From positions 593,902-657,901 of the forward strand of contig CP129472.1 in NCBI GenBank assembly GCA_030583725.1: a stretch of DNA of 64,000 bases. The letters are read 5' to 3'. Made by a program: the position numbers and the translations under genes. This document shows, in pieces, positions 1 to 64,000 of the stretch (positions within the stretch are counted from its first letter, which is position 1; each line of letters starts with the position of its first letter). The stretch comes from a bacterium (GTDB lineage: Bacteria > Patescibacteriota > Microgenomatia > UBA8517). The notes beneath the pieces were generated by a model. That model searched no databases. It had not been told where the DNA came from and saw only the letters and a list, made by a program, of their open reading frames with translations.

Positions 1-46
1 AAATTTGCCAGTGCCTAAAAAGATATAATTCAGCTATAATTCTAGA

Positions 47-1816
47 GTGAAAAATATCATAAAAATCTTCAAAATTAGTAAGCCGCAACATAAGTGGATT
101 TTGGTGGCTTGTGTTTTGATAACTATTCAGGCCGTTTTGCAACAAGCAACACCTGTTACATTAAAATTTGTAGTTGATGAACTCTCTGCTCAAATTGCAA
201 ATCAAAATGGAGATTATGAAAAGCTGACCTGGTTATTTATTTTGATTTTAGTTATTAATTTGTCCGTAGTTATTCTAAACACGGGTAACCAAAGACTGGG
301 GGACTATATAGCTTCCCGTTTAGGTAGATTCTTAACAGAAGTTTTCTATAAAAAAATATTTACACTCCCACAATCTTTTTTTGATGGTGAAATATCTGGG
401 AAAATTGTAAATCAATTAAATAGGGGAATTGCCTCTATACGGGACTTTGTAAACGGTGCCACTAATTTTATAGTTCCTGCACTTTTACAGGCCATATTTG
501 GAATTGCAGTTTTGTCCTATTTTGATTTAACCATAGGACTTTTAGCCTTGTCTGTTTTTCCTGTTTACATATTAATTACTAGCTACTCAACTAAAAGGTG
601 GGGTAAGGTACAGGAGGAAAAAAATGTATATGAAGATAGCGTTAGGGGCAGAATTGCAGAAGTTATAAACAACATAAGACTTGTAAAAACTTATTCTACA
701 CAACCAAAAGAATGGAAGTTTGTCTCGAATAACTACCAAACAATTAATAAGCTATATGACAAACAGTCAACTGAATACCACATATTAAATTTTATAAGAG
801 AGTTTGGTTTGGAAGTAGTATTAGTTGTTATTTTGTACTTAATATTTCAAAAAACATTTTTTGGCAGTCTAACATTGGGTGAAATGGTCTTAATTATCCA
901 ACTTCTAAATCAACTAAGATGGCCACTATTTGCAATGAGTTATATTTTAGAAAATGTTCAAAGGGCAGAAGCAGACTCAAAAACCTATTTTGAAATTTTA
1001 GACTTAAAATCAAAAGAAAAATTTATTGAAAAATCGACTGGAGCCTTGGTTAAAAAACCTGAGATAATATTTGAAAATGTTAGTTTTGCATATCAAAAAG
1101 ACGACGAAGTTTTAAAGAATATAAATCTAACCATAAAATCCAACCAAACAGTAGCTTTAGTTGGACACTCTGGAGCTGGGAAAACAACATTAATAAATTT
1201 GATACTTAAACTCTATGAACCGACAAAGGGTAATTTGTTTATGTCTAAGAAAAATTATTCACGAAGTGATCATTCTTGGGTCAGAAGCCATATGGCCCTG
1301 GTTTTTCAAGACACTGAGTTGTTTTCAACAACCATTAAAGAAAATGTAGCCTACGGAAAAGAAAATACTACAGATAGAGAAGTAATAGATGCACTCAAAA
1401 AAGCAAATGCTTGGGACTTTGTTGAAAAGTTTAAAGACGGATTAGACGAAAAAATTGGCGAAAGGGGAGTTAGGCTCTCGGGTGGTCAAAAACAAAGAAT
1501 TCAGGTTGCCCGTGCCATACTCCAAAACAAACCAATTTTAATTTTAGATGAAGCAACAAGCAGTCTTGATTCTAGGTCTGAAAGCTTGGTCCAAGAAGCC
1601 TTAGAAGAATTATTTAAAAATAGGCTAGTTATTATAATTGCTCATAGATTTTCAACTATTCAAAATGCAGATAGGGTAATTGTGTTGGATCAAGGTGGTA
1701 TTGTAGATGATGATACACCACAGAAGTTAGCCAAGAAAAAAGGTTTGTACCAAGAACTACTTCAATATCAAATTGCAGGAAACAAAAAACTCTTAAGCAA
1801 ATATGAGTTGAGGTGA
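47..1816 (+). CDS. ABC transporter, fused permease/ATP-binding protein (MsbA-like exporter)
   Basis: N-terminal half has six predicted TM segments. C-terminal half has Walker A GHSGAGKTT, ABC signature LSGGQKQR and Walker B ILILDEATS. Confidence 0.85.
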   Translation: MKNIIKIFKISKPQHKWILVACVLITIQAVLQQATPVTLKFVVDELSAQIANQNGDYEKLTWLFILILVINLSVVILNTGNQRLGDYIASRLGRFLTEVFYKKIFTLPQSFFDGEISGKIVNQLNRGIASIRDFVNGATNFIVPALLQAIFGIAVLSYFDLTIGLLALSVFPVYILITSYSTKRWGKVQEEKNVYEDSVRGRIAEVINNIRLVKTYSTQPKEWKFVSNNYQTINKLYDKQSTEYHILNFIREFGLEVVLVVILYLIFQKTFFGSLTLGEMVLIIQLLNQLRWPLFAMSYILENVQRAEADSKTYFEILDLKSKEKFIEKSTGALVKKPEIIFENVSFAYQKDDEVLKNINLTIKSNQTVALVGHSGAGKTTLINLILKLYEPTKGNLFMSKKNYSRSDHSWVRSHMALVFQDTELFSTTIKENVAYGKENTTDREVIDALKKANAWDFVEKFKDGLDEKIGERGVRLSGGQKQRIQVARAILQNKPILILDEATSSLDSRSESLVQEALEELFKNRLVIIIAHRFSTIQNADRVIVLDQGGIVDDDTPQKLAKKKGLYQELLQYQIAGNKKLLSKYELR

Positions 1817-1875
1817 GTAGAGTTGAATCAAGTTGGTAGCTAGTATAAAATTTATCTATACCAGAACGAATCGGT

Positions 1876-2073
1876 GTGAAGATTGAGGGACGTCTCAATC
1901 CATTTACTGGAGCCAAGGTGATTCTGTATGTAGAAAACCAACCCAGAGGGTTAGTCGCAAGAGCAACAAAGCTAATTAAATATCCAATTAAACTTTCAGA
2001 TGTTGATGCACAAAAACTTCAAAGAGAGATTGCTAAAGAAGAGTCAGATGAACTGTGGGGACCAGAGGACTGA
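1876..2073 (+). CDS. hypothetical small protein
   Basis: 65-aa ORF in the intergenic gap. No recognisable motif. Confidence 0.2.
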   Translation: MKIEGRLNPFTGAKVILYVENQPRGLVARATKLIKYPIKLSDVDAQKLQREIAKEESDELWGPED

Positions 2074-2109
2074 CTTGCAACACAGACAGGGGTAATATTT
2101 GTTATTTAG

Positions 2110-3033
2110 TTAACACCCTAAATATATTTCTTTACACTGTGAACATCGATACCCACTTGAAATAAATGCATTTATGGGGGTTCCACAAACTCCACAATTT
2201 TTGACAAATTTTTCACTCCCACCAATAATTATTGAGTTAGATTGTAGTGTGTTTATATATCCACTACCACCTCCAACACATACTAAAGAATGTTCACCTA
2301 TTGCGCCCAGCCTCATCATTTCTTGCGCAAAGAAATAAGAAGGTGCTCCTCGAGCTATCAACCCACCTAAATAGGTTTTGTGATCCTCGCTTAGGAGCTT
2401 AACTTTATCGCCTTTTGGTATATAAGGTGACAAGACATGTATTATTTCTGCAATTGATAAATCCGTACCTATGTCTAAAAGTGCACACCTGAGTTCTTCT
2501 GGTGTATTGATTTTTTCTGTCTGTTTTGGAAACAACTGTTTTGCAAGCTTAAGACATTGGTCTCTACTACATTCAAATATAATCATAATATTATTGAGCT
2601 TCTTCTGACCGGCAGGTGTTACTGATGTCTCGTGTAACACAATTTTGTTTTCATCGTATAAACCCTCTTTTTTTAACTCTGGACTGATCCAAACGGACAA
2701 TTGACTCTCTTCTTTTATACTCCACCTATCTAGTTGCCAAAGAGCTGAGTATTCAACAAGACCAAGATAACTACTTTCTTCGTGAGAATCAGGCGTAATT
2801 AGATTGTGTAAATACTCATTTGTGTCTGGGTCAACTAGTCCTTCCTTGTCAACCCAAAAGAAATAACTGTCAGGTAATCTGTTTGTTTCCTTGAAAATTG
2901 ATTCAACATACGAAATTCCAGTTTGAAGGTTTGGAGTTTTTTTATATCTATATTTAGATATACCTTGAATCGTGTTTAGCTGTTCTGTCGTTGTCATTTT
3001 CCTGCTCGGGTTTCTAAGCTTTTTAAAAGCCAT
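2110..3033 (-). CDS. hypothetical protein with C-terminal Cys cluster (possible zinc ribbon)
   Basis: 307-aa ORF. The C-terminus reads CGVCG...CSQC...C. No family recognised. Confidence 0.4.
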   Translation of the reverse strand: MAFKKLRNPSRKMTTTEQLNTIQGISKYRYKKTPNLQTGISYVESIFKETNRLPDSYFFWVDKEGLVDPDTNEYLHNLITPDSHEESSYLGLVEYSALWQLDRWSIKEESQLSVWISPELKKEGLYDENKIVLHETSVTPAGQKKLNNIMIIFECSRDQCLKLAKQLFPKQTEKINTPEELRCALLDIGTDLSIAEIIHVLSPYIPKGDKVKLLSEDHKTYLGGLIARGAPSYFFAQEMMRLGAIGEHSLVCVGGGSGYINTLQSNSIIIGGSEKFVKNCGVCGTPINAFISSGYRCSQCKEIYLGC

Positions 3034-3151
3034 TGGGTTCTGGGTTTACAGTAGCGGCACTCCCACGGAATTTCACCGTGATTCACCAATATCTACAATA
3101 TATGTTGTGATATTATTTATGTAAAGAGGTAGTTAAGGGTGGTGATTACAA

Positions 3152-3328
3152 ATGGCAAAAAAACAATTCAATGATTTATCAAAATTTTTAATGGCGGGTG
3201 CAGGTATGGCAGTTTTGTTGGCCATGGTTGGGTATTTAGGTTATGACCTGTGGTTAGCGTCAACACAGTGGCTATTAGTGTCTGCGGTAATGGCAATGTT
3301 TGGGGTATATATGAAGCTAAACAAATGA
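3152..3328 (+). CDS. small hydrophobic membrane protein (58 aa), absent from the ORF track
   Basis: An ATG lies a short distance downstream of the RBS-like GGTGGTGA. The product is almost entirely a two-helix hydrophobic peptide: MAKKQFNDLSKFLMAGAGMAVLLAMVGYLGYDLW... Confidence 0.3.
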   Translation: MAKKQFNDLSKFLMAGAGMAVLLAMVGYLGYDLWLASTQWLLVSAVMAMFGVYMKLNK

Positions 3329-3396
3329 CACCTTGTGCCTAGCGGTAATCATGCGTTAAATCTGCGGTAAAAATTATAATTTGACAAAACTAAATA

Positions 3397-3885
3397 GTGG
3401 TAGTAATCTTTAGCCCTAAGATGGAATATAAGAAAAAAGATGTGGTTATTGGCTTTATAATAATTCTCCTTATACTTTTTGGCCTTTACACCTACAGAAA
3501 AATAAAAACTCCAAAACCCCTTAATACCGACACTAATAACGGCATCAGTTTTATAGAAGAACTTAAAGACAGTTTCAATTATGAAATTGCAGACGATGTT
3601 AAAACCATTAGACTTGAAGATGTATCAGGTGGAGACGGTCGTGGAATAGCTACTGAAAATGAAATACTGGCAGACCTTAGTGACCCTGAAACGGGTTATT
3701 ATTATCAAGTTTGGCTCGAAAAAAATGGTGAATATATCTCACTTGGAAAAATGGGAATTGTTAAAGGTGGCTGGTTGTCTAAGTATGATAAATCAAGTTA
3801 TGAGGGTTACAACAATGTTGTAGTCAGCCTAGAGAAAGTGGTTGATAATAAAATAGAAACAAAAATCCTTGAAGGTTCATTCTAA
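3397..3885 (+). CDS. membrane-anchored hypothetical protein
   Basis: N-terminal TM helix followed by a soluble domain. The real start is possibly the internal Met at 3421. Confidence 0.45.
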   Translation: MVVIFSPKMEYKKKDVVIGFIIILLILFGLYTYRKIKTPKPLNTDTNNGISFIEELKDSFNYEIADDVKTIRLEDVSGGDGRGIATENEILADLSDPETGYYYQVWLEKNGEYISLGKMGIVKGGWLSKYDKSSYEGYNNVVVSLEKVVDNKIETKILEGSF

Positions 3886-3903
3886 AGAGGGTATATTTAA
3901 GTA

Positions 3904-4410
3904 GTGAAAAAAACTATTCTTTTCTTCGTACTCTTTTTACTTTTTCTTTCTTTTCTTGTCTTTTTTGTTAGTGTTTGGAACAACCTAAATATATATAGAA
4001 GCGAAGATAGTAATGTTAGTAAAGTTGTAGAAACACTGAAAACATCCCAAGCTGTGCAGTCACTATATCTAGATTATTCAAACGAGAATTATGATAGTGC
4101 CCTACAAGACAAAAGGGTAGTGATTCTATTCTTTACGTCAAATTGGTGTGTGGAGTGTTTGGAACAGGACAAAGTTAACTTGGAAGTTTTTGACGACTTA
4201 AAAGATAAAGGTTTGGTGGGGCTGAGGATTCATATATTAGACTCAGAAACAACGACAGAGACCGATGCATTAGCCAAGAAGTTTGACATACACAAAGAAA
4301 ACTCCTTTGTAGTTTTAAATCAAAATGGGGCTGTCCACTTTAAACACACCGGAAACATTGAAAAGGAATTATTAAAACAAAAAATAGAGGAGGTGAGTAC
4401 AAACCTATGA
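3904..4410 (+). CDS. thioredoxin-fold protein (TlpA-like), membrane anchored
   Basis: GTG start, N-terminal TM segment, and a WCVEC CxxC motif in thioredoxin-fold context. Confidence 0.6.
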   Translation: MKKTILFFVLFLLFLSFLVFFVSVWNNLNIYRSEDSNVSKVVETLKTSQAVQSLYLDYSNENYDSALQDKRVVILFFTSNWCVECLEQDKVNLEVFDDLKDKGLVGLRIHILDSETTTETDALAKKFDIHKENSFVVLNQNGAVHFKHTGNIEKELLKQKIEEVSTNL

Positions 4411-4652
4411 ATATAACTGTTTATTCAACAACTACCTGCCCATACTGTAAGATGGTTAAGGATTATCTTATTTCAAAAAATATTTCATTTGCTGAAAAAA
4501 TGGTAGATCAAGACGAAAATGCAAGAAATGAAATGGTGGGTGTTTCAGGTGGGTTTTTGGGAGTACCTTTTACTGTAATATTAAAAGAAGATGGAACAAA
4601 GGAAACCGTGGTTGGATTTGATAAAGGCAAATTCGACTCTATGGTTAAATGA
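4407..4652 (+). CDS. glutaredoxin/NrdH-like small redoxin
   Basis: 81 aa with the N-terminal CPYC motif typical of glutaredoxin-fold proteins. Overlaps the upstream gene by 4 bp. Confidence 0.7.
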   Translation: MNITVYSTTTCPYCKMVKDYLISKNISFAEKMVDQDENARNEMVGVSGGFLGVPFTVILKEDGTKETVVGFDKGKFDSMVK

Positions 4653-4717
4653 ATTTTGCCTTTCGTCTACGCCGTAAAGGTAAGTTTGAAAGTATATAAA
4701 TTTGGAGGTTTATTAGT

Positions 4718-5380
4718 ATGATATTTGTTAATTACAAAACTTATGAAAGTGGCACTGGAAAGAATGCTGTTTCGTTGGCAGAAGTTATTAAGGAGGTTAG
4801 TAGTCAAGCCGGTGTTAAAATTGTACCTGTTGTTCAGGTTGCTGATATCAAAGAAATAGTAAGCACAGTAGGTATGGAGGTCTGGTCACAAAAAGTTGAT
4901 CCAGTTACTTTTGGTGCTCACACTGGAAGTGTTATTCCAGAGTCTGTCGTTGAGGATGGCGCTAAAGGTACTATACTAAACCACTCAGAGGGTAGATTTA
5001 CTGACTTTGAGACACTAACCACTGCACATAAGAGGGCTAAAGAAGTTGGTTTAAAAACACTAATTTTTGCAAAGGATATTGTAGAGCTTGAAAAGGTGGC
5101 TACTCTTAACCCCGACTTTATTTCATATGAACCAGAGAACTTAATCGGTAGTAAAGATATATCAGTTGCAACAGCAGAACCAGAGGTTATTAAAAGTGCC
5201 TCAGACATATCCCAAAAAACAGGTATTCCCTTAATTGTGGGTGCAGGTGTACACTCATCACTAGATGTCAAAAAATGTTTAGAATTAGGTGCGGTTGGTG
5301 TAATAGTTGCATCAGATATTATGAATGCAGTTGACCCCAAAAAAGAACTATTAGATTTAACGGAAGGTTTTAAAGCATAA
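4718..5380 (+). CDS. tpiA: triosephosphate isomerase, archaeal type
   Basis: 220 aa. Motifs VNYKTY, GAHTGS...LNHSE, LNPDFISYEPENLIGS, VGAGV and LGAVGVIVAS align with archaeal ~225-aa TIMs. A GGAGG RBS lies upstream. Confidence 0.85.
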   Translation: MIFVNYKTYESGTGKNAVSLAEVIKEVSSQAGVKIVPVVQVADIKEIVSTVGMEVWSQKVDPVTFGAHTGSVIPESVVEDGAKGTILNHSEGRFTDFETLTTAHKRAKEVGLKTLIFAKDIVELEKVATLNPDFISYEPENLIGSKDISVATAEPEVIKSASDISQKTGIPLIVGAGVHSSLDVKKCLELGAVGVIVASDIMNAVDPKKELLDLTEGFKA

Positions 5381-5413
5381 ATTATTTATATTATGAATGT
5401 TTACATATAAGAT

Positions 5414-5866
5414 ATGATAAGAATATTTCTAGGAGCAGATCATAGGGGATACGAATTAAAAGAGAAAATTGCCTCTTGGCTTTTTGATTTGGGTTATGAT
5501 TTTGAAGACTTAGGCGCAACTTTTCTAGATCCAACCGACGACTATATAAAATATGCTTCAGATGTGGCCTCAATGGTTGCTAAAAGACCTCATTCAAAAG
5601 GAGTGCTACTATGCGGTAGTGGAGTTGGTGTAGATGTTGTGGCTAACAAGTTTGATGGTATTAGATCTTCAATTGGAAAATCTGTCCTACAGGTAAAAGC
5701 AGGTCGAAGTGACGATGATATGAATGTTTTAGTAATTGCATCTGACTTTACAACAGTTAAAGAAGCAAGGGGAATGTTAATTGCATTTCTTGAAACAAAG
5801 TATGAAGAAAACGCGAGACGTGAGAGAAGGCTTGATGAAATTGATAAAATAGAGGCTAATAATTAA
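5414..5866 (+). CDS. rpiB: ribose-5-phosphate isomerase B
   Basis: N-terminus IFLGADHRGYELKE and an internal CGSGVG motif match RpiB/LacAB. Confidence 0.8.
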   Translation: MIRIFLGADHRGYELKEKIASWLFDLGYDFEDLGATFLDPTDDYIKYASDVASMVAKRPHSKGVLLCGSGVGVDVVANKFDGIRSSIGKSVLQVKAGRSDDDMNVLVIASDFTTVKEARGMLIAFLETKYEENARRERRLDEIDKIEANN

Positions 5867-5868
5867 TC

Positions 5869-6138
5869 CTATTGATTGTCTACAATACAACCCGTGATTT
5901 GACTTGTATCGTGTCCATCAGCTTGCAAAACCTCTTTCAGGCATTTACCTGCACATTTACCACTATCTCTTTTAACATTTTGGCATTCAAATTCTATTAT
6001 GATATTACCATCAACCTGTCTTACACCAATCGTACTCTGAGCCAGTAAGCAAATACGCATTGCATATACTTGTGCCATATCAGAAGTTAATCCATTTTCT
6101 CCAGCTAAGGTAACCGTTGTTCTGCAAAATTCTGACAT
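5869..6138 (-). CDS. hypothetical Cys-containing small protein
   Basis: 89 aa with a CAGKC pair and further Cys residues. Family not recognised. Confidence 0.3.
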   Translation of the reverse strand: MSEFCRTTVTLAGENGLTSDMAQVYAMRICLLAQSTIGVRQVDGNIIIEFECQNVKRDSGKCAGKCLKEVLQADGHDTSQITGCIVDNQ

Positions 6139-6199
6139 TTGCCGTATTCTAGCCAGTGTGTGTGTGTGATTGTCAAGATTAAGGTGATATTATTAAATA

Positions 6200-7180
6200 A
6201 TGAAACTATTATCTTCACTTAAAGAAGCAGATTTAGCTGGTAAGAGAGTAATTGTTAGGGGAGACTTGGATATTACTGACTTTTCTGAAAATGATATTAG
6301 ACTCCAAAGGCTTGTTCCAACTGTAAAATTTTTGCTTGAAAATAAAGCTACTGTTATTTTAATTGGCCATATTGGTAGGCCTGATGGCAAAGCTGAAGAA
6401 AAGTATAGCTTGAAGCAACTTCAGCCTATTTTAGAGAAAATGATTGGAACAAATGAGGGTTGGGAACTCAAGGAAAATTTAAGGTTTGATCCTAGAGAAG
6501 AACAAAATGATGAAAGTTTTGCAAAAGAATTATCTAGTTTGGGTGATATTTATGTAAATGAAGCTTTTAGTGTATCTCACAGAAAACATGCTTCAATTGT
6601 AGGAATTCCTAAGTTTTTACCTTCCTATGCTGGTCTAAATCTCGAAAATGAAATTATGAATCTAAGTAAAGTCTTTGAACCCATTAGACCGCTTGTAATC
6701 TTAATTAGTGGAACTAAAGATGACAAATTAACAATGATTGAACCATTGTCAAACTTGGCAGACAAGGTTTTAGTCGGGGGAAGACTACCAGACTTGTTGG
6801 GGGATAAAGGTTTGGAAAGCATACGTTTGCAGGGAGATGGCAGAAAGGTTTTAATAGGCAACTTGATAATGGATAAAGAAGATATAACCTTAAATACAAT
6901 TGATATTTTTTCAAACGAAGTAATGAAAGCAAAAACTGTAGTTTTGGCTGGTGTTTTAGGTAGATATGAAGATGAGGGCCATAGCCAAGGGACAAGAAAA
7001 GTATTTACGGCAGTTGCAAACTCAAAAGCTTTTAAGATAGTTGGTGGTGGGGACAGTTTAAATGCTATCAATAAATATGGTTTAACAGACAAGTTTGATT
7101 GGGTGTCAGTAGGGGGTGGGGCAATGCTAGAGTTTTTGACCAAAAAAACACTTCCAGGTATTGAAGCACTTCAAAATTAA
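6200..7180 (+). CDS. pgk: phosphoglycerate kinase (compact form)
   Basis: GKRVIVRGDLD, IGHIGRP and a C-terminal GGGDS...GGGAMLEF motif match PGK. At 326 aa it is shorter than a typical PGK. Confidence 0.75.
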   Translation: MKLLSSLKEADLAGKRVIVRGDLDITDFSENDIRLQRLVPTVKFLLENKATVILIGHIGRPDGKAEEKYSLKQLQPILEKMIGTNEGWELKENLRFDPREEQNDESFAKELSSLGDIYVNEAFSVSHRKHASIVGIPKFLPSYAGLNLENEIMNLSKVFEPIRPLVILISGTKDDKLTMIEPLSNLADKVLVGGRLPDLLGDKGLESIRLQGDGRKVLIGNLIMDKEDITLNTIDIFSNEVMKAKTVVLAGVLGRYEDEGHSQGTRKVFTAVANSKAFKIVGGGDSLNAINKYGLTDKFDWVSVGGGAMLEFLTKKTLPGIEALQN

Positions 7181-7204
7181 ACATATACTGTAGTTACTGC
7201 TCAT

Positions 7205-8296
7205 ATGATTAATATAGGTATCAATGGATTTGGAAGAATTGGAAGACTAGCCTTCAGGATTGCTGTTTCTAAACATTTGGGCGAGGTTAAGATTGGTGCA
7301 ATTAATACTTCAGGATCAATGGACTCTTCAGGTTGGGCACACCTTGTTAATTATGACACGATGTATAGAAAATATGAGTATGAGGTAAAAAGTGACGACT
7401 CGACTAAAAACGAAGAAGTAATTGGGAACTTAAAGATAAGTGAAAGAAATGTGGATGTTCCACTTTTAGCACAACGCGACCCTGCCTTAATTCCCTGGGG
7501 GAAGTACGGTGTGGATGTTGTGATTGAGGCAACTGGTAAATTTACTTCAGAGGAGGATGCCAAAAAGCACGCAATTGGTGGAGCTAAGAGAGTTATTATT
7601 TCAGCACCAAGCAAAGGTGGTAATGTGGGCACTTTTGTTTTGGGGGTTAATGACACAAACACTGAGGCTCAAGTTATATCTAACGCCTCTTGTACTACAA
7701 ATTGTGTTGCTCCCGTTGCTGCAGTAATGCATGCAGCCTTTGGAATTGAAAAGGCGATGATGACAACTGTACATAGTTATACTGATGACCAAAATTTACA
7801 AGATGGTAGTCATAAAGATTTAAGAAGAAGTCGTGCAGCTGCTCAAAACATTGTTCCAACAACAACTGGAGCTGCAATTGCTGTTACTGAAACTATTCCA
7901 GAGCTAAAAGGTTTGTTTGACGGTATGAGTTTAAGAGTGCCGGTTGCAACTGGTTCAATTACTGATTTTACATTTCTTCTAAAAAAAGATGTAACTGTAG
8001 AGGAGGTAAATAACGCTTTTAAAGAGGCAGTTAAAAACCCCATTTATAAGGGAGTTTTAGCGGTTTCTGATGGCTTTTTAGTTTCAAGTGATATCGTTGG
8101 TCGAAGCGAGTCTGCAATTGTTGACTTGCCATTAACGCAAGTGGTTGCGGGGAATATGGTTAAAGTATTTGCATGGTATGACAATGAATGGGGTTATGCA
8201 AACAGGTTAGTGGAACAAGTAATTCGTGTCGGACGATCTCTTGATAGTAATAAAATACCTACAGACACAATTACTTTGTTACATTCTAATAATTAG
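7205..8296 (+). CDS. gap: glyceraldehyde-3-phosphate dehydrogenase
   Basis: N-terminal INGFGRIGR and the catalytic ASCTTNC motif. Confidence 0.9.
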   Translation: MINIGINGFGRIGRLAFRIAVSKHLGEVKIGAINTSGSMDSSGWAHLVNYDTMYRKYEYEVKSDDSTKNEEVIGNLKISERNVDVPLLAQRDPALIPWGKYGVDVVIEATGKFTSEEDAKKHAIGGAKRVIISAPSKGGNVGTFVLGVNDTNTEAQVISNASCTTNCVAPVAAVMHAAFGIEKAMMTTVHSYTDDQNLQDGSHKDLRRSRAAAQNIVPTTTGAAIAVTETIPELKGLFDGMSLRVPVATGSITDFTFLLKKDVTVEEVNNAFKEAVKNPIYKGVLAVSDGFLVSSDIVGRSESAIVDLPLTQVVAGNMVKVFAWYDNEWGYANRLVEQVIRVGRSLDSNKIPTDTITLLHSNN

Positions 8297-8316
8297 TCTT
8301 TTTAAATATAAACTGT

Positions 8317-8961
8317 ATGGAAGAAAAAAAATATTCTAGTAAAAAAGGATATATCAAAAGCATTGCTTTTTTTGGAGATGCTGATATTTCTGAAGTGGAC
8401 GAAACATATACACAAGCTTTTAAACTTGCAGGGATACTTGCAAAAGAAGGCTATGTCATTGTAGACGGGGGAGGTCCCGGAGTAATGGAGGCCGCAACCT
8501 CTGGTGCCAAAAAAGAGGGAGGAAAAACAATCACGGTAACTTTTGATCCGACAAATGCACCAGGATTTGAAGGTAAGTATGTTGGCAATGTCCCGGATGA
8601 AGAAGTTGTAACTACCAACTACATTGAAAGGATGTTTAAACTAATGGAATATGGAGATGTATTTGTTTTATTTAAAGGAGGTAGTGGAACAATTTCAGAA
8701 TTTGGTACTGCTTGGGTTTTGGCAAAACTATATCATGGTCACCATAAACCATTTATTTTACTTGGTAGCTATTGGGCTGAAATAATTGATGTGTTTAGAA
8801 AACATATGAATATCGACGCAAAAGAACTTTCTGTTTTTGAAATTGCACATAGAGTTGAAGATGTTTTACCAATAATTAAAAAGTTTGAAAAACAAATGGA
8901 TGGAAGAGATCACTCAGAAGATCATAATATGGATAAATATGACAAGGCGTTTCAAATATGA
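8317..8961 (+). CDS. LOG family protein (TIGR00730 Rossmann fold, nucleotide 5'-monophosphate nucleosidase-like)
   Basis: DGGGPGVMEA and GGSGTISEF motifs. Confidence 0.65.
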   Translation: MEEKKYSSKKGYIKSIAFFGDADISEVDETYTQAFKLAGILAKEGYVIVDGGGPGVMEAATSGAKKEGGKTITVTFDPTNAPGFEGKYVGNVPDEEVVTTNYIERMFKLMEYGDVFVLFKGGSGTISEFGTAWVLAKLYHGHHKPFILLGSYWAEIIDVFRKHMNIDAKELSVFEIAHRVEDVLPIIKKFEKQMDGRDHSEDHNMDKYDKAFQI

Positions 8962-9809
8962 CAAAGTATACAATTGAAGAATTACAAGAAATATCAGTAG
9001 AAGTCAGGCAAGATATCATAAAGATGATATTAAAAGCTGGCTATGGCCATCCTGCTGGATCGCTTGGAATGGTTGACGTTTTTGTGGCCCTTTATTACGG
9101 TATTTTAAATCACGATCCCAAAAACCCCGATTGGGAGGACCGTGACAGATTAATACTATCAAACGGCCATATTTGTCCTGCTAGATACGCGGTAATGGCT
9201 TATAGCGGATATTTTGATATCAAAACCTTATTTAAAATTGGGGAAATGGGAGGGCCACTTCAAGGTCACCCAGACAAAAGGTTTCTAGCTGGTGTAGAAA
9301 CAACCTCTGGTCCTTTAGGGTCAGGTTTATCTCAGGCTTCAGGAATTGCGTATTGCGCTCGTATGGATAAGAAAAGGTTCAGAACCTTTTGTATTACCTC
9401 AGATGGAGAACATAATGAAGGAAATCACTGGGAAGCGGTTATGTTTGCAGGTAAAAACAATCTTAGTAATTTAACAATGATAATTGATAGAAACAATATC
9501 CAAATCGATGATTTTACTGAAAATGTTATGCCACTTGAACCACTGGCTGAAAAGTACAAAGCTTTTAATTGGTCAGTATTAGAAGTTGATGACCACAATA
9601 TTACTGAAATAATAAACGCTTGTAATAAAGCCCGAGCAATCTATGAAAACCCAACAGTAATTATTGCAAGGACAATTCCAGGCAAAGGAGTTGATTTTAT
9701 GGAAAATAATCCAAACTGGCATGCAAAAGCACCAAATGATGAACAAGCAAAGCAGGCAATAAAAGATATTAGGACAATGCAGGGGAAAGTCTCACCTTAT
9801 GGTGAATGA
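8958..9809 (+). CDS. transketolase, N-terminal (TPP-binding) subunit
   Basis: 283 aa, GHP...SLG, DGE and NH motifs. A split transketolase is encoded by two adjacent genes. Confidence 0.85.
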   Translation: MTKYTIEELQEISVEVRQDIIKMILKAGYGHPAGSLGMVDVFVALYYGILNHDPKNPDWEDRDRLILSNGHICPARYAVMAYSGYFDIKTLFKIGEMGGPLQGHPDKRFLAGVETTSGPLGSGLSQASGIAYCARMDKKRFRTFCITSDGEHNEGNHWEAVMFAGKNNLSNLTMIIDRNNIQIDDFTENVMPLEPLAEKYKAFNWSVLEVDDHNITEIINACNKARAIYENPTVIIARTIPGKGVDFMENNPNWHAKAPNDEQAKQAIKDIRTMQGKVSPYGE

Positions 9810-9837
9810 TGTTTACCTTAGTTGATGAATCAAGAAA

Positions 9838-10833
9838 ATGATTAATACAAAATTACAATTATCAGACAAGTTGTTTAAGAAAGATATTGAAGCCAAGTTC
9901 ATGAGAGATGGTTTCGGTCATGGTTTACTTGAAGCGGGAGAGAAGGATGAAAAGATTGTTGCATTAACGGCCGACTTAAAAGAGTCAACAAAAGTAAACT
10001 ATTTTGCAGATAAATTTCCAGATAGGTTTATAGAAGTTGGGGTTGCAGAGCAAAACTTGGTCACAATTGCCTCAGGTATGGCAAATTACGGCAAAATCCC
10101 ATTTGCAACAAGTTATGCCTGTTTTTCACCTGGTAGAAACTGGGAACAAATAAGGACAACCATTGCAATTGATGGTTACCCAGTAAAGATAATTGGGGCT
10201 CAATCGGGTTTGAATATTGGTCACTATGGTGTGACACATCAAGGTCTAGAAGATATTGCTCTAACAAGAGTTATTCCCAATATGAATGTTGTTGTTCCAA
10301 GTGACTATAATGAAGCCAAAAAGGCAACCTTAGAAATGGCAAAAATTGATGAACCTTTCTATATGAGACTTCCAAGAATTGAGAGCCCTGTTTATACAAC
10401 AGATAAAACACCATTTAAAATCGGAAAGGCAAATATTTTAACTGAAAGTAAAAATCCTGAATGCTTGATTGTTGCTTGCGGATTAATGGTATATGAAGCA
10501 CTGCTTGCCTACAAAGAATTAGAAAAAAATGGTATTGATACAATTGTTGTAAATCTTCATACAATTAAACCACTGGATGAAGAAGTAATTATAAAGTATG
10601 CAAAACTTACAAATGCAGTTGTAACAATTGAGGAGCATCAGGTACTGGGGGGAATGGGGTCTGCAGTATCAGAAGTATTGTCAAAAAGCTTTCCAGTACA
10701 AATGGAGATTTTAGGCGTACAAGATAGATTTGGCCAGTCTGGGAAACCAAAGGAATTGTTTAAGGAGTATGGCTTAACCAAGGAAGATATTGCAAAAGCA
10801 GTTAAAAAAGTAATTGCTAGAAAAAATGTTTGA
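9838..10833 (+). CDS. transketolase, C-terminal (pyrimidine-binding) subunit
   Basis: 331 aa with FIEVGVAEQNLV and IGAQSGLNIGHYG motifs. Completes the split tkt pair. Confidence 0.85.
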   Translation: MINTKLQLSDKLFKKDIEAKFMRDGFGHGLLEAGEKDEKIVALTADLKESTKVNYFADKFPDRFIEVGVAEQNLVTIASGMANYGKIPFATSYACFSPGRNWEQIRTTIAIDGYPVKIIGAQSGLNIGHYGVTHQGLEDIALTRVIPNMNVVVPSDYNEAKKATLEMAKIDEPFYMRLPRIESPVYTTDKTPFKIGKANILTESKNPECLIVACGLMVYEALLAYKELEKNGIDTIVVNLHTIKPLDEEVIIKYAKLTNAVVTIEEHQVLGGMGSAVSEVLSKSFPVQMEILGVQDRFGQSGKPKELFKEYGLTKEDIAKAVKKVIARKNV

Positions 10834-10881
10834 TGATTAACAAGGCTTGGTCATTTTATTTTTAAATGGTAGTCTTAATAT

Positions 10882-11862
10882 ATGAATGAAACAATTTCCA
10901 AACTATCACAACCCAATAAAGGTATTTTGGCTGCTGACGAATCTACTCCTTCTATAATAAAAAGATTTTTGAGTTTAGGTTTAACCTCAACCCCAGAACT
11001 AAATAAGGAATATAGAGAAATGCTGTTTTCTACCCAAGATATGGAAAAGTACGTTAGTGGAGTAATTTTATTCGATGAAACAATTAAACAAGGGTTAGTA
11101 GAAACCCTAAGAAACAAAGGTATTGAAGTTGGCATTAAAGTTGATGAAGGTTTAGAAAGCTTTAATGGTAGTGATGAAAAAATTACAAAAGGAATAAGTG
11201 GTCTTTCTGAAAGACTTGAGGATTACAAAAAGCTAGGAGCAACTTTCACTAAATGGAGAACAGTAATTATGATAACTGATATCTATCCAACGGAGGCATT
11301 TTTATCAGAGTCATTAAATAAGATGGCAGATTATGCGAAACTGGTCCAAGATAAGGGTATGATACCAATTATTGAACCAGAAGTTCTTTTAGATGGTAAT
11401 CATACTAATACTCGATGTGAAGAAATTTCTACAAAAGTATTAAAGAAACTTTTTGAAATTCTAAAATCCAAAAATGTAGATTTAGCATCCACAGTTCTAA
11501 AAGCAAGTATGGTTATGCCTGGCAAAGAAAGTGGAGTAGTGGTTATGCCTTTAGAGGTTTCAAATTCAACATTACGTACCTTTAGAAATTCTGTTCCAAA
11601 CGAAGTTCCATTAATAGTCTTTTTGTCAGGTGGTCAAACTCCAGATCAGGCGACATTTAATTTAAATGAAATAGTGAAACTCAACACAGATAAAAATTTC
11701 GGTAGTTGGGATTTATCTTTTTCATTTGGGAGGGCTTTACAAGAAGAAGCAATGAAAGAATGGTTGGGAAATATTAATAACGTTTCCAAAGCCCAAGAAG
11801 TATTTTTAGAAAGGCTTAAGAAAGTCTCAAAAGCAAGACAGGGGAAATTGTCATATGAATAA
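10882..11862 (+). CDS. fructose-bisphosphate aldolase, class I
   Basis: N-terminal KGILAADES hallmark of class I (Schiff-base) aldolases. Confidence 0.8.
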   Translation: MNETISKLSQPNKGILAADESTPSIIKRFLSLGLTSTPELNKEYREMLFSTQDMEKYVSGVILFDETIKQGLVETLRNKGIEVGIKVDEGLESFNGSDEKITKGISGLSERLEDYKKLGATFTKWRTVIMITDIYPTEAFLSESLNKMADYAKLVQDKGMIPIIEPEVLLDGNHTNTRCEEISTKVLKKLFEILKSKNVDLASTVLKASMVMPGKESGVVVMPLEVSNSTLRTFRNSVPNEVPLIVFLSGGQTPDQATFNLNEIVKLNTDKNFGSWDLSFSFGRALQEEAMKEWLGNINNVSKAQEVFLERLKKVSKARQGKLSYE

Positions 11863-12847
11863 CTTTGAATTACTATCTATAGGTGATGCTAATCTAGATG
11901 CTTTCATTGTTCCCTCAGAATCAGAGTCACTATGCGAAATTGATACAAAAAAATGTTTAATTGCTTTTTCATATGGTGACAAGATACCAGTTAAGAATTT
12001 GGAGTTTTCAGTTGGTGGAAATGCTGCAAATAATGCCGTTGGTACAAAAAGGTTGGGTGTAAATACAGCAGTGGTTTTAACACTTGGGGATGATAGTACG
12101 GGTTTACAAATAATAGAGAGATTAAAGCAGGAGCAAGTTGATCTAACTTATGTCATTCAACAACCTTCAACTCTATCTAATTTCAATGTAGTTGTAAGCT
12201 ACACAGGAGAAAGAACAATATTTACCTACCATTCTCCACGTTCATACGAGTTTCCTGTTCAACTGCCTAAAGCGCCTTGGGTTTATTTAACCTCAATGGG
12301 TGAGTCGTATAGACCTTTTTATAACCATATTTCTGAATGGCTTGTAAAAAATCCTGAAGTAAAGTTAGCTTTCAATCCTGGTAGTTGGCAACTTCGCGGT
12401 GGGGTGCAAGAGATTGGTAATATATTTAAACTTTCAAGTATCGTTTTTGTAAACAAACAAGAAGCCGAAAAACTTACAGGATATGAAGCAAAAGGTGGGG
12501 TGACCAAAGAACTCCTAATGTCTCTTTCTGGTTTGGGTCCTAAAATTTCAGTGATAACTGACGGTGGAAATGGTGCATATCTTTTTGACGGTAGTAAATT
12601 CATTCATTGTGGAATTATGCCAATGGACGCATATGAGAGAACTGGGGCGGGCGATGCATTTGGTTCAGGATTTTTGTCAGCAATTATTAAAAGAAAAACA
12701 GTTGAAGAGGCACTTATTTGGGGAACTGTCAATTCCGCATCAGTCATAGGCTACACTGGGGCTCAGAAAGGACTATTAAAAGAACAAGATTTAGACACTT
12801 GGGTTGAAAGGTTTAAGTCTTCAGGGGTTAAAGTCGAGGAGATGTAG
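11855..12847 (+). CDS. PfkB-family carbohydrate kinase (phosphofructokinase/ribokinase-like)
   Basis: C-terminal GAGDAF motif and an N-terminal GG pair. Overlaps fba within a glycolytic cluster. Confidence 0.75.
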   Translation: MNNFELLSIGDANLDAFIVPSESESLCEIDTKKCLIAFSYGDKIPVKNLEFSVGGNAANNAVGTKRLGVNTAVVLTLGDDSTGLQIIERLKQEQVDLTYVIQQPSTLSNFNVVVSYTGERTIFTYHSPRSYEFPVQLPKAPWVYLTSMGESYRPFYNHISEWLVKNPEVKLAFNPGSWQLRGGVQEIGNIFKLSSIVFVNKQEAEKLTGYEAKGGVTKELLMSLSGLGPKISVITDGGNGAYLFDGSKFIHCGIMPMDAYERTGAGDAFGSGFLSAIIKRKTVEEALIWGTVNSASVIGYTGAQKGLLKEQDLDTWVERFKSSGVKVEEM

Positions 12848-13046
12848 TTGGGCAAGGGGCAAATTCACATTTTGGTCCACTTCTTCCAACAGCAGATCCA
12901 TCAGGGCAAATTTTAGCTTCCATGGTACAAGCAACAGGTTTTGACCTCTGTGTTTGATATGCAAAAAATCCTGCAATTGAAATGGAAAGTAGCAATAAGA
13001 ATATAAGAATGGCAATTAAATAGGTGGGTGGTTTTTTATGTTCCAC
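12828..13046 (-). CDS. small Cys-rich membrane/secreted peptide
   Basis: 72 aa with one TM helix followed by four Cys (C-x5-C...C-x4-C). Confidence 0.3.
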   Translation of the reverse strand: MEHKKPPTYLIAILIFLLLLSISIAGFFAYQTQRSKPVACTMEAKICPDGSAVGRSGPKCEFAPCPTTSPRL

Positions 13047-13083
13047 TCTTTAAATATACTGCCATAAATGCTAGATTTAAAGT

Positions 13084-14070
13084 ATGAAGATTTTTGTTTC
13101 TAGAAATATTCCAACAACAAAACTTGAAGTTTTAAAAAACAGTAACCAAGAGGTAATAATTTCTGAGTTTAATAGGCCTCTAACTTCGGAGGAATTAATA
13201 AGTAAGGCCAAGGGATCAGATGCTGTTTTATCATTACTTACAGACAGAATTGATGGAGAGGTAATGGATGCAATTGGTCCACAGTTAAAAGTAGTTGGTA
13301 ACTACGCAGTTGGCTTTGACAATATTAATGTTAAAGATGCAACTGAAAGGGGAATAGTAGTTTGTAACACCCCTTGTAAAGAGGTTGATGAGGCCGTGGC
13401 AGAACACACTTGGGCACTTTTGACATCTCTTTTAAGAAGAATTGTTGAGGCAGATGAAGCCACTAAAAGGGGGGCTTATAAAGGTTGGGAACCTGATATT
13501 TTTTTAGGTACCACACTAAGGGATAAAACATTAGGAATAATAGGACTTGGAAATATTGGCAAGATGGTTGCCCAAAAAGCAGTGGGCCATAATATGAAGA
13601 TTATTTACAATAAAAGAAATAGAGATCCTGAGTGTGAGGAAAAGCTGGGTATAAAATATTGTGATATTGAGACACTTCTTTCGGAAAGTGACATTGTAAC
13701 TCTTCATGTTCCACTAACAGACGAAACAAGGCATATGATTAAAAGTGAGTCCCTATCTAAAATGAAAAAAGGATCATATTTAATTAACACAGCAAGAGGA
13801 TCGGTTGTTGATGAACACGATTTAGTAGAATCTTTAAGATCGGGACACTTGTCTGGTGCAGCCTTAGACGTGTTTGATAATGAGCCAAACATTGACCCAG
13901 AGCTTATAGGTATGGAGAACGTTATACTAACCCCCCACATTGCATCAGCAACATATGAGGCAAGAGAAAAAATGGGTGAATTAGCAGTAAGTGGAATTTT
14001 AAAAGTTTTAGATAACGAACTTCCTGATAATATTGTAAACAGTGATGTTTGGCCAAATCGCCGGAAATAA
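13084..14070 (+). CDS. D-isomer-specific 2-hydroxyacid dehydrogenase (glycerate/phosphoglycerate dehydrogenase-like)
   Basis: GLGNIGKMVAQKA NAD-binding motif and a catalytic His near PHIAS. Confidence 0.8.
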   Translation: MKIFVSRNIPTTKLEVLKNSNQEVIISEFNRPLTSEELISKAKGSDAVLSLLTDRIDGEVMDAIGPQLKVVGNYAVGFDNINVKDATERGIVVCNTPCKEVDEAVAEHTWALLTSLLRRIVEADEATKRGAYKGWEPDIFLGTTLRDKTLGIIGLGNIGKMVAQKAVGHNMKIIYNKRNRDPECEEKLGIKYCDIETLLSESDIVTLHVPLTDETRHMIKSESLSKMKKGSYLINTARGSVVDEHDLVESLRSGHLSGAALDVFDNEPNIDPELIGMENVILTPHIASATYEAREKMGELAVSGILKVLDNELPDNIVNSDVWPNRRK

Positions 14071-15040
14071 AATGGGACTATTCAAGAAAGATGAGGAATA
14101 CATCGAGGAAGTAGAGGAACTAAATTTTCCAAAAAGAAAATTCAAAGACTTAAAGCCTGAGCATGCCAAAAAACGCAAGGAACCAGTAAAACCTTGGGGC
14201 AAATTTGAAAGATTATTCATTCTGGTTATTCTAATTTTAACTGTTGCCACTTCTGGGTTTTTGGCTTTGTCGGCAAGAAATTATAAATTACCAAAACTTC
14301 CGATTTTAAAATTACCAAACCTATCTGAACTAAATCCCTTTAAGGAGCAGGTAATAGTTGTTGGGAATAAAGGGAGCCAGGTCTCACAAAAGAAAATTGA
14401 TAATACCAAGCGCTTGTTTAAAGAGGCTACGAATAGTTACTCTGGGATCTATGCATTTTATATCTATGACTTAAAAGGGGATTACTACTACGGTTTAAAT
14501 TACCAACAAAAAATGCAGGCCGCCTCATTAATTAAATTACCAGTGATGTATCTCGCAATGAAAAATAATGAGGATAAAAGCTTGGTTGAAGCTATGGGCA
14601 AGAGGTCAGATAACTTTGCCTTTAATACCATAGTTGAGAGTTTGGGCAAAGAGGTTGTAAACAATACCATCTACGATCTTGGAATGCCAAACACTTCCTT
14701 AAGTGAAAATACTACAACACCAGAGGAAGTGGGACTATTTTTCAAGAAGTTATACAAACACGAACTTTTAGACTATGACAATTCACAAAAATTAATAGGT
14801 TATATGACCAATACTATCTTTGAAGATTGGTTAAGAGCTGGAATTCCAAGTGAATACAAGTTAGCACATAAATATGGTAGAGAGGCGAGGTCTGTAAGTG
14901 ATGCGGGGATTGTGTTTTCTGAAAAGCCTTTTGTATTGGTAATTATGACAGATGGTGTGATTGAAAGAGAAGCAGATGAACTATTTCCAAAACTTACTAA
15001 GTTACTATATACTGAACATACAAATGAGGACAGCAATTGA
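14042..15040 (+). CDS. class A beta-lactamase-like serine hydrolase / PBP-like protein, membrane anchored
   Basis: SxxK (ASLIK), SDN (RSDNF) and a KTG-like (HKYG) motif, with an N-terminal TM helix. The start likely lies downstream of 14042. Confidence 0.6.
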   Translation: MMFGQIAGNKMGLFKKDEEYIEEVEELNFPKRKFKDLKPEHAKKRKEPVKPWGKFERLFILVILILTVATSGFLALSARNYKLPKLPILKLPNLSELNPFKEQVIVVGNKGSQVSQKKIDNTKRLFKEATNSYSGIYAFYIYDLKGDYYYGLNYQQKMQAASLIKLPVMYLAMKNNEDKSLVEAMGKRSDNFAFNTIVESLGKEVVNNTIYDLGMPNTSLSENTTTPEEVGLFFKKLYKHELLDYDNSQKLIGYMTNTIFEDWLRAGIPSEYKLAHKYGREARSVSDAGIVFSEKPFVLVIMTDGVIEREADELFPKLTKLLYTEHTNEDSN

Positions 15041-15707
15041 ATACATAAAAGAGGCGTTAAAGATTTATTTTAAGAAAGAGAATATGGCCTTTTTCATTAA
15101 AGTCATGTCTATCCCCGTTATATTTTCGACTTTAGCCACATTCTTATATGAATATTATTATCCTACCGAAAATTATCAGGAATTTGATATGTCAGGTGGA
15201 TTAACTATCTTTCTGGTTTTAACAGTAGTATCAGCACTACTTAGTTTTTGGATGCAAGCATCTGCATATTTTTCAATTTTAGAAATCAATAAAAATGAAT
15301 TTGAGGTTGTCAAAAAGTCACTAAGAATGTTACCTACTTTTGTAGGAGTCAGTTTAGTTTTAGGTTTAATTATTCTTTCAGGCTTATTGCTACTTATAAT
15401 ACCTGCAATTATTTTTGGGCTTTGGTATTCATTTACATTGTTTTTAGTTTTTGATAAAAGTATGAGCTTAAGAGAGGCACTGAAAGCTAGTAAGTTGATG
15501 GTCAAGGGTAGGATGATGAAAGTGTTTGGAAGATTTATAGTTTTTGGACTATTCAGTATTGTTGTCACAATGTTTGTAACAATTATCCCAGTTGCTGGAA
15601 GTCTAGTTATGGGTTTACTATCCCCACTATTTCTCTTGTCTTCCTACTTGCTTTACAAAGATTTGCTTTTGATTAATAACGACACGAGTGAAGTTGTGGC
15701 TAGTTAA
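15024..15707 (+). CDS. polytopic membrane protein, unknown function
   Basis: Multiple TM helices. The start is uncertain; the track ORF begins at 14961, overlapping the previous gene. Confidence 0.4.
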   Translation: MRTAIEYIKEALKIYFKKENMAFFIKVMSIPVIFSTLATFLYEYYYPTENYQEFDMSGGLTIFLVLTVVSALLSFWMQASAYFSILEINKNEFEVVKKSLRMLPTFVGVSLVLGLIILSGLLLLIIPAIIFGLWYSFTLFLVFDKSMSLREALKASKLMVKGRMMKVFGRFIVFGLFSIVVTMFVTIIPVAGSLVMGLLSPLFLLSSYLLYKDLLLINNDTSEVVAS

Positions 15708-17910
15708 TATTCGGACCCTCTGTCATTCCCGCTGGATCTACTATTTTTGGACAGTTCATCTGATTTTCTTCTAAATACCATTCAAACCTACCGTAACATT
15801 CTTTTTGGATTAAGCCATTAGGGATAGCCCACTCAACAGCCTCCTTACCCATTAAAAGAGAGGTCATTATTCTATTCCAAATTGGGGCTGCCCCTGTTAT
15901 ACCTGATGCTATTCTACTCATAGATGAACTATCGTTATTACCAACCCAAACTGCTGTCAAATAATCTTGGTTAAACCCGATTGTTAAGTTATCTTTTAGG
16001 TCATTACTTGTTCCTGTTTTTACTGCAACTTCTGGGTGGTTTGGAATAACAAGTTTGGAGTTTGTTCCAAAAGCTGGAGATCTTGATACGTTGTCTTTTA
16101 AAATATCAATCAAAAGATAGGCTACTCTCGAGTCAATTATTAGTTTATTCTTACTTTTACTTTGTTCATCACGTTTATATATGGTTTTATCTTTATAATT
16201 TACTATTTCCGATATATATATCAGGTCATTTTTAACTCCACCGTTTGCAATTACTGAATATGCTTGGGCAACATCTAAAAGTTTGGTTTCTCCACCACCC
16301 AGCGTTAATGATAGCCCAAAACGTGACCTATCTAACCAAGTGGTTATGCCCATTTTCTCACCCAAGTCAATAATTTTTGTTACCCCTAATGACGCCAAAA
16401 TCTTAACAGCAGGTATGTTTCTTGACTGCGCTAAGGCTTGTCTGATGGTAATTTTCCCTTTATATAGGTCATCATAGTTTTTAGGGGAATAGTCTTTTTG
16501 TCCAGGAACTTTAAAAGTAATTGCCGAGTCATCTATAATAGTTGAAAGTGTAAAGCCACTACTTAACGCAAGTGTATAGGTTACAACCTTAATTGATGAC
16601 CCAGGTTGTCTTAATCTTGTGGTGACATTTACATTGCCATCGTTTTCTGTGTCAAAATAGTTTTTACTTCCCACCATAGCCAGAATTTCTCCGTTATGGG
16701 GGCTTAAGACCACAGCCGCACCATTATTGACGTTCAACCTTTCAATCTTTGAAACCTCGTCTCTTACTGCTTCCTCTGCGATTTTTTGGATATCGTAGTC
16801 AAGTGTCGTGGTAACAGTTAGGCCCCCAGTGGTAACTACCTCTTCTCCATATTCTTCAATAAGTTTTTCGCGAACGTACATCACAAAATGGGGAGCTTTA
16901 ATGTCTTGTTTATTGGGTGCAAATGTAATTCGTTGCTCAAGTGCTTCAGACTCTTGGTCCTCGCTAATAAACTTATTAATCTTCATTAAATACAGGACTT
17001 CCCTTTGTCTAGAAAATGTTAGGTCAGGATTGTTGCCAAAAGGGGAATATCTTGTGGGACTCTGGGGAAGACCTGCAAGAAGTGCACTTTCAGCTAGCGT
17101 CAAGTCTTTAACGTCCTTATTAAAATAATGTTTCGAGGCTTCTTGTATGCCATAGACAGTACCACCATAACTTACTTCATTTAAATACATTTCTAAAATT
17201 TGATCTTTCGAGTAATTAAATTCGACCATAACTGAGAGTATTAACTCTCTAACTTTTCTAATATATGTTTTCTCTGAAGATAACAGGGCATTTTTGACTA
17301 ACTGTTGAGTAATGGTTGACCCGCCCTGAAGTTTACCTTCAGAAATATTTTTAACAAGAGCTCTAAACATTCCTCTGAGCGAAAATCCTTTGTGATAATA
17401 GAATTCTGCATCTTCCGCGGCTATCGTAGAAAGAATAACGCTTTGGGGAATTTCTTCTAATTTAACAGGAGTTCTGTTTTTATCTTTATAAATCGTGTAT
17501 AAAAGAACTCCATTTCTATCGTATATTTTAGTAGAGACTTCAATTTTTCTTGACATTAGCTCTTTGTAAGAGGGCAGATCTTTAAAAATAGTAAGGTAAG
17601 TAATAAAGGTAATTACAGTAATACCCAAAACAATAAACAAATACCTTTTTTTAAAAGAAATTTTAAACCTTGGAAAAGTATAGTTTTTTAAAAAATTGTA
17701 TTTAATTTTAGGTAAAGCAAAACTTCTAATTTTGGGAAACTTTGGAAGTTTTATTCTTCTAATAGAACTACCAACAAAATAAAAAACAAAAATAACTGCT
17801 ATAAAAATATGAGAAAAGATAAAATAGAAAGGTTTCCCAATAGCAGTTAAGATAAAAGCTATTAGCGAAAGGGCAGTGGTGGTTTTTTTCTTTTTTCCAG
17901 CCACAGGCAA
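15700..17910 (-). CDS. class A penicillin-binding protein (PBP1A, transglycosylase/transpeptidase)
   Basis: GT51 motif EDAEFYYHKGFS and STITQQL. Transpeptidase SxxK, SxN and KTG motifs lie downstream. Confidence 0.85.
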   Translation of the reverse strand: MPVAGKKKKTTTALSLIAFILTAIGKPFYFIFSHIFIAVIFVFYFVGSSIRRIKLPKFPKIRSFALPKIKYNFLKNYTFPRFKISFKKRYLFIVLGITVITFITYLTIFKDLPSYKELMSRKIEVSTKIYDRNGVLLYTIYKDKNRTPVKLEEIPQSVILSTIAAEDAEFYYHKGFSLRGMFRALVKNISEGKLQGGSTITQQLVKNALLSSEKTYIRKVRELILSVMVEFNYSKDQILEMYLNEVSYGGTVYGIQEASKHYFNKDVKDLTLAESALLAGLPQSPTRYSPFGNNPDLTFSRQREVLYLMKINKFISEDQESEALEQRITFAPNKQDIKAPHFVMYVREKLIEEYGEEVVTTGGLTVTTTLDYDIQKIAEEAVRDEVSKIERLNVNNGAAVVLSPHNGEILAMVGSKNYFDTENDGNVNVTTRLRQPGSSIKVVTYTLALSSGFTLSTIIDDSAITFKVPGQKDYSPKNYDDLYKGKITIRQALAQSRNIPAVKILASLGVTKIIDLGEKMGITTWLDRSRFGLSLTLGGGETKLLDVAQAYSVIANGGVKNDLIYISEIVNYKDKTIYKRDEQSKSKNKLIIDSRVAYLLIDILKDNVSRSPAFGTNSKLVIPNHPEVAVKTGTSNDLKDNLTIGFNQDYLTAVWVGNNDSSSMSRIASGITGAAPIWNRIMTSLLMGKEAVEWAIPNGLIQKECYGRFEWYLEENQMNCPKIVDPAGMTEGPNIN

Positions 17911-17924
17911 TTGTACCAGTTTTG

Positions 17925-20240
17925 TTAGTTACTTTTAAGTGGGTATCTAATAGTTGCAGAAGAACTGGAAATGGGGCACTCAAGACAGTAGATTGCTCCT
18001 GTTGGGTCTGTGTAAACTGTTTTTGACTGCATCTCTATTTGCTCAGGAAGAGCATCAGAGTTTGCAACTTGACCAGTATCTCTAAATACCCACAAATCTT
18101 GGTGGGTTACGTTTACTGTTGTGGGGATGGTCCCTGCCAAAAAATACTCAAATCTGGATGGACAGCCTGGATTATTTGGGTCACCTGACAATATGGCTCC
18201 ACCAGTATCAGAACAGATTGTTCCTCCGACGACTTCCTCTGGTTGTAATGGCCATGAGTGACCATCACTATCAGAGTCATATGCACCCTTCTCACTTTTA
18301 TCAAGGGCAAATTTTATTACACGGTTCCATATTGGTGATGCTCCAGTAACTCCAGAAACAGCACCACCCATTGGAGTGTTGTCATTATTACCTACCCACA
18401 CAACCACAACTATTTGTTTTGTGTATCCAATTGTCCAATTATCTCTTCTGTCATTTGTTGTACCTGTTTTTACAGAAACTTCTGGATGACCCCTGACATT
18501 TAAAAAACTAGATGGGCCAAAAGCCTCTTGTCTGGCGTTGTTGTCATGCAGGGCGTGCGAAATTAAAAATGAAGTTCCTGTATCTAATACTTTTTCACCT
18601 GATAATTTTTTGTTACCAATGTTAACCTCTTCTAAAATTTTGCCTTTCCAGTCTTCAATTTTGGTAATTGCTAGTAATGGTTCTTTGACCCCTCCATTTG
18701 CAAAAACACCAAAAGCTACGGCCATATCAATAGGCTTAACTTCTCCTCCTCCTAGTGTCAGCGATAGCCCGTATCTGTCTGGATCTTCAAAAGTAGTGAG
18801 ACCAAGAGAATTTGCAAATTCTACAAACTGTTTTACACCATTTACAGCCAATATTTTAACAGCAGGAATATTTAAAGAGTTTCCCAAGGCAAACCTTGTT
18901 TGAACAAGACCTTTAAAGGTTCCATCATAGTTTTTAGGGCAGTAAAGTGATTGTCCAGCAACTGCAAAACAAGATGGTGTGTCAGCAAAAGTTGTTGCTA
19001 GTGTTATTTTTTTGCGCGAGATTGCCAGAGCGTAGTTAAGGGGTTTAATTGACGAACCAGGTTGACGATTGGCCAATGTAACGTTGACTTTACCGTCCTC
19101 GTCTTCGGCAAAATAGTCTTTACTTCCTACCATCGCAAGTATTTCTCCAGTCGATGGGTGGGTAACGATTGCAGCTCCATTTCCCACCTTCTGGTTTTTA
19201 AGTTTTGCGACTTCTGTGGCAACCGCCATTTGAGCAAATTCCTGAAGTTCTAAATCTAAAGTGGTGGTAACTCTAAGTCCACCTTGTTCAACCATTCTTT
19301 CACCATACTTTTCAACCAGTTGTTCTTTCACCCAAAGGGCAAAATGGGGAGCTTTGGGAGCTTCAATTTTTGTGTACTTTAATTCTTCTTCAAAGGCCTT
19401 GTCAGCTTCTTCTTGGGTAATGTGTTCATTTATAACCATTTGATCAAGCACTTGTTTTTGTCGTTCTTTGGCAAGTTCAGGTCTTGCTCCAAAAGGTGAA
19501 TATCTTGTAGGGCTTTGAGGCAAACCTGCAAGTAAAGCAGATTCTGCAAGGCTTAAATCTTTGGCTGGTTTTTTAAAATATAGTTCACTTGCTGACTCAA
19601 TTCCATAGGCGGTCGATCCATATGGAATTTGGTTTAAATACATTTCAAGTATTTGGTTTTTTGAATATATTCCCTCAACCACCATTGTCAAGAAAAACTC
19701 CCTTGCCTTTCTCCGAATAGTTCTTTCAGGAGAGAGTAGTGCGTTTTTAACAAGTTGTTGGGTTAGTGTTGATCCTCCTTCAAGTTTTCCTCTGGTTACA
19801 ATTTTCCAAGCAGCCCTAGCAATTCCAGTAAAAGAAAAACCGTAATGTTTGTAAAAATCTTTGTCTTCAATTGCAATGGTTGCATTCTTAATATTGTCAG
19901 GTAGGGACTCGAGCTCAATAGGGCTTCTTCTGGTATCTGCATATATTTCATAAATTATATTGCCGTTTCTATCAAATAGTTTGGTTGAGACAGGAATGTC
20001 TGGTGATGTTAGTTTAGTAGGAAGGGGTATTCCCCAAAAAAGCCACAAAGAAAAAGAAATTAGAACGGTAAAAAAAATAACTCTTTTTCTATTATATTTA
20101 CTAGATAGGTGTTTTTTGATTTTTGAGAAAAAATGTCGCATACTTGATTTTAATGGATATTGGTTTAGAAAACAAAGTTTGGTGGACATATATAGAAAAA
20201 GACCTTCAGGAATTGTTGGTTGCTTCTGAGTTTTTGGCAA
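17925..20240 (-). CDS. class A penicillin-binding protein (second PBP1A paralog)
   Basis: IEDKDFYKHYGFS, GGSTLTQQL and KTGT motifs. Arranged in tandem with the previous PBP. Confidence 0.85.
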   Translation of the reverse strand: MPKTQKQPTIPEGLFLYMSTKLCFLNQYPLKSSMRHFFSKIKKHLSSKYNRKRVIFFTVLISFSLWLFWGIPLPTKLTSPDIPVSTKLFDRNGNIIYEIYADTRRSPIELESLPDNIKNATIAIEDKDFYKHYGFSFTGIARAAWKIVTRGKLEGGSTLTQQLVKNALLSPERTIRRKAREFFLTMVVEGIYSKNQILEMYLNQIPYGSTAYGIESASELYFKKPAKDLSLAESALLAGLPQSPTRYSPFGARPELAKERQKQVLDQMVINEHITQEEADKAFEEELKYTKIEAPKAPHFALWVKEQLVEKYGERMVEQGGLRVTTTLDLELQEFAQMAVATEVAKLKNQKVGNGAAIVTHPSTGEILAMVGSKDYFAEDEDGKVNVTLANRQPGSSIKPLNYALAISRKKITLATTFADTPSCFAVAGQSLYCPKNYDGTFKGLVQTRFALGNSLNIPAVKILAVNGVKQFVEFANSLGLTTFEDPDRYGLSLTLGGGEVKPIDMAVAFGVFANGGVKEPLLAITKIEDWKGKILEEVNIGNKKLSGEKVLDTGTSFLISHALHDNNARQEAFGPSSFLNVRGHPEVSVKTGTTNDRRDNWTIGYTKQIVVVVWVGNNDNTPMGGAVSGVTGASPIWNRVIKFALDKSEKGAYDSDSDGHSWPLQPEEVVGGTICSDTGGAILSGDPNNPGCPSRFEYFLAGTIPTTVNVTHQDLWVFRDTGQVANSDALPEQIEMQSKTVYTDPTGAIYCLECPISSSSATIRYPLKSN

Positions 20241-20266
20241 ATGTAGTGAGGAGTTGGGGAGGAGAT

Positions 20267-20662
20267 ATGCCTCAGGGTAGGAAAGTTTTTAGTGATTATT
20301 CATTCGTGGTTTTTCCTGCAGCAAAAGCATATGAAGGTTTTTTGAAAAAAGTATTTCTAGATATGGAGTTTATTACCAGTGAAGATTATCATGGTAAACG
20401 ATTTAGGATTGGAAAAGCACTAAATCCATATTTAGATAAAAGGTACAGAGAAAAGGAGAGTGTCTATGACAAACTAGTTAAATACTGTGGCGGTAAGGAG
20501 CTAGCAGATGACTTGTGGAACACTTGGACTTTATGTAGAAATACTGTTTTTCATTGGTTTCCAGATGAAAAAAAGGCAATCACTTTTGACGAAGCCAAAA
20601 CCAAAATAGATATGGTTATTGGCTCTATGGATAAAGCCTTTGAGGGTTGTAAACTTAAATAG
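20267..20662 (+). CDS. small protein with C-terminal RNxxxH (HEPN-like) motif
   Basis: The internal start at 20267 has a strong GGAGG RBS and avoids overlapping the PBP start. The motif is LCRNTVFHW. Confidence 0.35.
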   Translation: MPQGRKVFSDYSFVVFPAAKAYEGFLKKVFLDMEFITSEDYHGKRFRIGKALNPYLDKRYREKESVYDKLVKYCGGKELADDLWNTWTLCRNTVFHWFPDEKKAITFDEAKTKIDMVIGSMDKAFEGCKLK

Positions 20663-20673
20663 CAATATTAATT

Positions 20674-21321
20674 ATGAGCAAGACTTTAAATTTCAAAAGG
20701 GCAGTTTATCTGGCAGCGTACCTACTAATAGTATGGGGTTTTTATAGATTTCTTTTTCAACTTCCAGAAGAGATTGAGGAAACAATAATTAAACCACTGG
20801 TTTGGCTAATCCCAGTTATTTATTTAGTTAAACTAGAACGTCGTGGTTTGGAATCTGTTGGTATAACTTTCAAAAATTTGTTTCCTGCAATTTATTATTC
20901 CTTGGGATTGGGCCTGATCTTTGTTTTAGAGGCAATGTTTGTTAATTACATCAAATACGATGGGCAACTTAATCTGAATGCAAATATTGGTCAATTACCG
21001 TTTATAACAGCGCTTGGATTATCTTTTGTAACTGCTTTTTCAGAAGAGATCACATTCAGGGGATACATATTTACTAGAATCTGGGACTTTATCAAAAATG
21101 AGTTCACTGCCAATATCCTAACATCTGTTTTTTGGGCTATGATTCATGTACCCATAACCATATTTGTTTGGAAATTGGATTTTTCAGCAAGTCTAATATA
21201 TTTAGCACTAACCACCATTTTTGGTATTGGAAGCGCTTTTGTATATGCTAGAACTAAAAACATTTTGGCACCAATTATTCTTCATGTATTATGGCAGTGG
21301 CCAATAATTTTGTTTAGATAA
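20674..21321 (+). CDS. CPBP family intramembrane metalloprotease (CAAX protease / Abi domain)
   Basis: EEITFRGY (EExxxR), FWAMIH and HVLWQ motifs in a multi-TM protein. Confidence 0.75.
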   Translation: MSKTLNFKRAVYLAAYLLIVWGFYRFLFQLPEEIEETIIKPLVWLIPVIYLVKLERRGLESVGITFKNLFPAIYYSLGLGLIFVLEAMFVNYIKYDGQLNLNANIGQLPFITALGLSFVTAFSEEITFRGYIFTRIWDFIKNEFTANILTSVFWAMIHVPITIFVWKLDFSASLIYLALTTIFGIGSAFVYARTKNILAPIILHVLWQWPIILFR

Positions 21322-21400
21322 GGAGACATAAGTGACATTGTTTGCAGGAGTTGACTGCTTAGTATACAATTACAATTACCCAATTAGTTTTGGGTAATTT

Positions 21401-22009
21401 ATGAAAAGCAATGTTGCAGTTAATATCATTACAATAATTGTTGCTTTCACCATACTTTCGGCTTCATTTTTCAAAACAGTTAGTATTAAATATGCCTATA
21501 CGCCACTGGTTTTATCAGAGAATACTGAACAAAAAAATACAGAAGATGATCTTTCGGTAGATTATGTATTGGCCTACCCTGGAAAAATTAATCCCGACAA
21601 TCCACTTTGGTACCTAAAGGCCTTAAGAGATAGAATTTGGGTTGTTACAACTTTTGATCAAAACAAAAAAAGTGATCTATATTTATTGTTTGCCGACAAA
21701 CGTTTGGTTTCTGCAACAATGTTATTTCAAGACAATAAACCCGATTTGGGTCTTGTCACACTAACTAAGGCTGAAAAATATCTTGAAAAGGCATCAAAAA
21801 CAGTATCTTATACTGATAGTTATGAAAAGTTGGCGCTTGCTTCACTGAAGCACAGAGAGATAATCGAAAGACAAATACTACCTTTAACCCCAGAAGACCT
21901 AAGGCCTCAAGCTATAAAAACAATTGACTACTCAAAGGAAGTATATAAAGTAATGAGTGTTAATTTATTGACGATTGGCTTGAATCCACCGCAAAATCCA
22001 TTTGAATAG
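21401..22009 (+). CDS. hypothetical exported protein
   Basis: N-terminal signal/TM segment. No family recognised. Confidence 0.35.
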   Translation: MKSNVAVNIITIIVAFTILSASFFKTVSIKYAYTPLVLSENTEQKNTEDDLSVDYVLAYPGKINPDNPLWYLKALRDRIWVVTTFDQNKKSDLYLLFADKRLVSATMLFQDNKPDLGLVTLTKAEKYLEKASKTVSYTDSYEKLALASLKHREIIERQILPLTPEDLRPQAIKTIDYSKEVYKVMSVNLLTIGLNPPQNPFE

Positions 22010-22197
22010 TATCCTTTTTTTATACTCGATTTTAAAATAATCTCCGCAAAATTTACGCGAGCAAAAATGAAAGAAATTTTTTTGAAGCTACTCAGGCTTA
22101 AAGGTGATATATTTAATACTAAAAGTTTATAGTTGACTCTCTACCCCTAGTGTTAGATCATCTGTCTTGTTACTAGTGATAGTGTTTTTTGCTTTCA

Positions 22198-22250
22198 TAT
22201 GTGAAACATAGTTATTTTATGTGAAACATAGTTACTACTTGTGAAACGCA
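22198..22250 (+). promoter_or_regulatory. three direct repeats of TGTGAAAC(ATAGTTA) with 20-bp period upstream of nrdR
   Basis: TATGTGAAACATAGTTA at 22198-22214 and 22218-22234, then CTTGTGAAACGCA at 22238-22250. Candidate operator of the nrdR-nrdJ operon. Confidence 0.5.
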
Positions 22251-22280
22251 AAAAATTGTAACTAAAAGAAAAAAGTACAT

Positions 22281-22727
22281 ATGAAATGTCCATTTTGTAA
22301 TACCAAGGAGACACAAGTTCTTGAGTCAAGAACGAGCGACGATGGTCACGGATTAAGAAGGAGAAGGGAGTGTACCAAGTGTGGTAAAAGGTTTACAACA
22401 CATGAGTCAGTTAAAACATCTGTACTCTGGGTTATTAAAAGAGATGGCAAAAGAGAGCCTTTTGATAAAGAGAAAGTAAAAAGAGGAATATTAAGATCAA
22501 TCGAAAAAAGACCAGTTTCTTTAGATTTGGTTAATGAAATAGCAGATGAGATAGAGAGGGAAATGCTAAAAGCAGAGAATGAAGAAATATCAAGCAAGTT
22601 AATAGGTGGTGCAATTTTAAAAAAGTTAAAGAAAGTTGACAAGGTAGCTTGGTTAAGGTTTGCAAGTGTCTATTTACAGTTTGAAGACTTAGAAGATTTT
22701 GAAAAAATAATATCTAAAAATATATGA
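22281..22727 (+). CDS. nrdR: transcriptional repressor NrdR
   Basis: Zinc ribbon CPFC...CTKC followed by an ATP-cone. The N-terminus MKCPFCNTKETQVLESR is canonical. Confidence 0.9.
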   Translation: MKCPFCNTKETQVLESRTSDDGHGLRRRRECTKCGKRFTTHESVKTSVLWVIKRDGKREPFDKEKVKRGILRSIEKRPVSLDLVNEIADEIEREMLKAENEEISSKLIGGAILKKLKKVDKVAWLRFASVYLQFEDLEDFEKIISKNI

Positions 22728-25204
22728 CAAAAAAACAAATTAAAAATAAATTATTAAAATTTGAAGATTACAAAGCTCCTACCTATGAAAAAATACGAAA
22801 GGAAATTGATAAGAAAGTTGGTTTAAAACCAAACCTGCCACAGGACTTGCCCAAGGGTGATTGGACAGAACAGGCATTAAAGGTTTTGGGTGAAAGATAT
22901 CTTGTTAAAGATAATAACTTAAATCCAATTGAATCCCCAGAAGATATGATTTGGCGTGTTGCTTGGGATGTTGCCTCTAGTGAAGCCAGGTGGGGTGCAA
23001 CTAAAAAAGATGTGATGAAGTCTGCAAGAGAGTTCTACAATTTAATGGTTTCAAGAAAATTTTTACCAAATTCTCCAACCCTTATGAATGCCGGTACTGG
23101 CAATGGTTTGCAATATTCTGCCTGTTTTGTCCTTCCTGTTGAGGATTCGATGGAAGGAATATTTGATGCTCTAAAACATCAGGCCATAATTCACAAAACA
23201 GGTGGTGGTACTGGGTTTTCATTTACTAGACTTAGACCATCTGGATCGTTAGTCAAAACTTCATCTGGTACTGCATCTGGGCCAATATCGTTTATGAGAA
23301 TATTCGATGCCGCTACTAACGAGGTTAAACAAGGTGGAAAAAGAAGAGGTGCAAATATGGGAATTTTAAGGGTTGACCATCCAGATGTTATGGAATTTAT
23401 CCATTGCAAAGAAGAGGGGGGTATTACAAATTTCAACATATCAGTGGCGATTACAGACAAGTTTATGGAGGCTTATAGAAATAACGAGGACTATGAGCTT
23501 ATAAATCCAAAAACAAAAGAGGTTGTTGGAAAACTATCAGCCAGAGTTGTTTTTGATGAGATTGCTGACGGTGCTTGGAGGACAGGAGACCCTGGATTAA
23601 TTTTTATAGACAAGATAAACCAAAGTACTGCAAACCCTGTTCCAACAATTGGAGATATTGAAGCAACCAACCCCTGTGGAGAACAACCTCTTTATCCTTT
23701 TGATGCTTGTAACTTGGGCAGTATATTTTTAACTTACTTTGTAAAAAATGGTGAGGTAGACTGGGATGGAATAAAAGAGATATCAAGACAAGCAGTTAGA
23801 TTTTTGGACAACGTCATTGAAGTTAATCCGTATCCACTAGAGCAGATAAGGAATACAGTTTTTGGTATCAGAAGAATTGGACTAGGAATTGGAGGTTGGG
23901 CCGATATGCTTCTTGAGCTTGGAATTCCTTATGACAGTGAAGAAGCCTTAACTCTTGCAGAGCGTGTTATGAAAACAATTAACGATGAGGCAGTTTCTGA
24001 GACAGAAAGACTTGCTAAAGTAAGAGGAGCCTTCCCAATGTTTGAGGGGTCAATTTATAAAGGGACAACTCCCAGAAGAAATTCAACAGTCACTACAATT
24101 GCACCTACTGGTACGATATCAATAATTGCAGGTAGTTCTTCAGGTTGTGAACCGCTTTTTGCAATTGCTTTTCAACATATAGTTAAAGATAAGCATTTGG
24201 ATAGAAAGTTAACTTTTGTTAATCCAAAATTTGAAGAAGTTCTTAAAAAAGAAGGTATTTGGAGTCAGGAGTTGATGGACAAAGTCGGAGCGAAAGGTGT
24301 TGTCAGAAATATTCAAGAAATTCCAGAAAAAATAAGAAATATTTTTGGTACGGCCCAAGAAATTACCCCTACTTGGCACATAAGGACACAAGCAGTTTTT
24401 CAAAAACATACAGAGAATGCAGTGAGTAAGACTATTAATTTAGACAATTCCGCGACAGTTGCAGACATTAAAAATGCCTATCTTGAGGCTTGGGATACAG
24501 GGTGTAGGGGTATAACTGTCTTTAGGGATGGATGCAAAGATGTTCAGGTTTTAAACTTGGGTACAAAAAACGATACTGTAAAGACTGATGTAAACACAAA
24601 CACCCAACAGGAGGTTGAGCCAATAAGACAACGTCCTTATAAAGTAACTGGTTCAACGTACAGGATGCATACTCCAGTGGGGACAGCATTTATAACAATT
24701 AATGAAGATGAGAACGGTGACCCATTAGAAGTCTTTGTGAACGTTGGCAAAGCTGGTTCTGATGTTGCTGCTATGGCAGAAGCCTTAGGTCGTACTATTT
24801 CAACCGCCTTAAAATTTAGAGGAAATGTTTCTGCAAAAGAAAAAGCAAGAGAATTTGCAGACCAACTTTCAGGAATTGGTGGAAGAAGGTCAATTGGATT
24901 TGGTCCAACAAAAATAAAATCTCTTCCAGATGCAGTAGCTGGTGCGTTATCTGTTCATTATGATTTTGGTATAAATGGATACCACAACAGCCCAAATGTT
25001 TTTGGCGTAAATGACTCAAAAAAAGAACCAGTAAGTGAAGTAATTGCATCAATTCCATCAACCACAAAAGAACAACAAGACACTTTGTTTCTTCATGCTA
25101 CAAAAGAAAAAGTTGGTGATATCTGTCCAAGTTGTGGAGCAGGAGCATTAGTTTTTGAAGAAGGGTGTAGTAAATGCCACGCCTGTGGACATAGTGAATG
25201 CTAA
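22724..25204 (+). CDS. nrdJ: adenosylcobalamin-dependent ribonucleotide reductase (class II)
   Basis: 826 aa with class II RNR core motifs (NPCGEQPL, catalytic Cys region) and a C-terminal zinc ribbon CPSCG...CSKCHACG. Translationally coupled to nrdR. Confidence 0.9.
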   Translation: MTKKQIKNKLLKFEDYKAPTYEKIRKEIDKKVGLKPNLPQDLPKGDWTEQALKVLGERYLVKDNNLNPIESPEDMIWRVAWDVASSEARWGATKKDVMKSAREFYNLMVSRKFLPNSPTLMNAGTGNGLQYSACFVLPVEDSMEGIFDALKHQAIIHKTGGGTGFSFTRLRPSGSLVKTSSGTASGPISFMRIFDAATNEVKQGGKRRGANMGILRVDHPDVMEFIHCKEEGGITNFNISVAITDKFMEAYRNNEDYELINPKTKEVVGKLSARVVFDEIADGAWRTGDPGLIFIDKINQSTANPVPTIGDIEATNPCGEQPLYPFDACNLGSIFLTYFVKNGEVDWDGIKEISRQAVRFLDNVIEVNPYPLEQIRNTVFGIRRIGLGIGGWADMLLELGIPYDSEEALTLAERVMKTINDEAVSETERLAKVRGAFPMFEGSIYKGTTPRRNSTVTTIAPTGTISIIAGSSSGCEPLFAIAFQHIVKDKHLDRKLTFVNPKFEEVLKKEGIWSQELMDKVGAKGVVRNIQEIPEKIRNIFGTAQEITPTWHIRTQAVFQKHTENAVSKTINLDNSATVADIKNAYLEAWDTGCRGITVFRDGCKDVQVLNLGTKNDTVKTDVNTNTQQEVEPIRQRPYKVTGSTYRMHTPVGTAFITINEDENGDPLEVFVNVGKAGSDVAAMAEALGRTISTALKFRGNVSAKEKAREFADQLSGIGGRRSIGFGPTKIKSLPDAVAGALSVHYDFGINGYHNSPNVFGVNDSKKEPVSEVIASIPSTTKEQQDTLFLHATKEKVGDICPSCGAGALVFEEGCSKCHACGHSEC

Positions 25205-25242
25205 AGTAAACTTGCGAAACCAGAATTTGATAGAATAACTCC

Positions 25243-25737
25243 ATGTCAGTATATACAAAAACAGGGGATAAAGGGAAAACTGGAACCTTTGGTGGGAAAA
25301 GAATTTCAAAATCTTCCAAGTTAATTCAAGCCATAGGGGCAATTGATGAACTAAATTCATACCTTGGTATTGTGGGTGGTTTAACGGAAGTACAAAGAAA
25401 CTTGTTTACTGTTAACTCAATTCTATCTGGCGCCAAGCTTACACTTCCAAAAGATGCGGTTAAAAAATTAGAAAAAGAAATAGATAGAATGGAAGGGGCA
25501 ATGCCAGTTCTTGCCAATTTTATAATCTATTCTGGAACACCAAGAGCCACTAAAATTTATTACGCTAGAGCACTTGCGCGTCGTGCAGAACGAATGCTAG
25601 TTTCTGCTTCAGATACTAAACATCCAAATTTAGACAAACTTGCCTACTTAAATAGACTTTCAGATTATCTCTTTACCCTTGCCCGCTACACCAATTTCAA
25701 ACAAAAGACGAGAGAAGAAACTTGGAAAATAGTTTAG
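25243..25737 (+). CDS. ATP:cob(I)alamin adenosyltransferase, PduO/MMAB type
   Basis: N-terminus VYTKTGDKGKTG is the hallmark of PduO-type adenosyltransferases. Lies directly downstream of nrdJ. Confidence 0.85.
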   Translation: MSVYTKTGDKGKTGTFGGKRISKSSKLIQAIGAIDELNSYLGIVGGLTEVQRNLFTVNSILSGAKLTLPKDAVKKLEKEIDRMEGAMPVLANFIIYSGTPRATKIYYARALARRAERMLVSASDTKHPNLDKLAYLNRLSDYLFTLARYTNFKQKTREETWKIV

Positions 25738-25761
25738 CTTCTGTTGTGATATTATTAATTC

Positions 25762-26097
25762 ATGGGACTACTGCCTGAAAGAGAACCAATAAAGAATAAG
25801 TATGAGAATCCTGATGAAGCTTCGCCTTTAAACATAGAAAGGAAAGAGGTTGTAACTCCTGTTCCAACCCAATTTAAAGCTCAAGTTACAGATGATCAGG
25901 GTAATAGTGTAATTAAAACACCAGAGTCTGAAAAAGTTGACATAGTTATTCCTGCTTCTAACGAAAAAAGTCTTGAGGTTACTATCAAGGGGGATAAAAG
26001 TGAATCTTCTGTTTGGTCTGCAGGTTATTGGCTTAGAATTTTTAAAAAGGCAGTTTATTTTAGTTGGAAGATATTATTCGATGGAGGTAAACAATGA
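25762..26097 (+). CDS. hypothetical protein
   Basis: 111 aa. Overlaps the downstream ATPase gene by 4 bp, so probably in the same operon. Confidence 0.35.
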   Translation: MGLLPEREPIKNKYENPDEASPLNIERKEVVTPVPTQFKAQVTDDQGNSVIKTPESEKVDIVIPASNEKSLEVTIKGDKSESSVWSAGYWLRIFKKAVYFSWKILFDGGKQ

Positions 26098-28421
26098 TCG
26101 TATCTGATTTAAATACAATTTTTGCATTCTTGATACTAATTTTAATTTTAGTTTTCATGGTTGCTGTTTTTTCCTATGTAGCCTTTGTGGTTTTCAGATA
26201 CCGTGGTAGAGAAGAACGATCAGTTGACTCGGTTTATCTGCAAATTTCTGTACCCCGCTTGAACGAAATTAAAATTGATGCTATGGAGCAACTTTTTGCT
26301 TCACTGTATTCAGTTAAAAAAGGGGGTTGGAAACAAAAGTTTTCTGTTCAGCCTACACTTTCTTTTGAAATGTTGGCAAGAGATGAAGATATCAAGTTCT
26401 TTGTTTGGACACCTTCAGAATATAAAGATTTAGTAGAAAAACAAATCCATGGTGCATATCCTGACGCTGAAGTTAAAGAAGTACAAGAGGTTAATATTTT
26501 TTCAAACGAAGGTAAAGTAGCCTATAAGTCATTGCAACTTTCAAAAGCAAACTATTATCCTCTAAAAACATTTAAAGATTTGTCTACAGATATTTTGTCT
26601 GCAGTTACATCTAGTATGGCTAGGATGGATAAAGGTGAGGGTGCAATTTTACAAATTTTAATTTCTCCAGCTGAATCTGACTGGCAAAAAGAGGGAGGAA
26701 AGTTTATTTCAGATACTAAAAAACAAGAAAGCAGTTCAGAAAGTGCTAAATATTCTGTATCTGCAAAAGCTCTTGAAGCCGTGGAAAACAAGATCAGTAA
26801 ACCTGGTTTTGAAACATCAATCAGGATTATAGTTTCAGGAACTACAAAAGAGAGGGCAAAAATCCATCTGGACAACATTAATTCTTCAATCAGCCAAGTT
26901 GCAGGTGAACACAACATCTTGGGTGGTAGAAAAATATATAACAAAGGCTCATTTATGCAGGACTTTTTATATCGCTATCAGCCGATGTTTAATATTTTAA
27001 AAAACCATGTATCAATTTTAAATTCTGAAGAGCTTGCAACAATTTTTCATTTTCCAAATAGACAAATAACAACCCCACATATTCACTGGTTGCATAGTAA
27101 GACAGCCCCTGCACCCGCAGAAGTGCCTGAGGATGGCTTGTATTTAGGTAAGAGCGTCTATAGAGGGGTAGAACGAAAAATTGCAATGGGCGATGATGAT
27201 AGAAGAAGGCACATGTTTATTATTGGTGCAACGGGTACAGGAAAAACCGAGCTTTTAAAGAGCATGATTATGCAGGATATAAATGCTGGACGTGGAATTT
27301 GTTTTATGGATCCACATGGTGATGCTGTTGAAGATGTTTTAAAAATGATTCCCCCAGAACGTGCAGAAGATGTTGTCTACTTTAGACCTTCTGACACAGA
27401 GCGTCCAATGGGGTTAAATTTGATGGAAGCCAAAACTGAAGACGAAAAGCATTTTGTTGCCTCATCAATTATTAATATGATGTACAAACTTTTTGACCCT
27501 TATAAGACTGGTATTGTTGGTCCAAGGTTTGAGCATGCTGTAAGAAATGCCATGTTAACCATAATGTCGGAGCCCGGAACCACCTTTGTTGAATTGATGA
27601 GGGTTTTGACAGACGCAAGATATGTTCAGGAATTACTACCTAAGGTAACTGACCCTATAATCAGAAGATATTGGACGGATCAGATTGCACAAACTTCTGA
27701 CTTCCATAAATCTGAGGTTTTAGACTATATCACCTCAAAATTTGGTAGGTTTGTAACAAATAAAATGATTAGAAATATCATTGGGCAATCTCAGTCGTCA
27801 TTTTCATTCCGTGATGTAATGGATAATGGAAAGATATTATTAATTAACCTAGCAAAAGGTGAGTTGGGTGAGGAAAACTCAAACTTTTTAGGTCTTATTT
27901 TAGTACCTCGTATTTTAATGGCAGCCATGAGCAGAAGTGATACACCAGAAGAACAACGAAGAGATTTTTATCTTTATGTTGACGAGTTCCAAAATTTTGC
28001 AACACCTGACTTTGCTGTTATTCTTTCTGAGGCTAGAAAATACAAACTGAATTTGACCGTTGCTAATCAGTTTATAGGTCAGATGGAAGAAGAAGTTAAA
28101 AATGCAGTTTTTGGAAACGTAGGTACAAAAATATCATTTAGGGTTGGTGTGACAGATGCTAATTATTTACAACATGAATTTTCTCCTACGTTTGGCGAGG
28201 ATGATTTGTTAAATGTTGAAAGATTTCACGCATATGTTAAAACAATTGTCAGAAACCAACCACAAACACCATTCTCCCTTGATACAACACTTGATATGAA
28301 AGCGGTAAATGCCACAAAAAATGATAGAACTGCAGAAATAATTACTGAAATGAGTAGGTTAAAACATGGTAGAGACGTAAAATTAGTTGAGGCAGAAATC
28401 ACTAGACGAGCAAAGCTTTAG
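26094..28421 (+). CDS. membrane-anchored FtsK/HerA/TraD-superfamily P-loop ATPase
   Basis: N-terminal TM helix. Walker A GATGTGKTE, Walker B YVDEFQNF, then an FtsK-like ARKYKLNLTVANQ segment. Confidence 0.6.
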   Translation: MIVSDLNTIFAFLILILILVFMVAVFSYVAFVVFRYRGREERSVDSVYLQISVPRLNEIKIDAMEQLFASLYSVKKGGWKQKFSVQPTLSFEMLARDEDIKFFVWTPSEYKDLVEKQIHGAYPDAEVKEVQEVNIFSNEGKVAYKSLQLSKANYYPLKTFKDLSTDILSAVTSSMARMDKGEGAILQILISPAESDWQKEGGKFISDTKKQESSSESAKYSVSAKALEAVENKISKPGFETSIRIIVSGTTKERAKIHLDNINSSISQVAGEHNILGGRKIYNKGSFMQDFLYRYQPMFNILKNHVSILNSEELATIFHFPNRQITTPHIHWLHSKTAPAPAEVPEDGLYLGKSVYRGVERKIAMGDDDRRRHMFIIGATGTGKTELLKSMIMQDINAGRGICFMDPHGDAVEDVLKMIPPERAEDVVYFRPSDTERPMGLNLMEAKTEDEKHFVASSIINMMYKLFDPYKTGIVGPRFEHAVRNAMLTIMSEPGTTFVELMRVLTDARYVQELLPKVTDPIIRRYWTDQIAQTSDFHKSEVLDYITSKFGRFVTNKMIRNIIGQSQSSFSFRDVMDNGKILLINLAKGELGEENSNFLGLILVPRILMAAMSRSDTPEEQRRDFYLYVDEFQNFATPDFAVILSEARKYKLNLTVANQFIGQMEEEVKNAVFGNVGTKISFRVGVTDANYLQHEFSPTFGEDDLLNVERFHAYVKTIVRNQPQTPFSLDTTLDMKAVNATKNDRTAEIITEMSRLKHGRDVKLVEAEITRRAKL

Positions 28422-28441
28422 GTGGTATTCTTCATTATATT

Positions 28442-29317
28442 ATGAATAATGTGAATAGTAATTCTGGCTACACAATTGGGGTAATTGGCTACGGTTTTGT
28501 TGGAGAAGCAACTGTTAAAGGTTTTGCAACAAACAAAGAAAACAGGATTTTTTGGTATGACAAGTATAAAGAATCTCAAAATACACTAGAAGAAGTAGTT
28601 AAACTTTCCGAATTTATATTTGTAAGTGTCCCAACCCCAATGTTTTCTGATTATTCTGGAATGGATATGAGTATTGTTGAAGAAGTTGTAGAAAGTGTTG
28701 CTAAAAAAATTGAAAATACCGAGAAAATCCTAATTATTAAGTCTACTTCGCTTCCTGGAACTACTACCAAAATGGCCAAAAAATATCCTAAAGTTAATTT
28801 TGCTATGAATCCTGAGTTTTTAACTCAAGAAAAAGCAAATTTTGATTTTTTAAATCCAAATAGAACGGTAATAGGAACTAGGAACGAGGAAGTAGGAAAG
28901 AGAATTAAATCACTTTATCAAACAATATTACCAAAAGATCAGACGTATTACATAATGGATACAACAAGTGCAGAACTTGCGAAATATATGAGTAATTTAA
29001 TGCTTGCGTCTAAAATTTTATTGGCAAACGAATTTTATTTACTTTCAGAGCATGTAGGCGCAGATTACAACAAAGTCAGAGAAGCTGTTGAGGCAGATAA
29101 AAGAATAGGCACATTTTTAAGCGTTCCGGGGTGGGATGGAGATTTCGGTTTTGGAAAAGCCTGTTTCCCAAAGGATATGATAGGTATTTTAGGCTTTGCA
29201 AAGAAAAATGACGTAGACATGTCAGCTCTTCAGGCTATTTGGGATAAAAATATTAAGATAAGAAAGATTAGAGATTGGGAGCATATGCCTCAAGCCTTTA
29301 CTTCAAAGAAAAAATGA
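28442..29317 (+). CDS. UDP-glucose/GDP-mannose dehydrogenase family protein, short form
   Basis: Rossmann motif GVIGYGFVG and catalytic Cys motif GFGKACFPKD. At 291 aa it lacks the usual C-terminal domain. Confidence 0.55.
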   Translation: MNNVNSNSGYTIGVIGYGFVGEATVKGFATNKENRIFWYDKYKESQNTLEEVVKLSEFIFVSVPTPMFSDYSGMDMSIVEEVVESVAKKIENTEKILIIKSTSLPGTTTKMAKKYPKVNFAMNPEFLTQEKANFDFLNPNRTVIGTRNEEVGKRIKSLYQTILPKDQTYYIMDTTSAELAKYMSNLMLASKILLANEFYLLSEHVGADYNKVREAVEADKRIGTFLSVPGWDGDFGFGKACFPKDMIGILGFAKKNDVDMSALQAIWDKNIKIRKIRDWEHMPQAFTSKKK

Positions 29318-29335
29318 TATAATTCAAGAAACTGA

Positions 29336-29530
29336 GGCCCGGTAACTCAGTGGTCAGAGTACCGTCCTTATGGTAGAAAATTTGGGCGCATAGCTCAGTG
29401 GTTAGAGCATCGATCTTATAAGTCGAGGGTCCTTGGTTCAAATCCAAGTGCGCCCACCAAATTTTCAGACAGACAGCGTACAAACACAGTCATAAGACGG
29501 GAGTCGATGGTTCGAGCCCATCCCGGGCCA
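29336..29530 (+). tRNA. tRNA gene interrupted in the anticodon loop by a 122-bp insert (exons 29336-29372 and 29495-29530)
   Basis: Perfect 7-bp acceptor stem GGCCCGG/CCGGGCC, D-arm ACTC/GAGT, anticodon stem CCGTC/GACGG, T-arm GATGG-TTCGAGC-CCATC. The anticodon is TAT if the insert lies at 37/38, or CAT if at 32/33. Confidence 0.6.
29384..29459 (+). tRNA. tRNA with TAT anticodon (Ile-UAU-like), CCA encoded, lying inside the insert of the outer tRNA
   Basis: Acceptor GGGCGCA/TGCGCCC, D-arm GCTC-AGTGGTTA-GAGC, anticodon stem TCGAT/GTCGA with loop CTTATAA, T-arm CTTGG-TTCAAAT-CCAAG. Confidence 0.8.
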
Positions 29531-29544
29531 CATAAATTATCTAA

Positions 29545-29736
29545 ATGAACAATAGATTGAAAGAATTAGAAGAAAAAAAACTAAAATATCAATTCAAACT
29601 TGATGGGATGTATAAAAACTTCAGGGGAGTAAAACATGAGAACTCACTTTCTGAACTTAGATATTCTGAAATAAAAGTATATGAAGATTTATTGAACTCA
29701 GTAGTTGAAGAACTTAAAACTTTGGAAAATAAATAA
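29545..29736 (+). CDS. small coiled-coil protein
   Basis: 63-aa ORF. Confidence 0.25.
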   Translation: MNNRLKELEEKKLKYQFKLDGMYKNFRGVKHENSLSELRYSEIKVYEDLLNSVVEELKTLENK

Positions 29737-29743
29737 ATTCTAT

Positions 29744-30751
29744 TTAGGATAATTCCTTTATCAACTCTTTTGTAATTTCTCTAGTTCTACCTACTATATG
29801 TTTAGCAATGGGTTTTTTGATATCAACACTTAGGGCATCAAGGTTTAGTCCAGCAGCAGCTCTTTCTAGAAGTGCATATTTTAATAATATTTTGTCTTCA
29901 GCTACCCCCTCAATTTTTTTGAGCCATATCTGTCTTTGTGCCTCAACTGCATCGGGTTCAATTTCACCAACACCGGCTAGGTCATACATAAACCAATGAT
30001 ATGCAAAAATAAGATCGTAATAAGGTGTACGCCATGACCAATATAAGTTGGATAATACAACTATCTGATTATTAACTTTAAATAAATCTCGTGCCGAGAA
30101 ATGACCATGCATGAATTCTAGTACAAGCCATTTGGGGTTTTTAGTTAATACCTCAACTGCCTTTCTAACTAATTTTTCATCTCCATTATGTCTAAGTGGG
30201 TGGTGGGGAAATATCTTTTTACTAGTTTCTATCCACTGGTCAAATCTTTGTTTTAAAGCTTTACCTACAGGAATATCCGGCTTTTCTAGCCATGGACTAT
30301 TTCGACACTTTGCACGATATTCTTTGTGGTATTTGAAAAAATCATCAATAGCAATTTCATTAGTTGGTGGGGAGATGACAAGGTTAGTACCTACATCTTC
30401 TAAAACAAACGCTTCATATCCCTTTTCTTCATCCCAAGGAAAGTTTGCATAAACTTTTGGAGGTCTTACCACCTTACTTTTATTTTGTTTTGCAAATTCT
30501 TCAACCATAAAAACTTCACTAGTTGTTGGCTTAACACCCTGAATTTTTAGTATGGCTAAGTTATTTCTAAAAGTCCCTTTTATATGAAATGCTCCGACTC
30601 CAGTTGATTTGCTCCACCAAGAGCTAGTGCTCAGTAATTTATCAGGGGCAAAACCACTTTTTTTGGAGACCTCATCCACTATTTGGGGGATTCTTTTTTT
30701 AAGATCGACACCGCTAAAAATACCTTTCCAAACCTCATTTTGCTTGGCCAT
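29744..30751 (-). CDS. kinase-like fold protein (aminoglycoside phosphotransferase/CotS-like?)
   Basis: HGHFSARDLF segment resembles the HGD catalytic loop of APH-family kinases. Weak evidence. Confidence 0.3.
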   Translation of the reverse strand: MAKQNEVWKGIFSGVDLKKRIPQIVDEVSKKSGFAPDKLLSTSSWWSKSTGVGAFHIKGTFRNNLAILKIQGVKPTTSEVFMVEEFAKQNKSKVVRPPKVYANFPWDEEKGYEAFVLEDVGTNLVISPPTNEIAIDDFFKYHKEYRAKCRNSPWLEKPDIPVGKALKQRFDQWIETSKKIFPHHPLRHNGDEKLVRKAVEVLTKNPKWLVLEFMHGHFSARDLFKVNNQIVVLSNLYWSWRTPYYDLIFAYHWFMYDLAGVGEIEPDAVEAQRQIWLKKIEGVAEDKILLKYALLERAAAGLNLDALSVDIKKPIAKHIVGRTREITKELIKELS

Positions 30752-30775
30752 ACCAATAATTTTAACACAATAAAA

Positions 30776-31639
30776 TTAAAGCTCGATTAAGGTTTGTTTT
30801 TTACCAGACTCATTAATATTTGCGAGTTTCAAATATCTTTCTGTGGTTGATAGTCTTTTGTGTCCTGATACTTGAGAAATTAAAATTAAGTCAACTCCAT
30901 TTTTGATGTTTTCCACAATGAAAGTAGTTCTTAAGTCGTTTACAGAATACTTTGGTAGCTCTGCTTTTTGAATAAACCTATCAACAGTTGCTCTGATGTT
31001 TCTGACAGCTAGAGGTTTACCTGTTTTACTTATAAACACATAATCTGAATCTACTTTTGGCCTATCTACAAGATACTTATTTAAAGCATCTTTTGCAGGT
31101 TTATTTAAAGGAATAACTCTTTCTGGTTGGGTTGCATATCCCTCAATTTTTAAAGTTTCTTCTTTTAAATCATCTGTTTTTATATTTGCAACTTCAGAGA
31201 TTCTCAAACCGGCCTGCAAAATGAGCTCAATCATGGCTGAAATTCTTGAATCAGTTTTAACTACGTCACGAAGAGCTCTGTATTCAAGCGGAGTTAAAAA
31301 CTTAGGCATAGATGATTCCACTTTAGGGTGGGTTACACTTTTTGAAATATCTTCTACTAGGTAGTTGCTTTCAACCATCCACCTAAAGAAAGTTTTAACA
31401 GCATTTAATTTTCTAGATACAGATTTAGGTGTAAATTTTTGTGCCAAAAGTGCATCTCTAAAAATATCCAAATCCTTAGACTTAACTTTACTGGGCTCGG
31501 AAATATTATTCTTTGTTAAAAATTCCAATAACTGATCAAGGTCTGATCTGTAGGCTAAAGTTGTAGCCGGAGATCTACCTTTTTCGTGTAAACTTGATAT
31601 AAATTTGGGTAGTAAACTTTTAATACTTTCTTGTGTCAT
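30776..31639 (-). CDS. tyrosine recombinase (XerC/XerD-like)
   Basis: 287 aa. C-terminal catalytic region has R...HKRLSTTERYLK (His and Tyr) and an N-terminal SAM-like domain. Confidence 0.8.
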   Translation of the reverse strand: MTQESIKSLLPKFISSLHEKGRSPATTLAYRSDLDQLLEFLTKNNISEPSKVKSKDLDIFRDALLAQKFTPKSVSRKLNAVKTFFRWMVESNYLVEDISKSVTHPKVESSMPKFLTPLEYRALRDVVKTDSRISAMIELILQAGLRISEVANIKTDDLKEETLKIEGYATQPERVIPLNKPAKDALNKYLVDRPKVDSDYVFISKTGKPLAVRNIRATVDRFIQKAELPKYSVNDLRTTFIVENIKNGVDLILISQVSGHKRLSTTERYLKLANINESGKKQTLIEL

Positions 31640-31666
31640 AATTAACCTTACTGGGGGTATTATACA

Positions 31667-32035
31667 TTGAACAAAAAAATAGTCAATATTATGGGGTTAG
31701 CAGCACCGGTTGTAATTATGATCGTTTTAGCCTCATCTTTTGTAAAAAGTTATAGAAAAGTCAAGCTCGGAGATGAATTGGTCGAAAAAACAAAAGTTAA
31801 GTTAGAAAAAATGGAAATTGAAAATGAAAAATTGGCAGAACAACTCCAAATTACCAGAAGTGATGAATATAGGGAAAAACAATTTAGAGATAAAATGGGC
31901 CTTGCCAAAGAGGGGGAGATAATAGTGGTTTTACCCCCACAGGACGAACTTAAAAGGCTTGTGCCAGACCCACCTGATGAGTTTGAGCCCAAAATAAAGA
32001 CTAATTGGCAAAAATGGCTGGATTTGTTTAAGTAA
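31667..32035 (+). CDS. septum formation initiator FtsB/DivIC family
   Basis: N-terminal TM helix, a coiled coil, and the conserved REKQFRDKMGLAKEGEIIVV tail. Confidence 0.6.
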   Translation: MNKKIVNIMGLAAPVVIMIVLASSFVKSYRKVKLGDELVEKTKVKLEKMEIENEKLAEQLQITRSDEYREKQFRDKMGLAKEGEIIVVLPPQDELKRLVPDPPDEFEPKIKTNWQKWLDLFK

Positions 32036-32051
32036 GTCACTTATTTTTTGT

Positions 32052-32125
32052 GTGCCAGCGACTGGATTCGAACCAGTGACCTGTCGCTTATGAAACGACC
32101 GCTACTAACCACTGAGCTACGCTGG
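32052..32125 (-). tRNA. tRNA with CAT anticodon (Met or Ile2)
   Basis: Reverse complement reads GCCAGCG-TA-GCTCAGTGGTTAGTAGC-G-GTCGT-TTCATAA-GCGAC-AGGTC-ACTGG-TTCGAAT-CCAGT-CGCTGGC-A. CCA is not encoded. Confidence 0.8.
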
Positions 32126-32372
32126 CCTGAAGTTGTATTGTACCAAAATTTGAGTCAGTATTCAGCTTTGTGTTACAATAGCTTTGTTCTTGAAATTTAA
32201 AAAATAATTTCATATGTGCGGGGTAGTGTACAGTGCACGCGAGGCTTGAGAAATTGGGCCACATTAAAAGAAATTTTAAATGTGAAACTTGGCTATATCG
32301 GGGAACGCCTAAAAATTTAGGTCAATCCCGAGGGAAGTTGAAATAACCCCCTAGAGACTACACGCCGAGCCC

Positions 32373-34178
32373 TCAGAGATGAGGTGAAGATATAGTCCGA
32401 CACTCTAAGTAATTAGAGATTACAGATCGCATAATCTCGCAGGCTGGGCGCAACTCCCAGCCCCGCAACAAGAAGGGAATTGAGGAAAACTTTTCCTCCA
32501 AAAGAGCCTGATTTTCGGGCTCTTTTTTGGGTTCAACCGCCTTTGCGATGATAGGTGCTATTTTTTTCATCTCCTTAATCTTAATGAGATACTTTGGGGC
32601 GTCAAATTGGACTTTTCTATCGTGCAAAGTTAGGTGCAACCCTAAACCTGTAAAAATATCCCGTTTAATTTTTAGGTCATCTCCTGCAAATCTTTCTTTG
32701 GCTCTTGAGGCAAATGTAAAGGCCTTCTCAGTTTGGTCGTTGGCCTGAATCATCCTACCGTCTGTGTCTACCAACTGCTTTTCAAGCCCCTTTAGTTCAA
32801 TTTCAAGCTTCGTTTTCTTGTTTTTATATTCTTCATCACTTAATACCTCTCCGTTTTTATTCATTGGCGATATTTTTAAATGAAGAAGATTGTCCAATTG
32901 TATTCTGATATTGTCGTGCGTACTTTTAATGTTTTTAATAGTATCTTCTCTAAAATCTCTCTCTGTTGTATTTTCTTTTAAAATTTGCTTAATTGCCCAA
33001 TTCATAAAGGCTGGCGAAATATCAATATCTGTTAAAAAATCATCTATTTGTTCCTCAAGTTTTTTAAGGGTTACAGATTTCTCCCCACATTGAGGATTTT
33101 TCTTTTTTCCACACCTGTAATAGGTATAGTGAAGCATTTTAGGGTCGGCCATATTGTGAATCAAAGTCCCGCAATGGATACATTTATCCTTATTCTTCTT
33201 AGTAATTGAAAACTTTTCTTTACAATTTGAGCATATACATTGCCATTTTTCCTCTCCGACTATGGAGGAATCACAAGAGGCACAATGTACAAGGCTTCCT
33301 GTATAAGCAAATTGATGTCCTTGAAGTTTATATTGACTACGTCTACCTAGTTTAATTTGAATCTCGTTAAAGGTACTTTCTGATACCATAGCCTCATATT
33401 CTCCCTTGTACCACACACCGCTTTTGAGTGGATATTCAAACTTGCCACAGTAAAAAGGGTTTGAAAGAATACGGTAAATCATACTTATAGAAAGCGGTTT
33501 ACCACCGCTTCTTTTCTTTGGTCTTGTTCTAAAACCCCAATCGTCTTTGGCAAGCCTATGGATTTCATTTACAGGCGTACCATTTTGAAACAACTCAAAT
33601 ATCCGTTTAACTGGCTCAAACCTTTCAGAATCAACTAAGATACGCCTGTTGCCACTTTCTGTTGTCTTATCGTTCAAATAGCCTTGCGGAGCAACTCCTG
33701 GCCTGAAGCCACCTCTACATTTCTTCACGAGTCCTCTTGTAACAGCAATTGATTTGTCATCACTATCTTTTTTGGATATGCTGAATTCGAGACTGAGCAT
33801 AAACTTGTCCTCTGGTGTGTTGTGATATGCTCTGCTTGGCGTTTTTATTTCAACCAACTTATTTCTATCTATTAAATCAATTATTTTCCCACCATCAACC
33901 ATATTTCGGGCTAGTCTATTTAAGTGCCAAGTTAGAATTGCGTTAGCCTCTCCAGCCTCTAGTTTGTTAATCATCACTTCAAACAGTTCACGACCTTTTT
34001 CGTGTGCTGATTTTGATTCTTGAAGTACTTCTATAATGTTTAAATTGTACCTAGTTTTTACGCCTTCAATTATAAAAACTTGGTCATCTAGGCTTGCCAC
34101 CTGTCTGTCTCTGTTATCCTCCGAACTCTTACGGACATAGCCTATGTATTTAAGATTGCTTAGCTGATTTTCTTCCAT
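32373..34178 (-). CDS. large serine recombinase (resolvase-domain integrase)
   Basis: N-terminal YVRKSSEDNRDRQVASLDDQ resolvase catalytic motif (the Ser lies in RKSS). Large C-terminal recombinase and zinc-ribbon region with multiple CxxC. The ORF 3' end reads across the left 18-bp repeat. Confidence 0.85.
   Translation of the reverse strand: MEENQLSNLKYIGYVRKSSEDNRDRQVASLDDQVFIIEGVKTRYNLNIIEVLQESKSAHEKGRELFEVMINKLEAGEANAILTWHLNRLARNMVDGGKIIDLIDRNKLVEIKTPSRAYHNTPEDKFMLSLEFSISKKDSDDKSIAVTRGLVKKCRGGFRPGVAPQGYLNDKTTESGNRRILVDSERFEPVKRIFELFQNGTPVNEIHRLAKDDWGFRTRPKKRSGGKPLSISMIYRILSNPFYCGKFEYPLKSGVWYKGEYEAMVSESTFNEIQIKLGRRSQYKLQGHQFAYTGSLVHCASCDSSIVGEEKWQCICSNCKEKFSITKKNKDKCIHCGTLIHNMADPKMLHYTYYRCGKKKNPQCGEKSVTLKKLEEQIDDFLTDIDISPAFMNWAIKQILKENTTERDFREDTIKNIKSTHDNIRIQLDNLLHLKISPMNKNGEVLSDEEYKNKKTKLEIELKGLEKQLVDTDGRMIQANDQTEKAFTFASRAKERFAGDDLKIKRDIFTGLGLHLTLHDRKVQFDAPKYLIKIKEMKKIAPIIAKAVEPKKEPENQALLEEKFSSIPFLLRGWELRPACEIMRSVISNYLECRTISSPHL
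32452..32469. repeat. left copy of 18-bp direct repeat (putative att core)
   Basis: Exact match to 38305-38322. GC-rich in an AT-rich background. Confidence 0.7.
32503..32528 (+). terminator. rho-independent terminator
   Basis: AGAGCC-TGATTTTCG-GGCTCT followed by a TTTTTT run. Confidence 0.6.
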
Positions 34179-34280
34179 ATTTTAAAATTCAAAAGGCCAT
34201 CCAAGTTGTACTCAATCAGAATCGCTTCAGATTGTCTTAGATGGCCATTAAAATAGCGATTCCTAAAGATTGAGTACCCT

Positions 34281-34469
34281 TTAATTTTGTATCTGATTGT
34301 TTATGTTGTCAATAGTCTTTGAGTAAGGCAAATTTTGTCCATATACGGCTTTTACTAGACCAATAAGGCTAGAGCTATAACCTAAAGCTTGTTCATCTGT
34401 TAGTGAAACTCCAAATTCTTTAAAATAGAGTTTCTTAAATTCTTCTAAGGCTTCGGATTGTAATGTCAT
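34281..34469 (-). CDS. small hypothetical protein (element cargo)
   Basis: 62-aa ORF, one of a run of overlapping minus-strand small genes. Confidence 0.3.
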   Translation of the reverse strand: MTLQSEALEEFKKLYFKEFGVSLTDEQALGYSSSLIGLVKAVYGQNLPYSKTIDNINNQIQN

Positions 34470-34690
34470 TCCTCCTCCCTAAAGGCTTCAAAAGCCTGAA
34501 ACAATTCTTGTTTGTTGTTATAAATTCCTTCATTTTTAAGACCATCGCTATAAGTAAATTTCAAGTACACAGAAATATCGTTATTTTGGAATTTTATCGT
34601 GCGTAAGTTATTTAAAAAACGTCTGGAAAGATGAGTGGAGCACTTATCCATCGTTTTGTTATTTTTAGTTACTTTGTAAAAATAATTCAT
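34466..34690 (-). CDS. small hypothetical protein (element cargo)
   Basis: 74 aa, overlaps its neighbours by 4 bp. Confidence 0.3.
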   Translation of the reverse strand: MNYFYKVTKNNKTMDKCSTHLSRRFLNNLRTIKFQNNDISVYLKFTYSDGLKNEGIYNNKQELFQAFEAFREEE

Positions 34691-35175
34691 ATCTGCATTT
34701 TCTTTTTAAGTTCTGCTATTTTCTTACCAAGTTCATCTCCACTCATAATTTTTGTTAGTTCTTGTGTTTCATTATCAGATTTCTTAATCTCAATATTATT
34801 TTTATATTTACTTTGATATTTAGTGGGTTCACTACTGACCCAAACCTTGGGTTTATCTGTAGTCCAAGTTGGGCTTCTAAGTGACCCAGATAGCCTCAAT
34901 TTCCTTCGTTCTCTTTGTTTGCTCTTGTTGGTTAGGAGATAACCCATCGAAGTTGCCTCATCAATTGCTTTACTGGCTGTATTTTTGCCGATACCCAAGT
35001 CACCAGCCATCTTTCTTTCTGAAACACACCACCCTTCGTCATCTGAGCGATAAAGAAACAGATTAAAGATAACCGCCTTTGTATTTGTCGAGATACTAGG
35101 ATTTCTCCAAAGACCTTTCCAATTTTTGAAAAATAATTTCCACTTTTCTTTTTGTTTAATATCTATTTCTTTCAT
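34687..35175 (-). CDS. phage-like winged-helix DNA-binding protein
   Basis: wHTH-like segment VSERKMAGDLGIGKNTASKAIDEATSMGYL and a basic C-terminus. Confidence 0.35.
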   Translation of the reverse strand: MKEIDIKQKEKWKLFFKNWKGLWRNPSISTNTKAVIFNLFLYRSDDEGWCVSERKMAGDLGIGKNTASKAIDEATSMGYLLTNKSKQRERRKLRLSGSLRSPTWTTDKPKVWVSSEPTKYQSKYKNNIEIKKSDNETQELTKIMSGDELGKKIAELKKKMQI

Positions 35176-35425
35176 ATTTATTTTTATCCTTCATCTCGAA
35201 AACCCTATCTCTGTAGGTTTCAACAGCGTCTAATAAGTCTTTTGGTTGAACAGGTGGGGCAGTTTTACTTATAAATGCGTTTGCTAGACTTATACATTTG
35301 TCTTCAGGAGAGAATTGGAAGTAAAGTGTGTATCCTTCTTCAGATGTACCCAAGAAAGATACCTCTGACTGTGTCAGAAGAAATGGAGCAATTTGTTTAT
35401 CCTTTGTCTTATAGATATTATTCAT
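35156..35425 (-). CDS. small hypothetical protein (element cargo)
   Basis: 89-aa ORF. Confidence 0.3.
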   Translation of the reverse strand: MNNIYKTKDKQIAPFLLTQSEVSFLGTSEEGYTLYFQFSPEDKCISLANAFISKTAPPVQPKDLLDAVETYRDRVFEMKDKNKYERNRY

Positions 35426-35443
35426 AATTCATATTTAAAGCAC

Positions 35444-35476
35444 AAAAAAAGACAGGGGTTTATATTTCCCTCTGTC
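35444..35476 (-). terminator. rho-independent terminator (minus strand)
   Basis: Hairpin GACAGGGG...CCCTCTGTC. An A7 run on the plus strand gives a U-run after the hairpin on the minus strand. Confidence 0.5.
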
Positions 35477-35702
35477 TGTACGTTGTCGCTTAGACTATCG
35501 GTAGGTAGTGCTCAAATCTTTACCTAAACTATCTTATTCCTAACAGAACCCTTTAGTTGAATCAAGTGTCTAAAACTATATCAATCTATATCAATTGAAT
35601 TTTGATATTGTGGCTAATTATTTTAATTTCCTATTTGACCAACTTTATTAAAATTACATTATTTTTATTTTATTTTCTTTGAGGCTGGTTAGGTTCAATC
35701 AT

Positions 35703-36251
35703 TTACCATCGTACGTCCTCTGGTAGATTTGGGTACATATCTTGTGTAGATTTTTCTGTACAAACCAGTTCTAGCTTATCATCAACTATTTTGTAATATT
35801 CCCTTGTTTGCTCCGCATATACTGGCTCTAAGACTAAGTAGCTACCTTCATTAAGCAAAATGTAGCTAGGATTAGCTGGTCTATAAGCGATAACCTTCCC
35901 AGTTTCTACATTTGTGACAGCGAATGACGCACAGTCAGTGCCACAGCCCAAAATGGCCAAGCTGTAACGCTCAGCAAAGTTTACCCCCCTTTCTGCTGTT
36001 TCTGTAATTCTTGTATAATGCCTCTTTGCCTCTGGGAGGTCTGAAAAATCAATAGGTTTGGGAACGCCATTATATTCGTCAACATCACTATTAGAGGCTT
36101 CTAATTCTTTTTGGCAAGTACTTTGAATATCTTGGATTGTGTCTTGGCTCTCTCCCTTATCCTTAACTGACCAAAACAAATAGATAGCTAAAAGAATATA
36201 TGGAACTAACAGAATGTAAAAAAGGAGTTTGTAAATATTAAATTTATTCAC
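35703..36251 (-). CDS. exported hypothetical protein
   Basis: N-terminal TM/signal segment and several Cys. Confidence 0.35.
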   Translation of the reverse strand: MNKFNIYKLLFYILLVPYILLAIYLFWSVKDKGESQDTIQDIQSTCQKELEASNSDVDEYNGVPKPIDFSDLPEAKRHYTRITETAERGVNFAERYSLAILGCGTDCASFAVTNVETGKVIAYRPANPSYILLNEGSYLVLEPVYAEQTREYYKIVDDKLELVCTEKSTQDMYPNLPEDVRW

Positions 36252-36469
36252 TTTGTATATTTAAAACCATAAAGTACCCAACTACAGTAATTATAAGGTT
36301 TTTCAAGGCCAGATGGTTTAAACCAAAACGTGCTTTTGGCTTTTTCTTTTTCCACTTCACTATAGAAATTTTTACAACGAGAAATCTCTTGCTGTCTAAG
36401 TATCAAAAATAAAGTAATTAATAAACCAAAAATTAAAATCTTTAGTAATGACTTTTGAAATTTGGTCAT
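36248..36469 (-). CDS. small membrane protein
   Basis: 73 aa with one TM helix. Overlaps the downstream gene by 4 bp. Confidence 0.3.
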   Translation of the reverse strand: MTKFQKSLLKILIFGLLITLFLILRQQEISRCKNFYSEVEKEKAKSTFWFKPSGLEKPYNYCSWVLYGFKYTK

Positions 36470-36574
36470 AACTTATGGTAACTCCTTGTTACTCCATTTT
36501 CAAGTTTACTTACGAGGCTAAATAGTAACAATGTGTGGGTTTAGTTTGAATCTACTTCTTGATAACTTCATTTA

Positions 36575-36787
36575 ATGATAACCAAGAAAGATTTGAAATT
36601 AGCCAAAACTATTAAGAAATATAGAAAAATAGCAGATTTAACCCAACAAGAATTGGGAGATAAGGTTGGGGTTACACAAAAATATATCCAATATCTAGAG
36701 TCTGCAAACAGAACACCAAGCCTAAAAGTGTTACGCAAAATTGCCCAATCACTAAATATAAAATCCTCAGATTTGAACCTTCTTTAA
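36575..36787 (+). CDS. XRE-family helix-turn-helix transcriptional regulator
   Basis: LTQQELGDKVGVTQKYIQYLESANRTPSLKVLRKIAQSL is a canonical HTH_3 segment. Confidence 0.75.
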   Translation: MITKKDLKLAKTIKKYRKIADLTQQELGDKVGVTQKYIQYLESANRTPSLKVLRKIAQSLNIKSSDLNLL

Positions 36788-37046
36788 AATACATCCTATA
36801 ATCTTGACAAATGGCTATTTCAGTGATATAGTGTTTTTAGAAATTTAGAGAAATCACAGGTTCATTTGCACCTAGCCATTTCTCTTTTTTTATTTAGTAT
36901 CTTGTACTTTAAAATTGCGAAAAGTTGATTCTCTTTTGAACCTTGAGTGGGTAGCTCCTTGGGTATTAGTTTAATTACTCGTACCTAAAGAGCTAACCCA
37001 TTCGGGATAGTGAACTAAAAAATCATTAATTCAAAGGAGATATGAA

Positions 37047-37367
37047 ATGACACAACAGAAACCCCGTAAGGAAGATGGTCTCGACCTGTTTATGCGTGCA
37101 CTTGGCACCAACGACGGCGGACGCGCGATTATGGACCAAGAATTGGCTGGCCAGCAATCGTTCGTTTCAAGCACCACCCTTCCGACCGACCTGCGCGGAA
37201 AAGAAATTCTCGAGGCCGCTGGCGTCAAGTTCCTCGGAGTCGTCGATGACGATGACATTTTCCAGTACGTGGAACTGCCAGAGGGATGGAAGAAGGTTCC
37301 GACAGACCATTCTATGTGGTCAAATCTCGTTGATGGCGCTGGTCGCATCTGGGCAAATTTTCTATAA
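37047..37367 (+). CDS. hypothetical protein in a GC-rich (foreign-composition) segment
   Basis: Strong RBS AAAGGAGAT. GC content is far above its surroundings. The overlapping ORFs on other frames (37075-37425, 37031-37399) are probably GC artefacts. Confidence 0.4.
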   Translation: MTQQKPRKEDGLDLFMRALGTNDGGRAIMDQELAGQQSFVSSTTLPTDLRGKEILEAAGVKFLGVVDDDDIFQYVELPEGWKKVPTDHSMWSNLVDGAGRIWANFL

Positions 37368-37644
37368 GGCCGCCTTTTACGACCGCAGTGCTCACGCAAG
37401 TGCCAGCAAGCCCGAAAACGAATAGGTCAACACCCGCAATAAAGAAATACAAGATTAGCCCGACGCTGACTATAAAGGAGGATTTTCTCTCTTTTAAAAA
37501 TCAATAGTGTCGGGCTTTTCTTTGCCTAAAATTATTTTTTAAAATTTTTGAATTAATGAATGTGAATCTATATCAAAAGTAATCGACAATACATAATACA
37601 TAAAGTTTCTTGAGTTCTATACCCCCCTTTGTTACGGAAAATTT

Positions 37645-38241
37645 GTGCACGAAGTGATAAAATATGGAAAGAAATCAATAACAATGACGTCGGATATTAA
37701 AAATAAAGTTTTGCCAGCCTATAAGGAGTTAAAAGGCCTTCTTGCACAAGCTCCTCAAACTGAGAAAATACCAAATATCCATCAACCTGAGTTGTGGAAC
37801 AGAACAAACAGTTTAATCACAGAGCTTGTTCAAATAACAGACAATAATAGATTTGACGAATATAAATTAAACACTAAATTTGGATATAATCACGAGCCGT
37901 ATGTCCCAACTGATACATACAGAGGTATGTTAAATGCTTTGATTATGAGATTACAGGGAGAATATTCACTTGAACCGCAAGACCCTTTTGGAGGTAGTCC
38001 ATCTACGATATTAAACCAAACTCAAACTCAAAATACTAATGTTCAAATTCTTGTACAACTTGGTATGGATTTACAACAAGCTATGAGTAAGACAGAGAAT
38101 GATAATGAAAAATCATTTATTGAAAAGATTAAAGAAAAAATCGGAGAGATAAAAAGCTATGTTGAGTTTGCTAATTTAATTGTTTCTCTAGCAATTCAGT
38201 CTGGAATAACACTTGAGAGATTAAAAACACTATTTTCTTAA
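37645..38241 (+). CDS. hypothetical protein (element cargo)
   Basis: 198 aa, no family recognised. The track start codon is non-ATG. Confidence 0.35.
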   Translation: MHEVIKYGKKSITMTSDIKNKVLPAYKELKGLLAQAPQTEKIPNIHQPELWNRTNSLITELVQITDNNRFDEYKLNTKFGYNHEPYVPTDTYRGMLNALIMRLQGEYSLEPQDPFGGSPSTILNQTQTQNTNVQILVQLGMDLQQAMSKTENDNEKSFIEKIKEKIGEIKSYVEFANLIVSLAIQSGITLERLKTLFS

Positions 38242-38304
38242 GCCCATTACCTTAAGTCAGGTATGAATATAGGCTCAGATAGGCCTAAAAAGTAATTTCT
38301 GATT

Positions 38305-38322
38305 AACTCCCAGCCCCGCAAC
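38305..38322. repeat. right copy of 18-bp direct repeat (putative att core)
   Basis: Exact match to 32452-32469. Confidence 0.7.
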
Positions 38323-38343
38323 CAAATAACATATAATTAACCC

Positions 38344-38589
38344 ATGTGGTTTGTATACATTCTTTTGTGTGAAGATAACAGTTTGTATACTGGGTATTCA
38401 AATAACCCCCAAAAAAGGTTTTTAGACCATAAAAGAGGTAAAGGTGGTCATTATACTAGATCTCATAAGCCAATTAAACAAATCTATTTAGAGAAGTTAT
38501 TTACAAAGTCTGAAGCATTAAAAAGAGAATCAGAAATTAAAAGTTGGGGTAGATCTGAAAAAATTAAAAATCTAAAATTAAAAGTTTAA
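38344..38589 (+). CDS. GIY-YIG nuclease superfamily protein (UPF0213-like)
   Basis: VYILLCEDNSLYTGYSNNPQKRFLDH...GGHYT matches the GIY-YIG core. Confidence 0.8.
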   Translation: MWFVYILLCEDNSLYTGYSNNPQKRFLDHKRGKGGHYTRSHKPIKQIYLEKLFTKSEALKRESEIKSWGRSEKIKNLKLKV

Positions 38590-38637
38590 TCTTAAATGGC
38601 AGATTTTCCGTTTTTAAGTTAAACTATATTTATATCT

Positions 38638-39621
38638 ATGAAAAAGAGAGTATTGTCAGGAATTAGGGCAACAGGCAGGCTACATCTAGGAAACTATTTG
38701 GGGGCTGTAAAAGGTATGCTTGAATTACAAGATAGAAGCGACCTTGAAACTTTGTATATGGTGGCTGATCTTCATACCCTAACCACCCCATACGATAAAG
38801 AAACACTAAAAGAATCTACTAAGAATATTGTTCTAGATTATCTCTCTGCTGGTTTGGATCCTGAAAAAACTACTCTGTTCGTCCAATCTTACGTTCCAGA
38901 ACATACAGAACTATTTTACTTATTATCAACTGTCGTAAGTCTTGCTAGGATGCAACACTTACCTACCTATAAAGATAAAATTAAACAACATCCAAATGCC
39001 TCAACTGTTGCACTTCTAAATTATCCTGTTTTGATGGCTTCTGATATTTTGATTTACAATGCTTCACTTGTTCCTGTTGGCATTGATCAAGAACCACACC
39101 TTGAAGTTACAAGAGAAATTGCAAGAAAAATGAATGATATATATGGAACAAGATTTCCTGAGCCTATTCGTTTTGCAACAAAAGGTGAGTATGTGCCATC
39201 ACTCTCAGGTGAAGGAAAAATGAGTAAGTCAGTAGAAGGTAGTTATATTAACTTAAGTGATGACATAAAAACTATCCAAAAAAGATTAGCAGGAGCTCCA
39301 ACCGATTCAGGAAAAGGAGAAGTCCTACCAACAGTTGGGGGAGTAGCCAACTTACTGAAGTTTGTAGAACTTTTTGAAGGAATTGAAAAAAGAAAAATGT
39401 ATGAAGAAAAATACACAAGCGATGGAATTAGATATGGTGATTTAAAGAAGGAGTTGGCAGATGCAATTTACAAAGAATTAAAACCGATTCAAGAAAAAAG
39501 GAAAGAGTTAGAACATAAAACAACTTATGTTAATGATGTAATTAAAAATGGAGCAGAAAAAGCAAGACAGATTGCGAGTGAAACAGTTTTGGAAGTGAAA
39601 GAAAAGATGGGACTTGACTAA
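38638..39621 (+). CDS. trpS: tryptophan--tRNA ligase
   Basis: HIGH-type motif HLGNYLG and KMSKS. Size of 327 aa is typical for bacterial TrpRS. Confidence 0.9.
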   Translation: MKKRVLSGIRATGRLHLGNYLGAVKGMLELQDRSDLETLYMVADLHTLTTPYDKETLKESTKNIVLDYLSAGLDPEKTTLFVQSYVPEHTELFYLLSTVVSLARMQHLPTYKDKIKQHPNASTVALLNYPVLMASDILIYNASLVPVGIDQEPHLEVTREIARKMNDIYGTRFPEPIRFATKGEYVPSLSGEGKMSKSVEGSYINLSDDIKTIQKRLAGAPTDSGKGEVLPTVGGVANLLKFVELFEGIEKRKMYEEKYTSDGIRYGDLKKELADAIYKELKPIQEKRKELEHKTTYVNDVIKNGAEKARQIASETVLEVKEKMGLD

Positions 39622-39623
39622 GT

Positions 39624-39640
39624 TGTACATTTTGTACATA
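39624..39640 (+). promoter_or_regulatory. TGTACA-N3-TGTACA operator/promoter upstream of vapB-like gene
   Basis: TGTACATTTTGTACATAAT. The same architecture recurs at 52694-52710. Confidence 0.45.
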
Positions 39641-39651
39641 ATATACTTATT

Positions 39652-39912
39652 ATGAATATTTATCCTAAGGCATTTAGCGCTACTGAGCTCAAAACCAATC
39701 CTTCTGAGATTTTAAACCTTGCTGTCTACGGAGGATATGAAGTGATGATAGAAAAGTATGGTGTGGAAATAGCAAAAGTAGTTCCTGTTAAAAAAACTAT
39801 AAAAAGAACCGATTATAAAGATATTTTGAAAAAATACGCTGGAAGTATCCCAGATTTTCCTGATGTTACTTCCTTTAGAAGGAACAGAAAATATGTCAAA
39901 ATATTTGATTGA
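39652..39912 (+). CDS. type II antitoxin (Phd/YefM- or VapB-like)
   Basis: 86 aa, overlaps the downstream PIN gene, and is preceded by a palindromic operator. Confidence 0.55.
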   Translation: MNIYPKAFSATELKTNPSEILNLAVYGGYEVMIEKYGVEIAKVVPVKKTIKRTDYKDILKKYAGSIPDFPDVTSFRRNRKYVKIFD

Positions 39913-40285
39913 TACAAATATTTTTGTTGATTTATTAAGAGATAATTTAGATATACAGAATTTTTCAGTCAAAGGCGATTTGGCAACTTGTTCAATTACT
40001 TTATGCGAATTGTATTACGGAGCTGAAAAAACATCCAAACCTAGTAGCTCAATAGAGGGAATTGAAAGTTTGACCAAGGATTTAAACTTGAGAATTCTAG
40101 ATTTTGACGAGAATACAAGTAAAATATTTGCCAAAATTAAAATAGAATTAGAAAAGATTGGTCAGAGGTTGGAGGATTTTGATTTAATGATTGCAGCGAC
40201 GGCAATCCAAAACGATATGGTTCTGGTGACGAACAACTTAAAACATTTTAAGAGAATAAAAGGTTTAAAAATATGGACACAATAA
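39893..40285 (+). CDS. vapC: PIN-domain toxin VapC
   Basis: An internal start gives MSKYLIDTNIFVDLL. The conserved acidic residues of the PIN fold are present. Confidence 0.75.
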   Translation: MSKYLIDTNIFVDLLRDNLDIQNFSVKGDLATCSITLCELYYGAEKTSKPSSSIEGIESLTKDLNLRILDFDENTSKIFAKIKIELEKIGQRLEDFDLMIAATAIQNDMVLVTNNLKHFKRIKGLKIWTQ

Positions 40286-40623
40286 GCTTTAATGATTTTG
40301 AAAAAATAGACATTAGGATTGGTACTGTTGTTGAAGCATCTGTTCCTGAGTGGAGTCACTGGGTGATGAAAATAAAAGCAGATTTTGGAGAAGAGCTAGG
40401 AATAAAACAAGCCTTTTCTGGAATAATGAAGTTTTACAAACCAGAAGACTTAACAGGAAAGCAGTTTCCATTCGTAGTTAATTTAAAACCCAAAACAATA
40501 GGGCCTGAAAAAGAGTTAAGTGAAGTGATGATGGTAATGGCAGTACCCAAAGAAGATGAAGAGACTCCAACAGTTTTATTCAGTCTTCCTGAAGTTGTTC
40601 CGAATGGGACAAAGGTTCGCTAA
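40273..40623 (+). CDS. tRNA-binding protein (CsaA/Trbp111, OB-fold)
   Basis: FEKIDIRIGTVVEA...KADFGEE...GKQFPFVVNLKP matches the tRNA-binding OB domain. Confidence 0.75.
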   Translation: MDTISFNDFEKIDIRIGTVVEASVPEWSHWVMKIKADFGEELGIKQAFSGIMKFYKPEDLTGKQFPFVVNLKPKTIGPEKELSEVMMVMAVPKEDEETPTVLFSLPEVVPNGTKVR

Positions 40624-40662
40624 ATACTAAATTCTTGTGATATACTCACATACGTATAAACT

Positions 40663-42597
40663 ATGAAGCTAAATCAAGTCAAAAAAGAAACAAAGAATGT
40701 TTCTACTGGTGAACCAAAGAACTCCAAAAAACCTGCCAAAAAACAAGTAACTGTAAAATTTAAAGTAAATATTTGGACTGTGGTTTTTGGGATACTCCTA
40801 ATTCTTTTTTTTGTACCCCCTCTTTTTTCAATGTTTGGAATTTCAAATGTAGACACTAAAATTGATCTGTCCGTTGCGTTAGATGATATAAGACAAGAAA
40901 AAATAGAAAAAGTAGTAATTGAAAAAGATAATTTAGTTTTAAGTTATAAAGACGGTTCAACAAAAATAACCACCAAAGAAGAAGGTCAAAGTTTTACAGA
41001 CCTTTTAGAAAATGCCAAAATTGATGTCTCTTCTGTTGGTTTCTCTATAACTGACCAAACAGTGGCTAAGGCCGTTGCTGAAGTTCTAAGTATCGTTTTA
41101 CCAATTATTCTATTCGCAGGAATTTTCCTTTACATAATGCGTTCACAAACGAGAGGGGCGCAAGATATCTTTTCATTTGGTAGAAGTAAAGCAAAAATGT
41201 TTGCCAAGGGTAAACAAAATGTGAAGTTTGCTGATGTTGCGGGAGTTGATGAGGCCAAAAAAGAGTTAGTTGAGGTTGTTGATTTTCTTAAAAATCCTGA
41301 AAAATATAGAAAAATAGGTGCCAGAACTCCAAAGGGAGTACTTTTGTTTGGCCCTTCAGGTGTAGGTAAGACAATGCTTGCAAAAGCTGTTGCTGGTGAA
41401 GCTAATGTTCCATTTTTCTCAATGGCTGGTTCAGAATTTATGGAAATGTTAGTTGGTATTGGTGCGTCGCGAGTACGTGATTTATTTGCACAAGCAAAAG
41501 CTCAAGCACCATCAATTATTTTTATAGATGAAATTGATGCAATAGGTAGACAGAGAGGAAGAAGTGGAATGGTTGGGGGACATGATGAAAGGGAACAAAC
41601 TTTAAATCAAATTTTAGTTGAGATGGATGGCTTTACTCCTAACGAGTCGGTAATTGTACTTGCTGCCACAAATAGAGGTGATCTTTTAGACCCAGCACTT
41701 TTAAGACCTGGAAGATTTGATAGAAGAGTAACACTTGATATGCCTGACAAAGAAGGAAGAGTGGCAATTCTAAAAATTCATTCTCAAGGCAAAACTTTTG
41801 GGAAAGATATTAATTGGGGGAGAATCGCAGACAGAACAGTAGGCTTTTCTGGGGCAGACTTGGAGAACATGTTAAATGAGGCGGCAATTGGGGCAGCAAG
41901 ACTAAACAAGGCAGAAATTGATATGGGTGACGTTGAAGAATCGGCAACTAAGGTTAAAATGGGACCTGCCAAAAAGAGACTTCAAAGTCTAAATGACAAG
42001 AAAATAACTGCATACCATGAGGCGGGCCATGCAATTGTTACTCACTATACAAAGGATATGGACCCAGTTCATAGAATTTCAATTGTGGCTCGAGGTATGA
42101 GTCTGGGCCACACCTTAATTCCACCTGCGGCAGACAGAACCCATGACACCAAGACAAGACTTTTAAATCAGATATCTGCAATGATGGGTGGACGTGCTGC
42201 TGAGCAGTTTAAATTTAACGAGATGACTAGTGGTGCAAGTAATGATATTGCGGTCGCAACAAGAATTGCAAAGGCTATGGTTGTGGAGTGGGGAATGAGT
42301 AGTTTAGGTCCAGTTAATTATGGTCCAGATGTTCAAGCTGGAGAATTTGGCCAGACTGAATATTATCAAGAAAATGCAGTTTCTCCTTCTACACAAGAAA
42401 AAATAGATGCTGAAGTTAGAAAAATACTTGAAACTGCACTCAAAAATGCTGAAAACTTAATTAAGAAACATAAAAATAAACTTGAGGAAGTGGCTAAGTC
42501 ACTACTTAAAGATGAAACAATGGACAGAGAATCATTTGAAAAAATTGTCGGTAAAAAAGAAGAACCTGTATTATTAGAAAAGGTGGTGATTAAATAA
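40663..42597 (+). CDS. ftsH: ATP-dependent zinc metalloprotease FtsH
   Basis: Two N-terminal TM helices, AAA Walker A GPSGVGKT, the SRH region, and the HEAGHA zinc site. Confidence 0.9.
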
Positions 42598-42598
42598 T

Positions 42599-42838
42599 AT
42601 GGCATATAAAAGATTGCAAATCAACTATAATAGTTATGTTAGATTTTTAAATCTGGGAAATAGTCAAAAAGTTGATCCAGAAGTACAAGAAGAAGGGGGT
42701 GGAGATTTAACTGAACAAGCTTGGGAAAGAAAACAGGCAGGTTTAGATGAGGGGGGAGTATTAGTTGGTCAGATTCAATTTGACGAACCTACTTTAGAGA
42801 AAATAAGAGCCAAAAATAGCAAAGGTAAGGAACTTTAA
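42599..42838 (+). CDS. hypothetical protein
   Basis: 79-aa ORF. Confidence 0.25.
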   Translation: MAYKRLQINYNSYVRFLNLGNSQKVDPEVQEEGGGDLTEQAWERKQAGLDEGGVLVGQIQFDEPTLEKIRAKNSKGKEL

Positions 42839-43360
42839 AGATTTACCTAAAAACGTAGCCAGTAGAAATTTTTTGATAGGGTATTTGGTTGCCCCAGCAA
42901 ACATACCTGCGAGGTCAAAAAGTGGGTTTGGTATTGCTCCTAATATAAAAAGTGTCAAAAATCCTGACTTATTCATCCACTTTTCTATTTTTTTAAAATG
43001 TTTATGGTCGGTTACTACAACACGTCCACCGACTCCCGCCATAAAGCCTGTCAATTCCCCAATAGTGGCACCCAAAGCTACCACAAGTCCTATAAGGAGA
43101 GGATTGTAGATAGATCCACCCACAAGGGCTGAGATGATGACAGGTGCTGGTATTGCTATAGTGGCGTTACCTAAGACGCTAATTAAAAAAATTCCCAAAA
43201 TTCCATAGCCCTGAAGTTTTTCTAGGTCATTTCTAAAATAAATAATAACTCCACTAATTAATACTGAAGCAAAAATTAATAAATATTTAACAATTTTTTC
43301 TTTGTTATTACTAAACCATTTTTTTACCACGAAGTGGCAAGCTTTGCTTATTTTTGACAT
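42794..43360 (-). CDS. DedA/TVP38 (SNARE-associated) family membrane protein
   Basis: Multi-TM protein with the GAIPNPLFDLAGMFAG segment typical of DedA. Confidence 0.65.
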   Translation of the reverse strand: MSKISKACHFVVKKWFSNNKEKIVKYLLIFASVLISGVIIYFRNDLEKLQGYGILGIFLISVLGNATIAIPAPVIISALVGGSIYNPLLIGLVVALGATIGELTGFMAGVGGRVVVTDHKHFKKIEKWMNKSGFLTLFILGAIPNPLFDLAGMFAGATKYPIKKFLLATFLGKSLKFLTFAIFGSYFL

Positions 43361-43394
43361 AACTATATTCTAACTGTAAAATCGTTTATATAAA

Positions 43395-43616
43395 ATGACA
43401 TTATCAATCCCAGAAAACTTAAAAGAAGAAATGGCTGACTTTTTAGGTTCACTATCCGATCGTGACCATAAAATGCTTCAATTAAAAGTTAAGGGGATGA
43501 CAAACTTTTTGCGAAAGGCTGCTAGACGTATGCCAAATGGGTGCACAATAGGTAGGTGGGATGATAAGGGAGGACAAACTCCAAATGAAATAGACACAGA
43601 TGATACTAACCCTTAA
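43395..43616 (+). CDS. hypothetical protein
   Basis: 73-aa ORF. Confidence 0.25.
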   Translation: MTLSIPENLKEEMADFLGSLSDRDHKMLQLKVKGMTNFLRKAARRMPNGCTIGRWDDKGGQTPNEIDTDDTNP

Positions 43617-43651
43617 ACATTTTTTTATCTTCAAACTGATATAATAGCTTC

Positions 43652-44566
43652 ATGAGCAAGCTCGTAATTTTTGATGGGAATGCAATAATGTATCGTGCAT
43701 TTCACGCACTTCCACCGCTAACTTCAAAATCTGGTGAACAAATAAACGCACTTTATGGACTTGTTTCAATGCTTATTAACATTGTAGAAAATTTAAAACC
43801 CACTCACATTATTTTTTGTTTTGATGAGAAAGAAAAAACATTTAGAAATGAATTACTTCCAACATATCAGTCTCAAAGGCCTGAAATTCCATCTGAGTTG
43901 ATACCACAATTTAAAAAAGCACGTGACTTTTTAAAATCTGTAAATATTCCTGTTTATTCAAAGTCTGGTTACGAGGCGGACGACGTAATAGGTACAATAA
44001 CAAAACTAGTAGTCACTAGTTTCCCACTAATTAACGAGACAGTGATTGTTACTGGTGACAGAGATATATTACAACTTGTTGATGACAAGAATAATATTAA
44101 ATTATTTATGCCGATAGCGGGTCTTTCAAATGGCAAAATATTTGCGGAAAAAGAAACCATAGAAAGGTTAGGAGTACCACCTACCAAAATACCTGATTAC
44201 AAAGCACTCGTAGGGGATCCGTCCGATAACTATTTTGGTATACCAGGAATAGGTCCAAAGACTGCCACTTCACTTTTGACCGAATATGAGACTTTAGATG
44301 GAATTTATGAACACATTGATGAAGTTCCTGAAAAGTTAAGAGAGAAGCTTATTGATGGTAAAGAGTCAGCATATCTTTCTTACAAACTTGCGACTATTGT
44401 CAAAAATGTTCCAATTAAAATTGATATAGAAACGTCAAATAATTTCGATTTGGTTTCGGAAAATGTATTAAAGCTTTTTGAGGAGTATGGTTTCAAAACT
44501 TTAACTGCTAGAATAAAGAAATTAGGAGAACAAATAGAAAAAGAAAAACAAGGATCACTATTTTAA
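43652..44566 (+). CDS. 5'-3' exonuclease (FEN-like, Pol I N-terminal domain homolog)
   Basis: LVIFDGNAIMYRAFHA, GYEADDVIGT, DRDILQL and an HhH segment GIPGIGPKTA. Confidence 0.85.
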   Translation: MSKLVIFDGNAIMYRAFHALPPLTSKSGEQINALYGLVSMLINIVENLKPTHIIFCFDEKEKTFRNELLPTYQSQRPEIPSELIPQFKKARDFLKSVNIPVYSKSGYEADDVIGTITKLVVTSFPLINETVIVTGDRDILQLVDDKNNIKLFMPIAGLSNGKIFAEKETIERLGVPPTKIPDYKALVGDPSDNYFGIPGIGPKTATSLLTEYETLDGIYEHIDEVPEKLREKLIDGKESAYLSYKLATIVKNVPIKIDIETSNNFDLVSENVLKLFEEYGFKTLTARIKKLGEQIEKEKQGSLF

Positions 44567-44569
44567 AAA

Positions 44570-45733
44570 ATGAAAATAATAAGCAAAGCTTTGCAAAATA
44601 AGAATTTTGTAAAAGTCGCAATCGTACATGATTATTTAAAAGAGTTTGGGGGAGCTGAAAAAGTTGTTGAAGCTCTCCTCGAAATTTGGCCAGATGCACC
44701 AGTCTATACATCTGTTTTTCTTCCAAAATACGCAGGACCTCACAGAGAAAGAATTGAGAAGTGGAATATAAAAACATCAATTTTGCAACACATTCCTTTT
44801 AAAGCAAAACTGATTAGTATGTTTAGATTTGTTGCACCCTTTATTTTTGGATTTATAGACTTATCAAAGTTTGATGTGGTTATTACATCGAATGCAGGAA
44901 CCTATACATCTCCAAATTTTGTAAAAGTTAGTAAAAAGACACTGTTTATCGCCTACTATCACACTCCACCTAGATATTTATATGGCTACCCAGTAGCAAA
45001 TGACTGGACTAATAACTGGTTTAGAAGAACATTATTAGTTTTGGGTCAAATCCCAATGCATTTTTTAAGAATCTTAGATTTTAAATCTGCACAGTTTCCA
45101 AATTATTTATTAACCAACTCAAACGAAGTAAAGAGTAGGGTATCAAAATTTTACAGAAGAGACTCAAAAGTTATTTATCCTCCAGTTGAAATCCCAGATA
45201 TTAGACCAAACATTGTAAAAGAAAATTATTACTTAATAGGTGGTAGGGTATCAAGACATAAAGGACACGATATAGCAATTTCTGCTTTTACCAAACTGGG
45301 ACTACCTCTAAAAGTTTTTGGTGGAACCTTTGCATCATATGGTTTAGACCAATTTAAAAAGAATGCTGGCAAGAACGTCGAGTTCTTGGGAGAAGTTACG
45401 GATAGCGAAAAATGGGAGTTAATGAGAAGTGCAAAAGCTTTTATCTTTCCATCAGAACAAGAAGACTTTGGAATAATTCCAGTTGAAGCAATGGCTGCTG
45501 GAACTCCCGTCATCGCTCTAAACCAAGGGGGTGTAAAAGAAACAGTAGTTGATGGCAAAACTGGAATATTTTTTGAAGAAAGAACCCCAGAATCATTGGC
45601 TCAAGCCGTTATGAAATTTACAAAAATGAAATTTAAACCAGAAGACTGTATCAAGCAGGCCAAGAAATTTAGTAAAGAAAGATTTAAAAAAGAAATGCTA
45701 CAATTTGTATATGAAAAGCTTAAAGAAAAGTAG
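44570..45733 (+). CDS. glycosyltransferase family 4
   Basis: GT4 signature EDFGIIPVEAMAAGTPVIA. Confidence 0.8.
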   Translation: MKIISKALQNKNFVKVAIVHDYLKEFGGAEKVVEALLEIWPDAPVYTSVFLPKYAGPHRERIEKWNIKTSILQHIPFKAKLISMFRFVAPFIFGFIDLSKFDVVITSNAGTYTSPNFVKVSKKTLFIAYYHTPPRYLYGYPVANDWTNNWFRRTLLVLGQIPMHFLRILDFKSAQFPNYLLTNSNEVKSRVSKFYRRDSKVIYPPVEIPDIRPNIVKENYYLIGGRVSRHKGHDIAISAFTKLGLPLKVFGGTFASYGLDQFKKNAGKNVEFLGEVTDSEKWELMRSAKAFIFPSEQEDFGIIPVEAMAAGTPVIALNQGGVKETVVDGKTGIFFEERTPESLAQAVMKFTKMKFKPEDCIKQAKKFSKERFKKEMLQFVYEKLKEK

Positions 45734-46169
45734 TATAGCTCCACTTGTAATAATTTTAGTTTCGATTATCTCAGTTTTTATAGTTTCAAGGCTTATTACC
45801 TTCTCAATAATGGAATGGAAAATATTACCACCATTTTTATTTGCAGTTGTTGGAGAATTTAGGCTTCATCATCTTGTATATGGAAACATACTTATTACTA
45901 TTACAAGTTTTCTAGCCATTGGGCTTGGAATTAGGAAACATAAAAACTGGTTTGCATTATTTTATGGTATTGGACTTGGCTTAGTGTTAGATGAGTTTTT
46001 GCTTTGGATTGGAGATGTAGAACAATTAACAAGTAATGTTTTATGGATTCCATATTCAGGTACAATAATCGCCGTTGTCTCAATTATTATTGCAACAATC
46101 ATAATGTTTAGGCTCTATCAAATTAAGCCAATTCACCATCGCCATAGTTTTAAATTAGTTAAAAAATAA
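45705..46169 (+). CDS. membrane protein, unknown function
   Basis: Four predicted TM helices. Confidence 0.35.
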   Translation: MYMKSLKKSSIAPLVIILVSIISVFIVSRLITFSIMEWKILPPFLFAVVGEFRLHHLVYGNILITITSFLAIGLGIRKHKNWFALFYGIGLGLVLDEFLLWIGDVEQLTSNVLWIPYSGTIIAVVSIIIATIIMFRLYQIKPIHHRHSFKLVKK

Positions 46170-46171
46170 TT

Positions 46172-46729
46172 ATGCAAATTAATAAATCATTAAAAGTACT
46201 TTTTACGCTTAACTCAATTTTCGTATTTGGTGGGTCGCTTTTTGGCCCACTTTATGCAATTTATGTGCAAGGTCTAGACAACAAAATTGTTACAGTAAGT
46301 TTGTCATGGGCTGTTTTTATGCTTTCCTCAACAGTATTTATGGCTTTCGTATCAAAGTATGGTGATAAGGTAAAAGAGCAAGAATATTTATTGGCCGGTG
46401 GCTTTTTGGTGAGGGCCATTGCTTGGATGGGCTACCTTTTTGTAACAAATATATCAGGGTTAATTTTAATCCAAATTATTTTAGGTTTAGGAGAGGCCTT
46501 GGGAACACCATCTTGGAATGCTATTTTTGCAAAACACTTAGATGGTAAGAAAGAGATTATGGATTACTCAAATTGGAATATTATCAATAATCTATTAGTA
46601 GCTTTCGGTGTAGTATTGGGCGGCGTTTTGGTGACGCACTTTGGGTTTAATGTGTTGTTTGTAGCAATGAGTATGTTGGCTTTGGTCTCTTTTACTGGTG
46701 TGTTGATTACGCCAAGGAGGGTACTTTAA
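46172..46729 (+). CDS. MFS-like membrane protein (half-size)
   Basis: Six predicted TM helices, 185 aa. Confidence 0.35.
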   Translation: MQINKSLKVLFTLNSIFVFGGSLFGPLYAIYVQGLDNKIVTVSLSWAVFMLSSTVFMAFVSKYGDKVKEQEYLLAGGFLVRAIAWMGYLFVTNISGLILIQIILGLGEALGTPSWNAIFAKHLDGKKEIMDYSNWNIINNLLVAFGVVLGGVLVTHFGFNVLFVAMSMLALVSFTGVLITPRRVL

Positions 46730-47593
46730 ATGCCAGAATTACCAGAAGTTGAGACAATGAGAATGCAATTAGAAAAGTTTTTAGTTGGATCTTTAATTTC
46801 TAAAGTTCAAGTTAAAACACCAAGTTATGACTTACCAATCGCTAAATTGGTTAGGGGAAGGGTTCTGGGAGTGAGAAGGTTTGCAAAAGTTACTTCAATA
46901 GATTTAGACAACGGTTATTCAATTCTGACACACGTTAAACTAACTGGACAATTTGTATACAAAGGACCAAAACTTGATGAGAGTCCAATATCTAAAAAAG
47001 TAGTTGGTGGAGTTCCTGGGCCTCACACACACGTTATCTTTGAATTTAGTGATGGTGGAAAACTGTACTACAACGACATTAGAAAATTTGGTTGGGTCAA
47101 AATAGAAAAAACTACTGAAGTTGAAAATGAAAAGTTTGTTAAAGCCCTAGGTCCAGAGCCATTCGGTTCTGTTTATGGTAAACCTTCATTATTAACATTT
47201 GACTACTTTTCAAATTTACTTTCAAAATCAAAACGTAATATTAAAGTGCTTTTAATGGATCAATCAAAGATTGGGGGAGTTGGTAATATATACGCCAATG
47301 ATGCACTCTGGCTTTCTAAAATTAGTCCCAAACGTGCATCTAACTCACTAAGTAATAAAGATTCAAAACTTCTTTTTAATGCAATTGAAACTGTTCTAAA
47401 AAACGGACTAAAATATGGAGGAGCAAGTGAGCTTGCATTTGTAACACCTGATGGCAAGGAAGGAGAGTATCAAAATCACACTTTGGTATATAATCATCAG
47501 GGAGAGGTTTGCAGTCGTTGTAAAACAGAAAAGATAGAAAAGTTTTTCTTGGGAGGAAGGGGAACATATTGGTGTAAAAAATGTCAAAAATGA
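46730..47593 (+). CDS. mutM: formamidopyrimidine-DNA glycosylase
   Basis: N-terminal PELPEVE catalytic Pro/Glu and a C-terminal zinc finger CSRC...CKKC. Confidence 0.85.
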   Translation: MPELPEVETMRMQLEKFLVGSLISKVQVKTPSYDLPIAKLVRGRVLGVRRFAKVTSIDLDNGYSILTHVKLTGQFVYKGPKLDESPISKKVVGGVPGPHTHVIFEFSDGGKLYYNDIRKFGWVKIEKTTEVENEKFVKALGPEPFGSVYGKPSLLTFDYFSNLLSKSKRNIKVLLMDQSKIGGVGNIYANDALWLSKISPKRASNSLSNKDSKLLFNAIETVLKNGLKYGGASELAFVTPDGKEGEYQNHTLVYNHQGEVCSRCKTEKIEKFFLGGRGTYWCKKCQK

Positions 47594-48069
47594 GAAAACC
47601 TAGCCATTACGTGGTAAAAAACAAATTTAAATTTCACCATTCACATATAATAGCAGTTGCTGTTTTGGCTGGATATTTTTTGATATCTAAGGCTCATACC
47701 ATACAGGCTATGAGATCAGGAAATGTTTTAACCAGTTTTATACAACTTTATCTGTTTGGAATTTTTTTTGCTTGTCTTTTTCTGTATGTTTTTTCCCATG
47801 ACAAGTTTTTTGGTTTTGCAAAAGACATTGAAAAAACAGAAAGTAAAAAAGAAAAAAAGTATTTAAATAAATACTTGCATCACGGAAAAATATTGGGGAC
47901 TTTAATAATTGGGTCAATTGGTGGACCTGTTTTCTCTTCACTCACAGCCAGAATTTTACTAAATGATTATTGGTATAAATACCTAATAGTAATTCTTGCT
48001 AACATACCTTCTACAATTATTACAGTGGGGTTGGGAACTGGAATTATTAACGCCTTTAATATTCTTTAA
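47581..48069 (+). CDS. membrane protein, unknown function
   Basis: Hydrophobic 162-aa ORF. Confidence 0.35.
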   Translation: MSKMRKPSHYVVKNKFKFHHSHIIAVAVLAGYFLISKAHTIQAMRSGNVLTSFIQLYLFGIFFACLFLYVFSHDKFFGFAKDIEKTESKKEKKYLNKYLHHGKILGTLIIGSIGGPVFSSLTARILLNDYWYKYLIVILANIPSTIITVGLGTGIINAFNIL

Positions 48070-48101
48070 TTCGGTAGCTTCTTGTATACTACAAATATTT
48101 A

Positions 48102-49130
48102 ATGGTAAACAATATACACCTAACCAATTTTAGAAATTTTGATAAAAGGACGATTGAGTTTGGTGAAGGAATCAATGTTATAAATGCCCCAAATGCGCAA
48201 GGAAAAACAAACATTCTAGAAGCTATATTCTTTCTTTCAACGGGTAAAAGTTTTAAAGCAAAAGTTGAGTCAGATGCAATAAACTATGATTATGATATTG
48301 CAAGAATCAAAGGAAATGATTTAGAAATTGTATTAACCAGAGGCTTAATTGACATTGGAAAGCCTATTAAAGAGAAAGTAGCCAAAAAGAAGTTAATGGT
48401 TAACGGAGTACCAAAAAGGCTAATAGATTTTGCAGGAAACATCAAGGTTACACTTTTTTCTCCTCAAGACCTTGATTTAGTTACTGGATCCCCATCACTT
48501 CGAAGAAATTTTTTAGATATGGTGTTGTCACAAAGTGACAGGGAATATAGAAGAGCTATTGGCTCATATGAAAAAGGTGTTAGACAAAGAAATAAACTAT
48601 TGTGGAAAATAAGAGAAGAGGGACTATCAAGATCCCACCTTCTTTTTTGGAATCAGCTTTTAATTAAAAACGGGAACTATATTACCAAAAGAAGATTGGA
48701 ATTAATCGAATTTATAAATAGTTTAAAAAAATGCCATCTTGAGTATGACTCATCAGTTATTAGTGAGGGGAGACTAGAACAGTATAAAAATGAAGAAGTA
48801 GCATCAGCAACAACTTTAGTAGGCCCTCATAGAGATGACTTTGTTTTTCTTCAAAAGAAAAGAGACCTTGCAAGTTATGGATCAAGGGGCCAACAAAGGA
48901 TGCAAGTTTTATACTTAAAAATTGCAGAGCTTAAATATATAGAAGAAAAAACAAGCGTAAAACCAATACTTTTGTTAGATGATATTTTTTCAGAACTTGA
49001 CCATAAACATCGCGAAATTGTGATGAATTCTTTTAATAACCACCAAGTAATTATAACCTCAGCAGATGAACACAACTTGCCAAATGTCAATTTAAGTAGT
49101 ATAAAAATAATTAATCTAGAATATGCTTGA
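48102..49130 (+). CDS. recF: DNA replication and repair protein RecF
   Basis: N-terminal Walker A GPNAQGKTNILEA, SMC-like signature, and a C-terminal D-loop DDIFSELD. Confidence 0.85.
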   Translation: MVNNIHLTNFRNFDKRTIEFGEGINVINAPNAQGKTNILEAIFFLSTGKSFKAKVESDAINYDYDIARIKGNDLEIVLTRGLIDIGKPIKEKVAKKKLMVNGVPKRLIDFAGNIKVTLFSPQDLDLVTGSPSLRRNFLDMVLSQSDREYRRAIGSYEKGVRQRNKLLWKIREEGLSRSHLLFWNQLLIKNGNYITKRRLELIEFINSLKKCHLEYDSSVISEGRLEQYKNEEVASATTLVGPHRDDFVFLQKKRDLASYGSRGQQRMQVLYLKIAELKYIEEKTSVKPILLLDDIFSELDHKHREIVMNSFNNHQVIITSADEHNLPNVNLSSIKIINLEYA

Positions 49131-49389
49131 AAGTAATAAACTGATCGTTTTAGGTCACAGAGATAACACTTCGGAAATTGCCACTACAAAATTTCAGACT
49201 TTAAAGCCGAAAGATGGAGATGGGTATACTTGGAGACGCGTCAGAAAAGGTGAGTGGACAAGAATTAGCACCTTACCACCGGACGATATATTTCCCCCTG
49301 AGGCTACTGTCAGCCAAGAAGTGCATGAGCACAGACAAAGGACGACGGGGTCTGGAGCAGCACACACGGCTGAAAAATACGATGATTAA
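49123..49389 (+). CDS. hypothetical protein in a GC-elevated patch
   Basis: 88-aa ORF overlapping the recF end. Local GC content is higher than surroundings. Confidence 0.2.
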   Translation: MLESNKLIVLGHRDNTSEIATTKFQTLKPKDGDGYTWRRVRKGEWTRISTLPPDDIFPPEATVSQEVHEHRQRTTGSGAAHTAEKYDD

Positions 49390-49637
49390 CTTTTCTTTTG
49401 AATCAGTTTAGACAAATTGATTGTGATTAATACCGCTAAAAATGTGACAATAACTGCATAAATAGCCAGTGAAATAATCCCAGAGGCACCTCCTACCAGT
49501 GGTTTTATATACATAGTTACAACTTCTTTAATCAGTTCATTCCATGCAAGTGCTGCAACAAGCCCAAATGCTGATGTAGAAAGCTTTAAAATTTCTTTTG
49601 TTACCTCTTTATGTATTTCTGATTTACTTTTTTTCAT
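49386..49637 (-). CDS. small two-TM membrane protein
   Basis: 83 aa with hydrophobic helices. Confidence 0.35.
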   Translation of the reverse strand: MKKSKSEIHKEVTKEILKLSTSAFGLVAALAWNELIKEVVTMYIKPLVGGASGIISLAIYAVIVTFLAVLITINLSKLIQKKS

Positions 49638-49690
49638 TGTTGTAAACAGTGACTATTCATTTTCCGCATATTTTGCAGTAATATAAATAT

Positions 49691-50755
49691 ATGTATATTC
49701 CTAAATATAACATAACAAACACAATTTTGAAAAATATTGGTCAGGTTGAAGCTTCCAAAGAGGTTATTGAAAATGCTCCACTTGTTCCTACTTATGAAAA
49801 ACAATTTCAAAATGAAGCATATGCAAAAACAATTCATCATGGCACCCACATTGAGGGTAATGAATTAAACTTAATTCAAACAAAGAAAATACTTGAAGGA
49901 CAAGAAGTATATGGTAGGCCTCGTGATATTCAGGAAATAATAAACTACAGGAATGTCATGACACTTCTAGATGAATTAGTTTTTAAAAAAGGAGATTTAG
50001 GTTCAGATATGCTTTTGGATATTCATAAGGCAACTGTTGACAAAATTGTATCTGCAGAAAAAATAGGGGTTTTTAGGAACACACAGGTAATCATTAAGGA
50101 AGAGGGAACAGACAAGGTGGTGTTAAAACCACCCCCATTTGTTGAAGTACCATATTTGGTAGATGATTTCTTTGGTTGGTTGAATAGTGAAAATGCCAAA
50201 GAGCTCCACCCCATCTTAAAAGCAGGAATTGCACACTATGTTTTGGTCGCAATTCACCCCTTTGTTGAGGGAAATGGGAGAACTGTGAGAGCCTTTACAC
50301 AATTAATTTTGATGAGAGAGGGCTATGATATAAAAAGATTTTTTTCACTAGAAGAAAACTTTGATAAAGATTTAGCTTCTTACTATGACGCCTTATTTAA
50401 GGTAGACATCAATGCACAAAATATAGCCCAAAGGGATTTAACCCCTTGGAATGAATACTTTTCAGGTGTTGTGGCTGTAGAACTTAATAAAATAAAGGAA
50501 AAAGTAAGAAAACTCTCATTAGACACTAGAATGAAGGTCAAATTTGGTGAACAGATAGCACTTTCAGAGCGTCAAATGAGGCTTATGGAATATATTTCTG
50601 ACCAAAATGGAGCACCAATGACTGATCTTAAAAGACTAATACCAATGGTTTCTGAAGATACCATTTTACGTGACTTAAAAGGTTTAATAACAAAACATAT
50701 TATTAAAAAAGAAGGAAGCACAAAATCAGCCAGGTATGTACTAAATAAAACATGA
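49691..50755 (+). CDS. Fic family protein (AMPylation/Fic-DOC) with C-terminal wHTH
   Basis: Canonical Fic motif HPFVEGNGRTVRA. Confidence 0.85.
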   Translation: MYIPKYNITNTILKNIGQVEASKEVIENAPLVPTYEKQFQNEAYAKTIHHGTHIEGNELNLIQTKKILEGQEVYGRPRDIQEIINYRNVMTLLDELVFKKGDLGSDMLLDIHKATVDKIVSAEKIGVFRNTQVIIKEEGTDKVVLKPPPFVEVPYLVDDFFGWLNSENAKELHPILKAGIAHYVLVAIHPFVEGNGRTVRAFTQLILMREGYDIKRFFSLEENFDKDLASYYDALFKVDINAQNIAQRDLTPWNEYFSGVVAVELNKIKEKVRKLSLDTRMKVKFGEQIALSERQMRLMEYISDQNGAPMTDLKRLIPMVSEDTILRDLKGLITKHIIKKEGSTKSARYVLNKT

Positions 50756-50955
50756 CACCTAACGACCCGCAATTTTTATATATGATTTTGGTTTTACCAA
50801 GTCTTTTTGGACTAACTTTAATGGGAGAGGGGATCTACAAATGTGCTCATGAGGAGTGGAGTGGCTTAATCTCTATATTTTTTGGATTGTTATTTATAGT
50901 TATGGTCATTTTTGCTTACCTTTTCTTTTCTTCCTATATGACAAGTAGGGTATGA
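50752..50955 (+). CDS. small membrane protein
   Basis: 67 aa with two TM helices. Overlaps fic by 4 bp. Confidence 0.3.
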   Translation: MTPNDPQFLYMILVLPSLFGLTLMGEGIYKCAHEEWSGLISIFFGLLFIVMVIFAYLFFSSYMTSRV

Positions 50956-50984
50956 GATCCAGCACTTGATGCTATAATGGGGTT

Positions 50985-52682
50985 ATGCTTTTTAGTAAAT
51001 TTAGCGAATATCTACAAAAGTTGGAAAAGACTTCTTCACGGCTTGAAATAACTGCAATTTTAAAAGAGTTATTTAAAGAAACTGATGAAAAAGAAATCAA
51101 AGAAGTTGTTTATTTATCTCTTGGCGTTCTAGCTCCAAATTATGAAAGCAAGCTCTTAAACTTTGCTGAAAAAATGGTAGCTAGGTCAATTGCGATAAGT
51201 TATGGCAAAAACCTAGATGAAGTAACTAGAATTTATAAAGAGACTGGAGATTTGGGAAATGTTGCAGAGAGTTTGTCTGTTGAGGGTGGTGGCTTACAAT
51301 CTGAAAAATTAACTGTAAATCAAGTCTTCTCAAAACTTGTTGAGATAGCAAAGGATAACGGTGAGGGATCACAAGATAGAAAGATAGAAAAATTTGCAGA
51401 ACTTTTAAAAAGTCTAGATTCATTATCAGTTAGGTATGTTGCAAGAATCCCAGTTGGTAAACTCAGACTTGGTTTTTCTGAAAAAACAATAATAGATGCT
51501 CTTTCATCTGGAGATAAAGAAAAATCAAAGAATATCGAAAATGCATATAACATAAGGCCCGATATAGGCTACATAGCAGAACTTGTCAAACTTCAAAAAG
51601 TTAAAGAAGCTAAACCTAAAATAGGAGTTCCAGTGGTTCCTATGCTTTGTCAAAGAATAGGAAGTTATGACGATATTATTAAAAAGATGGGAGAAGTTGC
51701 AGTTGAACCCAAATTTGATGGTTTGAGGATATTTATTCACTACAGAAAGAAGGACAATTTCACAGCAGTTTTTACTAGAAATATGAATTCTTTAGACATC
51801 AATATTTTCCCAGAACTTAAAAACTTGGCTAAATACATCAAGGCTGATGAAATAATCTTGGACACTGAGGCTGTTGGACTTGATAGCAAAAGGGAGGGTT
51901 TTGTGGACTTCCAAAAAACAATCGCCAGAAGAAGAAAACATGAGGTCGAAAAAAGCTCAACAGAAACACCACTTCAGTTTCAAGTTTTTGATTGCCTTTT
52001 TGTGAACGATAGAAGTTTGATAAATACTCCATACCAAGAAAGACGAAAAGAATTAGAAAAACATGTTGTTAATGGAGGTTTACTTAGAATTGACGAGTCG
52101 TTGATTACTAAAGATCCAGAAGTTGTCAAAAGTTTACATAACAAGTACTTAAAAATGGGACTTGAGGGTGTAGTTGTCAAGAAAGTTAATGGATATTATG
52201 TTTCAGGTAGAACAGGTTGGAATTGGGTAAAGATGAAAGAGGAGGAGGGGCAATCTGGACGCCTCTCTGACACTCTAGATTGCATTGTAATGGGCTACTT
52301 CACAGGTAAAGGCAAAAGGGCCCAGTTTGGACTGGGAAAGATTTTAGTAGGTATCAAAGATGGAGATTCAATTAGGACTTTAACCAAAGTTGGTACAGGT
52401 TTAACTGAAGTCATGCTTGTGGAAATTAGAAAGCGTTTAGATAATTTAGAAAGTAAAGAGAAGCCAAAAGATTATGAAGCCCAGAAAGACCTAATCCCAG
52501 ATGTATGGGCAATTCCAAAACTTGTTGTTGAAGTTACCGCAGATAGTATTTCAAAAAGTACCAAACATTCATTAGGCTTGTCCCTCAGGTTTCCTAGATT
52601 TATTAAAATTAGGGAAGATAAAGGACCAAATGAAGCAACAACATTGAAAGAATTAAAAGAAATCTCCAAGCTACAAAATTAG
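50985..52682 (+). CDS. ATP-dependent DNA ligase (archaeal/eukaryotic-type)
   Basis: Motif I PKFDGLR (adenylated Lys). 565 aa with OB-fold region motifs. Confidence 0.85.
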   Translation: MLFSKFSEYLQKLEKTSSRLEITAILKELFKETDEKEIKEVVYLSLGVLAPNYESKLLNFAEKMVARSIAISYGKNLDEVTRIYKETGDLGNVAESLSVEGGGLQSEKLTVNQVFSKLVEIAKDNGEGSQDRKIEKFAELLKSLDSLSVRYVARIPVGKLRLGFSEKTIIDALSSGDKEKSKNIENAYNIRPDIGYIAELVKLQKVKEAKPKIGVPVVPMLCQRIGSYDDIIKKMGEVAVEPKFDGLRIFIHYRKKDNFTAVFTRNMNSLDINIFPELKNLAKYIKADEIILDTEAVGLDSKREGFVDFQKTIARRRKHEVEKSSTETPLQFQVFDCLFVNDRSLINTPYQERRKELEKHVVNGGLLRIDESLITKDPEVVKSLHNKYLKMGLEGVVVKKVNGYYVSGRTGWNWVKMKEEEGQSGRLSDTLDCIVMGYFTGKGKRAQFGLGKILVGIKDGDSIRTLTKVGTGLTEVMLVEIRKRLDNLESKEKPKDYEAQKDLIPDVWAIPKLVVEVTADSISKSTKHSLGLSLRFPRFIKIREDKGPNEATTLKELKEISKLQN

Positions 52683-52693
52683 ATATTGACATG

Positions 52694-52710
52694 TGTACAT
52701 AATGTACATA
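52694..52710 (+). promoter_or_regulatory. TGTACA-N3-TGTACA operator/promoter upstream of second vapB-like gene
   Basis: TGTACATAATGTACATA followed by TAAT. Same architecture as at 39624. Confidence 0.45.
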
Positions 52711-52724
52711 TAATAGTTAGTAAT

Positions 52725-53006
52725 ATGAATTACACAGTATCATTTTCAGATTTTAGAAAAAATATTAGTAAATTTTCCGATATGGCAAATATGGGTAAAA
52801 GTGTGACTGTTAACGATGAAAAGAGAGGCGTGCCTCTTTTTAAAATTGTTAAAGCTGATGAAGACAATTTTGATTGGGATGACTATATGAAATTCATTAA
52901 AAAATTGGGAGGGAGTGGATTTTTATCAAGCGATGCCAATATTAAATCGATGAGTAGATTTAGAAACAGTTTTAATAAGAGATTCGAAGAAGCAAGAAAT
53001 AGATGA
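52725..53006 (+). CDS. type II antitoxin (VapB/Phd-like)
   Basis: The internal ATG at 52725 follows the operator. Overlaps the downstream PIN gene by 4 bp. Confidence 0.5.
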   Translation: MNYTVSFSDFRKNISKFSDMANMGKSVTVNDEKRGVPLFKIVKADEDNFDWDDYMKFIKKLGGSGFLSSDANIKSMSRFRNSFNKRFEEARNR

Positions 53007-53389
53007 AAATAATAGTTGATACATCAGTAATTATTGATTACACAAGAGCAAACATTGGATCATTCAATCAACTAATAAGTGATTCAAGGTCTGGAAATTG
53101 TGATTTATATATACCATCAGTTGTAATCACAGAACTTTGGTCAGGTAAAGAAACAAAAAATAAAAAGAATGGAGTAAGGCTAGAAAAGATATTGAGTTTG
53201 TTTAAAATAATCAACCTGGATCAAAAAATAGCAAAACATGCTGGAACAATTTCGAGAGACACTAATATTTTTGGTTTTGATGCCATTATTGCGGCAACTG
53301 CTCTTGAACTAGATGCACAAGTTGCAACAAGTAATACAAAACACTTCACAAAAGTTAAAAATTTGAAATTATATTCTTCAAAGAAATAA
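53003..53389 (+). CDS. vapC: PIN-domain toxin VapC
   Basis: MKIIVDTSVIIDY N-terminus, 128 aa. Confidence 0.75.
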   Translation: MKIIVDTSVIIDYTRANIGSFNQLISDSRSGNCDLYIPSVVITELWSGKETKNKKNGVRLEKILSLFKIINLDQKIAKHAGTISRDTNIFGFDAIIAATALELDAQVATSNTKHFTKVKNLKLYSSKK

Positions 53390-53407
53390 TTATGCTAATA
53401 TTTATTT

Positions 53408-54781
53408 GTGGAAAAGCATTCAATTAACATTCTTCCAAATGCTCCTAGATTTAGAGCTCTGTTGGGTCCTTCATTTATACTCCTTGGTTTAGGTCTAGGT
53501 AGTGGTGAATTTATCCTCTGGCCTTATCTAACTAGTAACTTTGGGATGGGTATTATCTGGGGGGCGGTTTTGGGTGTTACATTTCAATTTTTTATAAACA
53601 TGGAGATTGAGAGATATGCACTAGCTAAGGGTGAGAGTATCTTTGTAGGTTTTGCTAGAAAGTATAAAAATTTACCTTATTGGTTTATTTTCTCAACTCT
53701 TTTAGCTTGGATATGGCCTGGAATTATTGCAACATCTGCAAGATTATTTGGCGAGGTCTTTGCTATTCAGAATATAAACGTCTTTGGCATTATATTGTTG
53801 TTAGTTATTGGCAGTATCTTAACCTTAGGGCCTGTTCTATATAAAACAGTTGAAAAAATATCACTTGTTTTAATTACAGTTTCTGTCCCTGCTATTTTTG
53901 TTTTGGCAGTTTATCTCTCCTCCCGCTCGGACATTATTGATATGTTCTATGGAATGGTAAATTTTGGCAATATCCCTAAGGGTTTACCGCTAGCCTCATT
54001 TTTGGCAGCCTTTGCATTTGCAGGTGCTGGTGGAAATTTAAATCTTGCCCAAAGTTTCTATGTTAAAGAAAAAGGATATGGCATGGGTAAATACGGAGGT
54101 AAAATTACTAGTATTCTAACTGGCGAAGTAGAGGACATATCAATTACAGGAACTGCCTTTGCTGTAAATAGTGAAAATATTGATAGATTTAAAAAATGGT
54201 GGAAAGTAGTTAACCTTGAACACTTTTTAGTTTTTTGGCTCGGGGGAGTTGTGTCTATTTGTATGCTTTCTTTACTTTCGTACTCGACAGTTTTTGGGTC
54301 GGTAAATCTACCTAGTGGTGTTGAATTCATAATTTATGAGGCTGGAGTAATTTCTTCCAGATTGGGGTCAGTCATAGGTATATCCTTTTTATTAATTGGT
54401 GGTTTTATGCTTTTTAATACTCAATTAACAGTGCTGGATGCAACTAGTAGAATAATGGCTGAAAATATGCTGATACTAAAAATTAAAAGGTGGAAAAGTA
54501 TTATGCTTCCTAAAATTTATTATTCATTTTTGTGGCTTCAAATATTGGCAGGAATTATAATTTTTCTTTTTGATTTCGGCCAACCGTTTTTACTTTTGAC
54601 TATTTCCGCTGTGTTAAACGCCGTGGCTATGTTTGTACACATTGGTTTGACCTTAAACTTAAATTTAACTAGTTTAGAAAAAGAGATAAGACCTAATTTG
54701 TTTAGAATTTTGTGGATGGTTGTAGCATTTTTATTCTTTGGTTATTTTTCATACAAAACCATTGTTCCATTATTTTTTTAA
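53408..54781 (+). CDS. Nramp-like divalent metal transporter (distant)
   Basis: 11-12 TM helices. The N-terminal LLGPSFILLGLGLGSGEF...GMGIIWGAVLGV region parallels the Nramp DPGN region. Confidence 0.45.
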   Translation: MEKHSINILPNAPRFRALLGPSFILLGLGLGSGEFILWPYLTSNFGMGIIWGAVLGVTFQFFINMEIERYALAKGESIFVGFARKYKNLPYWFIFSTLLAWIWPGIIATSARLFGEVFAIQNINVFGIILLLVIGSILTLGPVLYKTVEKISLVLITVSVPAIFVLAVYLSSRSDIIDMFYGMVNFGNIPKGLPLASFLAAFAFAGAGGNLNLAQSFYVKEKGYGMGKYGGKITSILTGEVEDISITGTAFAVNSENIDRFKKWWKVVNLEHFLVFWLGGVVSICMLSLLSYSTVFGSVNLPSGVEFIIYEAGVISSRLGSVIGISFLLIGGFMLFNTQLTVLDATSRIMAENMLILKIKRWKSIMLPKIYYSFLWLQILAGIIIFLFDFGQPFLLLTISAVLNAVAMFVHIGLTLNLNLTSLEKEIRPNLFRILWMVVAFLFFGYFSYKTIVPLFF

Positions 54782-57256
54782 TTGATGTTTGAATATTTAA
54801 AACATAAAGGTTTAAGCGAAAAACAGGTTTTAGATCTTAGGAAAACTCATGGTAGGAACGAACTACCTGAGGTTTTGCCTCCTTCAGACTTAAAAATACT
54901 ATTTGATCAAATAAAAAGCCCGCTTGTTTACGTATTAATAGTTGCAGGTACTGTCACAACTTTTCTTAAAGAGTTATCTGATACTTTAATAATTTTACTA
55001 GCGATTATCGCAAATACTGTTTTAGGTTTCTATCAAGAAAGAAAGGCCCACAGGTCACTATTTGCACTTAAAAAGATGGTTAAGTCCTACGCAAAAGTTA
55101 TTAGAAATGGCAAGGTTATTACAATAGAGTCTTTCAATCTTGTACCCTCAGATTTAGTGGTTTTAAACCAAGGGGATAAAGTCCCCGCTGATGGCGAGCT
55201 TATTAGCGCTAATAGAATTTTTTTCCAAGAAGCTATATTAACGGGCGAGTCTGTTTCTGTCTCCAAAAATGTCAAAGATATGGTTTTTATGGGGACAATA
55301 GTGACTGCCGGACAGGGTTTAATGAGGGTTGGTGAAATCGGGGTAAATACAAAAATAGGCCAGATTGCTTTAAAAATACAGACAAAAGAAGAAGATACTC
55401 CATTAAAAAAACAACTTAATACTTTTAGCAAAGGCTTAGCCGTAGTTGTTTTAGCCTTAACAGTTTTTGTTTTTATATTAGGTTCTGCTACTGGAAGAGA
55501 TACTTCTGAAATGTTTAGGGCATCAGTAGCTTTAGCGGTTTCTGCAATTCCCGAAGGACTATTAGTTGCCTTAACTGTTATTTTGGCAATTGGTATGCAG
55601 AGGATACTAAAGAGAAAAGGCTTGGTTAGAAATTTAGTATCCGCTGAAACTTTAGGGGGAGTTACTACTATTTGTTTGGATAAAACAGGAACTCTAACCG
55701 AGGGTAAATTAAAGGTTCTAAAAACAGAAGGCAATTTGGAAGATATCGTTTTGCAGTCGATAGTTGCAAACGACATGGATGACCCAATTGTGATATCTGC
55801 TTTTGAGTGGGCCAAGACTCACTCTAAAATTGATCCACAGAAAATGATTACTAAATATTTACGGATTGACTCAATTCCATTTTCACCTAAGGATAGATAT
55901 TTTACATCGCTTAATAAATTTAATGATCAAAATAATATGATTTTTGTCAATGGTGCACCGGAGTTTATTCTGAAGTGGTCAAACCTAGAAAAGGCCAAAA
56001 AGGAAAAAATATTAAATGAAATAAACAGTCTTACTAAATCCGGAGCCCGTTTGATAGCTTTTGCAAGAAAACAAGTTGATACAAAACAATCTTTATCAGA
56101 CGAAACCATTAAGCAAGGGGGGTTTGAGTGGGTGGGACTAATAGCTTTCGACGATCCTGTTAGGCTTGGCGTTTCTGAGTCACTTAAAAAAGTTATGCGT
56201 GCGGGGATAAATATAGTTATTATTACAGGCGATTACTTACAAACTGCCCTTTCAGTTGCCAACAAGTTAGGACTTAGTTTAAACGAAAACCAAACAATGG
56301 CAGGTGATGAGTTAGCAAGACTTTCAACAGAAGAACTTTCAACTAGACTTAAAGGAGAGAACAGAATATTGCTTTTTGCTAGAACTACTCCTGATCAAAA
56401 GTCCAAGATAGTAGAAAGCTTAAAATTAAATGGTGAAGTGGTTGCTATGATGGGGGACGGGGTTAACGATGCCTTAGCCTTAAAATCTTCAGATATTGGA
56501 GTTGTTGTCGGGGATGCTAGTGATGTGGCAAGAGAAACTGCAGATTTAGTGCTTTTAGACTCAAAATTTGAAACCGTCGTTGCGGCAATAGAAGAGGGTC
56601 GGGGAATATTTGAAAACATCAGAAAAATAATTGTTTATTTAATGAGTAGTGCTTTTAATGCCATTATTGCGGTTTCTGGAGCTATAATATTAGGGTTTCC
56701 CTTGCCCGTAAGTGCTGTTCAGATATTATGGATAAACTTGGTGACGGACGGGTTTCCTGACTTGGCCCTAACCATAGACCCAAAGAGGAAAAATATAATG
56801 AATGAAGCTCCAAGACAAACAAATGAGAGTCTTTTAAACGGTTGGATGAAAGGTTTAATTGCGATAATTAGTGTGTCATCAGGTATTTTGGCACTTTTAC
56901 TTTTCATATATACCTATAGAGGAACAAACAACTTGGCCCTGTCGCAAACCGTAGCCTTTTTGAGTTTAGGGTTTAATTCACTTTTCTACGTTTTTTCAAC
57001 TAGAACCCTTAAAGAGTCTATTTGGAGCCAAAATCCTTTTTCTAATAGATGGCTTCTTGTGGCAGTTTTTGCTGGTGCAATTTTACAGATAGTGCCAATT
57101 ATGAGCTCGTCAACCCGTAGTTTCTTTGGTACGGTTTCAGTACCTATTAATTATTGGGTTTTAATTATATCAACATCACTAGTCACCGTTTCTTTAATTG
57201 AGATTGTTAAAATTATCAATAGACGAACACTTGAGAAAAATGTAATATTAAGTTGA
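54782..57256 (+). CDS. P-type ATPase, type IIA/IIB cation (Ca2+/Mg2+)-transporting
   Basis: Phosphorylation site DKTGTLT and hinge GDGVNDALAL. About 10 TM helices, 824 aa. Confidence 0.85.
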   Translation: MMFEYLKHKGLSEKQVLDLRKTHGRNELPEVLPPSDLKILFDQIKSPLVYVLIVAGTVTTFLKELSDTLIILLAIIANTVLGFYQERKAHRSLFALKKMVKSYAKVIRNGKVITIESFNLVPSDLVVLNQGDKVPADGELISANRIFFQEAILTGESVSVSKNVKDMVFMGTIVTAGQGLMRVGEIGVNTKIGQIALKIQTKEEDTPLKKQLNTFSKGLAVVVLALTVFVFILGSATGRDTSEMFRASVALAVSAIPEGLLVALTVILAIGMQRILKRKGLVRNLVSAETLGGVTTICLDKTGTLTEGKLKVLKTEGNLEDIVLQSIVANDMDDPIVISAFEWAKTHSKIDPQKMITKYLRIDSIPFSPKDRYFTSLNKFNDQNNMIFVNGAPEFILKWSNLEKAKKEKILNEINSLTKSGARLIAFARKQVDTKQSLSDETIKQGGFEWVGLIAFDDPVRLGVSESLKKVMRAGINIVIITGDYLQTALSVANKLGLSLNENQTMAGDELARLSTEELSTRLKGENRILLFARTTPDQKSKIVESLKLNGEVVAMMGDGVNDALALKSSDIGVVVGDASDVARETADLVLLDSKFETVVAAIEEGRGIFENIRKIIVYLMSSAFNAIIAVSGAIILGFPLPVSAVQILWINLVTDGFPDLALTIDPKRKNIMNEAPRQTNESLLNGWMKGLIAIISVSSGILALLLFIYTYRGTNNLALSQTVAFLSLGFNSLFYVFSTRTLKESIWSQNPFSNRWLLVAVFAGAILQIVPIMSSSTRSFFGTVSVPINYWVLIISTSLVTVSLIEIVKIINRRTLEKNVILS

Positions 57257-57273
57257 AGAGGGGGTGATTAACA

Positions 57274-57603
57274 ATGGCAGGAAAAACAGCAACGGGATTA
57301 AATAAAGAAACCTCAGGTGCATTGGCTTATGTTTTAGGGCCAATCACGGGTGTTTTATTTTTAATTCTAGAAAAGGATTCTTTTGTAAGATTTCACGCAA
57401 TGCAATCTATTGTCGTTTTTGTGGGGTTGTTTGCAATACAAGCAATGCTTGGGATTACGATTATCTTGGCAATTTTAGTTCCACTGGTTGGAATTGTTGG
57501 TTTTATTCTTTGGCTTATGCTTATTTATAAAGCTTGGCAGGGCGAAGAGTGGGAAGTTCCATTTTTAGGCAAGTTTGCAAGACAAATCCTTAAGAAAGCT
57601 TAA
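57274..57603 (+). CDS. DUF4870-like small membrane protein
   Basis: 109 aa with three TM helices. FHAMQS motif. Confidence 0.45.
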   Translation: MAGKTATGLNKETSGALAYVLGPITGVLFLILEKDSFVRFHAMQSIVVFVGLFAIQAMLGITIILAILVPLVGIVGFILWLMLIYKAWQGEEWEVPFLGKFARQILKKA

Positions 57604-57636
57604 GCGAAGCTTAAAGATGGCCAGAGAATTACAAGA

Positions 57637-57672
57637 AACTAGTAGCTTTGAATTAGTTGCTAGTTTTTTGTG
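57637..57672 (+). terminator. probable intrinsic terminator
   Basis: AACTAGTAGC...GCTAGTT stem followed by a TTTTTT run. Confidence 0.4.
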
Positions 57673-57691
57673 TGTTAGAATGTAAATAACT

Positions 57692-58165
57692 ATGAAAATC
57701 ATTGTTGGTTTGGGAAATCCTGGAATAAAGTATGTAAACAATAGACATAACATCGGCCATCTTGTTATCGATGCGCTTCAAAATCTAAAACTTAAAGACA
57801 AGATTTTAAAATCTGATAAACATATGAATGATTCAGGTTTGTTTATTAAAAATATAAAAAATAAATATCCAAAAATGCAATTAACTGACTTGTATGTTGT
57901 TCACGATGACTTGGATATACCACTTGGGTTATTTAAAGTTCAATTTGGAAAAGGGCCTAAAGACCATAACGGCTTAAATGATATATATGACAAGTTGGGT
58001 ACAAAAGACTTTTGGCATATAAGGATTGGGGTAGACAATAGAAGTGAAGATCAGAGGTTAGTAACTAAAGGTAAGGACTATGTTTTACAAGATTTTGCCA
58101 AAGAAGAAAAAGCAACAATAGATAGTGTTATTAAACAAATATGCAAAAAATTGGTAGTCTTATAA
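57692..58165 (+). CDS. pth: peptidyl-tRNA hydrolase
   Basis: MKIIVGLGNPGIKY...NRHNIGH N-terminus. Confidence 0.9.
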   Translation: MKIIVGLGNPGIKYVNNRHNIGHLVIDALQNLKLKDKILKSDKHMNDSGLFIKNIKNKYPKMQLTDLYVVHDDLDIPLGLFKVQFGKGPKDHNGLNDIYDKLGTKDFWHIRIGVDNRSEDQRLVTKGKDYVLQDFAKEEKATIDSVIKQICKKLVVL

Positions 58166-58422
58166 CAAAAAAATTTAATCCCAGTGATAGTGATAAGTAT
58201 GTGTCACGCGAATTTCAAAAGTATGCTTACGATTTGGCAGTTGAACTTGATGACTTGCCCCATAAATCCTTATATATGAGACTTGCCAAGAATACTCCCA
58301 GAGGGATATTGGAAACAGCTAGGGGCTTTGTGAGAGACGCTGATAATGCCAAATCTAAGGGGCGCTTGTTTATGTGGAAGTTGAAGCAACTCAAAGTCGC
58401 GAAAACTAACACACAAGCTTGA
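58141..58422 (+). CDS. hypothetical protein with duplicated 3' end
   Basis: 93 aa. The last 18 codons are repeated in frame immediately after the stop codon. Confidence 0.3.
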   Translation: MQKIGSLITKKFNPSDSDKYVSREFQKYAYDLAVELDDLPHKSLYMRLAKNTPRGILETARGFVRDADNAKSKGRLFMWKLKQLKVAKTNTQA

Positions 58423-58448
58423 CTTATGTGGAAGTTGAAGCAACTCAA
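58370..58448 (+). repeat. 25-bp exact direct repeat at 54-bp period (TTATGTGGAAGTTGAAGCAACTCAA)
   Basis: Copies at 58370-58394 and 58424-58448. Both are in frame with the upstream ORF and straddle its TGA stop. Confidence 0.7.
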
Positions 58449-58535
58449 GGAGAAATATGATAAGAAATCTAAGGCAGAAAACAAATAGATTTCTTGGCTC
58501 CCTTCAGCAAGCTGAATGTAGTAAAATAAAAGCAG

Positions 58536-59507
58536 ATGCAACTATTTGACGGTAATTACATTGATTTGGTTATAATTCTAGTCCTATCTTATTTTGCAAT
58601 TACCTCACTAAGATATGGTTTTTGGGTTGTTTTTGCAGACTTTTTGGCATTTTTGACTTCTCTTTTTCTTTCGTTAACTTTATATAAATATACAGCAGAG
58701 TTTTTAAGATTAAACTTTTCCATTAATGCTTCAATTTCAAATGCAATTGGATTTTTGTTTACAGCAATCATTCTAGAATCGATATTAAGTTATATGGCAG
58801 GATTTTTCTTGCAGAGGTTGCCTGAAAAAATAAAGAAACACAAATTAAGTAGATTTTTAGGTGTAATTCCTGGACTTGGTGAGGGCTTGGTTTTAATCTC
58901 CTTTATACTAACACTTGTTGTGGCTCTCCCAATTAAGCCACAAGTTAAGTCAGATGTTGTTGATTCAAAAATAGGTGGGGTAATACTTGAAAAAACAACT
59001 GTTCTAAGTGGTGCGATTAATGAAGTGTTTGGTGGAGTAATTAATGACTCTCTAACTTACTTTACAGTTAACCCAGGGAGTCGTGACTCTATTGATTTAA
59101 CTGTTACATCGTATAACTTAATTATTGATGAGAAAGCAGAAAATGAAATGTTTCAAAAAGTTAATGAAGAAAGAAAGAATTCAGACGTGGCGGAGCTAGA
59201 GTGGGATACAAATTTAGTGTTTGTCGGAAGGGCGCACGCTAGGGATATGTGGGAAAGAAAGTATTTCTCACATATCTCACCTGATGGCAAGGATGTGGGA
59301 GATAGACTGACAGATGCAAAGGTGGTCTATTATTTTGCTGGAGAAAACTTAGCCTTAGCCCCAACCACTTTAACAGCCCATACAGGTTTAATGAACTCAA
59401 AGGGGCACAGGGAAAACTTACTTGACTCGAGATTTACAAAAATTGGAATTGGAGTTTACGACAACGGTGTTTATGGAAAAATGTTTGTACAGGTTTTTAA
59501 AGACTAG
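58536..59507 (+). CDS. CvpA-like membrane domain fused to CAP/SCP (YkwD-like) extracellular domain
   Basis: N-terminal four TM helices (CvpA-like). C-terminal FSHISPDG...GENLA...GHRENLL matches CAP-domain motifs. Confidence 0.55.
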   Translation: MQLFDGNYIDLVIILVLSYFAITSLRYGFWVVFADFLAFLTSLFLSLTLYKYTAEFLRLNFSINASISNAIGFLFTAIILESILSYMAGFFLQRLPEKIKKHKLSRFLGVIPGLGEGLVLISFILTLVVALPIKPQVKSDVVDSKIGGVILEKTTVLSGAINEVFGGVINDSLTYFTVNPGSRDSIDLTVTSYNLIIDEKAENEMFQKVNEERKNSDVAELEWDTNLVFVGRAHARDMWERKYFSHISPDGKDVGDRLTDAKVVYYFAGENLALAPTTLTAHTGLMNSKGHRENLLDSRFTKIGIGVYDNGVYGKMFVQVFKD

Positions 59508-59515
59508 CTAGTTTT

Positions 59516-59803
59516 ATGTTTGATACCATTTATAACTTTGTAAAAACGATCCCCAAAGGTAGGGTTGCAACATATGGTCAGGTGGCTAAGGCCTTGGAGA
59601 TTAAGGATGTTAGGAAAATTGGCTGGGCATTACATGCAAACAAATCTAGTGAGGTTCCATGTCATAGGGTAGTGAACAAAGAGGGAAAATTGGCTGACAA
59701 CTTTGCATTTAACGGTAAAGAAGAGCAACAAAAAAGGCTTGAGATGGAGGGAATTGTCTTTAAAAAGGACGGATATGTAGACCTTACTAAATATTGCCTG
59801 TAA
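59516..59803 (+). CDS. methylated-DNA-protein-cysteine methyltransferase, C-terminal domain only
   Basis: IPKGRVATYGQVA and the active-site PCHRVV motif. At 95 aa it lacks an N-terminal domain. Confidence 0.75.
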   Translation: MFDTIYNFVKTIPKGRVATYGQVAKALEIKDVRKIGWALHANKSSEVPCHRVVNKEGKLADNFAFNGKEEQQKRLEMEGIVFKKDGYVDLTKYCL

Positions 59804-59812
59804 TATAAAGAT

Positions 59813-60319
59813 ATGATTAAAGAAATAACTAACCACTTAATTTTTTGGGTTGGTTTTTTTCTCCTCGTAGTGTTGGTTAATAAATTATTCTCTTTAAGTT
59901 ACTGGCCTTTTTATGTCGGTGGTCTTATCGGCTTGTTTTTACCATACATTGATCACTTGGTACATATTTTTATTTTCAAGCCATTGGAGTTAACCTCCCA
60001 GAGAGTTATTTTACTTGTCAAAAGTAAACAATACAAAATGGCATTAAATCTCTTGTATGACACAAGAGACGAAAGGAAAGAATTGATCTTCCACACACTC
60101 TTGTTTCAAGTTATATTCGCAGTATTAACCTTTTGGATAGTTTCCTCATCGGGCAGTTTTTTTGTAAAGGGATTGGTTCTTGCCTATTTTTTAAATTTAA
60201 CTATTTTCAACTTAAAGAAGGTTATAAATAATGAAATTATTTTAGAAGATTATGACAAGTCAAGAATTTATTTTGCAGTACAAGTAATTTTACTTTTTGT
60301 ATTTGGAATATTAATTTAA
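59813..60319 (+). CDS. membrane protein, unknown function
   Basis: Five predicted TM helices. Confidence 0.3.
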   Translation: MIKEITNHLIFWVGFFLLVVLVNKLFSLSYWPFYVGGLIGLFLPYIDHLVHIFIFKPLELTSQRVILLVKSKQYKMALNLLYDTRDERKELIFHTLLFQVIFAVLTFWIVSSSGSFFVKGLVLAYFLNLTIFNLKKVINNEIILEDYDKSRIYFAVQVILLFVFGILI

Positions 60320-60321
60320 AG

Positions 60322-60876
60322 TTATTCTCTACAACAATCAATTGCTTTTTGAACAAGGGAACCTAATTTATCAAATACTGAAGCTTTTTTAATATCTACC
60401 GATGAAGTCGGCCAAGCTTCGCTTAATTTTTCTACTGGCATTTTAATTTTTCCATTTGGAGTACTTCCAACAATTCCAAGGTTTAGACCCCAGAATAGAG
60501 AATAGAGCTTGTATGATTTTTCAAACATTTTCCATGCTTTTTCTTTGTCATGTTTTTTAAGTTCTTTTGTGCCAACTTCCATTAAACGCATTGAAGCTGA
60601 TAGTAAATGCTTTGAAATACACCATACTTCACCTTCATAATCTTTAATAATTTCTTTTAAAAGATCAGTCCTCATTAACCTGACTTCATCTAAAATATCA
60701 AGGTATTTTTTGTCCTTTGTTTTTTGTGAGGTAAAAAATAAATGTTCCTCAATTGAAATTAAGTTCATTATTCCAATTGATAGGTCTTCGCCTGAAGACA
60801 GATCAAGTTCTTTCTGTTTTGTGACTTCTTCAACTTTGTCTAATAGCTTTTTATAGTCGTTAATCTTGTTGGCCAT
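60322..60876 (-). CDS. hypothetical protein
   Basis: 184-aa soluble, helical ORF. Confidence 0.3.
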   Translation of the reverse strand: MANKINDYKKLLDKVEEVTKQKELDLSSGEDLSIGIMNLISIEEHLFFTSQKTKDKKYLDILDEVRLMRTDLLKEIIKDYEGEVWCISKHLLSASMRLMEVGTKELKKHDKEKAWKMFEKSYKLYSLFWGLNLGIVGSTPNGKIKMPVEKLSEAWPTSSVDIKKASVFDKLGSLVQKAIDCCRE

Positions 60877-60882
60877 ATGTAG

Positions 60883-61428
60883 TTAGATGTTATATAGGTA
60901 TCCGCCCCAAAAGTATAATACTAAAGTAAAAATAGTCAAAGACAGAACAGGAAAGACTACTTTTTGAAAATTAAACAGTTGTTTTCCTTTAACCTCTCTT
61001 ACTCTTTTGTCCAAGTAAACACCAAGCATAAATGCAACAAACCCTAAAATACTACCAAAAACTAATTTATCAATTCCTAAAATTGTATTAAATGGATGAC
61101 CAATAATATTAGCAGAGTAAAGTGGAACATAAGTTAGAAGAGTCCAAAAGATTAAACTGGCAACAGTGTTAATAGTGTTATTTGATTTTTTTAAGAGACC
61201 CCAACTCCTTTTTGATAACCAGTCTGCGGTCCAAAGAGACACAGAAACAACTAAACCTCCTGCCCATACTCCAAGTAGTGAATCATCAATTCCAAAGTAC
61301 CTTGATACACCAAGACCTCCTGCAACAGCAACTGTGCAGATAGGGCAGACTGCGTGAGCGGGATTAGGCATTAGAAAATAGGCACCAGGCACTAGTAAAA
61401 ATGCAAAGATTTTAGTTATTTTTTTCAT
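60883..61428 (-). CDS. membrane protein with exported CPIC motif
   Basis: Signal/TM segment then VCPIC and three more TM helices. Sits next to redox and copper genes. Confidence 0.35.
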   Translation of the reverse strand: MKKITKIFAFLLVPGAYFLMPNPAHAVCPICTVAVAGGLGVSRYFGIDDSLLGVWAGGLVVSVSLWTADWLSKRSWGLLKKSNNTINTVASLIFWTLLTYVPLYSANIIGHPFNTILGIDKLVFGSILGFVAFMLGVYLDKRVREVKGKQLFNFQKVVFPVLSLTIFTLVLYFWGGYLYNI

Positions 61429-61790
61429 AATTCAAGTTGCTTGTAGTGGTCAATTATTGGCTGGCTACCAATTAAACATTTGCCCTCTGGTGTAACTAAC
61501 AGGGGTACGCCCATTCCAGTTCTTGGAATTTCACAGTTTTTGGCCCTCTCTGCCATTAGCTCCGCATTTTTTGTATTACTCCAGACTTCTAGTTTTTTAA
61601 CACTTATTTTATCTTTACCCTCCCAAGTTTGATAAAATTCATCAACGATTTCACAGTGTGGACAGCCATTACCCCAAAAATATTCATATCCTGAAAGGGT
61701 TGGTATTTCTGTGGGTTTTGAAAAAAGATAGGCACCACCAAACATAATTAAGATTGTTATGACGATTAATATAATTCCAGATTTACTCAT
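61425..61790 (-). CDS. membrane-anchored thioredoxin-fold (DsbA-like) protein
   Basis: N-terminal TM helix and a CPHC active site in a thioredoxin-fold context. Confidence 0.6.
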   Translation of the reverse strand: MSKSGIILIVITILIMFGGAYLFSKPTEIPTLSGYEYFWGNGCPHCEIVDEFYQTWEGKDKISVKKLEVWSNTKNAELMAERAKNCEIPRTGMGVPLLVTPEGKCLIGSQPIIDHYKQLEL

Positions 61791-61792
61791 AT

Positions 61793-61984
61793 TTAATTTG
61801 TTTCTAAAGTATATCCTGAAGCTTTAACTATTTCTACAATCTTTTCAATTTTATGTTCATCTTCAATAGTGAGTGATTCATCAGCATATGAGCACTTACA
61901 CTTATATCCTGCATCTTCCAAATCCATTTGAATTAAACTTGCACAGCTTGCACAATCCATATCTTTAATTTTGTAATGTTTCAT
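61793..61984 (-). CDS. copZ: heavy-metal-associated domain copper chaperone (CopZ-like)
   Basis: 63 aa with the MDCASCA motif (MxCxxC). Confidence 0.8.
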   Translation of the reverse strand: MKHYKIKDMDCASCASLIQMDLEDAGYKCKCSYADESLTIEDEHKIEKIVEIVKASGYTLETN

Positions 61985-62964
61985 TATTCGGTTATGTTAA
62001 ATGATCCTGTATACATTCCCATACCACACGAGAAATTTAATAGCCCTTCTTCTGTTGGTGTGAATTCAATTAATTCCTCACCACTGACTGGTAATAGTGT
62101 ATTTACACCAAGACTGGGTATTATGAAGCTTCTAGCACAACTTTGTACGTTTTTAGTGGAGATTTTAAGTTTCACTGGAATACCAGCCTTTAAGTTTTTG
62201 GTATTAGCCTTATATCCTGAGTTGGTGGCAGTAATCTCAACAATTTGGTATCCATCGACTATTTTAACCTCACCATTTTGTATATTGTCTCCAAAAACAA
62301 CCCTTTTATAATTTTGAAAAGTATGAGGAGAATCTCTTAACACCTGACCATTATTAATTGCAGATAAGCCAATTACAATAATTGTTAAGGCTGCAATTTT
62401 AGATAATATATTGTGTTTAAAAATATTAGTTATTGTCAAACCCAATAGAAAGAAAACAGGAGAAGTGCCAAGGGTAAACAAGAACATTATTAATGCTCCG
62501 TCAATAGCGCTACCTGTGCCCATTGATAAGATAAGCATTGCTTGTGTTACTCCACAGGGGATTAAAACAGTTAATGCACCTAGAAATATTGGTGTAAAAA
62601 TATTTCTTTCTTTTGATATTGATCTAACCTTTCTTAAAATAAACGCAGGTGGTTGAATTATTGTGTATCTAAAGATGGGGTGTAAGTTTAAAATTCTTCC
62701 CGCAGTTGCTAACATAAAAAGACCAATTAGTATTTGTAATATTCCCTGTGTTGTGATTGAAAAAGAAAATGCACTACCAATCGTTCCCAGCAAAGCACCT
62801 AATATAGTATATGCAACCAACTTGGAAAGTATGAAATACAAGGTACTTTTGTACTTGCTTGACCTTTCGTCAATGGCTGAGGCTAAAAGACCCCCTTGGA
62901 CAGTAAGACACGAAATGCCCCCGCTGGTTAATCCTGTTACAAATGCTAGCAAGTATTGATTCAT
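61984..62964 (-). CDS. DsbD/CcdA-like transmembrane domain fused to C-terminal cupredoxin-like domain
   Basis: TM-embedded Cys in GGISCLTVQGG and LIPCGVTQ. The C-terminal approx 100 aa ends FSCGMGMYTG, paralogous to ORF 63286-63639 (FHCGMNMFRG). Confidence 0.5.
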   Translation of the reverse strand: MNQYLLAFVTGLTSGGISCLTVQGGLLASAIDERSSKYKSTLYFILSKLVAYTILGALLGTIGSAFSFSITTQGILQILIGLFMLATAGRILNLHPIFRYTIIQPPAFILRKVRSISKERNIFTPIFLGALTVLIPCGVTQAMLILSMGTGSAIDGALIMFLFTLGTSPVFFLLGLTITNIFKHNILSKIAALTIIVIGLSAINNGQVLRDSPHTFQNYKRVVFGDNIQNGEVKIVDGYQIVEITATNSGYKANTKNLKAGIPVKLKISTKNVQSCARSFIIPSLGVNTLLPVSGEELIEFTPTEEGLLNFSCGMGMYTGSFNITE

Positions 62965-62973
62965 AATTGGTTG

Positions 62974-63003
62974 TTGACAGTCCCCCTGGGGGGGATGTAT
63001 ATT
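62974..63003 (+). promoter_or_regulatory. promoter (TTGACA-N17-GTATAT) with embedded CsoR-type operator palindrome
   Basis: TCCCCCTGGGGGGGA at 62981-62995 lies in the spacer between the -35 and -10 boxes, immediately upstream of csoR. Also in the divergent intergenic region with the minus-strand copper genes. Confidence 0.7.
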
Positions 63004-63025
63004 AGTTTACGAAAGATATAAATAA

Positions 63026-63283
63026 ATGCAAGTACCAAAAACAAATATACTACATAGGTTAAAAATTGCCAAAGGTCATTTGGAAAAAGTTATTAATATG
63101 GTTGAGGGAGATGAATATTGTATTGATGTGGTCCATCAATTGTTAGCAATTCAATCTGCGTTAAAAAAAATAGATGAAATAGTATTAGAGGATCATTTAA
63201 AAACTTGCGTTGCAGATAGCATCAAAAGAGGAGATGCCGACACTGCGATAAAAGAAGTGATGGAGGTATTGAAGAAAAAATAA
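63026..63283 (+). CDS. csoR: CsoR/RcnR-family copper-sensing repressor
   Basis: 85 aa with the YCIDVVHQ...C arrangement (Cys-His-Cys metal ligands). Confidence 0.8.
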   Translation: MQVPKTNILHRLKIAKGHLEKVINMVEGDEYCIDVVHQLLAIQSALKKIDEIVLEDHLKTCVADSIKRGDADTAIKEVMEVLKKK

Positions 63284-63285
63284 AT

Positions 63286-63639
63286 ATGGATAATCTAATA
63301 GTAATATTTTCAGGCATTTTATTAATTGGCTTTGTCTACTGGTTCTTTTTTGGAAAGAGAGAAGATATGGTGTTTTCTGGTAAAACTATAGAGATCGTTG
63401 TTGAAGGAGGGTATAAACCCTCAGTTATTAAAATTCCAAAAGATCAAGAAACTACAATTTCTTTCTTAAGAAAAGATAAAAATTCTTGCTTAGAGGAAAT
63501 TGTTCTCCCTGACTTTAAAATTAAAGAATACCTACCTTTAAATCAAAAGATCCAGATAACGATAACACCAAAAGAAATTGGTGAATTCTCGTTTCATTGT
63601 GGCATGAATATGTTTCGTGGAAAGGTGGTTGTTGTATGA
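63286..63639 (+). CDS. cupredoxin-like small protein with N-terminal TM anchor
   Basis: Its C-terminal FSFHCGMNMFRGKVVV is paralogous to the C-terminus of 61984-62964. Confidence 0.5.
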   Translation: MDNLIVIFSGILLIGFVYWFFFGKREDMVFSGKTIEIVVEGGYKPSVIKIPKDQETTISFLRKDKNSCLEEIVLPDFKIKEYLPLNQKIQITITPKEIGEFSFHCGMNMFRGKVVVV

Positions 63640-64000
63640 CAATATCAAAAAAGACCTTTCCCATCATAGGCATGCACTGTGCGTCATGTGCAAAACTTAT
63701 TGAAAGAAGTGTTTCAAAGGTTCCAGGTGTAGTCAGTTGCTCTGTAAATTATGGTAGTGAGTCCGCTGTTGTAGAGATTGAGGAAAAAGTTAGGAATAAA
63801 GATTTAGAAAAAGCAGTTCATAATGCAGGTTATAGAGCTATATTTAATGTAGAAGGTGGCGTAGATAAAACAGCTGAACAACTAAAAGAAGAAGAAAAAC
63901 TAAAAGAGTACAAAAGTTTAAAGTTAAAGGTAACTGTTTCTTCAATTTTGACAGTTTTAATTATGGTAGGAAGTTTTCCTGAGTGGTTTGGTCAAACATT
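63636..64000 (+). CDS. copA: copper-translocating P1B-type ATPase CopA (5' partial, continues beyond window)
   Basis: Overlapping ATGA start. N-terminal HMA domain GMHCASCAKLIE followed by the first TM helix. Confidence 0.8.
   Translation, partial: MTISKKTFPIIGMHCASCAKLIERSVSKVPGVVSCSVNYGSESAVVEIEEKVRNKDLEKAVHNAGYRAIFNVEGGVDKTAEQLKEEEKLKEYKSLKLKVTVSSILTVLIMVGSFPEWFGQT

Follow-up and report, generated by a model that had tools for sequence, protein, structure and literature searches.

A candidate membrane-coupled HEPN ribonuclease module conserved in Woesebacteria

Introduction

Why does an ultrasmall bacterium (CPR/Woesebacteria) keep a gene for a small HEPN-like protein directly upstream of a gene for a CPBP intramembrane protease? 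A first-pass annotation of the 64,000-nucleotide stretch of DNA analysed here (the window) took the two genes for a toxin/immunity or defence module rather than a housekeeping function. The HEPN RNases known to us are nearly all conflict-system toxins (TA, Abi, CRISPR) or, in eukaryotes, membrane-linked stress RNases, and we know of few substrates or partners of bacterial CPBP proteases. In the literature searched, no paper connects HEPN with CPBP/CAAX proteases, and nothing relevant turned up on HEPN in CPR. The best reading of the locus is a predicted membrane-coupled HEPN RNase module, for which we found no description in the literature searched.

Gene boundaries and layout

The genes considered are as follows (window coordinates).

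17925..20141, minus strand: PBP1a gene, class A PBP (transglycosylase + transpeptidase), divergent; genomic context of the pair
20153..20662, plus strand: HEPN gene, CDS of 169 aa, stand-alone HEPN-domain protein assigned to the RnlA/LsoA type; exact 169-aa NCBI match P0001
20258..20262, plus strand: GGAGG, earlier taken for an RBS, within the CDS at codons W35-G36-G37
20674..21321, plus strand: CPBP gene, CDS of a 215-aa Rce1-like glutamic intramembrane protease (PF02517) with ~7 TM helices
21401..22009, plus strand: gene for a DUF5667 membrane-anchored protein (PF18915, 1e-09), next in the syntenic block; context

The HEPN gene starts at ATG 20153, and ATG 20267, from which a 131-aa protein had been read, is internal Met39. 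This assignment follows from the identity of the 169-aa product to NCBI protein P0001 and from the lengths of its homologues (168–175 aa, ~120 among the matches listed), which share a conserved N-terminus. It follows also from the conservation of the 38 residues 5' of ATG 20267 among homologues and from the confident AF2 prediction of a helix at residues 16–34. The GGAGG once described as a strong RBS is coding sequence, in which W35 is invariant and G36 and G37 are conserved among homologues.

The stop codon (20660–20662) lies 11 bp 5' of the CPBP ATG at 20674, in agreement with the initial description. The position beside cell-wall PBP genes also stands: two class A PBP genes are found immediately 5' of the HEPN gene on the other strand, with the PBP1a start codon only 11 bp from the HEPN start and facing the opposite direction. 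A promoter/terminator scan of 19800–22400 gave no plus-strand terminator and promoter-like sites no commoner than in shuffled sequence, a result that speaks neither for nor against an operon.

The small protein is HEPN-like

The predicted active site is encoded in two segments.

20324..20335, plus strand: codons K58-A-Y-E61 (AKAYEG), first half of the predicted HEPN active site; aligns with LsoA R243/E246 and RnlA R255/E258
20537..20554, plus strand: codons R129-N-T-V-F-H134, Rx4H HEPN motif; aligns with LsoA R305/H310 and RnlA R318/H323

The window protein scores 25.4 bits against Pfam PF18869 (HEPN_RnaseLS; E 1.2e-05 to 2e-05) and 18.9 bits against PF19034 (RnlA-DBD), below the respective gathering scores of 29 and 27. 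The protein itself thus has no match at a curated threshold, NCBIfam gave nothing, and neither did phmmer with the 131-aa form against PDB sequences. Among 18 diverse members of its family, 15 match both Pfam models at E<0.01. P0238, which phmmer relates distantly to the window protein (E 1.3e-07), clears the PF19034 gathering score (35.1 vs 27), and a profile of the family matches LsoA (5hy3) with E 0.0035. Alignment to E. coli RnlA by hhalign (E 0.0069) places K58/E61/R129/H134 in register with R255/E258/R318/H323, the experimentally proven catalytic tetrad; RnlA depends on these residues, R255 and E258 included, for its activity (PMC8266594). In the window protein Lys takes the first catalytic position, where LsoA and RnlA have Arg.

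Conservation of these positions was assessed in 217 sequences from four clades (88 + 25 + 80 + 24). K58 and E61 are invariant throughout, bar one K-to-R change in a fusion protein, and R129, N130 and H134 are invariant bar one broken gene. The invariance of E61, R129, N130 and H134 spans all four clades and three different genomic contexts. The string LCRNTVFHW, on which the HEPN call was originally based, is present at R129–H134 and fits R[NH]xxxH. About 0.7 such strings are expected by chance per window coding sequence and one unrelated match is present; the string alone is not beyond chance. It becomes meaningful here because it is invariant in the 217 homologues of four clades and in register with the RnlA/LsoA catalytic residues.

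The AF2 model of the 169-aa protein is all-helical (pLDDT 86.7, pTM 0.85). Its best Foldseek matches are the HEPN proteins 1ufb, 1wol and 2hsb, all of them weak (E above 0.1), and the HEPN half of a modelled fusion relative matches 2hsb with TM 0.69 and prob 0.97. The RnlA and LsoA structures are not among the Foldseek matches listed for either model. Taken together, the sub-threshold but consistent Pfam scores, the catalytic register and the helical model support a HEPN-like protein, specifically of the RnlA/LsoA (RNase LS) type. Its most likely function, as predicted from sequence, is that of a metal-independent endoribonuclease acting as a dimer through K58/E61/R129/H134.

The downstream protein is an Rce1-like CPBP protease

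The CPBP protein matches PF02517 with 65.6 bits (cut-off 22.4; E 5e-18), and in the model of the fusion relative it is the C-terminal half that matches Rce1 (4cad), with prob 0.98. Three motifs can be placed.

21043..21060, plus strand: motif 1, E124-E125-I-T-F-R129; E124, E125, R129 and G130 invariant in 74 orthologues
21145..21147, plus strand: motif 2 histidine, H158; invariant in 74/74 orthologues
21283..21297, plus strand: motif 3, H204-V-L-W-Q208; H204 in 73/74 orthologues

Of the motifs first listed for this protein, EExxxR is exact (EEITFR), while FxxxH and HxxxN need correction: the second motif is W154-x3-H158 (F153-x4-H), and position 208 in the third is E (42) or Q (25) among the 74 orthologues, not N. 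The downstream gene encodes a genuine CPBP protease of the Rce1-like type, and its motifs predict an intact catalytic site. No small bacteriocin-like or ABC-export genes lie near it; the neighbours are PBP1a, HEPN, DUF5667, NrdR and RNR.

Pairing, losses and fusions

Of 79 informative Woesebacteria species loci, 71 have a CPBP gene directly 3' of the HEPN gene. The gap ranges from -5 to ~170 bp and is often <=30 bp or overlapping. The pairing is therefore supported as a conserved feature of other genomes, and both it and a HEPN-like prediction, on which the first-pass annotation had staked its proposal, were found. Adjacency by itself is weak evidence, because most of these loci come from one class in which the synteny of the whole block is conserved.

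In the other 8 of the 79 loci the HEPN gene stands without CPBP and its active site is intact; at least three of these losses are clearly independent. One further locus (L172) keeps CPBP and lacks HEPN. Neither protein, then, strictly needs the other. The idea of CPBP as an obligatory antidote was considered and rejected on the strength of these repeated losses. In a sister clade, 80 loci have no CPBP nearby and no consistent small partner gene next to HEPN; the neighbours there are rplA, a cytidylate-kinase-like gene and a P-type ATPase.

The two domains also occur as a single polypeptide. HEPN–CPBP fusions of 381–393 aa form ~25 distinct protein clusters in Shapirobacteria/Microgenomates, carry PF18869 and PF02517, and are 40–64% identical to each other. 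The catalytic residues of both domains are invariant in them, and the fusion genes occupy the same syntenic site, again with PBP1a divergent. In the model of one fusion (pLDDT 83.5, pTM 0.70), the last HEPN helix runs almost straight into TM1.

A C-terminal cysteine tail

20648..20659, plus strand: C-terminal tail C166-K-L-K of the HEPN protein; clade-specific [E/G]-C-K-[I/L/M/V]-x tail

In the window the HEPN protein ends in Cys plus three residues, with an aliphatic residue at +2. This clade-specific Cys tail (C-K-[I/L]-x) tracks the presence of CPBP. The position of C166 is Cys in 73/73 intact loci with an adjacent CPBP gene and in 25/25 fusions; it is lost in three of the eight loci without CPBP (kept in 5/8) and absent from two CPBP-less clades (0/80 and 0/24). 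The tail may be as short as 2 or as long as 13 residues, and in the fusions the Cys lies inside the chain; a strict CAAX box was rejected on these grounds.

Inheritance and genomic context

The pair is core and vertically inherited across hundreds of species, evolving in step with PBP1a and NrdR. A scan of GTDB species representatives gave 460 matching stretches, and the 80 retrieved of these 460 are all CPR/Microgenomates. The order of the block is PBP1a (divergent), HEPN, CPBP, DUF5667, NrdR and RNR; essentially every locus with sufficient flanking sequence has PBP1a and HEPN divergent, DUF5667 follows in most, and in the window the neighbours of the pair are housekeeping genes. Median identities to the window are 57.5% for HEPN, 58.2% for CPBP, 66.3% for PBP1a and 69.2% for NrdR, and HEPN identity correlates with that of PBP1a and NrdR (Spearman rho 0.56–0.70 for identity comparisons). 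PADLOC-DB 2.0 gave no match for HEPN (131-aa form), CPBP or DUF5667 at E up to 1, PHROGs gave none for the HEPN protein, and no HEPN relatives were found on phages or plasmids (tblastn) or on IMG/VR contigs. Given the vertical inheritance and the fusions, the pair looks like a lineage-wide, membrane-associated RNase module, as far as its predicted activities go, and not like a mobile cassette.

This distribution bears directly on the toxin/immunity or abortive-infection proposal, according to which the HEPN protein is an RNase toxin that the CPBP/Abi protein either neutralises or, when a phage attacks, sets off. The intact HEPN active site and the tight two-gene layout with its 11-bp gap would suit such a system, as would the anti-phage activity of the characterised RnlA/LsoA toxins (PMC3710099). 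One of the more distant, TM-anchored relatives (L088) sits in a defence-island-like setting, flanked by an EcoRI-type methylase and a GmrSD/HNH gene, which leaves room for a defence ancestry or role. A core, syntenic locus that evolves like PBP1a and NrdR and has no relatives in the defence, phage, plasmid or viral collections is not what the proposal predicts. A catalytically intact HEPN protein survives at least three clearly independent losses of CPBP, and a whole sister clade does without CPBP or any consistent small partner; CPBP in turn persists without HEPN in L172. The RnlB-type antitoxin and the TBP-like N-terminal domains of RnlA are absent, and a stable fusion of 'toxin' to 'immunity' protein in ~25 clusters is not expected of a toxin/antidote pair. 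We consider this explanation unlikely, and the contrast originally drawn with housekeeping finds no support here.

It is also improbable that the two genes have no functional link, being neighbours merely through the syntenic PBP–NrdR block, with the fusions as tolerated accidental read-throughs. Conservation of the entire block from PBP1a to NrdR does make adjacency unspecific, either gene may be missing, the sister clade has a different context, and a cytidylate-kinase-like gene intervenes between HEPN and CPBP in two loci (L086 and L087). Against this, the fusion lineage is old and diversified, with both catalytic sets invariant across its 25 clusters, and the intergenic gaps are often short or negative. 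The retention of C166 with adjacent CPBP (73/73 vs 5/8) and its absence from the CPBP-less clades point the same way, as does the persistence of the HEPN–CPBP link in L084 and L085, where the downstream genes have changed.

Discussion

We favour, with moderate confidence, a lineage-conserved Woesebacteria/Microgenomates operon that encodes a predicted membrane-coupled HEPN RNase and CPBP module. Its first gene would specify a free-standing RnlA/LsoA-type HEPN endoribonuclease dimer and its second a catalytically intact CPBP intramembrane protease, the two cooperating at the cytoplasmic face of the membrane. CPBP would have its N-terminus in the cytoplasm; in some relatives the HEPN domain's C-terminal helix is joined to it within one polypeptide. 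The protease would most likely tether and/or process, and thereby control, the HEPN RNase, with the Cys tail as a probable contact or processing element. Such a module would be a vertically inherited chromosomal function beside peptidoglycan synthase genes, not a mobile TA or phage-defence cassette. The domain identities, the conserved catalytic residues, the adjacency counts, the fusions, the vertical inheritance and the lack of relatives in mobile-element collections are results of the analysis; the RNase activity, the physical complex, the role of the Cys tail and any link to the cell envelope are inferred.

If this reading is correct, a large CPR lineage has a HEPN RNase among its core genes, coupled genetically, and at times as one polypeptide, with a CPBP protease. 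Such an RNase would supply a concrete candidate partner or substrate for CPBP proteases, with a testable Cys tail, and might add a membrane-associated RNase to organisms with poorly understood RNA metabolism.

Quite doubtful, in our estimate, is a role of the HEPN-like protein as a non-RNase adaptor or ligand-binding subunit (MtlR-type-like) that regulates or feeds CPBP, perhaps in cell-wall homeostasis beside the PBPs, although the Lys at the first catalytic position and the very persistent divergent PBP1a linkage would fit, and CPBP proteins in Firmicutes (SpdC, Abx1) are signalling scaffolds. Some HEPN families are indeed non-catalytic, but these have typically lost the Rx4-6H motif (PMC3710099), and the residues invariant here over four clades and three contexts (E61, R129, N130 and H134) are the catalytic-HEPN signature.

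A bolder form of the favoured membrane-coupled reading is a CPR-specific cytoplasmic 'CaaX-like' pathway, in which CPBP would recognise the HEPN Cys tail [E/G]-C-K-[I/L]-x, and possibly lipid-modify and clip it; the RNase would thereby be anchored or released at the membrane, next to the peptidoglycan synthases. We regard this as speculative and, as it stands, a long shot. If true, it would amount to a CPR-specific Ire1-like envelope-coupled RNA-cleavage switch or membrane-bound initiator of mRNA decay.

Comparison with known systems

RnlA and LsoA (E. coli RNase LS, type II TA; PF18869, PF19034; PDB 5hy3) belong to the same HEPN sub-family by sequence profile, and the window blocks DYSxxxFPxxKxYEGxLK and RNxxFH align with their catalytic residues. 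The predicted mode of action, metal-independent RNA cleavage by a HEPN dimer, is a further likeness. The window protein differs in consisting of the HEPN domain only (169 aa, compared with 357 aa for RnlA), with a single 38-residue N-terminal helix in front of the HEPN core and no TBP-like N-terminal domains. It also has Lys for the first catalytic Arg and scores under the Pfam gathering thresholds. The window locus has no RnlB/LsoB antitoxin gene, the partner being a 7-TM membrane protease. RnlA and LsoA are prophage- or plasmid-borne, whereas the window HEPN gene belongs to the chromosomal core of CPR bacteria.

The window CPBP protein is a clear member of the Rce1/CPBP family (PF02517; PDB 4cad), which includes the 'Abi'/bacteriocin self-immunity proteins, with EExxxR and the two His motifs conserved. 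The HEPN protein encoded with it resembles Rce1 substrates in its C-terminal Cys plus three residues, with an aliphatic residue at +2. Here, however, there are no bacteriocin genes nearby and no known prenyltransferase, motif 3 is HxxxE/Q rather than HxxxN, and the tail is variable in length, with the Cys internal in the fusions.

A further parallel is provided by the myxosortases (MrtC/MrtP/MrtS), CPBP proteases acting on C-terminal sorting signals that contain an invariant Cys (bioRxiv 10.1101/2023.06.07.544157; PMC11980579). There, too, a CPBP protease is linked to a partner with an invariant Cys close to its C-terminus. The window CPBP protein matches the NCBIfam Mrt models weakly, with 18–26 bits against cut-offs of 100–250 (e.g. 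25.8 vs 100). Unlike myxosortase partners, the HEPN protein lacks both a signal peptide and a C-terminal TM helix/basic tail, and is therefore expected to be cytoplasmic and not a sorted surface protein.

The eukaryotic HEPN RNases of the Ire1/RNase L KEN-domain and C6orf70 types offer an analogy for the proposed arrangement, in that a TM partner or segment keeps the HEPN RNase domain on the cytoplasmic side of a membrane (PMC3710099). The window system is bacterial and belongs to a different HEPN sub-family; it has no kinase or lumenal sensor domain, and its membrane partner is a protease.

Gene model and setting of the HEPN–CPBP pair

The two genes lie head to tail downstream of a divergent penicillin-binding protein gene:

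Start 20141, − strand: class A PBP gene (PBP1a; conserved start MRHFF...), upstream of the HEPN gene and 11 bp from its start
20153–20662, + strand: HEPN gene, 169 aa
20674–21321, + strand: CPBP gene, 215 aa

The reading frame that encodes LCRNTVFHW runs without a stop from 20123 up to the TAG at 20660–20662. The first-pass annotation began this protein at ATG 20267 (131 aa), behind a strong GGAGG ribosome-binding site. GGAGG does sit 5 nt before that ATG, but at 20258–20262 it represents codons of W35 and G36/G37 within the coding sequence, and the ATG is that of Met39. We place the start at ATG 20153 because the identical NCBI protein (P0001, ‘MAG: hypothetical protein QY322_03540’) has 169 residues, 168–175 residues is the length of almost all the top 120 homologues, the additional 38 N-terminal residues (MDxxLExKxWWxYxExDLQELL...SWGG) are kept among homologues, and a confident helix is predicted at residues 16–34 (pLDDT 92–93). 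W35 is invariant in the homologues and G36/G37 are conserved.

The class A PBP gene adjoins the HEPN gene on the opposite strand, in line with the earlier placement beside cell-wall PBP genes. Only 11 bp (20142–20152) separate the divergent start codons; the gap is likewise tiny in several relatives (about 14–40 bp) and wider in others. Each promoter must therefore lie within the opposite coding sequence, unless the mRNAs overlap or lack leaders.

The window has a G+C content of 35%, and its relatives are Woesebacteria/Microgenomates (CPR) genomes. Its ribonucleotide reductase (22724–25204, 826 aa) is without an intein; the orthologue in Woesebacteria GW2011_GWF1_31_35 (locus L001, 8482–12057; 1191 aa) contains one with a LAGLIDADG endonuclease. 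A 775-aa TrwB/TraG-like coupling ATPase (26094–28421; PF10412, PF12696, DUF87) is kept in the same neighbourhood in locus L003. A tRNA-Ile at 29384–29459 (+) has the anticodon TAT, which is unusual in bacteria, where AUA is mostly read by a modified CAT anticodon. An Rfam group I intron match (32237–32419, +; 79 bits, gathering 50) is placed between tRNA-Met (32052–32126, −) and the end of a 601-aa ORF (32373–34178, −).

Assignment of the small protein to the RnlA/LsoA type

The motif LCRNTVFHW does fit R[NH]xxxH, as first described, but by itself the string carries no significance: chance would give about 0.7 occurrences in the window coding sequence, where one unrelated match is found. Profile and Pfam searches bear out the HEPN call and specify the RnlA/LsoA type. 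The sole meaningful Pfam matches are PF18869 (HEPN_RnaseLS; E 1–2e-05, 25–26 bits, below the cut-off of 29) and PF19034 (RnlA-toxin_DBD), and 15 of 18 diverse family members match both at E<0.01. A distant relative, P0238, tied to the window protein by exhaustive phmmer search (E 1.3e-07), passes the PF19034 gathering score (35.1 versus 27). The 18-member family profile matches LsoA (PDB 5hy3) at E 0.0035, and hhalign of the family against E. coli K-12 RnlA gives E 0.0069. These two independent alignments place invariant residues of the family on four catalytic residues, all of which are essential for RnlA RNase activity and toxicity by mutagenesis (PMC8266594).

Table. Catalytic residues aligned among the window protein, LsoA and RnlA
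Window K58; LsoA R243; RnlA R255
Window E61; LsoA E246; RnlA E258
Window R129; LsoA R305; RnlA R318
Window H134; LsoA H310; RnlA H323

Across 217 sequences representing four clades (CPBP-linked, HEPN–CPBP fusions, rplKA-linked and TM-anchored), K58, E61, R129, N130 and H134 do not vary, save for a single K-to-R change and one gene that is broken. The AF2 model, built on an alignment of 12 sequences, is all-helical, with pLDDT 86.7 and pTM 0.85. Foldseek comparison of this model with the PDB gave no match at E<0.1; the best matches are classical HEPN proteins (1ufb, 1wol, 2hsb, HepT), interspersed with other four-helix bundles. The model of a naturally fused relative resembles HEPN 2hsb in its N-terminal half (TM 0.69, prob 0.97) and Rce1 4cad in its C-terminal half (prob 0.98). 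Sequence supports HEPN membership well, the predicted fold only moderately.

The CPBP partner

The CAAX/CPBP protease gene begins after the 11-bp gap reported earlier, and its Rce1-like product matches PF02517 with 65.6 bits (cut-off 22.4). Residues E124, E125, R129, G130 and H158 are invariant in 74 orthologues, and H204 is kept in 73. From the EExxxR, FxxxH and HxxxN-type motifs originally listed, E124/E125/R129 and both histidines stand, but motif 2 is WxxxH and motif 3 ends in E/Q, not N. Given this near-complete conservation of motif residues, the protease looks catalytically competent. Its similarity to the NCBIfam myxosortase models is weak, far under their cut-offs.

Conservation of the pairing and natural fusions

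Scanning GTDB with one genome for each species gave 460 matching stretches. The best 80 of these, which we inspected, are all from Woesebacteria, Microgenomates or unnamed Patescibacteria; those records that bear the title ‘uncultured Gammaproteobacteria’ have the gene content of the same CPR block. By tblastn and phmmer, the order is PBP1a (divergent)–HEPN–CPBP–DUF5667–NrdR. The pairing is conserved in other genomes: of the 79 loci with enough downstream sequence, 71 have CPBP immediately after HEPN, at gaps of −5 to about 170 bp. At the other eight (L031, L041, L043, L048, L049, L050, L052 and L066), HEPN is followed directly by DUF5667, with its K/E/R/N/H residues still intact. Since the nearest relatives of several of these carry CPBP, the protease gene was lost independently at least three times clearly, and up to seven. 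Locus L172 shows the converse: CPBP itself is the divergent neighbour of PBP1a, and the 8.6 kb there contain no HEPN gene. MAG SMAG_U8423 carries the whole block twice, once with CPBP (L063) and once without (L066); it is probably a bin mixing two related strains.

The most telling evidence on the pairing is a set of about 25 protein clusters (381–393 aa) containing both domains, from Shapirobacteria, ‘Microgenomates ADurb.Bin219’ and unnamed metagenome contigs. They share 40–64% identity, and the catalytic residues of both halves are all invariant. The fused genes occupy the same site divergent from PBP1a, even with other genes downstream (LeuRS in L084, ClpB in L085). In the modelled fusion, the final HEPN helix (137–158) leads almost directly into TM1 (160–195), a continuity that would put the HEPN domain at the protease's cytoplasmic mouth. 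Synteny alone, with HEPN and CPBP functionally unlinked, is an unlikely account of the pairing.

A cysteine tail in the CPBP-linked clade

The CPBP-linked clade has two cysteines, C112 and C166, without counterpart in other clades. C166 lies in the tail [E/G]-C-K-[I/L/M/V]-[K/N/D] (window 20648–20659; loci L004–L083; fusions P0271–P0294), most often followed by exactly three residues (26/74 loci) and by two to four in 46/74. It is Cys in 73/73 intact loci where CPBP adjoins the HEPN gene and in 25/25 fusions, where it stands just ahead of the TM1 linker; the position is Leu in the rplKA-linked clade (0/80 Cys) and Phe in the TM-anchored clade (0/24 Cys). C166 is replaced or lost in three of the eight CPBP-lost loci (L050, L052 and L066, mutually unrelated). 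It is replaced as well in L086/L087, which have a cytidylate-kinase-like gene between HEPN and CPBP. A naive, hand-calculated Fisher test (0/73 versus 3/8) gives p of about 7e-4, with small numbers and phylogeny only roughly controlled. In L003, UbiA prenyltransferase and polyprenyl synthase genes (7200–9245) directly follow CPBP, a single case that is curious given the CaaX-like tail.

Descent and relatives of the HEPN family

Median identity to the window copy is 57.5% for HEPN, 58.2% for CPBP, 66.3% for PBP1a and 69.2% for NrdR, and HEPN identity is rank-correlated with that of the other three (rho 0.56–0.70, p<1e-6); this resemblance and correlation indicate vertical inheritance of HEPN. 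The genes around the pair in the window have housekeeping roles: aldolase, PfkB, 2-hydroxyacid dehydrogenase, beta-lactamase-like protein, two PBPs, NrdR, class II RNR and cobalamin adenosyltransferase.

The rplKA-linked sister clade was sampled at 80 metagenome loci (L091–L170), retrieved with a clade-specific alignment; none has CPBP, PBP, DUF5667 or NrdR within 5 kb. The HEPN gene comes after secE-nusG-rplK-rplA, with a divergent Cytidylate_kin2-family (PF13189) gene in 35/80 and a downstream P-type ATPase in 39/80. This setting is again conserved and chromosomal, without a candidate antitoxin. The PF13189 family, also represented by the L086/L087 insertion, is thus a second recurrent neighbour. 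In a third, small clade (the P0238 group), 2–4 N-terminal TM helices are fused to the HEPN domain. One member, L089, comes after SerRS; another, L088 (5866–6606), has a defence-island-like position between an EcoRI-type methylase and a GmrSD/HNH gene. This clade and the L088 setting suggest that the wider family may include defence-type members.

These members also speak against dismissing entirely the first-pass reading of the pair as a toxin/immunity or defence (Abi) module rather than housekeeping. The evidence at the window locus and its orthologues points away from that reading, which we consider improbable: the block is core and syntenic, HEPN descends vertically like PBP1a and NrdR, each gene has been lost without the other, and the sister clade has its own conserved chromosomal setting with no candidate antitoxin. 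PADLOC gave no matches, PHROGs gave none for the HEPN protein, and HEPN relatives are absent among 50,697 phage records, 72,556 plasmids and IMG/VR. Neither the N-terminal domains of RnlA nor the RnlB antitoxin is present.

Proposed role and comparison with known systems

That HEPN is a non-catalytic adaptor of the protease seems more doubtful still. On balance, we lean towards a vertically inherited two-gene module of a stand-alone RnlA/LsoA-type HEPN endoribonuclease and a CPBP protease. The putative RNase would act at the cytoplasmic face of the membrane jointly with CPBP, which would tether and/or process it, probably via the Cys tail. Because the divergent linkage to PBP1a persists, a cell-envelope connection is possible but unproven. 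The domain assignments are ordinary, unlike the HEPN–CPBP architecture, which is conserved, in some cases fused, and core to a large CPR lineage.

The module is not a bacteriocin-immunity CPBP locus, a myxosortase system or any PADLOC system. A full-text literature search found no paper joining HEPN and CPBP/CAAX proteases. The available portion of the HEPN survey associates the RNase LS family with RNase H, TBP-like domains and RnlB, and makes no mention there of a CPBP/CAAX protease partner (PMC3710099). A conserved Cys near the HEPN C-terminus beside a CAAX-protease homologue recalls eukaryotic CaaX processing and the sorting signals, with their invariant Cys, that CPBP myxosortases cut (10.1101/2023.06.07.544157; PMC11980579). 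However, the HEPN protein is cytoplasmic, its tail varies in length and no lipid transferase is known here, so a CaaX-like or myxosortase-like processing signal is a lead, not a finding. By sequence the HEPN protein belongs with RnlA/LsoA, but the module is not an RnlAB/LsoAB system: it lacks TBP-like domains and an antitoxin, and it is not mobile. Its mode of action would be most like that of a membrane-held HEPN RNase, for which Ire1/RNase L and C6orf70 offer eukaryotic TM-linked analogies (PMC3710099).

Follow-up and report, generated by a model that had tools for sequence, protein, structure and literature searches.

A complete tRNA-Ile(UAU) gene within the anticodon loop of another tRNA-Ile(UAU) gene in Patescibacteria

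Introduction

In the genome of an uncultured bacterium of the Patescibacteria, a complete isoacceptor tRNA gene lies precisely within the anticodon loop of another tRNA gene, and this arrangement recurs across diverged lineages of the phylum. The locus was studied in a 64,000-nt stretch of genomic DNA (hereafter the window), in which both the outer and the inner gene are tRNA-Ile(UAU). We judge it probable, at roughly 0.6, that a promoterless tRNA cassette interrupted the resident gene, borrows its promoter and has taken over the decoding of AUA, the outer gene being left as a dispensable relic. A sequence-only reading of the same DNA had already offered disruption of the outer gene by a replacement tRNA as one of its explanations. 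The series of alleles that we found in relatives makes this the best supported reading, while the accompanying suggestion that the A/T-rich flanks of the inner gene resemble a target site has not survived.

[quoted passage not shown] The forms of tRNA gene recognized in that review are intron-containing, split, tri-split and permuted; nested genes are absent from its list. The literature that we searched likewise held no description of nested bacterial tRNA genes or of a tRNA within a tRNA, in keeping with the initial impression that the arrangement had not been described. Two lines of earlier work are of immediate relevance. Group I introns have been reported in the anticodon loops of tRNA genes of Patescibacteria (Nakagawa et al., 2026; PMC13011429), and some bacteria are known to decode AUA with tRNA-Ile(UAU) and not with lysidine-modified tRNA-Ile2 (Taniguchi et al., 2013; PMC3575796).

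Anatomy of the Nested Locus

The features of the locus are collected in Table 1. The anticodon loop of the outer gene is opened by an insert of 122 bp, which is composed of a 12-nt leader, a 76-nt tRNA and a 34-nt trailer (29460-29493) and contains no ORF. The 5' part of the outer gene reads GGCCCGG-TA-ACTC-AGTGGTCA-GAGT-A-CCGTC-CTTAT and the 3' part AA-GACGG-GAGTC-GATGG-TTCGAGC-CCATC-CCGGGCC-A. The outer stems had been described as perfect across the insert, and indeed 21 of 21 stem pairs are Watson-Crick. Written in its intact form the gene would run GGCCCGG...CCGTCCTTATAAGACGG, with a joined junction of ...GAGTACCGTCCTTAT^AAGACGGGAGTCG...; the 30-mer that spans this junction, GAGTACCGTCCTTATAAGACGGGAGTCGAT, is absent from the DNA. 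When joined, the outer halves of the window adopt a canonical tRNA fold with an anticodon loop of 7 nt. ARAGORN calls them as tRNA-Ile(tat), and the call is tRNA-Ile in either register; the joined outer sequence of one nested relative (L089) is also called as tRNA-Ile. At the unaltered locus, the inner gene alone is reported by ARAGORN and Rfam. Once the inner tRNA has been shuffled, however, the outer gene becomes visible to ARAGORN in intron mode as a tRNA-Ile(tat) whose 122-nt intron lies at 36/37 (“cttat-Intron-aagac”). The sequence is as first described, one tRNA gene within the anticodon loop of another. Such nested loci are invisible to standard annotation, which reports the inner gene only.

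Table 1. Features of the nested tRNA-Ile locus, in coordinates of the window.
Feature	Position	Strand	Evidence and remarks
Extended -10 promoter element TGaTATAAT (putative), 12 nt upstream of the outer tRNA	29315..29323	+	Read from the sequence; conserved in the alignment
Outer tRNA-Ile(UAU), type A, 5' part (positions 1-36), ends CTTAT	29336..29371	+	ARAGORN intron mode with the inner tRNA shuffled; 31/36 identical to intact type A of L085
Cassette leader, 12 nt, GGTAGAAAATTT; last 8 nt pair with the trailer	29372..29383	+	AAAATTT invariant in 4 nested loci; helix 97% paired and in the minimum-free-energy fold
Inner tRNA-Ile(UAU), type C, 76 nt, encoded CCA	29384..29459	+	ARAGORN; Rfam RF00005, 74.8 bits
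Invariant trailer, AATTTTCAGACAG	29460..29472	+	0 substitutions among 5 loci
Variable trailer: degenerate hairpin (5/7 pairs in the window), then TCAT at the 3' junction	29473..29493	+	Hairpin intact in relatives
Outer tRNA-Ile(UAU), type A, 3' part (positions 37-73), AAGACGG...CCGGGCCA, without encoded CCA	29494..29530	+	ARAGORN intron mode; 33/37 identical to intact type A

The break in the outer gene falls at 36/37. Since the junction contains AT twice, it could equally be placed at 34/35 or 35/36, whereas a break at the canonical 37/38, where the sequence-only reading had placed it, would give G37, and the loop of the intact orthologue is CTTATAA. This orthologue belongs to L085, the closest relative, in which the same outer tRNA is uninterrupted, and the outer anticodon is UAU. 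The same comparison disposes of a CAU anticodon from a break at 32/33, and with it of the candidate identity tRNA-Ile2(CAU), which had been drawn from U-CAU-AA in the 3' half. All the gene types found at the locus (the outer type A, the inner type C, and a type B introduced below) have the anticodon UAU in the loop CUUAUAA. A comparison of the outer 5' 26-mer with species-representative genomes returned 71 tRNAs from Solirubrobacterales and Planctomycetota, all with the loop CTCATAA; the acceptor likeness between these and the outer tRNA is convergent.

The insert contains a complete tRNA with an encoded CCA and the anticodon TAT, as had been noted from the sequence; its score of 74.8 bits, against a gathering threshold of 29 bits for RF00005, places it within the tRNA family, and it is presumed to be a working AUA decoder. 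It is the most conserved part of the locus, with 0-3 substitutions in 76 nt and 97-99% identity in L081, L087, L089 and L091. On either side of it, GAAAATTT (29376-29383) pairs with AAATTTTC (29459-29466, the first A being the last base of the CCA end) in an 8-bp helix that, in the minimum-free-energy fold (z = -4.2 against shuffles), stacks on the inner acceptor stem and so extends it. The A/T heptamers that had been thought to resemble target sites belong to this helix, and are complementary rather than direct repeats. The invariant trailer perhaps has a role in 3' processing of the inner tRNA. In relatives, the hairpin of the variable trailer changes on both sides of a pair (CAGTGT/ACACTG, TCGGTGC/GCACCGA, TAGTGC/GCACTG), and at least part of this apparent spacer is consequently constrained.

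Promoter and Genomic Setting

The extended -10 element that precedes the outer gene shares bases with the TGA stop codon at the end of a UDP-glucose dehydrogenase-like gene. A simple promoter scan missed it because it lacks a -35 match, but every type A or nested locus has TGnTATAAT at this same spacing (12 nt) before its outer gene, and we infer that it acts as a promoter. The 12-nt leader of the cassette has no room for a promoter of its own. Since TGnTATAAT stands upstream everywhere, the inner gene would appear to be transcribed from the promoter of the resident.

The window has a G+C content of ~35% and carries housekeeping genes for enzymes of glycolysis and the pentose-phosphate pathway, penicillin-binding proteins, ribonucleotide reductase, FtsH and a DUF5667 protein. 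The relatives of a flanking protein, QY322_03580 (NCBI), are named Candidatus Microgenomates or Patescibacteria. Around the locus the gene order is conserved, and runs from ribonucleotide reductase, cobalamin adenosyltransferase, a TrwB-like ATPase and the UDP-glucose dehydrogenase-like gene, through tRNA-Ile, to a small ORF, a Xer-like integrase, DivIC, two tRNA(CAU) genes and TrpRS/TyrRS. Between the conserved small ORF and the Xer-like integrase, the window has a 335-aa ORF (29744-30751, minus strand) with no Pfam match, which among the relatives examined is common to L091 alone. Two PIN-domain (VapC-like) ORFs are located at 39863-40285 (+) and 53003-53389 (+), the former separating the TrpRS/TyrRS gene from a tRNA-binding-domain gene, the two being direct or near neighbors in relatives. 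VapC toxins frequently cleave the anticodon loops of tRNAs, and it would be pure speculation to link these ORFs to the turnover of tRNA alleles at the present locus.

Allele States in Related Genomes

The locus of the window recurs without a single base difference in two independent Logan assemblies (SRR24881069 and DRR859381). Homologous nested loci are found in four other metagenomes, with L081 (SRR24144930), the JGI contigs L087 and L089, and a rearranged derivative, L088; the last three contigs were found by a metagenome scan with the junction of inner tRNA and trailer. An assembly artefact, or a chance match of the two outer halves, would also produce an apparent nesting. Identical sequence in independent assemblies, the homologous loci, the existence of an intact outer orthologue and the unbroken Watson-Crick pairing of the outer stems (21/21) together refute such an explanation, to which we assign practically no probability, and the observation is confirmed.

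Four states exist at the tRNA-Ile position: type B alone, type A uninterrupted, nested, and type C alone. The majority of relatives (L076-79, L080, L082-84, L086, L092-94) are in the first state, with a third, plain tRNA-Ile(UAU) of unrelated sequence standing alone at the spot, the stems of which change with the genome. Type A is uninterrupted in L085, where the gene (loop CTTATAA) scores 70 bits with the Rfam tRNA model and the flanking dehydrogenase is 87% identical to that of the window; L088 carries the same intact gene. The nested state is that of the window and L081, and also of L087 and L089. In L091, finally, type C is alone at the syntenic site, without outer halves and preceded by a leader remnant, TGGTGGATTT. 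The comparison of orthologous loci that the sequence-only reading had proposed thus finds the insert absent from L085, where the outer gene is intact, and present in the nested relatives.

The type B genes (L076 6918-6990, L080 5899-5971, L082 6889-6962, L092 5889-5962) have an unusual 8-13 region, with TC-GTTC/TTTC vs. TA-GCTC, and reach only ~56 bits with Rfam; their stems differ between genomes with pairing kept. The arrangement in L088 is composite (4043-4285). Directly after its intact type A gene comes a type C gene reduced to its 3' two-thirds, which begins at about position 27 and carries a 26-nt hairpin insert of its own (4126-4151), then the trailer and a second type A 3' half. Illegitimate recombination at GAGCCA/GAGCA, with an intact and a nested allele as partners, is the probable origin of this composite.

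Fate of the Outer Gene

We favor a sequence of events in which this Microgenomates-like bacterium would decode AUA by tRNA-Ile(UAU), the promoterless 122-bp cassette having come to sit between positions 36 and 37 of the resident type A gene. Transcription would begin at the resident TGnTATAAT and pass through the 5' half of type A into the cassette. RNase P would then release the 5' end of the inner tRNA, and its 3' end would be formed by endonucleolytic cleavage plus exonucleolytic trimming to the encoded CCA. AUA decoding would be supplied by the inner tRNA, with its acceptor stem lengthened by the 8-bp helix of leader and trailer. The RNA of the outer gene, broken in its anticodon loop, would not be rejoined, and the gene would persist as a relic, subject in some lineages to decay or deletion. 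The other explanation offered by the sequence-only reading, that two tRNA halves are left once RNase P/Z has released the inner tRNA, would describe the fate of the transcript whether the outer gene is a relic or not.

Decay and loss of the outer gene are observed among the relatives. In L081 its T-stem contains a mismatch, two pairs of its acceptor stem are G-U, residue 8 is C (C8), the variable loop is shortened and the T-loop holds an insert of 29 nt; ARAGORN does not call this gene even when it is spliced. The outer gene of L087 carries a 24-nt T-loop insert, with which ARAGORN makes no call, that of L089 has a U-U mismatch in the anticodon stem, and L091 has lost the outer gene altogether with the inner type retained. 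The T-loop inserts of L087 and of the relic in L088 are homologous 24-nt sequences that replace U54, and in the alignment no clean removal of the insert from L081, L087 or L088 can restore TTCGAGC. These inserts (L081 7053-7081, L087 563-586, L088 4242-4265, all in the outer type A 3' half) are hairpins whose stems change on both sides of pairs (CAATCTA/TAGATTG, CAGTCC/GGATTG, CAATTT/AAATTG); the insert of L087 is missing from the near-identical L089.

The outer gene of the window itself counts against a simple relic. Its halves differ from intact type A by nine transitions, three of which fall at the unpaired positions 20, 26 and 44, and the other six constitute three compensatory pairs (4-69, U-A to C-G; 6-67, A-U to G-C; 29-41, A-U to G-C). 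No pair is broken. This pattern as a whole has a probability of ~2.5e-4 under random transitions, and so this sequence evolved under structural constraint, whether before an independent insertion or after insertion. The former alternative, in which the outer gene of the window diverged while intact and was then independently interrupted, may account for the pattern. A similar question is raised by L087 and L089. A single one of 72 positions separates their outer halves, against 6 of 20 in the variable trailer, and beyond the module most of the flanking sequence cannot be aligned. Neutral relics would not be expected to show this pattern, except where exchange with intact alleles by recombination, or recent transfer, maintains their uniformity. 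Such recombination may be what keeps the outer halves alike, and the relic 3' half in L088 is identical at 36 of 36 positions to the working type A gene beside it. We had considered the fast-evolving trailer as a neutral clock that would prove selection on the outer halves; this argument was dropped, as the hairpin of the trailer is constrained and the L088 relic displays the same pattern beside an intact gene.

Conserved outer halves are what would be expected if the insert were a true, non-self-splicing intron removed by host proteins, in which case the outer halves would be rejoined after cuts at 36/37, the excised product would mature into a second tRNA, and each transcript would yield two tRNA-Ile(UAU). 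We consider this unlikely, though with a real chance of being right. A possible route can be drawn in which the anticodon stem continues past a bulged C32, with UUAU and the first intron bases pairing with the last intron bases and A37 A38. Cuts at 36/37 in this helix would leave a 2-nt stagger with a 3' overhang, as in cleavage by RNase III, and an RNA ligase would seal the loop. This extension helix is paired at 9/9 positions in L087 and L089 (with G-U) and at 8/9 in the window, and it is present in the minimum-free-energy fold of L087; however, none of its pairs changes on both sides, four of them follow automatically from the palindrome TTATAA, and the helix, up to 9 bp elsewhere, is broken in L081. 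The three compensatory and zero disruptive changes in the window speak for splicing; they all reinforce the pair of stems by which the insert and the molecule as a whole are closed. The same holds for L087 and L089, whose outer halves are conserved to a far higher degree than the variable trailer or flanks, for the two-sided changes in the trailer hairpin and for the tRNA-Ile calls for the joined outer sequences of the window and L089. Set against these are the relic 3' half of L088, which is equally conserved although an intact gene adjoins, and the outer gene of L087, which shows that pristine stems are no proof of function because it is otherwise pristine despite its T-loop insert. That insert, in L087 as in L081 and L088, is not excisable to a normal T-loop. 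Moreover, L081 has a decayed outer gene and L091, in which the inner tRNA is sufficient by itself, has none, no bulge-helix-bulge motif could be drawn by hand at the junction, and we know of no bacterial enzyme for splicing of this kind.

The outer halves might instead be kept as a non-decoding, tRNA-like clamp that aids or stabilizes the inner tRNA, a role that would sequester the ends of the transcript and present the leader/trailer helix to processing enzymes. The outer helices are 95-100% paired in the four nested loci, each of their minimum-free-energy folds contains the outer acceptor stem, and even in the decayed L081 the acceptor changes give G-U pairs, not mismatches. A clamp would need pairing alone, yet the sequences of the D-loop and T-loop are also conserved in L087 and L089, and L091 manages without any outer halves. 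To our knowledge there is no precedent for such a role, and we think it decidedly improbable. With the constraint on the window's outer gene taken into account, replacement of the resident tRNA in place, with the outer gene as a relic, is still the reading that we prefer.

Movement of the Cassette and of the Alleles

The type of allele is discordant with the genome tree, and it follows that the locus turns over by exchange. For example, the type A sequences of L087 and L085 agree at 71 of 72 positions, whereas their dehydrogenases are only ~70% identical, and the relatives of L087 at 90-92% identity carry type B. The intact type A genes of L085 and L088 are almost identical to the outer halves of L087 and L089, while those of the window and L081 differ at 9-10 positions. 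Intact type A groups inside the nested type A sequences, which requires at least two insertions at one site or at least one precise loss. The type C fragment of L088 contains, in addition, its separate 26-nt hairpin insert at the same junction (CTTAT^GACAAGC...ACAT^AA). One junction, CTTAT^...CAT^AA, has thus received inserts in two different tRNA backbones, and this recurrence suggests that the cassette would have arrived by a site-directed process rather than in a single accident.

The agent of such a process was sought in several ways. Pfam scans of most window ORFs of at least 110 aa and a few shorter ones contained no transposase, and no recombinase or transposase was found within the insert, or nearby and specific to nested loci. 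The sole integrase in the vicinity is Xer-like and present in all relatives whatever their allele; integration by this neighboring tyrosine recombinase (30776-31639) was rejected on that ground and because the junctions share no 6-8-bp core. As regards miniature elements of the MITE or IS200/IS605-derived kind, a subterminal hairpin is present and the junction recurs in the second tRNA backbone of L088, but neither the window nor ~150 kb of related loci yielded another copy of the leader, trailer or hairpin inserts, and no transposase was found among the scanned window ORFs. A phage origin of the cassette or of type A was also rejected, as three scans of viral contigs were empty and a search of phage records gave generic tRNA similarity only.

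Comparison with Known Systems

The group I introns of Patescibacteria (PMC13011429) resemble the nested locus in their phylum, in the placement of the insert in an anticodon loop, and in hiding the gene from standard finders. The nested insert is nevertheless mostly a complete tRNA, and nothing suggests self-splicing. The outer 5' exon does end in U36, as a group I intron requires, but the insert ends in ...GUCAU and not in G, and with 76 of its 122 nt given over to the tRNA it has no room for a P3-P9 core. Rfam found no match to a self-splicing or other ribozyme family in the insert at E<=10, and at the same cutoff RF00028 had no match in 29000-33000 besides a genuine intron downstream (match at 32237-32419). 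The initial judgment that a group I intron could be discounted on account of its length was sound. We also rejected a degraded copy of that downstream intron, 2.7 kb away: the ends are vaguely alike (GAAATTGGGCC vs. GAAAATTTGGGCGC), but there is no Rfam signal, the insert lacks the terminal G of the intron, and what looks similar is simply where the inner tRNA begins.

The genuine group I intron is in a tRNA(CAU) gene (window 32217-32468, plus strand) that ARAGORN misses. This gene has a T1-A72 pair and a short D-loop, and is split after U33 by a 183-nt intron at 32247-32429 (RF00028, 79 bits); the same intron is present in L081, and L076 and L092 have an intronless gene. A ~6-kb island (window about 32470-38600) has no counterpart in the relatives, whose DivIC, two tRNA genes and TrpRS/TyrRS lie side by side. 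It includes an ORF for a 601-aa large serine recombinase (32373-34178, minus strand), whose last ~30 codons overlap exon 2 and the intron of tRNA(CAU), and it resembles an element that has integrated into that gene at its 3' end. In L087, a tRNA-Leu(UAA) gene (3620-3894, minus strand) carries a 204-nt group I intron (ARAGORN intron mode; RF00028, 78.6 bits); apart from this gene and one spurious call, ARAGORN in intron mode gave no other short-intron tRNAs in the related loci.

Archaeal and eukaryal tRNA introns are cut at a bulge-helix-bulge motif of two 3-nt bulges and a 4-bp helix. The literature searched includes reviews of such introns (PMC4033280, PMC4090602). Like the insert described here, these are short and lie next to the anticodon. 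The present case is bacterial, with the break at 36/37 and not at 37/38, and it has no bulge-helix-bulge: a check of the junctions, which had been suggested from the outset, places them inside a continuous helix, UUAUG/CAUAA, in which only C32 is bulged and no 3-4-3 register exists. No tRNA splicing endonuclease was present among the Pfam-scanned ORFs (most of those of at least 110 aa) of the window, a 64-kb part of a contig of 841,695 bp. The archaeal tRNA-Trp intron carries a box C/D guide RNA and so also houses a second functional RNA, although the passenger in the nested locus is a whole isoacceptor tRNA.

Bacterial rRNA genes contain intervening sequences that are removed by RNase III without re-ligation. 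These too are helix-forming, lineage-variable inserts in a loop of a structural RNA, and an RNase III-like geometry is possible at the junctions of the nested locus. A gap in the anticodon loop, however, would abolish decoding, and excision without ligation therefore cannot rescue the outer tRNA. Integrative elements that target tRNA genes are also known, including a class that enters the anticodon loop, and they share with the cassette a defined place in the tRNA gene and short repeats of loop sequence at both junctions. Unlike them, the cassette has no recombinase in its 122 bp and no duplicated tRNA 3' part that would restore the gene, and its flanking repeats are only 2-3 nt (AT or ATA) and imperfect (TAT/CAT). 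The UAU anticodon of types A, B and C is the one treated by Taniguchi et al. (PMC3575796), a study that concerns the decoding mechanism and not gene architecture.

Biological Implications

As a practical matter, nested loci of this kind escape standard annotation. Were the outer tRNA spliced after all, it would represent new RNA processing in bacteria, the first protein-dependent tRNA splicing there, and a nested two-in-one tRNA gene. The recurring junction hints at a site-directed insertion process. If the outer gene is instead a relic, as we consider probable, an essential single-copy tRNA would have been swapped without a gap in function, with the newcomer taking the promoter and disabling the resident gene in one step, and the intermediates of that exchange would be preserved in nature.

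Follow-up and report, generated by a model that had tools for sequence, protein, structure and literature searches.

The 64,000-nucleotide stretch of DNA analysed here (the window) contains a large serine recombinase (LSR) whose reading frame runs across one of two identical 18-bp direct repeats, and the locus thus raises the question of what these repeats are, which enzyme generated them and what follows for a recombinase gene that extends through its own attachment site. The repeat, AACTCCCAGCCCCGCAAC, is present as exact copies at 32452-32469 and 38305-38322, and the statement of the first-pass annotation that it occurs at only two places holds even when three mismatches are allowed. The segment between them (32470-38322; 5,853 bp or ~5.85 kb from repeat to repeat) has ends of the Islander type, with an intact tRNA gene at one end, a displaced 3' fragment at the other and a direct repeat, and comparison with 18 related elements, which have the same ends, bears out the earlier proposal of an integrated element bounded by repeats. 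Junction-to-junction identity is confined to the 18 bp. The attL block (32452..32469, plus strand) comprises the 3' half of the T-loop, the T-stem, the 3' strand of the acceptor stem, A73 and C74, and the attR block (38305..38322, plus strand) is the original, displaced tRNA 3' end, followed by CA to give an encoded CCA. Sequence comparison shows the two repeats to be attL and attR in the classical arrangement for a tRNA gene, with attL completing the tRNA. The 18-mer is GC-rich, as had been noted, but it is not an anonymous repeat: it forms the 3' terminus of a tRNA(CAU) gene split by an intron, which accounts for its composition as well as for its length.

The tRNA(CAU) gene (32217-32469, plus strand) was missed in the first-pass annotation and is hidden from ARAGORN by a group I intron. 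The 5' exon (32217..32246, plus strand) provides the acceptor 5' strand TGCGGGG, a short D-arm and the anticodon stem, with U33 as its last nucleotide, and the 3' exon (32430..32469, plus strand) provides CATAA, the anticodon stem, the variable loop, the T-arm CTGGG-CGCAACT-CCCAG and the acceptor strand CCCCGCA, followed by A73 and C74. Splicing in silico at 32246/32430 yields a 72-nt tRNA-Met(cat) according to ARAGORN, and in the intron-less orthologues L015 and L021 the query positions 30 and 214 are directly joined. The intron itself (32247..32429, plus strand) lies at tRNA position 33/34, and matches Rfam RF00028 over 32237-32419 with 79.2 bits (gathering score 50, E 3e-19). Of 54 distinct tRNA orthologues from metagenomes, 36 carry an intron at the same place. 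Such orthologues exist naturally with and without the intron, many of them are free of the insertion, and the same tRNA 3' half, including the CGCAACT variant of the T-loop, is present in about 95 metagenome contigs among the matches listed. Position 33/34 of tRNA-fMet is a known insertion site for group I introns in cyanobacteria and Patescibacteria (PMC13011429), and the intron shares with these the site, the U before the 5' splice site, the terminal G, the RF00028 match and the lack of a homing endonuclease ORF; it is an ordinary member of that group, with no notable difference. The initiator identity of the tRNA is probable but unproven. It has the CAU anticodon, a weak 1:72 pair (U1-A72; among the 54 orthologues, 42 have U and 12 have C as the first nucleotide) and A73, and the acceptor GCGGGG/CCCCGC with A73 is identical to that of E. 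coli tRNA-fMet. We grade the assignment as only probable because the anticodon stem CGAGG/UCUCG (A29-U41, G30-C40, G31-U39) is not closed by three consecutive G:C pairs and the D-arm is short and lacks GG.

The sole recombinase between the repeats is the serine enzyme, and no tyrosine integrase of the Islander type was found inside the element. In the integrated state the LSR ORF (32373..34178, minus strand) encodes 601 aa and matches the Pfam families Resolvase (PF00239, E 1.7e-15, residues 12-152) and Recombinase (PF07508, E 5e-10, residues 189-279). The Arg-x-Ser motif is present, with Y14, R16, S18, S19, R63, R88 and R91 invariant in 37 sequences, as is a zinc ribbon with eight invariant cysteines between residues 299 and 364, for which PF13408 is precomputed in some homologues. 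The AlphaFold model of a homologue (P0030) contains the Recombinase domain, beta hairpins at 294-354 and helices at 386-433 and 445-496, and so predicts an LSR architecture including the coiled coil. The best solved structural relative is the SPbeta integrase (9dxh), and with 64 bits against the CcrB model (cut-off 900 bits) the enzyme is only distantly CcrB-like. Residues 1-576 are encoded by the element and the core, with residues 570-576 inside the repeat, and the final 25 residues come from reading the 3' exon and the intron of the tRNA gene in antisense. The ORF does cross the left repeat as had been described, with slightly fewer codons beyond it than the claimed "about 30", and read-through of a serine recombinase across its own att site recurs in the 18 related elements. 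Over 100 family members occur in Microgenomates; almost all abut the antisense strand of the same tRNA in the same orientation, and 102 of the 120 closest homologues end in an LRG-type antisense-tRNA sequence. The related elements are 4-10 kb in size and reside in Patescibacteria, and close relatives with 88-93% LSR identity differ in both cargo and host flanks. We conclude that the LSR most likely inserted the element.

A long repeat had been regarded as typical of tyrosine integrases and odd for a serine integrase. The 18-bp length is real but the apparent paradox is not, since comparison of attL with attR in 18 related elements (16 loci together with L261 and L262) gives a family-wide attP/attB identity of only about 8-10 bp (TTGCGGGG = CCCCGCAA, tRNA nucleotides 66-73). 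The extra 9-10 bp are a sub-lineage extension that comes with the element's own attP arm, as a host/element mismatch in L261 shows. Such mismatches in L006, L008, L016, L019, L261 and L262 confine the crossover to TGCG, and because TG/CA is the only non-palindromic dinucleotide within it, the crossover dinucleotide is most likely C71-A72, at 32466-32467. Around the proposed dinucleotide the sequence has little dyad symmetry, with 8.1 of 24 positions against ~6 expected. The predicted attP junction is ..TTTCTGATT-AACTCCCAGCCCCGCAAC-AAGAAGGG.. and the predicted attB junction is ..GGCTGGGCGC-AACTCCCAGCCCCGCAAC-CAAATAAC... The attP site lies within the LSR reading frame, where the codons for IP..LLRG and LEEIRTYF form its two arms.

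The remainder of the LSR gene is located at the opposite end of the element. This detached 3' end (38247..38321, minus strand) rejoins the ORF when the excised circle is reconstructed, giving a protein of 594 aa that ends LRGWEL-IRNYFLGLSEPIFIPDLR-stop, and the consensus of the circular form is LRG-LEEIRxYFLxxxxPxFIPDLR followed by a stop. The same 24-codon tail with its stop in the same place is found in L003, L004, L006, L007, L008, L011, L016, L261 and L262, and it is the only block at the attR end that is conserved with L003, L127 and L020. Its pN/pS is 0.32 in the LSR frame compared to 1.03 and 1.84 in the other frames, with synonymous switching among codons (Arg as CGA, AGA, AGG or CGC). 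Distant relatives (31-40% identity) carry ..LRG..[IV]RTY[FW].., and even ..FEIPDLR, in continuous ORFs. The database protein P0030, the only one of its kind among the 120 closest homologues, and its contig L002 carry the uninterrupted attP form twice. L002 is not a simple circular contig, having an identical terminal overlap of just 124 nt; a profile search for more such proteins returned fragments only. Tails are degenerate at about a third of the attR sites (L010, L014, L019, L025), and in the predicted structure the tail has a pLDDT below 50 and so gives no structural hint of its role. The codon pattern indicates that the 21-residue tail is under purifying selection. By this reconstruction, integration cuts it off and only the excised circle can encode it, whereas the integrated LSR ends in meaningless antisense-tRNA residues or, in many relatives, in a stop right after LRG. 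The expectation that the C-terminus would change on excision is upheld by the 18-element comparison.

Directly upstream of the LSR gene is a 62-aa ORF (34281..34469, minus strand), its only conserved neighbour, which we consider a candidate directionality factor or regulator. It is present in 29 related loci by tblastn, mostly directly upstream of the LSR gene and a few kb upstream in more distant loci. It has no Pfam or PHROG match, and no recombination directionality factor is identifiable by homology in the element. Beyond it are variable cargo ORFs of 74, 162, 89, 182 and 73 aa (34466..36469, minus strand); the 89-aa ORF is the only one of these seen again, in 6 loci. The 162-aa winged-helix (wHTH) protein matches HTH_36 at 22.6 bits, below the 25-bit cut-off, and has weak similarity to phage replication initiators. 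On the plus strand there is a 70-aa XRE-family HTH regulator (36575..36787; Pfam HTH_3, E 3.4e-14), also found in 11 related elements, a frameshifted or truncated GC-rich cargo gene (37047..37425; 50% GC over 37000-37400), which has intact homologues of 124-128 aa in other CPR bacteria and is absent from L003, and a 198-aa cargo ORF (37645..38241) with no family match and no match in related loci. Apart from the weakness of the wHTH match, this interior is as the first-pass annotation listed it: LSR, small minus-strand ORFs, wHTH, XRE, GC-rich stretch and 198-aa ORF.

We regard it as very probable that the locus as a whole is explained by a 5.85-kb integrative element of a Microgenomates (Patescibacteria, CPR) genome that occupies the 3' end of a tRNA(CAU) gene, initiator-like and with an intron, and has an LSR ORF that holds attP. 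A chance or dispersed genomic repeat that marks no mobile element, for which nothing speaks beyond a caveat in the first-pass annotation, is so improbable as to be negligible: the 18-mer has just two copies where 0.01 matches are expected by chance, two copies arose in 0 of 100 shuffles, and its identity with the tRNA 3' end and the identical architecture at 18 other loci refute this reading. Very little probability also attaches to insertion by a tyrosine recombinase with the LSR as a passenger. The candidate would be the Xer-like recombinase (30776-31639), which, as had been reported and as we confirm, lies outside the left end together with a tRNA-Met gene (32052-32126, minus strand). In its favour, long repeats derived from tRNA genes usually mark tyrosine integrases, a gene of the Phage_integrase family is only 0.8 kb to the left, and serine integrases are rare at tRNA genes (14/297; PMC7192596). 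However, this gene is outside the repeats with DivIC and tRNA-Met in between, it best matches the XerC, XerD and XerA models, and together with DivIC, also a host gene, it is present in 18 related loci, next to attL in some and next to attR in others. As a gene that changes sides from genome to genome, it is not part of the element but a host synteny partner of tRNA(CAU). Moreover, the constant neighbour of the tRNA is the LSR rather than any tyrosine integrase, and attP is written into the LSR codons. That the element is a fixed, immobile remnant, for example because the integrated LSR is tail-less and no circle supplies the full enzyme, is unlikely. One cargo gene is frameshifted, no empty site was found for the exact host (both contigs with the neighbouring TrpRS are occupied), no excised circle was found for the exact element, and neither attP nor a matching attB is among the 120 metagenome matches listed. 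On the other hand, attL and attR are perfect, neither the LSR ORF nor its detached tail is damaged and the two join in frame, close relatives have different cargo and different flanks, and the host/element mismatch inside the repeat of L261 points to a separate integration event.

The role of the tail is a separate matter. On one reading, to which we give somewhat less than even weight, the element is genuine, the read-through and the exchange of tails follow neutrally from the place of attP, and the tail does nothing to regulate integration or excision. The tail is predicted to be disordered, it is degenerate or shortened in L010, L014, L019 and L025, the attP forms of the more distant LSRs L024 and L053 terminate directly after the core, and McMurdie et al. 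give a "trivial explanation" for dsiB (PMC3146451). This has to be weighed against the purifying selection on the tail in the LSR frame, the fact that more than 10 elements keep the tail length and the place of its stop, the recurrence of its motifs in relatives at 31-40% identity, and the consideration that a selected peptide lost at every integration is unlikely to be without consequence.

For the integrative element we put forward the following hypothetical mechanism. The full-length, circle-encoded LSR would carry out integration, cutting at the 2-bp crossover, most likely C71-A72, so that the element supplies only A73 onwards and the tRNA would stay functional. The tail-less chromosomal LSR would then behave differently, with weaker activity or changed directionality, and the conserved 62-aa neighbour may act as the directionality factor. 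A more tentative and rather doubtful extension is that attP inside the LSR gene forms a built-in state sensor, in which attP x attB integration requires the tail or is favoured by it and the tail-less copy differs in stability, partner binding or directionality; for example, the tail-less LSR might excise only with the 62-aa partner. If so, directionality would be set in part by recombination rewriting its own recombinase, a form of control for which we know no example among serine integrases.

Phage-type serine integrases mostly target protein-coding or intergenic sites and have attP outside the int ORF. The enzyme described here shares with these (phiC31, Bxb1, A118 and SPbeta SprA/YokA) the Resolvase and Recombinase domains, the zinc ribbon with coiled coil, att sites of short length and a crossover presumed to span 2 bp, but it targets a tRNA gene, has attP within the int ORF and lacks a recognisable directionality factor. 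Archaeal tyrosine integrases of the SSV1 type (fusellovirus, pTN3-like) have attP inside int, and their integration into tRNA genes splits int into two large, inactive parts, leaving it intact only on the circle. In contrast, the recombinase here is of the serine type and only its last 21 codons are detached, with the catalytic and DNA-binding domains intact. In mycobacteriophages with integration-dependent immunity, attP is reportedly inside the repressor gene, and integration is said to remove a C-terminal degradation tag and alter repressor behaviour (described by Broussard et al. in 2013); an attP inside coding sequence is shared, although the split gene here is that of the recombinase and not of a repressor.

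The closest precedent is provided by the Dehalococcoides ssrA islands, in which dsiB overlaps attL. The DsiB ORF always does so and runs into the antisense RNA gene, and it was speculated that dsiB is perhaps complete only on the circle (McMurdie et al. 2011, PMC3146451). Both systems have an LSR beside attL on the reverse strand with its ORF entering an antisense RNA gene, a t(m)RNA-type gene targeted at its 3' end, a direct repeat of ~20 bp and tandem accretion. They differ in that the islands target tmRNA and the element here tRNA(CAU), no tmRNA having been found, and in that the probable crossover lies in the 3' strand of the acceptor stem here and in the T-loop there. The element also lacks DsiA (a second small serine recombinase), RecF-like, ParB and Mom proteins, and DsiB is a CcrB orthologue while the LSR here, at 64 bits versus the 900-bit cut-off, is only distantly CcrB-like and has Patescibacteria as hosts. 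Finally, alignments of DsiB are reported to be divergent in the part (PMC3146451) that corresponds to the circle-specific tail, and what our comparison adds to this precedent is that such a tail is conserved and, by its codon pattern, selected.

We interpret the 5,853-bp element at 32470-38322 as a serine-integrase element that sits in an intron-bearing, initiator-like tRNA gene and has attP, the joined site of its excised circle, within its own integrase gene, a reading that we consider real and well explained. The 18-mer AACTCCCAGCCCCGCAAC occurs exactly twice in the whole window, at 32452-32469 (attL) and 38305-38322 (attR), with no further copy when up to three mismatches are allowed; the chance expectation is 0.01 matches, and 0/100 shuffles contained two copies. 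The first-pass annotation had confined the repeat to these positions and named extra copies elsewhere in the genome as evidence against an integrated element; within the window the scan agrees with it. Identity between the attL and attR junctions is confined to the 18 bp. Housekeeping genes flank the element, with UDP-glucose dehydrogenase, tRNA-Ile(UAU), an Xer-like recombinase, DivIC and tRNA-Met on the left, and a small GIY-YIG protein, TrpRS, a Phd/PIN pair, a tRNA-binding protein and FtsH on the right. The UAU anticodon of the tRNA-Ile (29384-29459, +) is uncommon in bacteria, and a weak, below-threshold Rfam 'Plastid-ycf2' match antisense to this gene was rejected as spurious. The Phd/YefM antitoxin and PIN toxin genes (39652-40285, +), between TrpRS and the tRNA-binding-domain protein, are missing from the aligned portion of the related locus L003.

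The GC-rich stretch directly left of the attL repeat is a tRNA gene with a group I intron, and it is because of this intron that ARAGORN does not see the gene at 32217-32469. When the exons (32217-32246 and 32430-32469) are joined in silico, the product is a 72-nt cloverleaf, identified by ARAGORN as tRNA-Met(CAU). The intron (32247-32429; 183 nt, without an ORF) lies at tRNA position 33/34, is matched by Rfam RF00028 at 32237-32419 (79 bits versus a gathering score of 50), and has U as the last base of the 5' exon and G as its own last base. Independent confirmation comes from the intron-less orthologues in loci L015 and L021, whose exons meet exactly at the predicted junction. Three alternative junction pairs accepted by ARAGORN (with Ala, Ile or Thr anticodons) were rejected, since only 32246|32430 fits both the U...G rule and these orthologues. 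A tmRNA at 32217-32470, first considered because the stretch begins with GGGG and finishes in a T-arm and acceptor, was also rejected, as ARAGORN and Rfam give no tmRNA and Rfam gives the group I intron. The 18-mer corresponds to the 3' half of the T-loop, the 3' strands of the T-stem and of the acceptor stem (CCCCGCA), discriminator A73 and C74; its right copy is followed by CA, giving an encoded CCA, and its left copy by AAG. The acceptor stem GCGGGG/CCCCGC, together with A73 and weak pairing at 1:72 (A72 faces U or C), is that of bacterial initiator tRNA, as in E. coli tRNA-fMet. Group I introns are known to insert at position 33/34 of tRNA-fMet, Patescibacteria included (PMC13011429). The window tRNA lacks three G:C pairs in its anticodon stem, and we therefore call it initiator-like rather than a proven initiator.

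A metagenome scan with the 18-mer returned at least 120 contigs, and approximately 95 of the matches listed carry this tRNA(CAU). Among them the intron is present in 36 and absent from 18 of 54 distinct orthologous genes, those with an intron being 247-413 nt in total length, and the anticodon stem shows compensatory changes (TGAGG/TCTCA, CGAGG/TCTCG, GAAGG/TCTTC). In many contigs a terminator or another tRNA lies directly 3' of the tRNA(CAU), and these are therefore empty sites. The window tRNA is otherwise atypical, with a 3-bp D-stem, a D-loop without GG, U1-A72 and a T-loop of CGCAACU rather than TTCRANY; this T-loop recurs in at least 13 metagenome contigs and is thus a natural variant. 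In 13 metagenome loci (L085, L092, L098, L106, L114, L118, L121, L138, L160, L173, L175, L179, and L202) the antisense end of another gene (..NWKKWxKLF-stop) comes after this tRNA 3' end, which probably marks a second, unrelated kind of element at the same tRNA(CAU).

The large serine recombinase (LSR) is a 601-aa ORF at 32373-34178 (-) with Pfam Resolvase and Recombinase domains, a catalytic R16/S18 motif and eight invariant cysteines, and the long coiled coil of the LSR architecture is seen in a predicted model of a homologue. Its best solved structural relative is the SPbeta integrase, and no curated NCBIfam model matches it at cut-off (CcrB, 64 bits versus 900). Its close homologues number more than 100 (42-91% identity) and, where a source is named, all come from Microgenomates/Patescibacteria; IMG/VR holds only distant relatives (≤41% identity), none with the tRNA architecture or the C-terminal tail described below, and the close family is absent from it. 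The single IMG/VR match to the attP-junction pattern, contig L263, was a chance match. The first-pass annotation had the ORF running some 30 codons past the left repeat and raised the question of whether this C-terminus is conserved in homologues. The ORF does cross attL, with 25 antisense-tRNA residues rather than about 30 codons, and a conserved C-terminal pattern, ..SIPxLLRG.E...EIM, is found in 102 of 120 homologues; in the window this pattern is what the antisense strand of the tRNA encodes between acceptor end and anticodon. In the 80 genomic loci fetched for LSR homologues, the close clade has this tRNA, intron-containing or not, antisense across the LSR gene end, while one lineage (locus L009 and protein P0030) has ..SLCR.. 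and is located in another tRNA, a canonical one.

A second copy of TTGCGGGG, the antisense of CCCCGCAA, lies approximately 4-11 kb upstream of the LSR, or one element length, in 16 loci, and L261 and L262 are two additional loci with an attL/attR pair. The usual attL/attR identity is (G)TTGCGGGG only, and a longer block is restricted to the window, L003, L261, and L127. Within the long block of L261 there is one mismatch, a host T at attL and an element C at attR, and hence the extra CTGGGAGTT is the element's own attP arm and not duplicated host DNA. The LSR of L262 is 88% identical to that of the window, yet this locus has the family-typical arm ATTGGAAGAA. Mismatches that segregate with host or element (position 7 in L008, L016, and L262, position 6 in L006 and position 1 in L019) bound the exchange to TGCG. 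The crossover dinucleotide of a serine recombinase must be non-palindromic, and as only TG in TGCG is so, the crossover is probably at C71-A72 (32466-32467 and 38319-38320); a dyad-symmetry scan gave a signal that is compatible with this position and too weak to locate it. Exchange there would leave the tRNA intact, with the element supplying only the discriminator and 3' trailer. The predicted junctions are TTTCTGATTAACTCCCAGCCCCGCAACAAGAAGGGAATTG for attP of the window element and GGCTGGGCGCAACTCCCAGCCCCGCAACCAAATAACATAT for attB, the empty tRNA site of its host.

To the right of the attR core, on the strand and in the frame of the LSR, most elements encode L(E/Q)EIR(T/N)YFL....P(I/V)FIPDLR-stop, and rejoining the ends of the window element gives a 594-aa LSR ending in ..LLRGWELIRNYFLGLSEPIFIPDLR. 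The earlier expectation that excision changes the LSR C-terminus is thus borne out, with a different tail from that of the 601-aa integrated form. The tail is 24 codons long, from LRG to stop, in the window, L003, L004, L006, L007, L008, L011, L016, L261, and L262. Its codons vary (Arg as CGA, AGA, AGG or CGC; Leu as TTA, CTC, CTA or CTG), and across 13 elements its pN/pS is 0.32 in the LSR frame versus 1.03 and 1.84 in the other two frames; both show conservation at the protein level. The distal 12 codons, which lie beyond any plausible attP arm, give 0.45 versus 0.98 and 1.54 on their own. An exhaustive HMMER scan found the tail motif in continuous ORFs of relatives with 31-40% identity (ALLRGLNAIRTYF, RRGIVDDVRTYWMTKKEYFEIPDLR, and LRGAIENVRTCY), and by this sequence comparison the tail is an old, real part of this LSR clade. 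One such relative, P0183 (L264/L265, 10001-11848; ~35% identity), has an intact ..ALLRGLNAIRTYF.. C-terminus and belongs to an element of 36-67 kb that also encodes a relaxase and a TrwB-like coupling protein, besides a DNA methyltransferase, a tyrosine integrase and an RHS/SpvB protein of 3,474 aa; its DNA keeps ATTCC-N-CTGCGGGG. Integration into the tRNA takes the tail away from the chromosomal LSR gene; the integrated genes end in antisense-tRNA residues or stop directly after LRG.

The uninterrupted, attP-form LSR is present in one database protein, P0030, and a profile of the reconstructed C-termini retrieved from the protein database only fragments and one attR-side ORF (P0127). The contig of P0030, L002 (JGI Ga0438325_0014302), has the attP arrangement twice, at 1-170 and 6197-6362, 6.2 kb apart, with slightly different tails at the two LSR 3' ends (..SSSPVFIPDFR and ..SPTPAFIPDLR) and unrelated DNA after each. 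It is not a clean circular contig, as only a 124-nt terminal overlap is identical and the rest unrelated, and is either a tandem array with attP-type junctions or the result of assembling two circular variants into one path. In loci L024 and L053, whose LSRs are relatives at 33-50% identity, the attP-form ORF stops right after a 17-bp tRNA-derived repeat (..LRGVD-stop, ..LRDMD-stop), and the DNA past that stop is conserved between them (..GGCCGAACCGG.ATCAAAGATCCG..).

All of the interior content named in the first-pass annotation is present between the repeats. Besides the LSR there are five small ORFs co-oriented with it (one of them matching a wHTH weakly), an XRE regulator, a 50%-GC patch and a 198-aa ORF; capsid, conjugation and recognizable replication genes are absent from the element, except that the wHTH protein weakly resembles phage replication initiators. 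When the small ORFs were searched against Pfam, PHROGs, and NCBIfam, the XRE and this wHTH were the only matches. The only widely conserved gene other than the LSR is a 62-aa ORF (34281-34469, -) found in 29 loci, mostly directly upstream of the LSR, as here, and a few kb upstream in more distant loci; it matches no family in the same three collections and is a candidate directionality factor or regulator. The XRE gene is present in 11 loci and an 89-aa ORF in six, and the remaining genes are cargo. The GC-rich patch (37047-37425, +) contains a 106-aa ORF, the exact protein of which is NCBI QY322_03650, overlapping a 116-aa second frame; the two look like one frameshifted gene, and intact homologues of 124-128 aa occur in Woesebacteria, Uhrbacteria, and other CPR bacteria.

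Relatives whose LSRs are 88-93% identical differ in cargo and in host flanks, a sign that elements have recently moved or undergone mosaic exchange. Upstream of a single LSR, some loci have a pair of attR-type sites with a spacing of 1.0-2.4 kb (L010 at 1423 and 2563, L014 at 4525 and 5528, and L019 at 3450 and 5827), and recombinase-less units have therefore accreted in tandem, as in the Dehalococcoides ssrA islands. In L003, compared with 32051-38322 of the window, the block of tRNA-Met, intron-tRNA(CAU), element and attR is inverted while the housekeeping genes on its two sides are the same; in L261 and L127 another inversion takes in the GIY-YIG gene as well, and L262 has the window order. 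Across 18 loci the Xer and DivIC genes lie on the tRNA side in eight and on the attR side in 10. These arrangements may reflect a hot spot of inversion or, alternatively, a tRNA pair that flips.

That a tyrosine recombinase, the Xer-like gene outside the left end, made the insertion is excluded for practical purposes, as the gene, together with DivIC, occurs on either side of the element in 18 loci and is a host gene. The 18-mer pair as a chance or dispersed repeat is likewise excluded by its two copies only and by its identification as a tRNA 3' end in metagenome contigs. Two qualifications of the serine-integrase reading are kept. The element may no longer be mobile, since for the window host neither an empty site (by exact TrpRS look-up or among the at least 120 metagenome 18-mer matches listed) nor a circle was found, and the tail swap may be without consequence, since the tail is predicted to be disordered in the AlphaFold model of attP-form P0030 (pLDDT <50).

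The more than 100 members and 19 resolved attL/attR pairs are strong comparative evidence that serine integrases can specialize on a tRNA gene. To our knowledge there are almost no genetic tools for Patescibacteria, and the 62-aa ORF and LSR, with attP in the gene and attB in a conserved tRNA, make up a compact integration module native to these bacteria. Nearly all database sequences of this LSR family have spurious antisense-tRNA C-termini, and standard tRNA finders overlook the target tRNA because of its intron.

Recombination is known to rewrite a gene in SSV1-type split integrases and in integration-dependent immunity, and the window element is like them in this respect and belongs to neither group. 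In a 2020 survey t(m)RNA genes were the site of serine integrases in only 14 of 297 cases, and specialization of these enzymes on tRNA genes was still called unreported, with a request for proof (PMC7192596). The nearest and sole published precedent of the architecture is the Dehalococcoides ssrA islands, for whose serine recombinase, DsiB, the authors suggested that the gene is perhaps fully functional only on the circle, the part concerned being divergent (PMC3146451). The window element differs from these islands in target, crossover position, module content, host phylum and recombinase lineage, and adds a circle-only tail under selection. The 2011 speculation on dsiB is now a testable case: the circle-only piece is conserved and selected, which allows a direct comparison of activity and directionality between enzymes with and without the tail. 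New relative to the known systems are the conservation of this circle-only tail and how large and consistent the tRNA-targeting family is.
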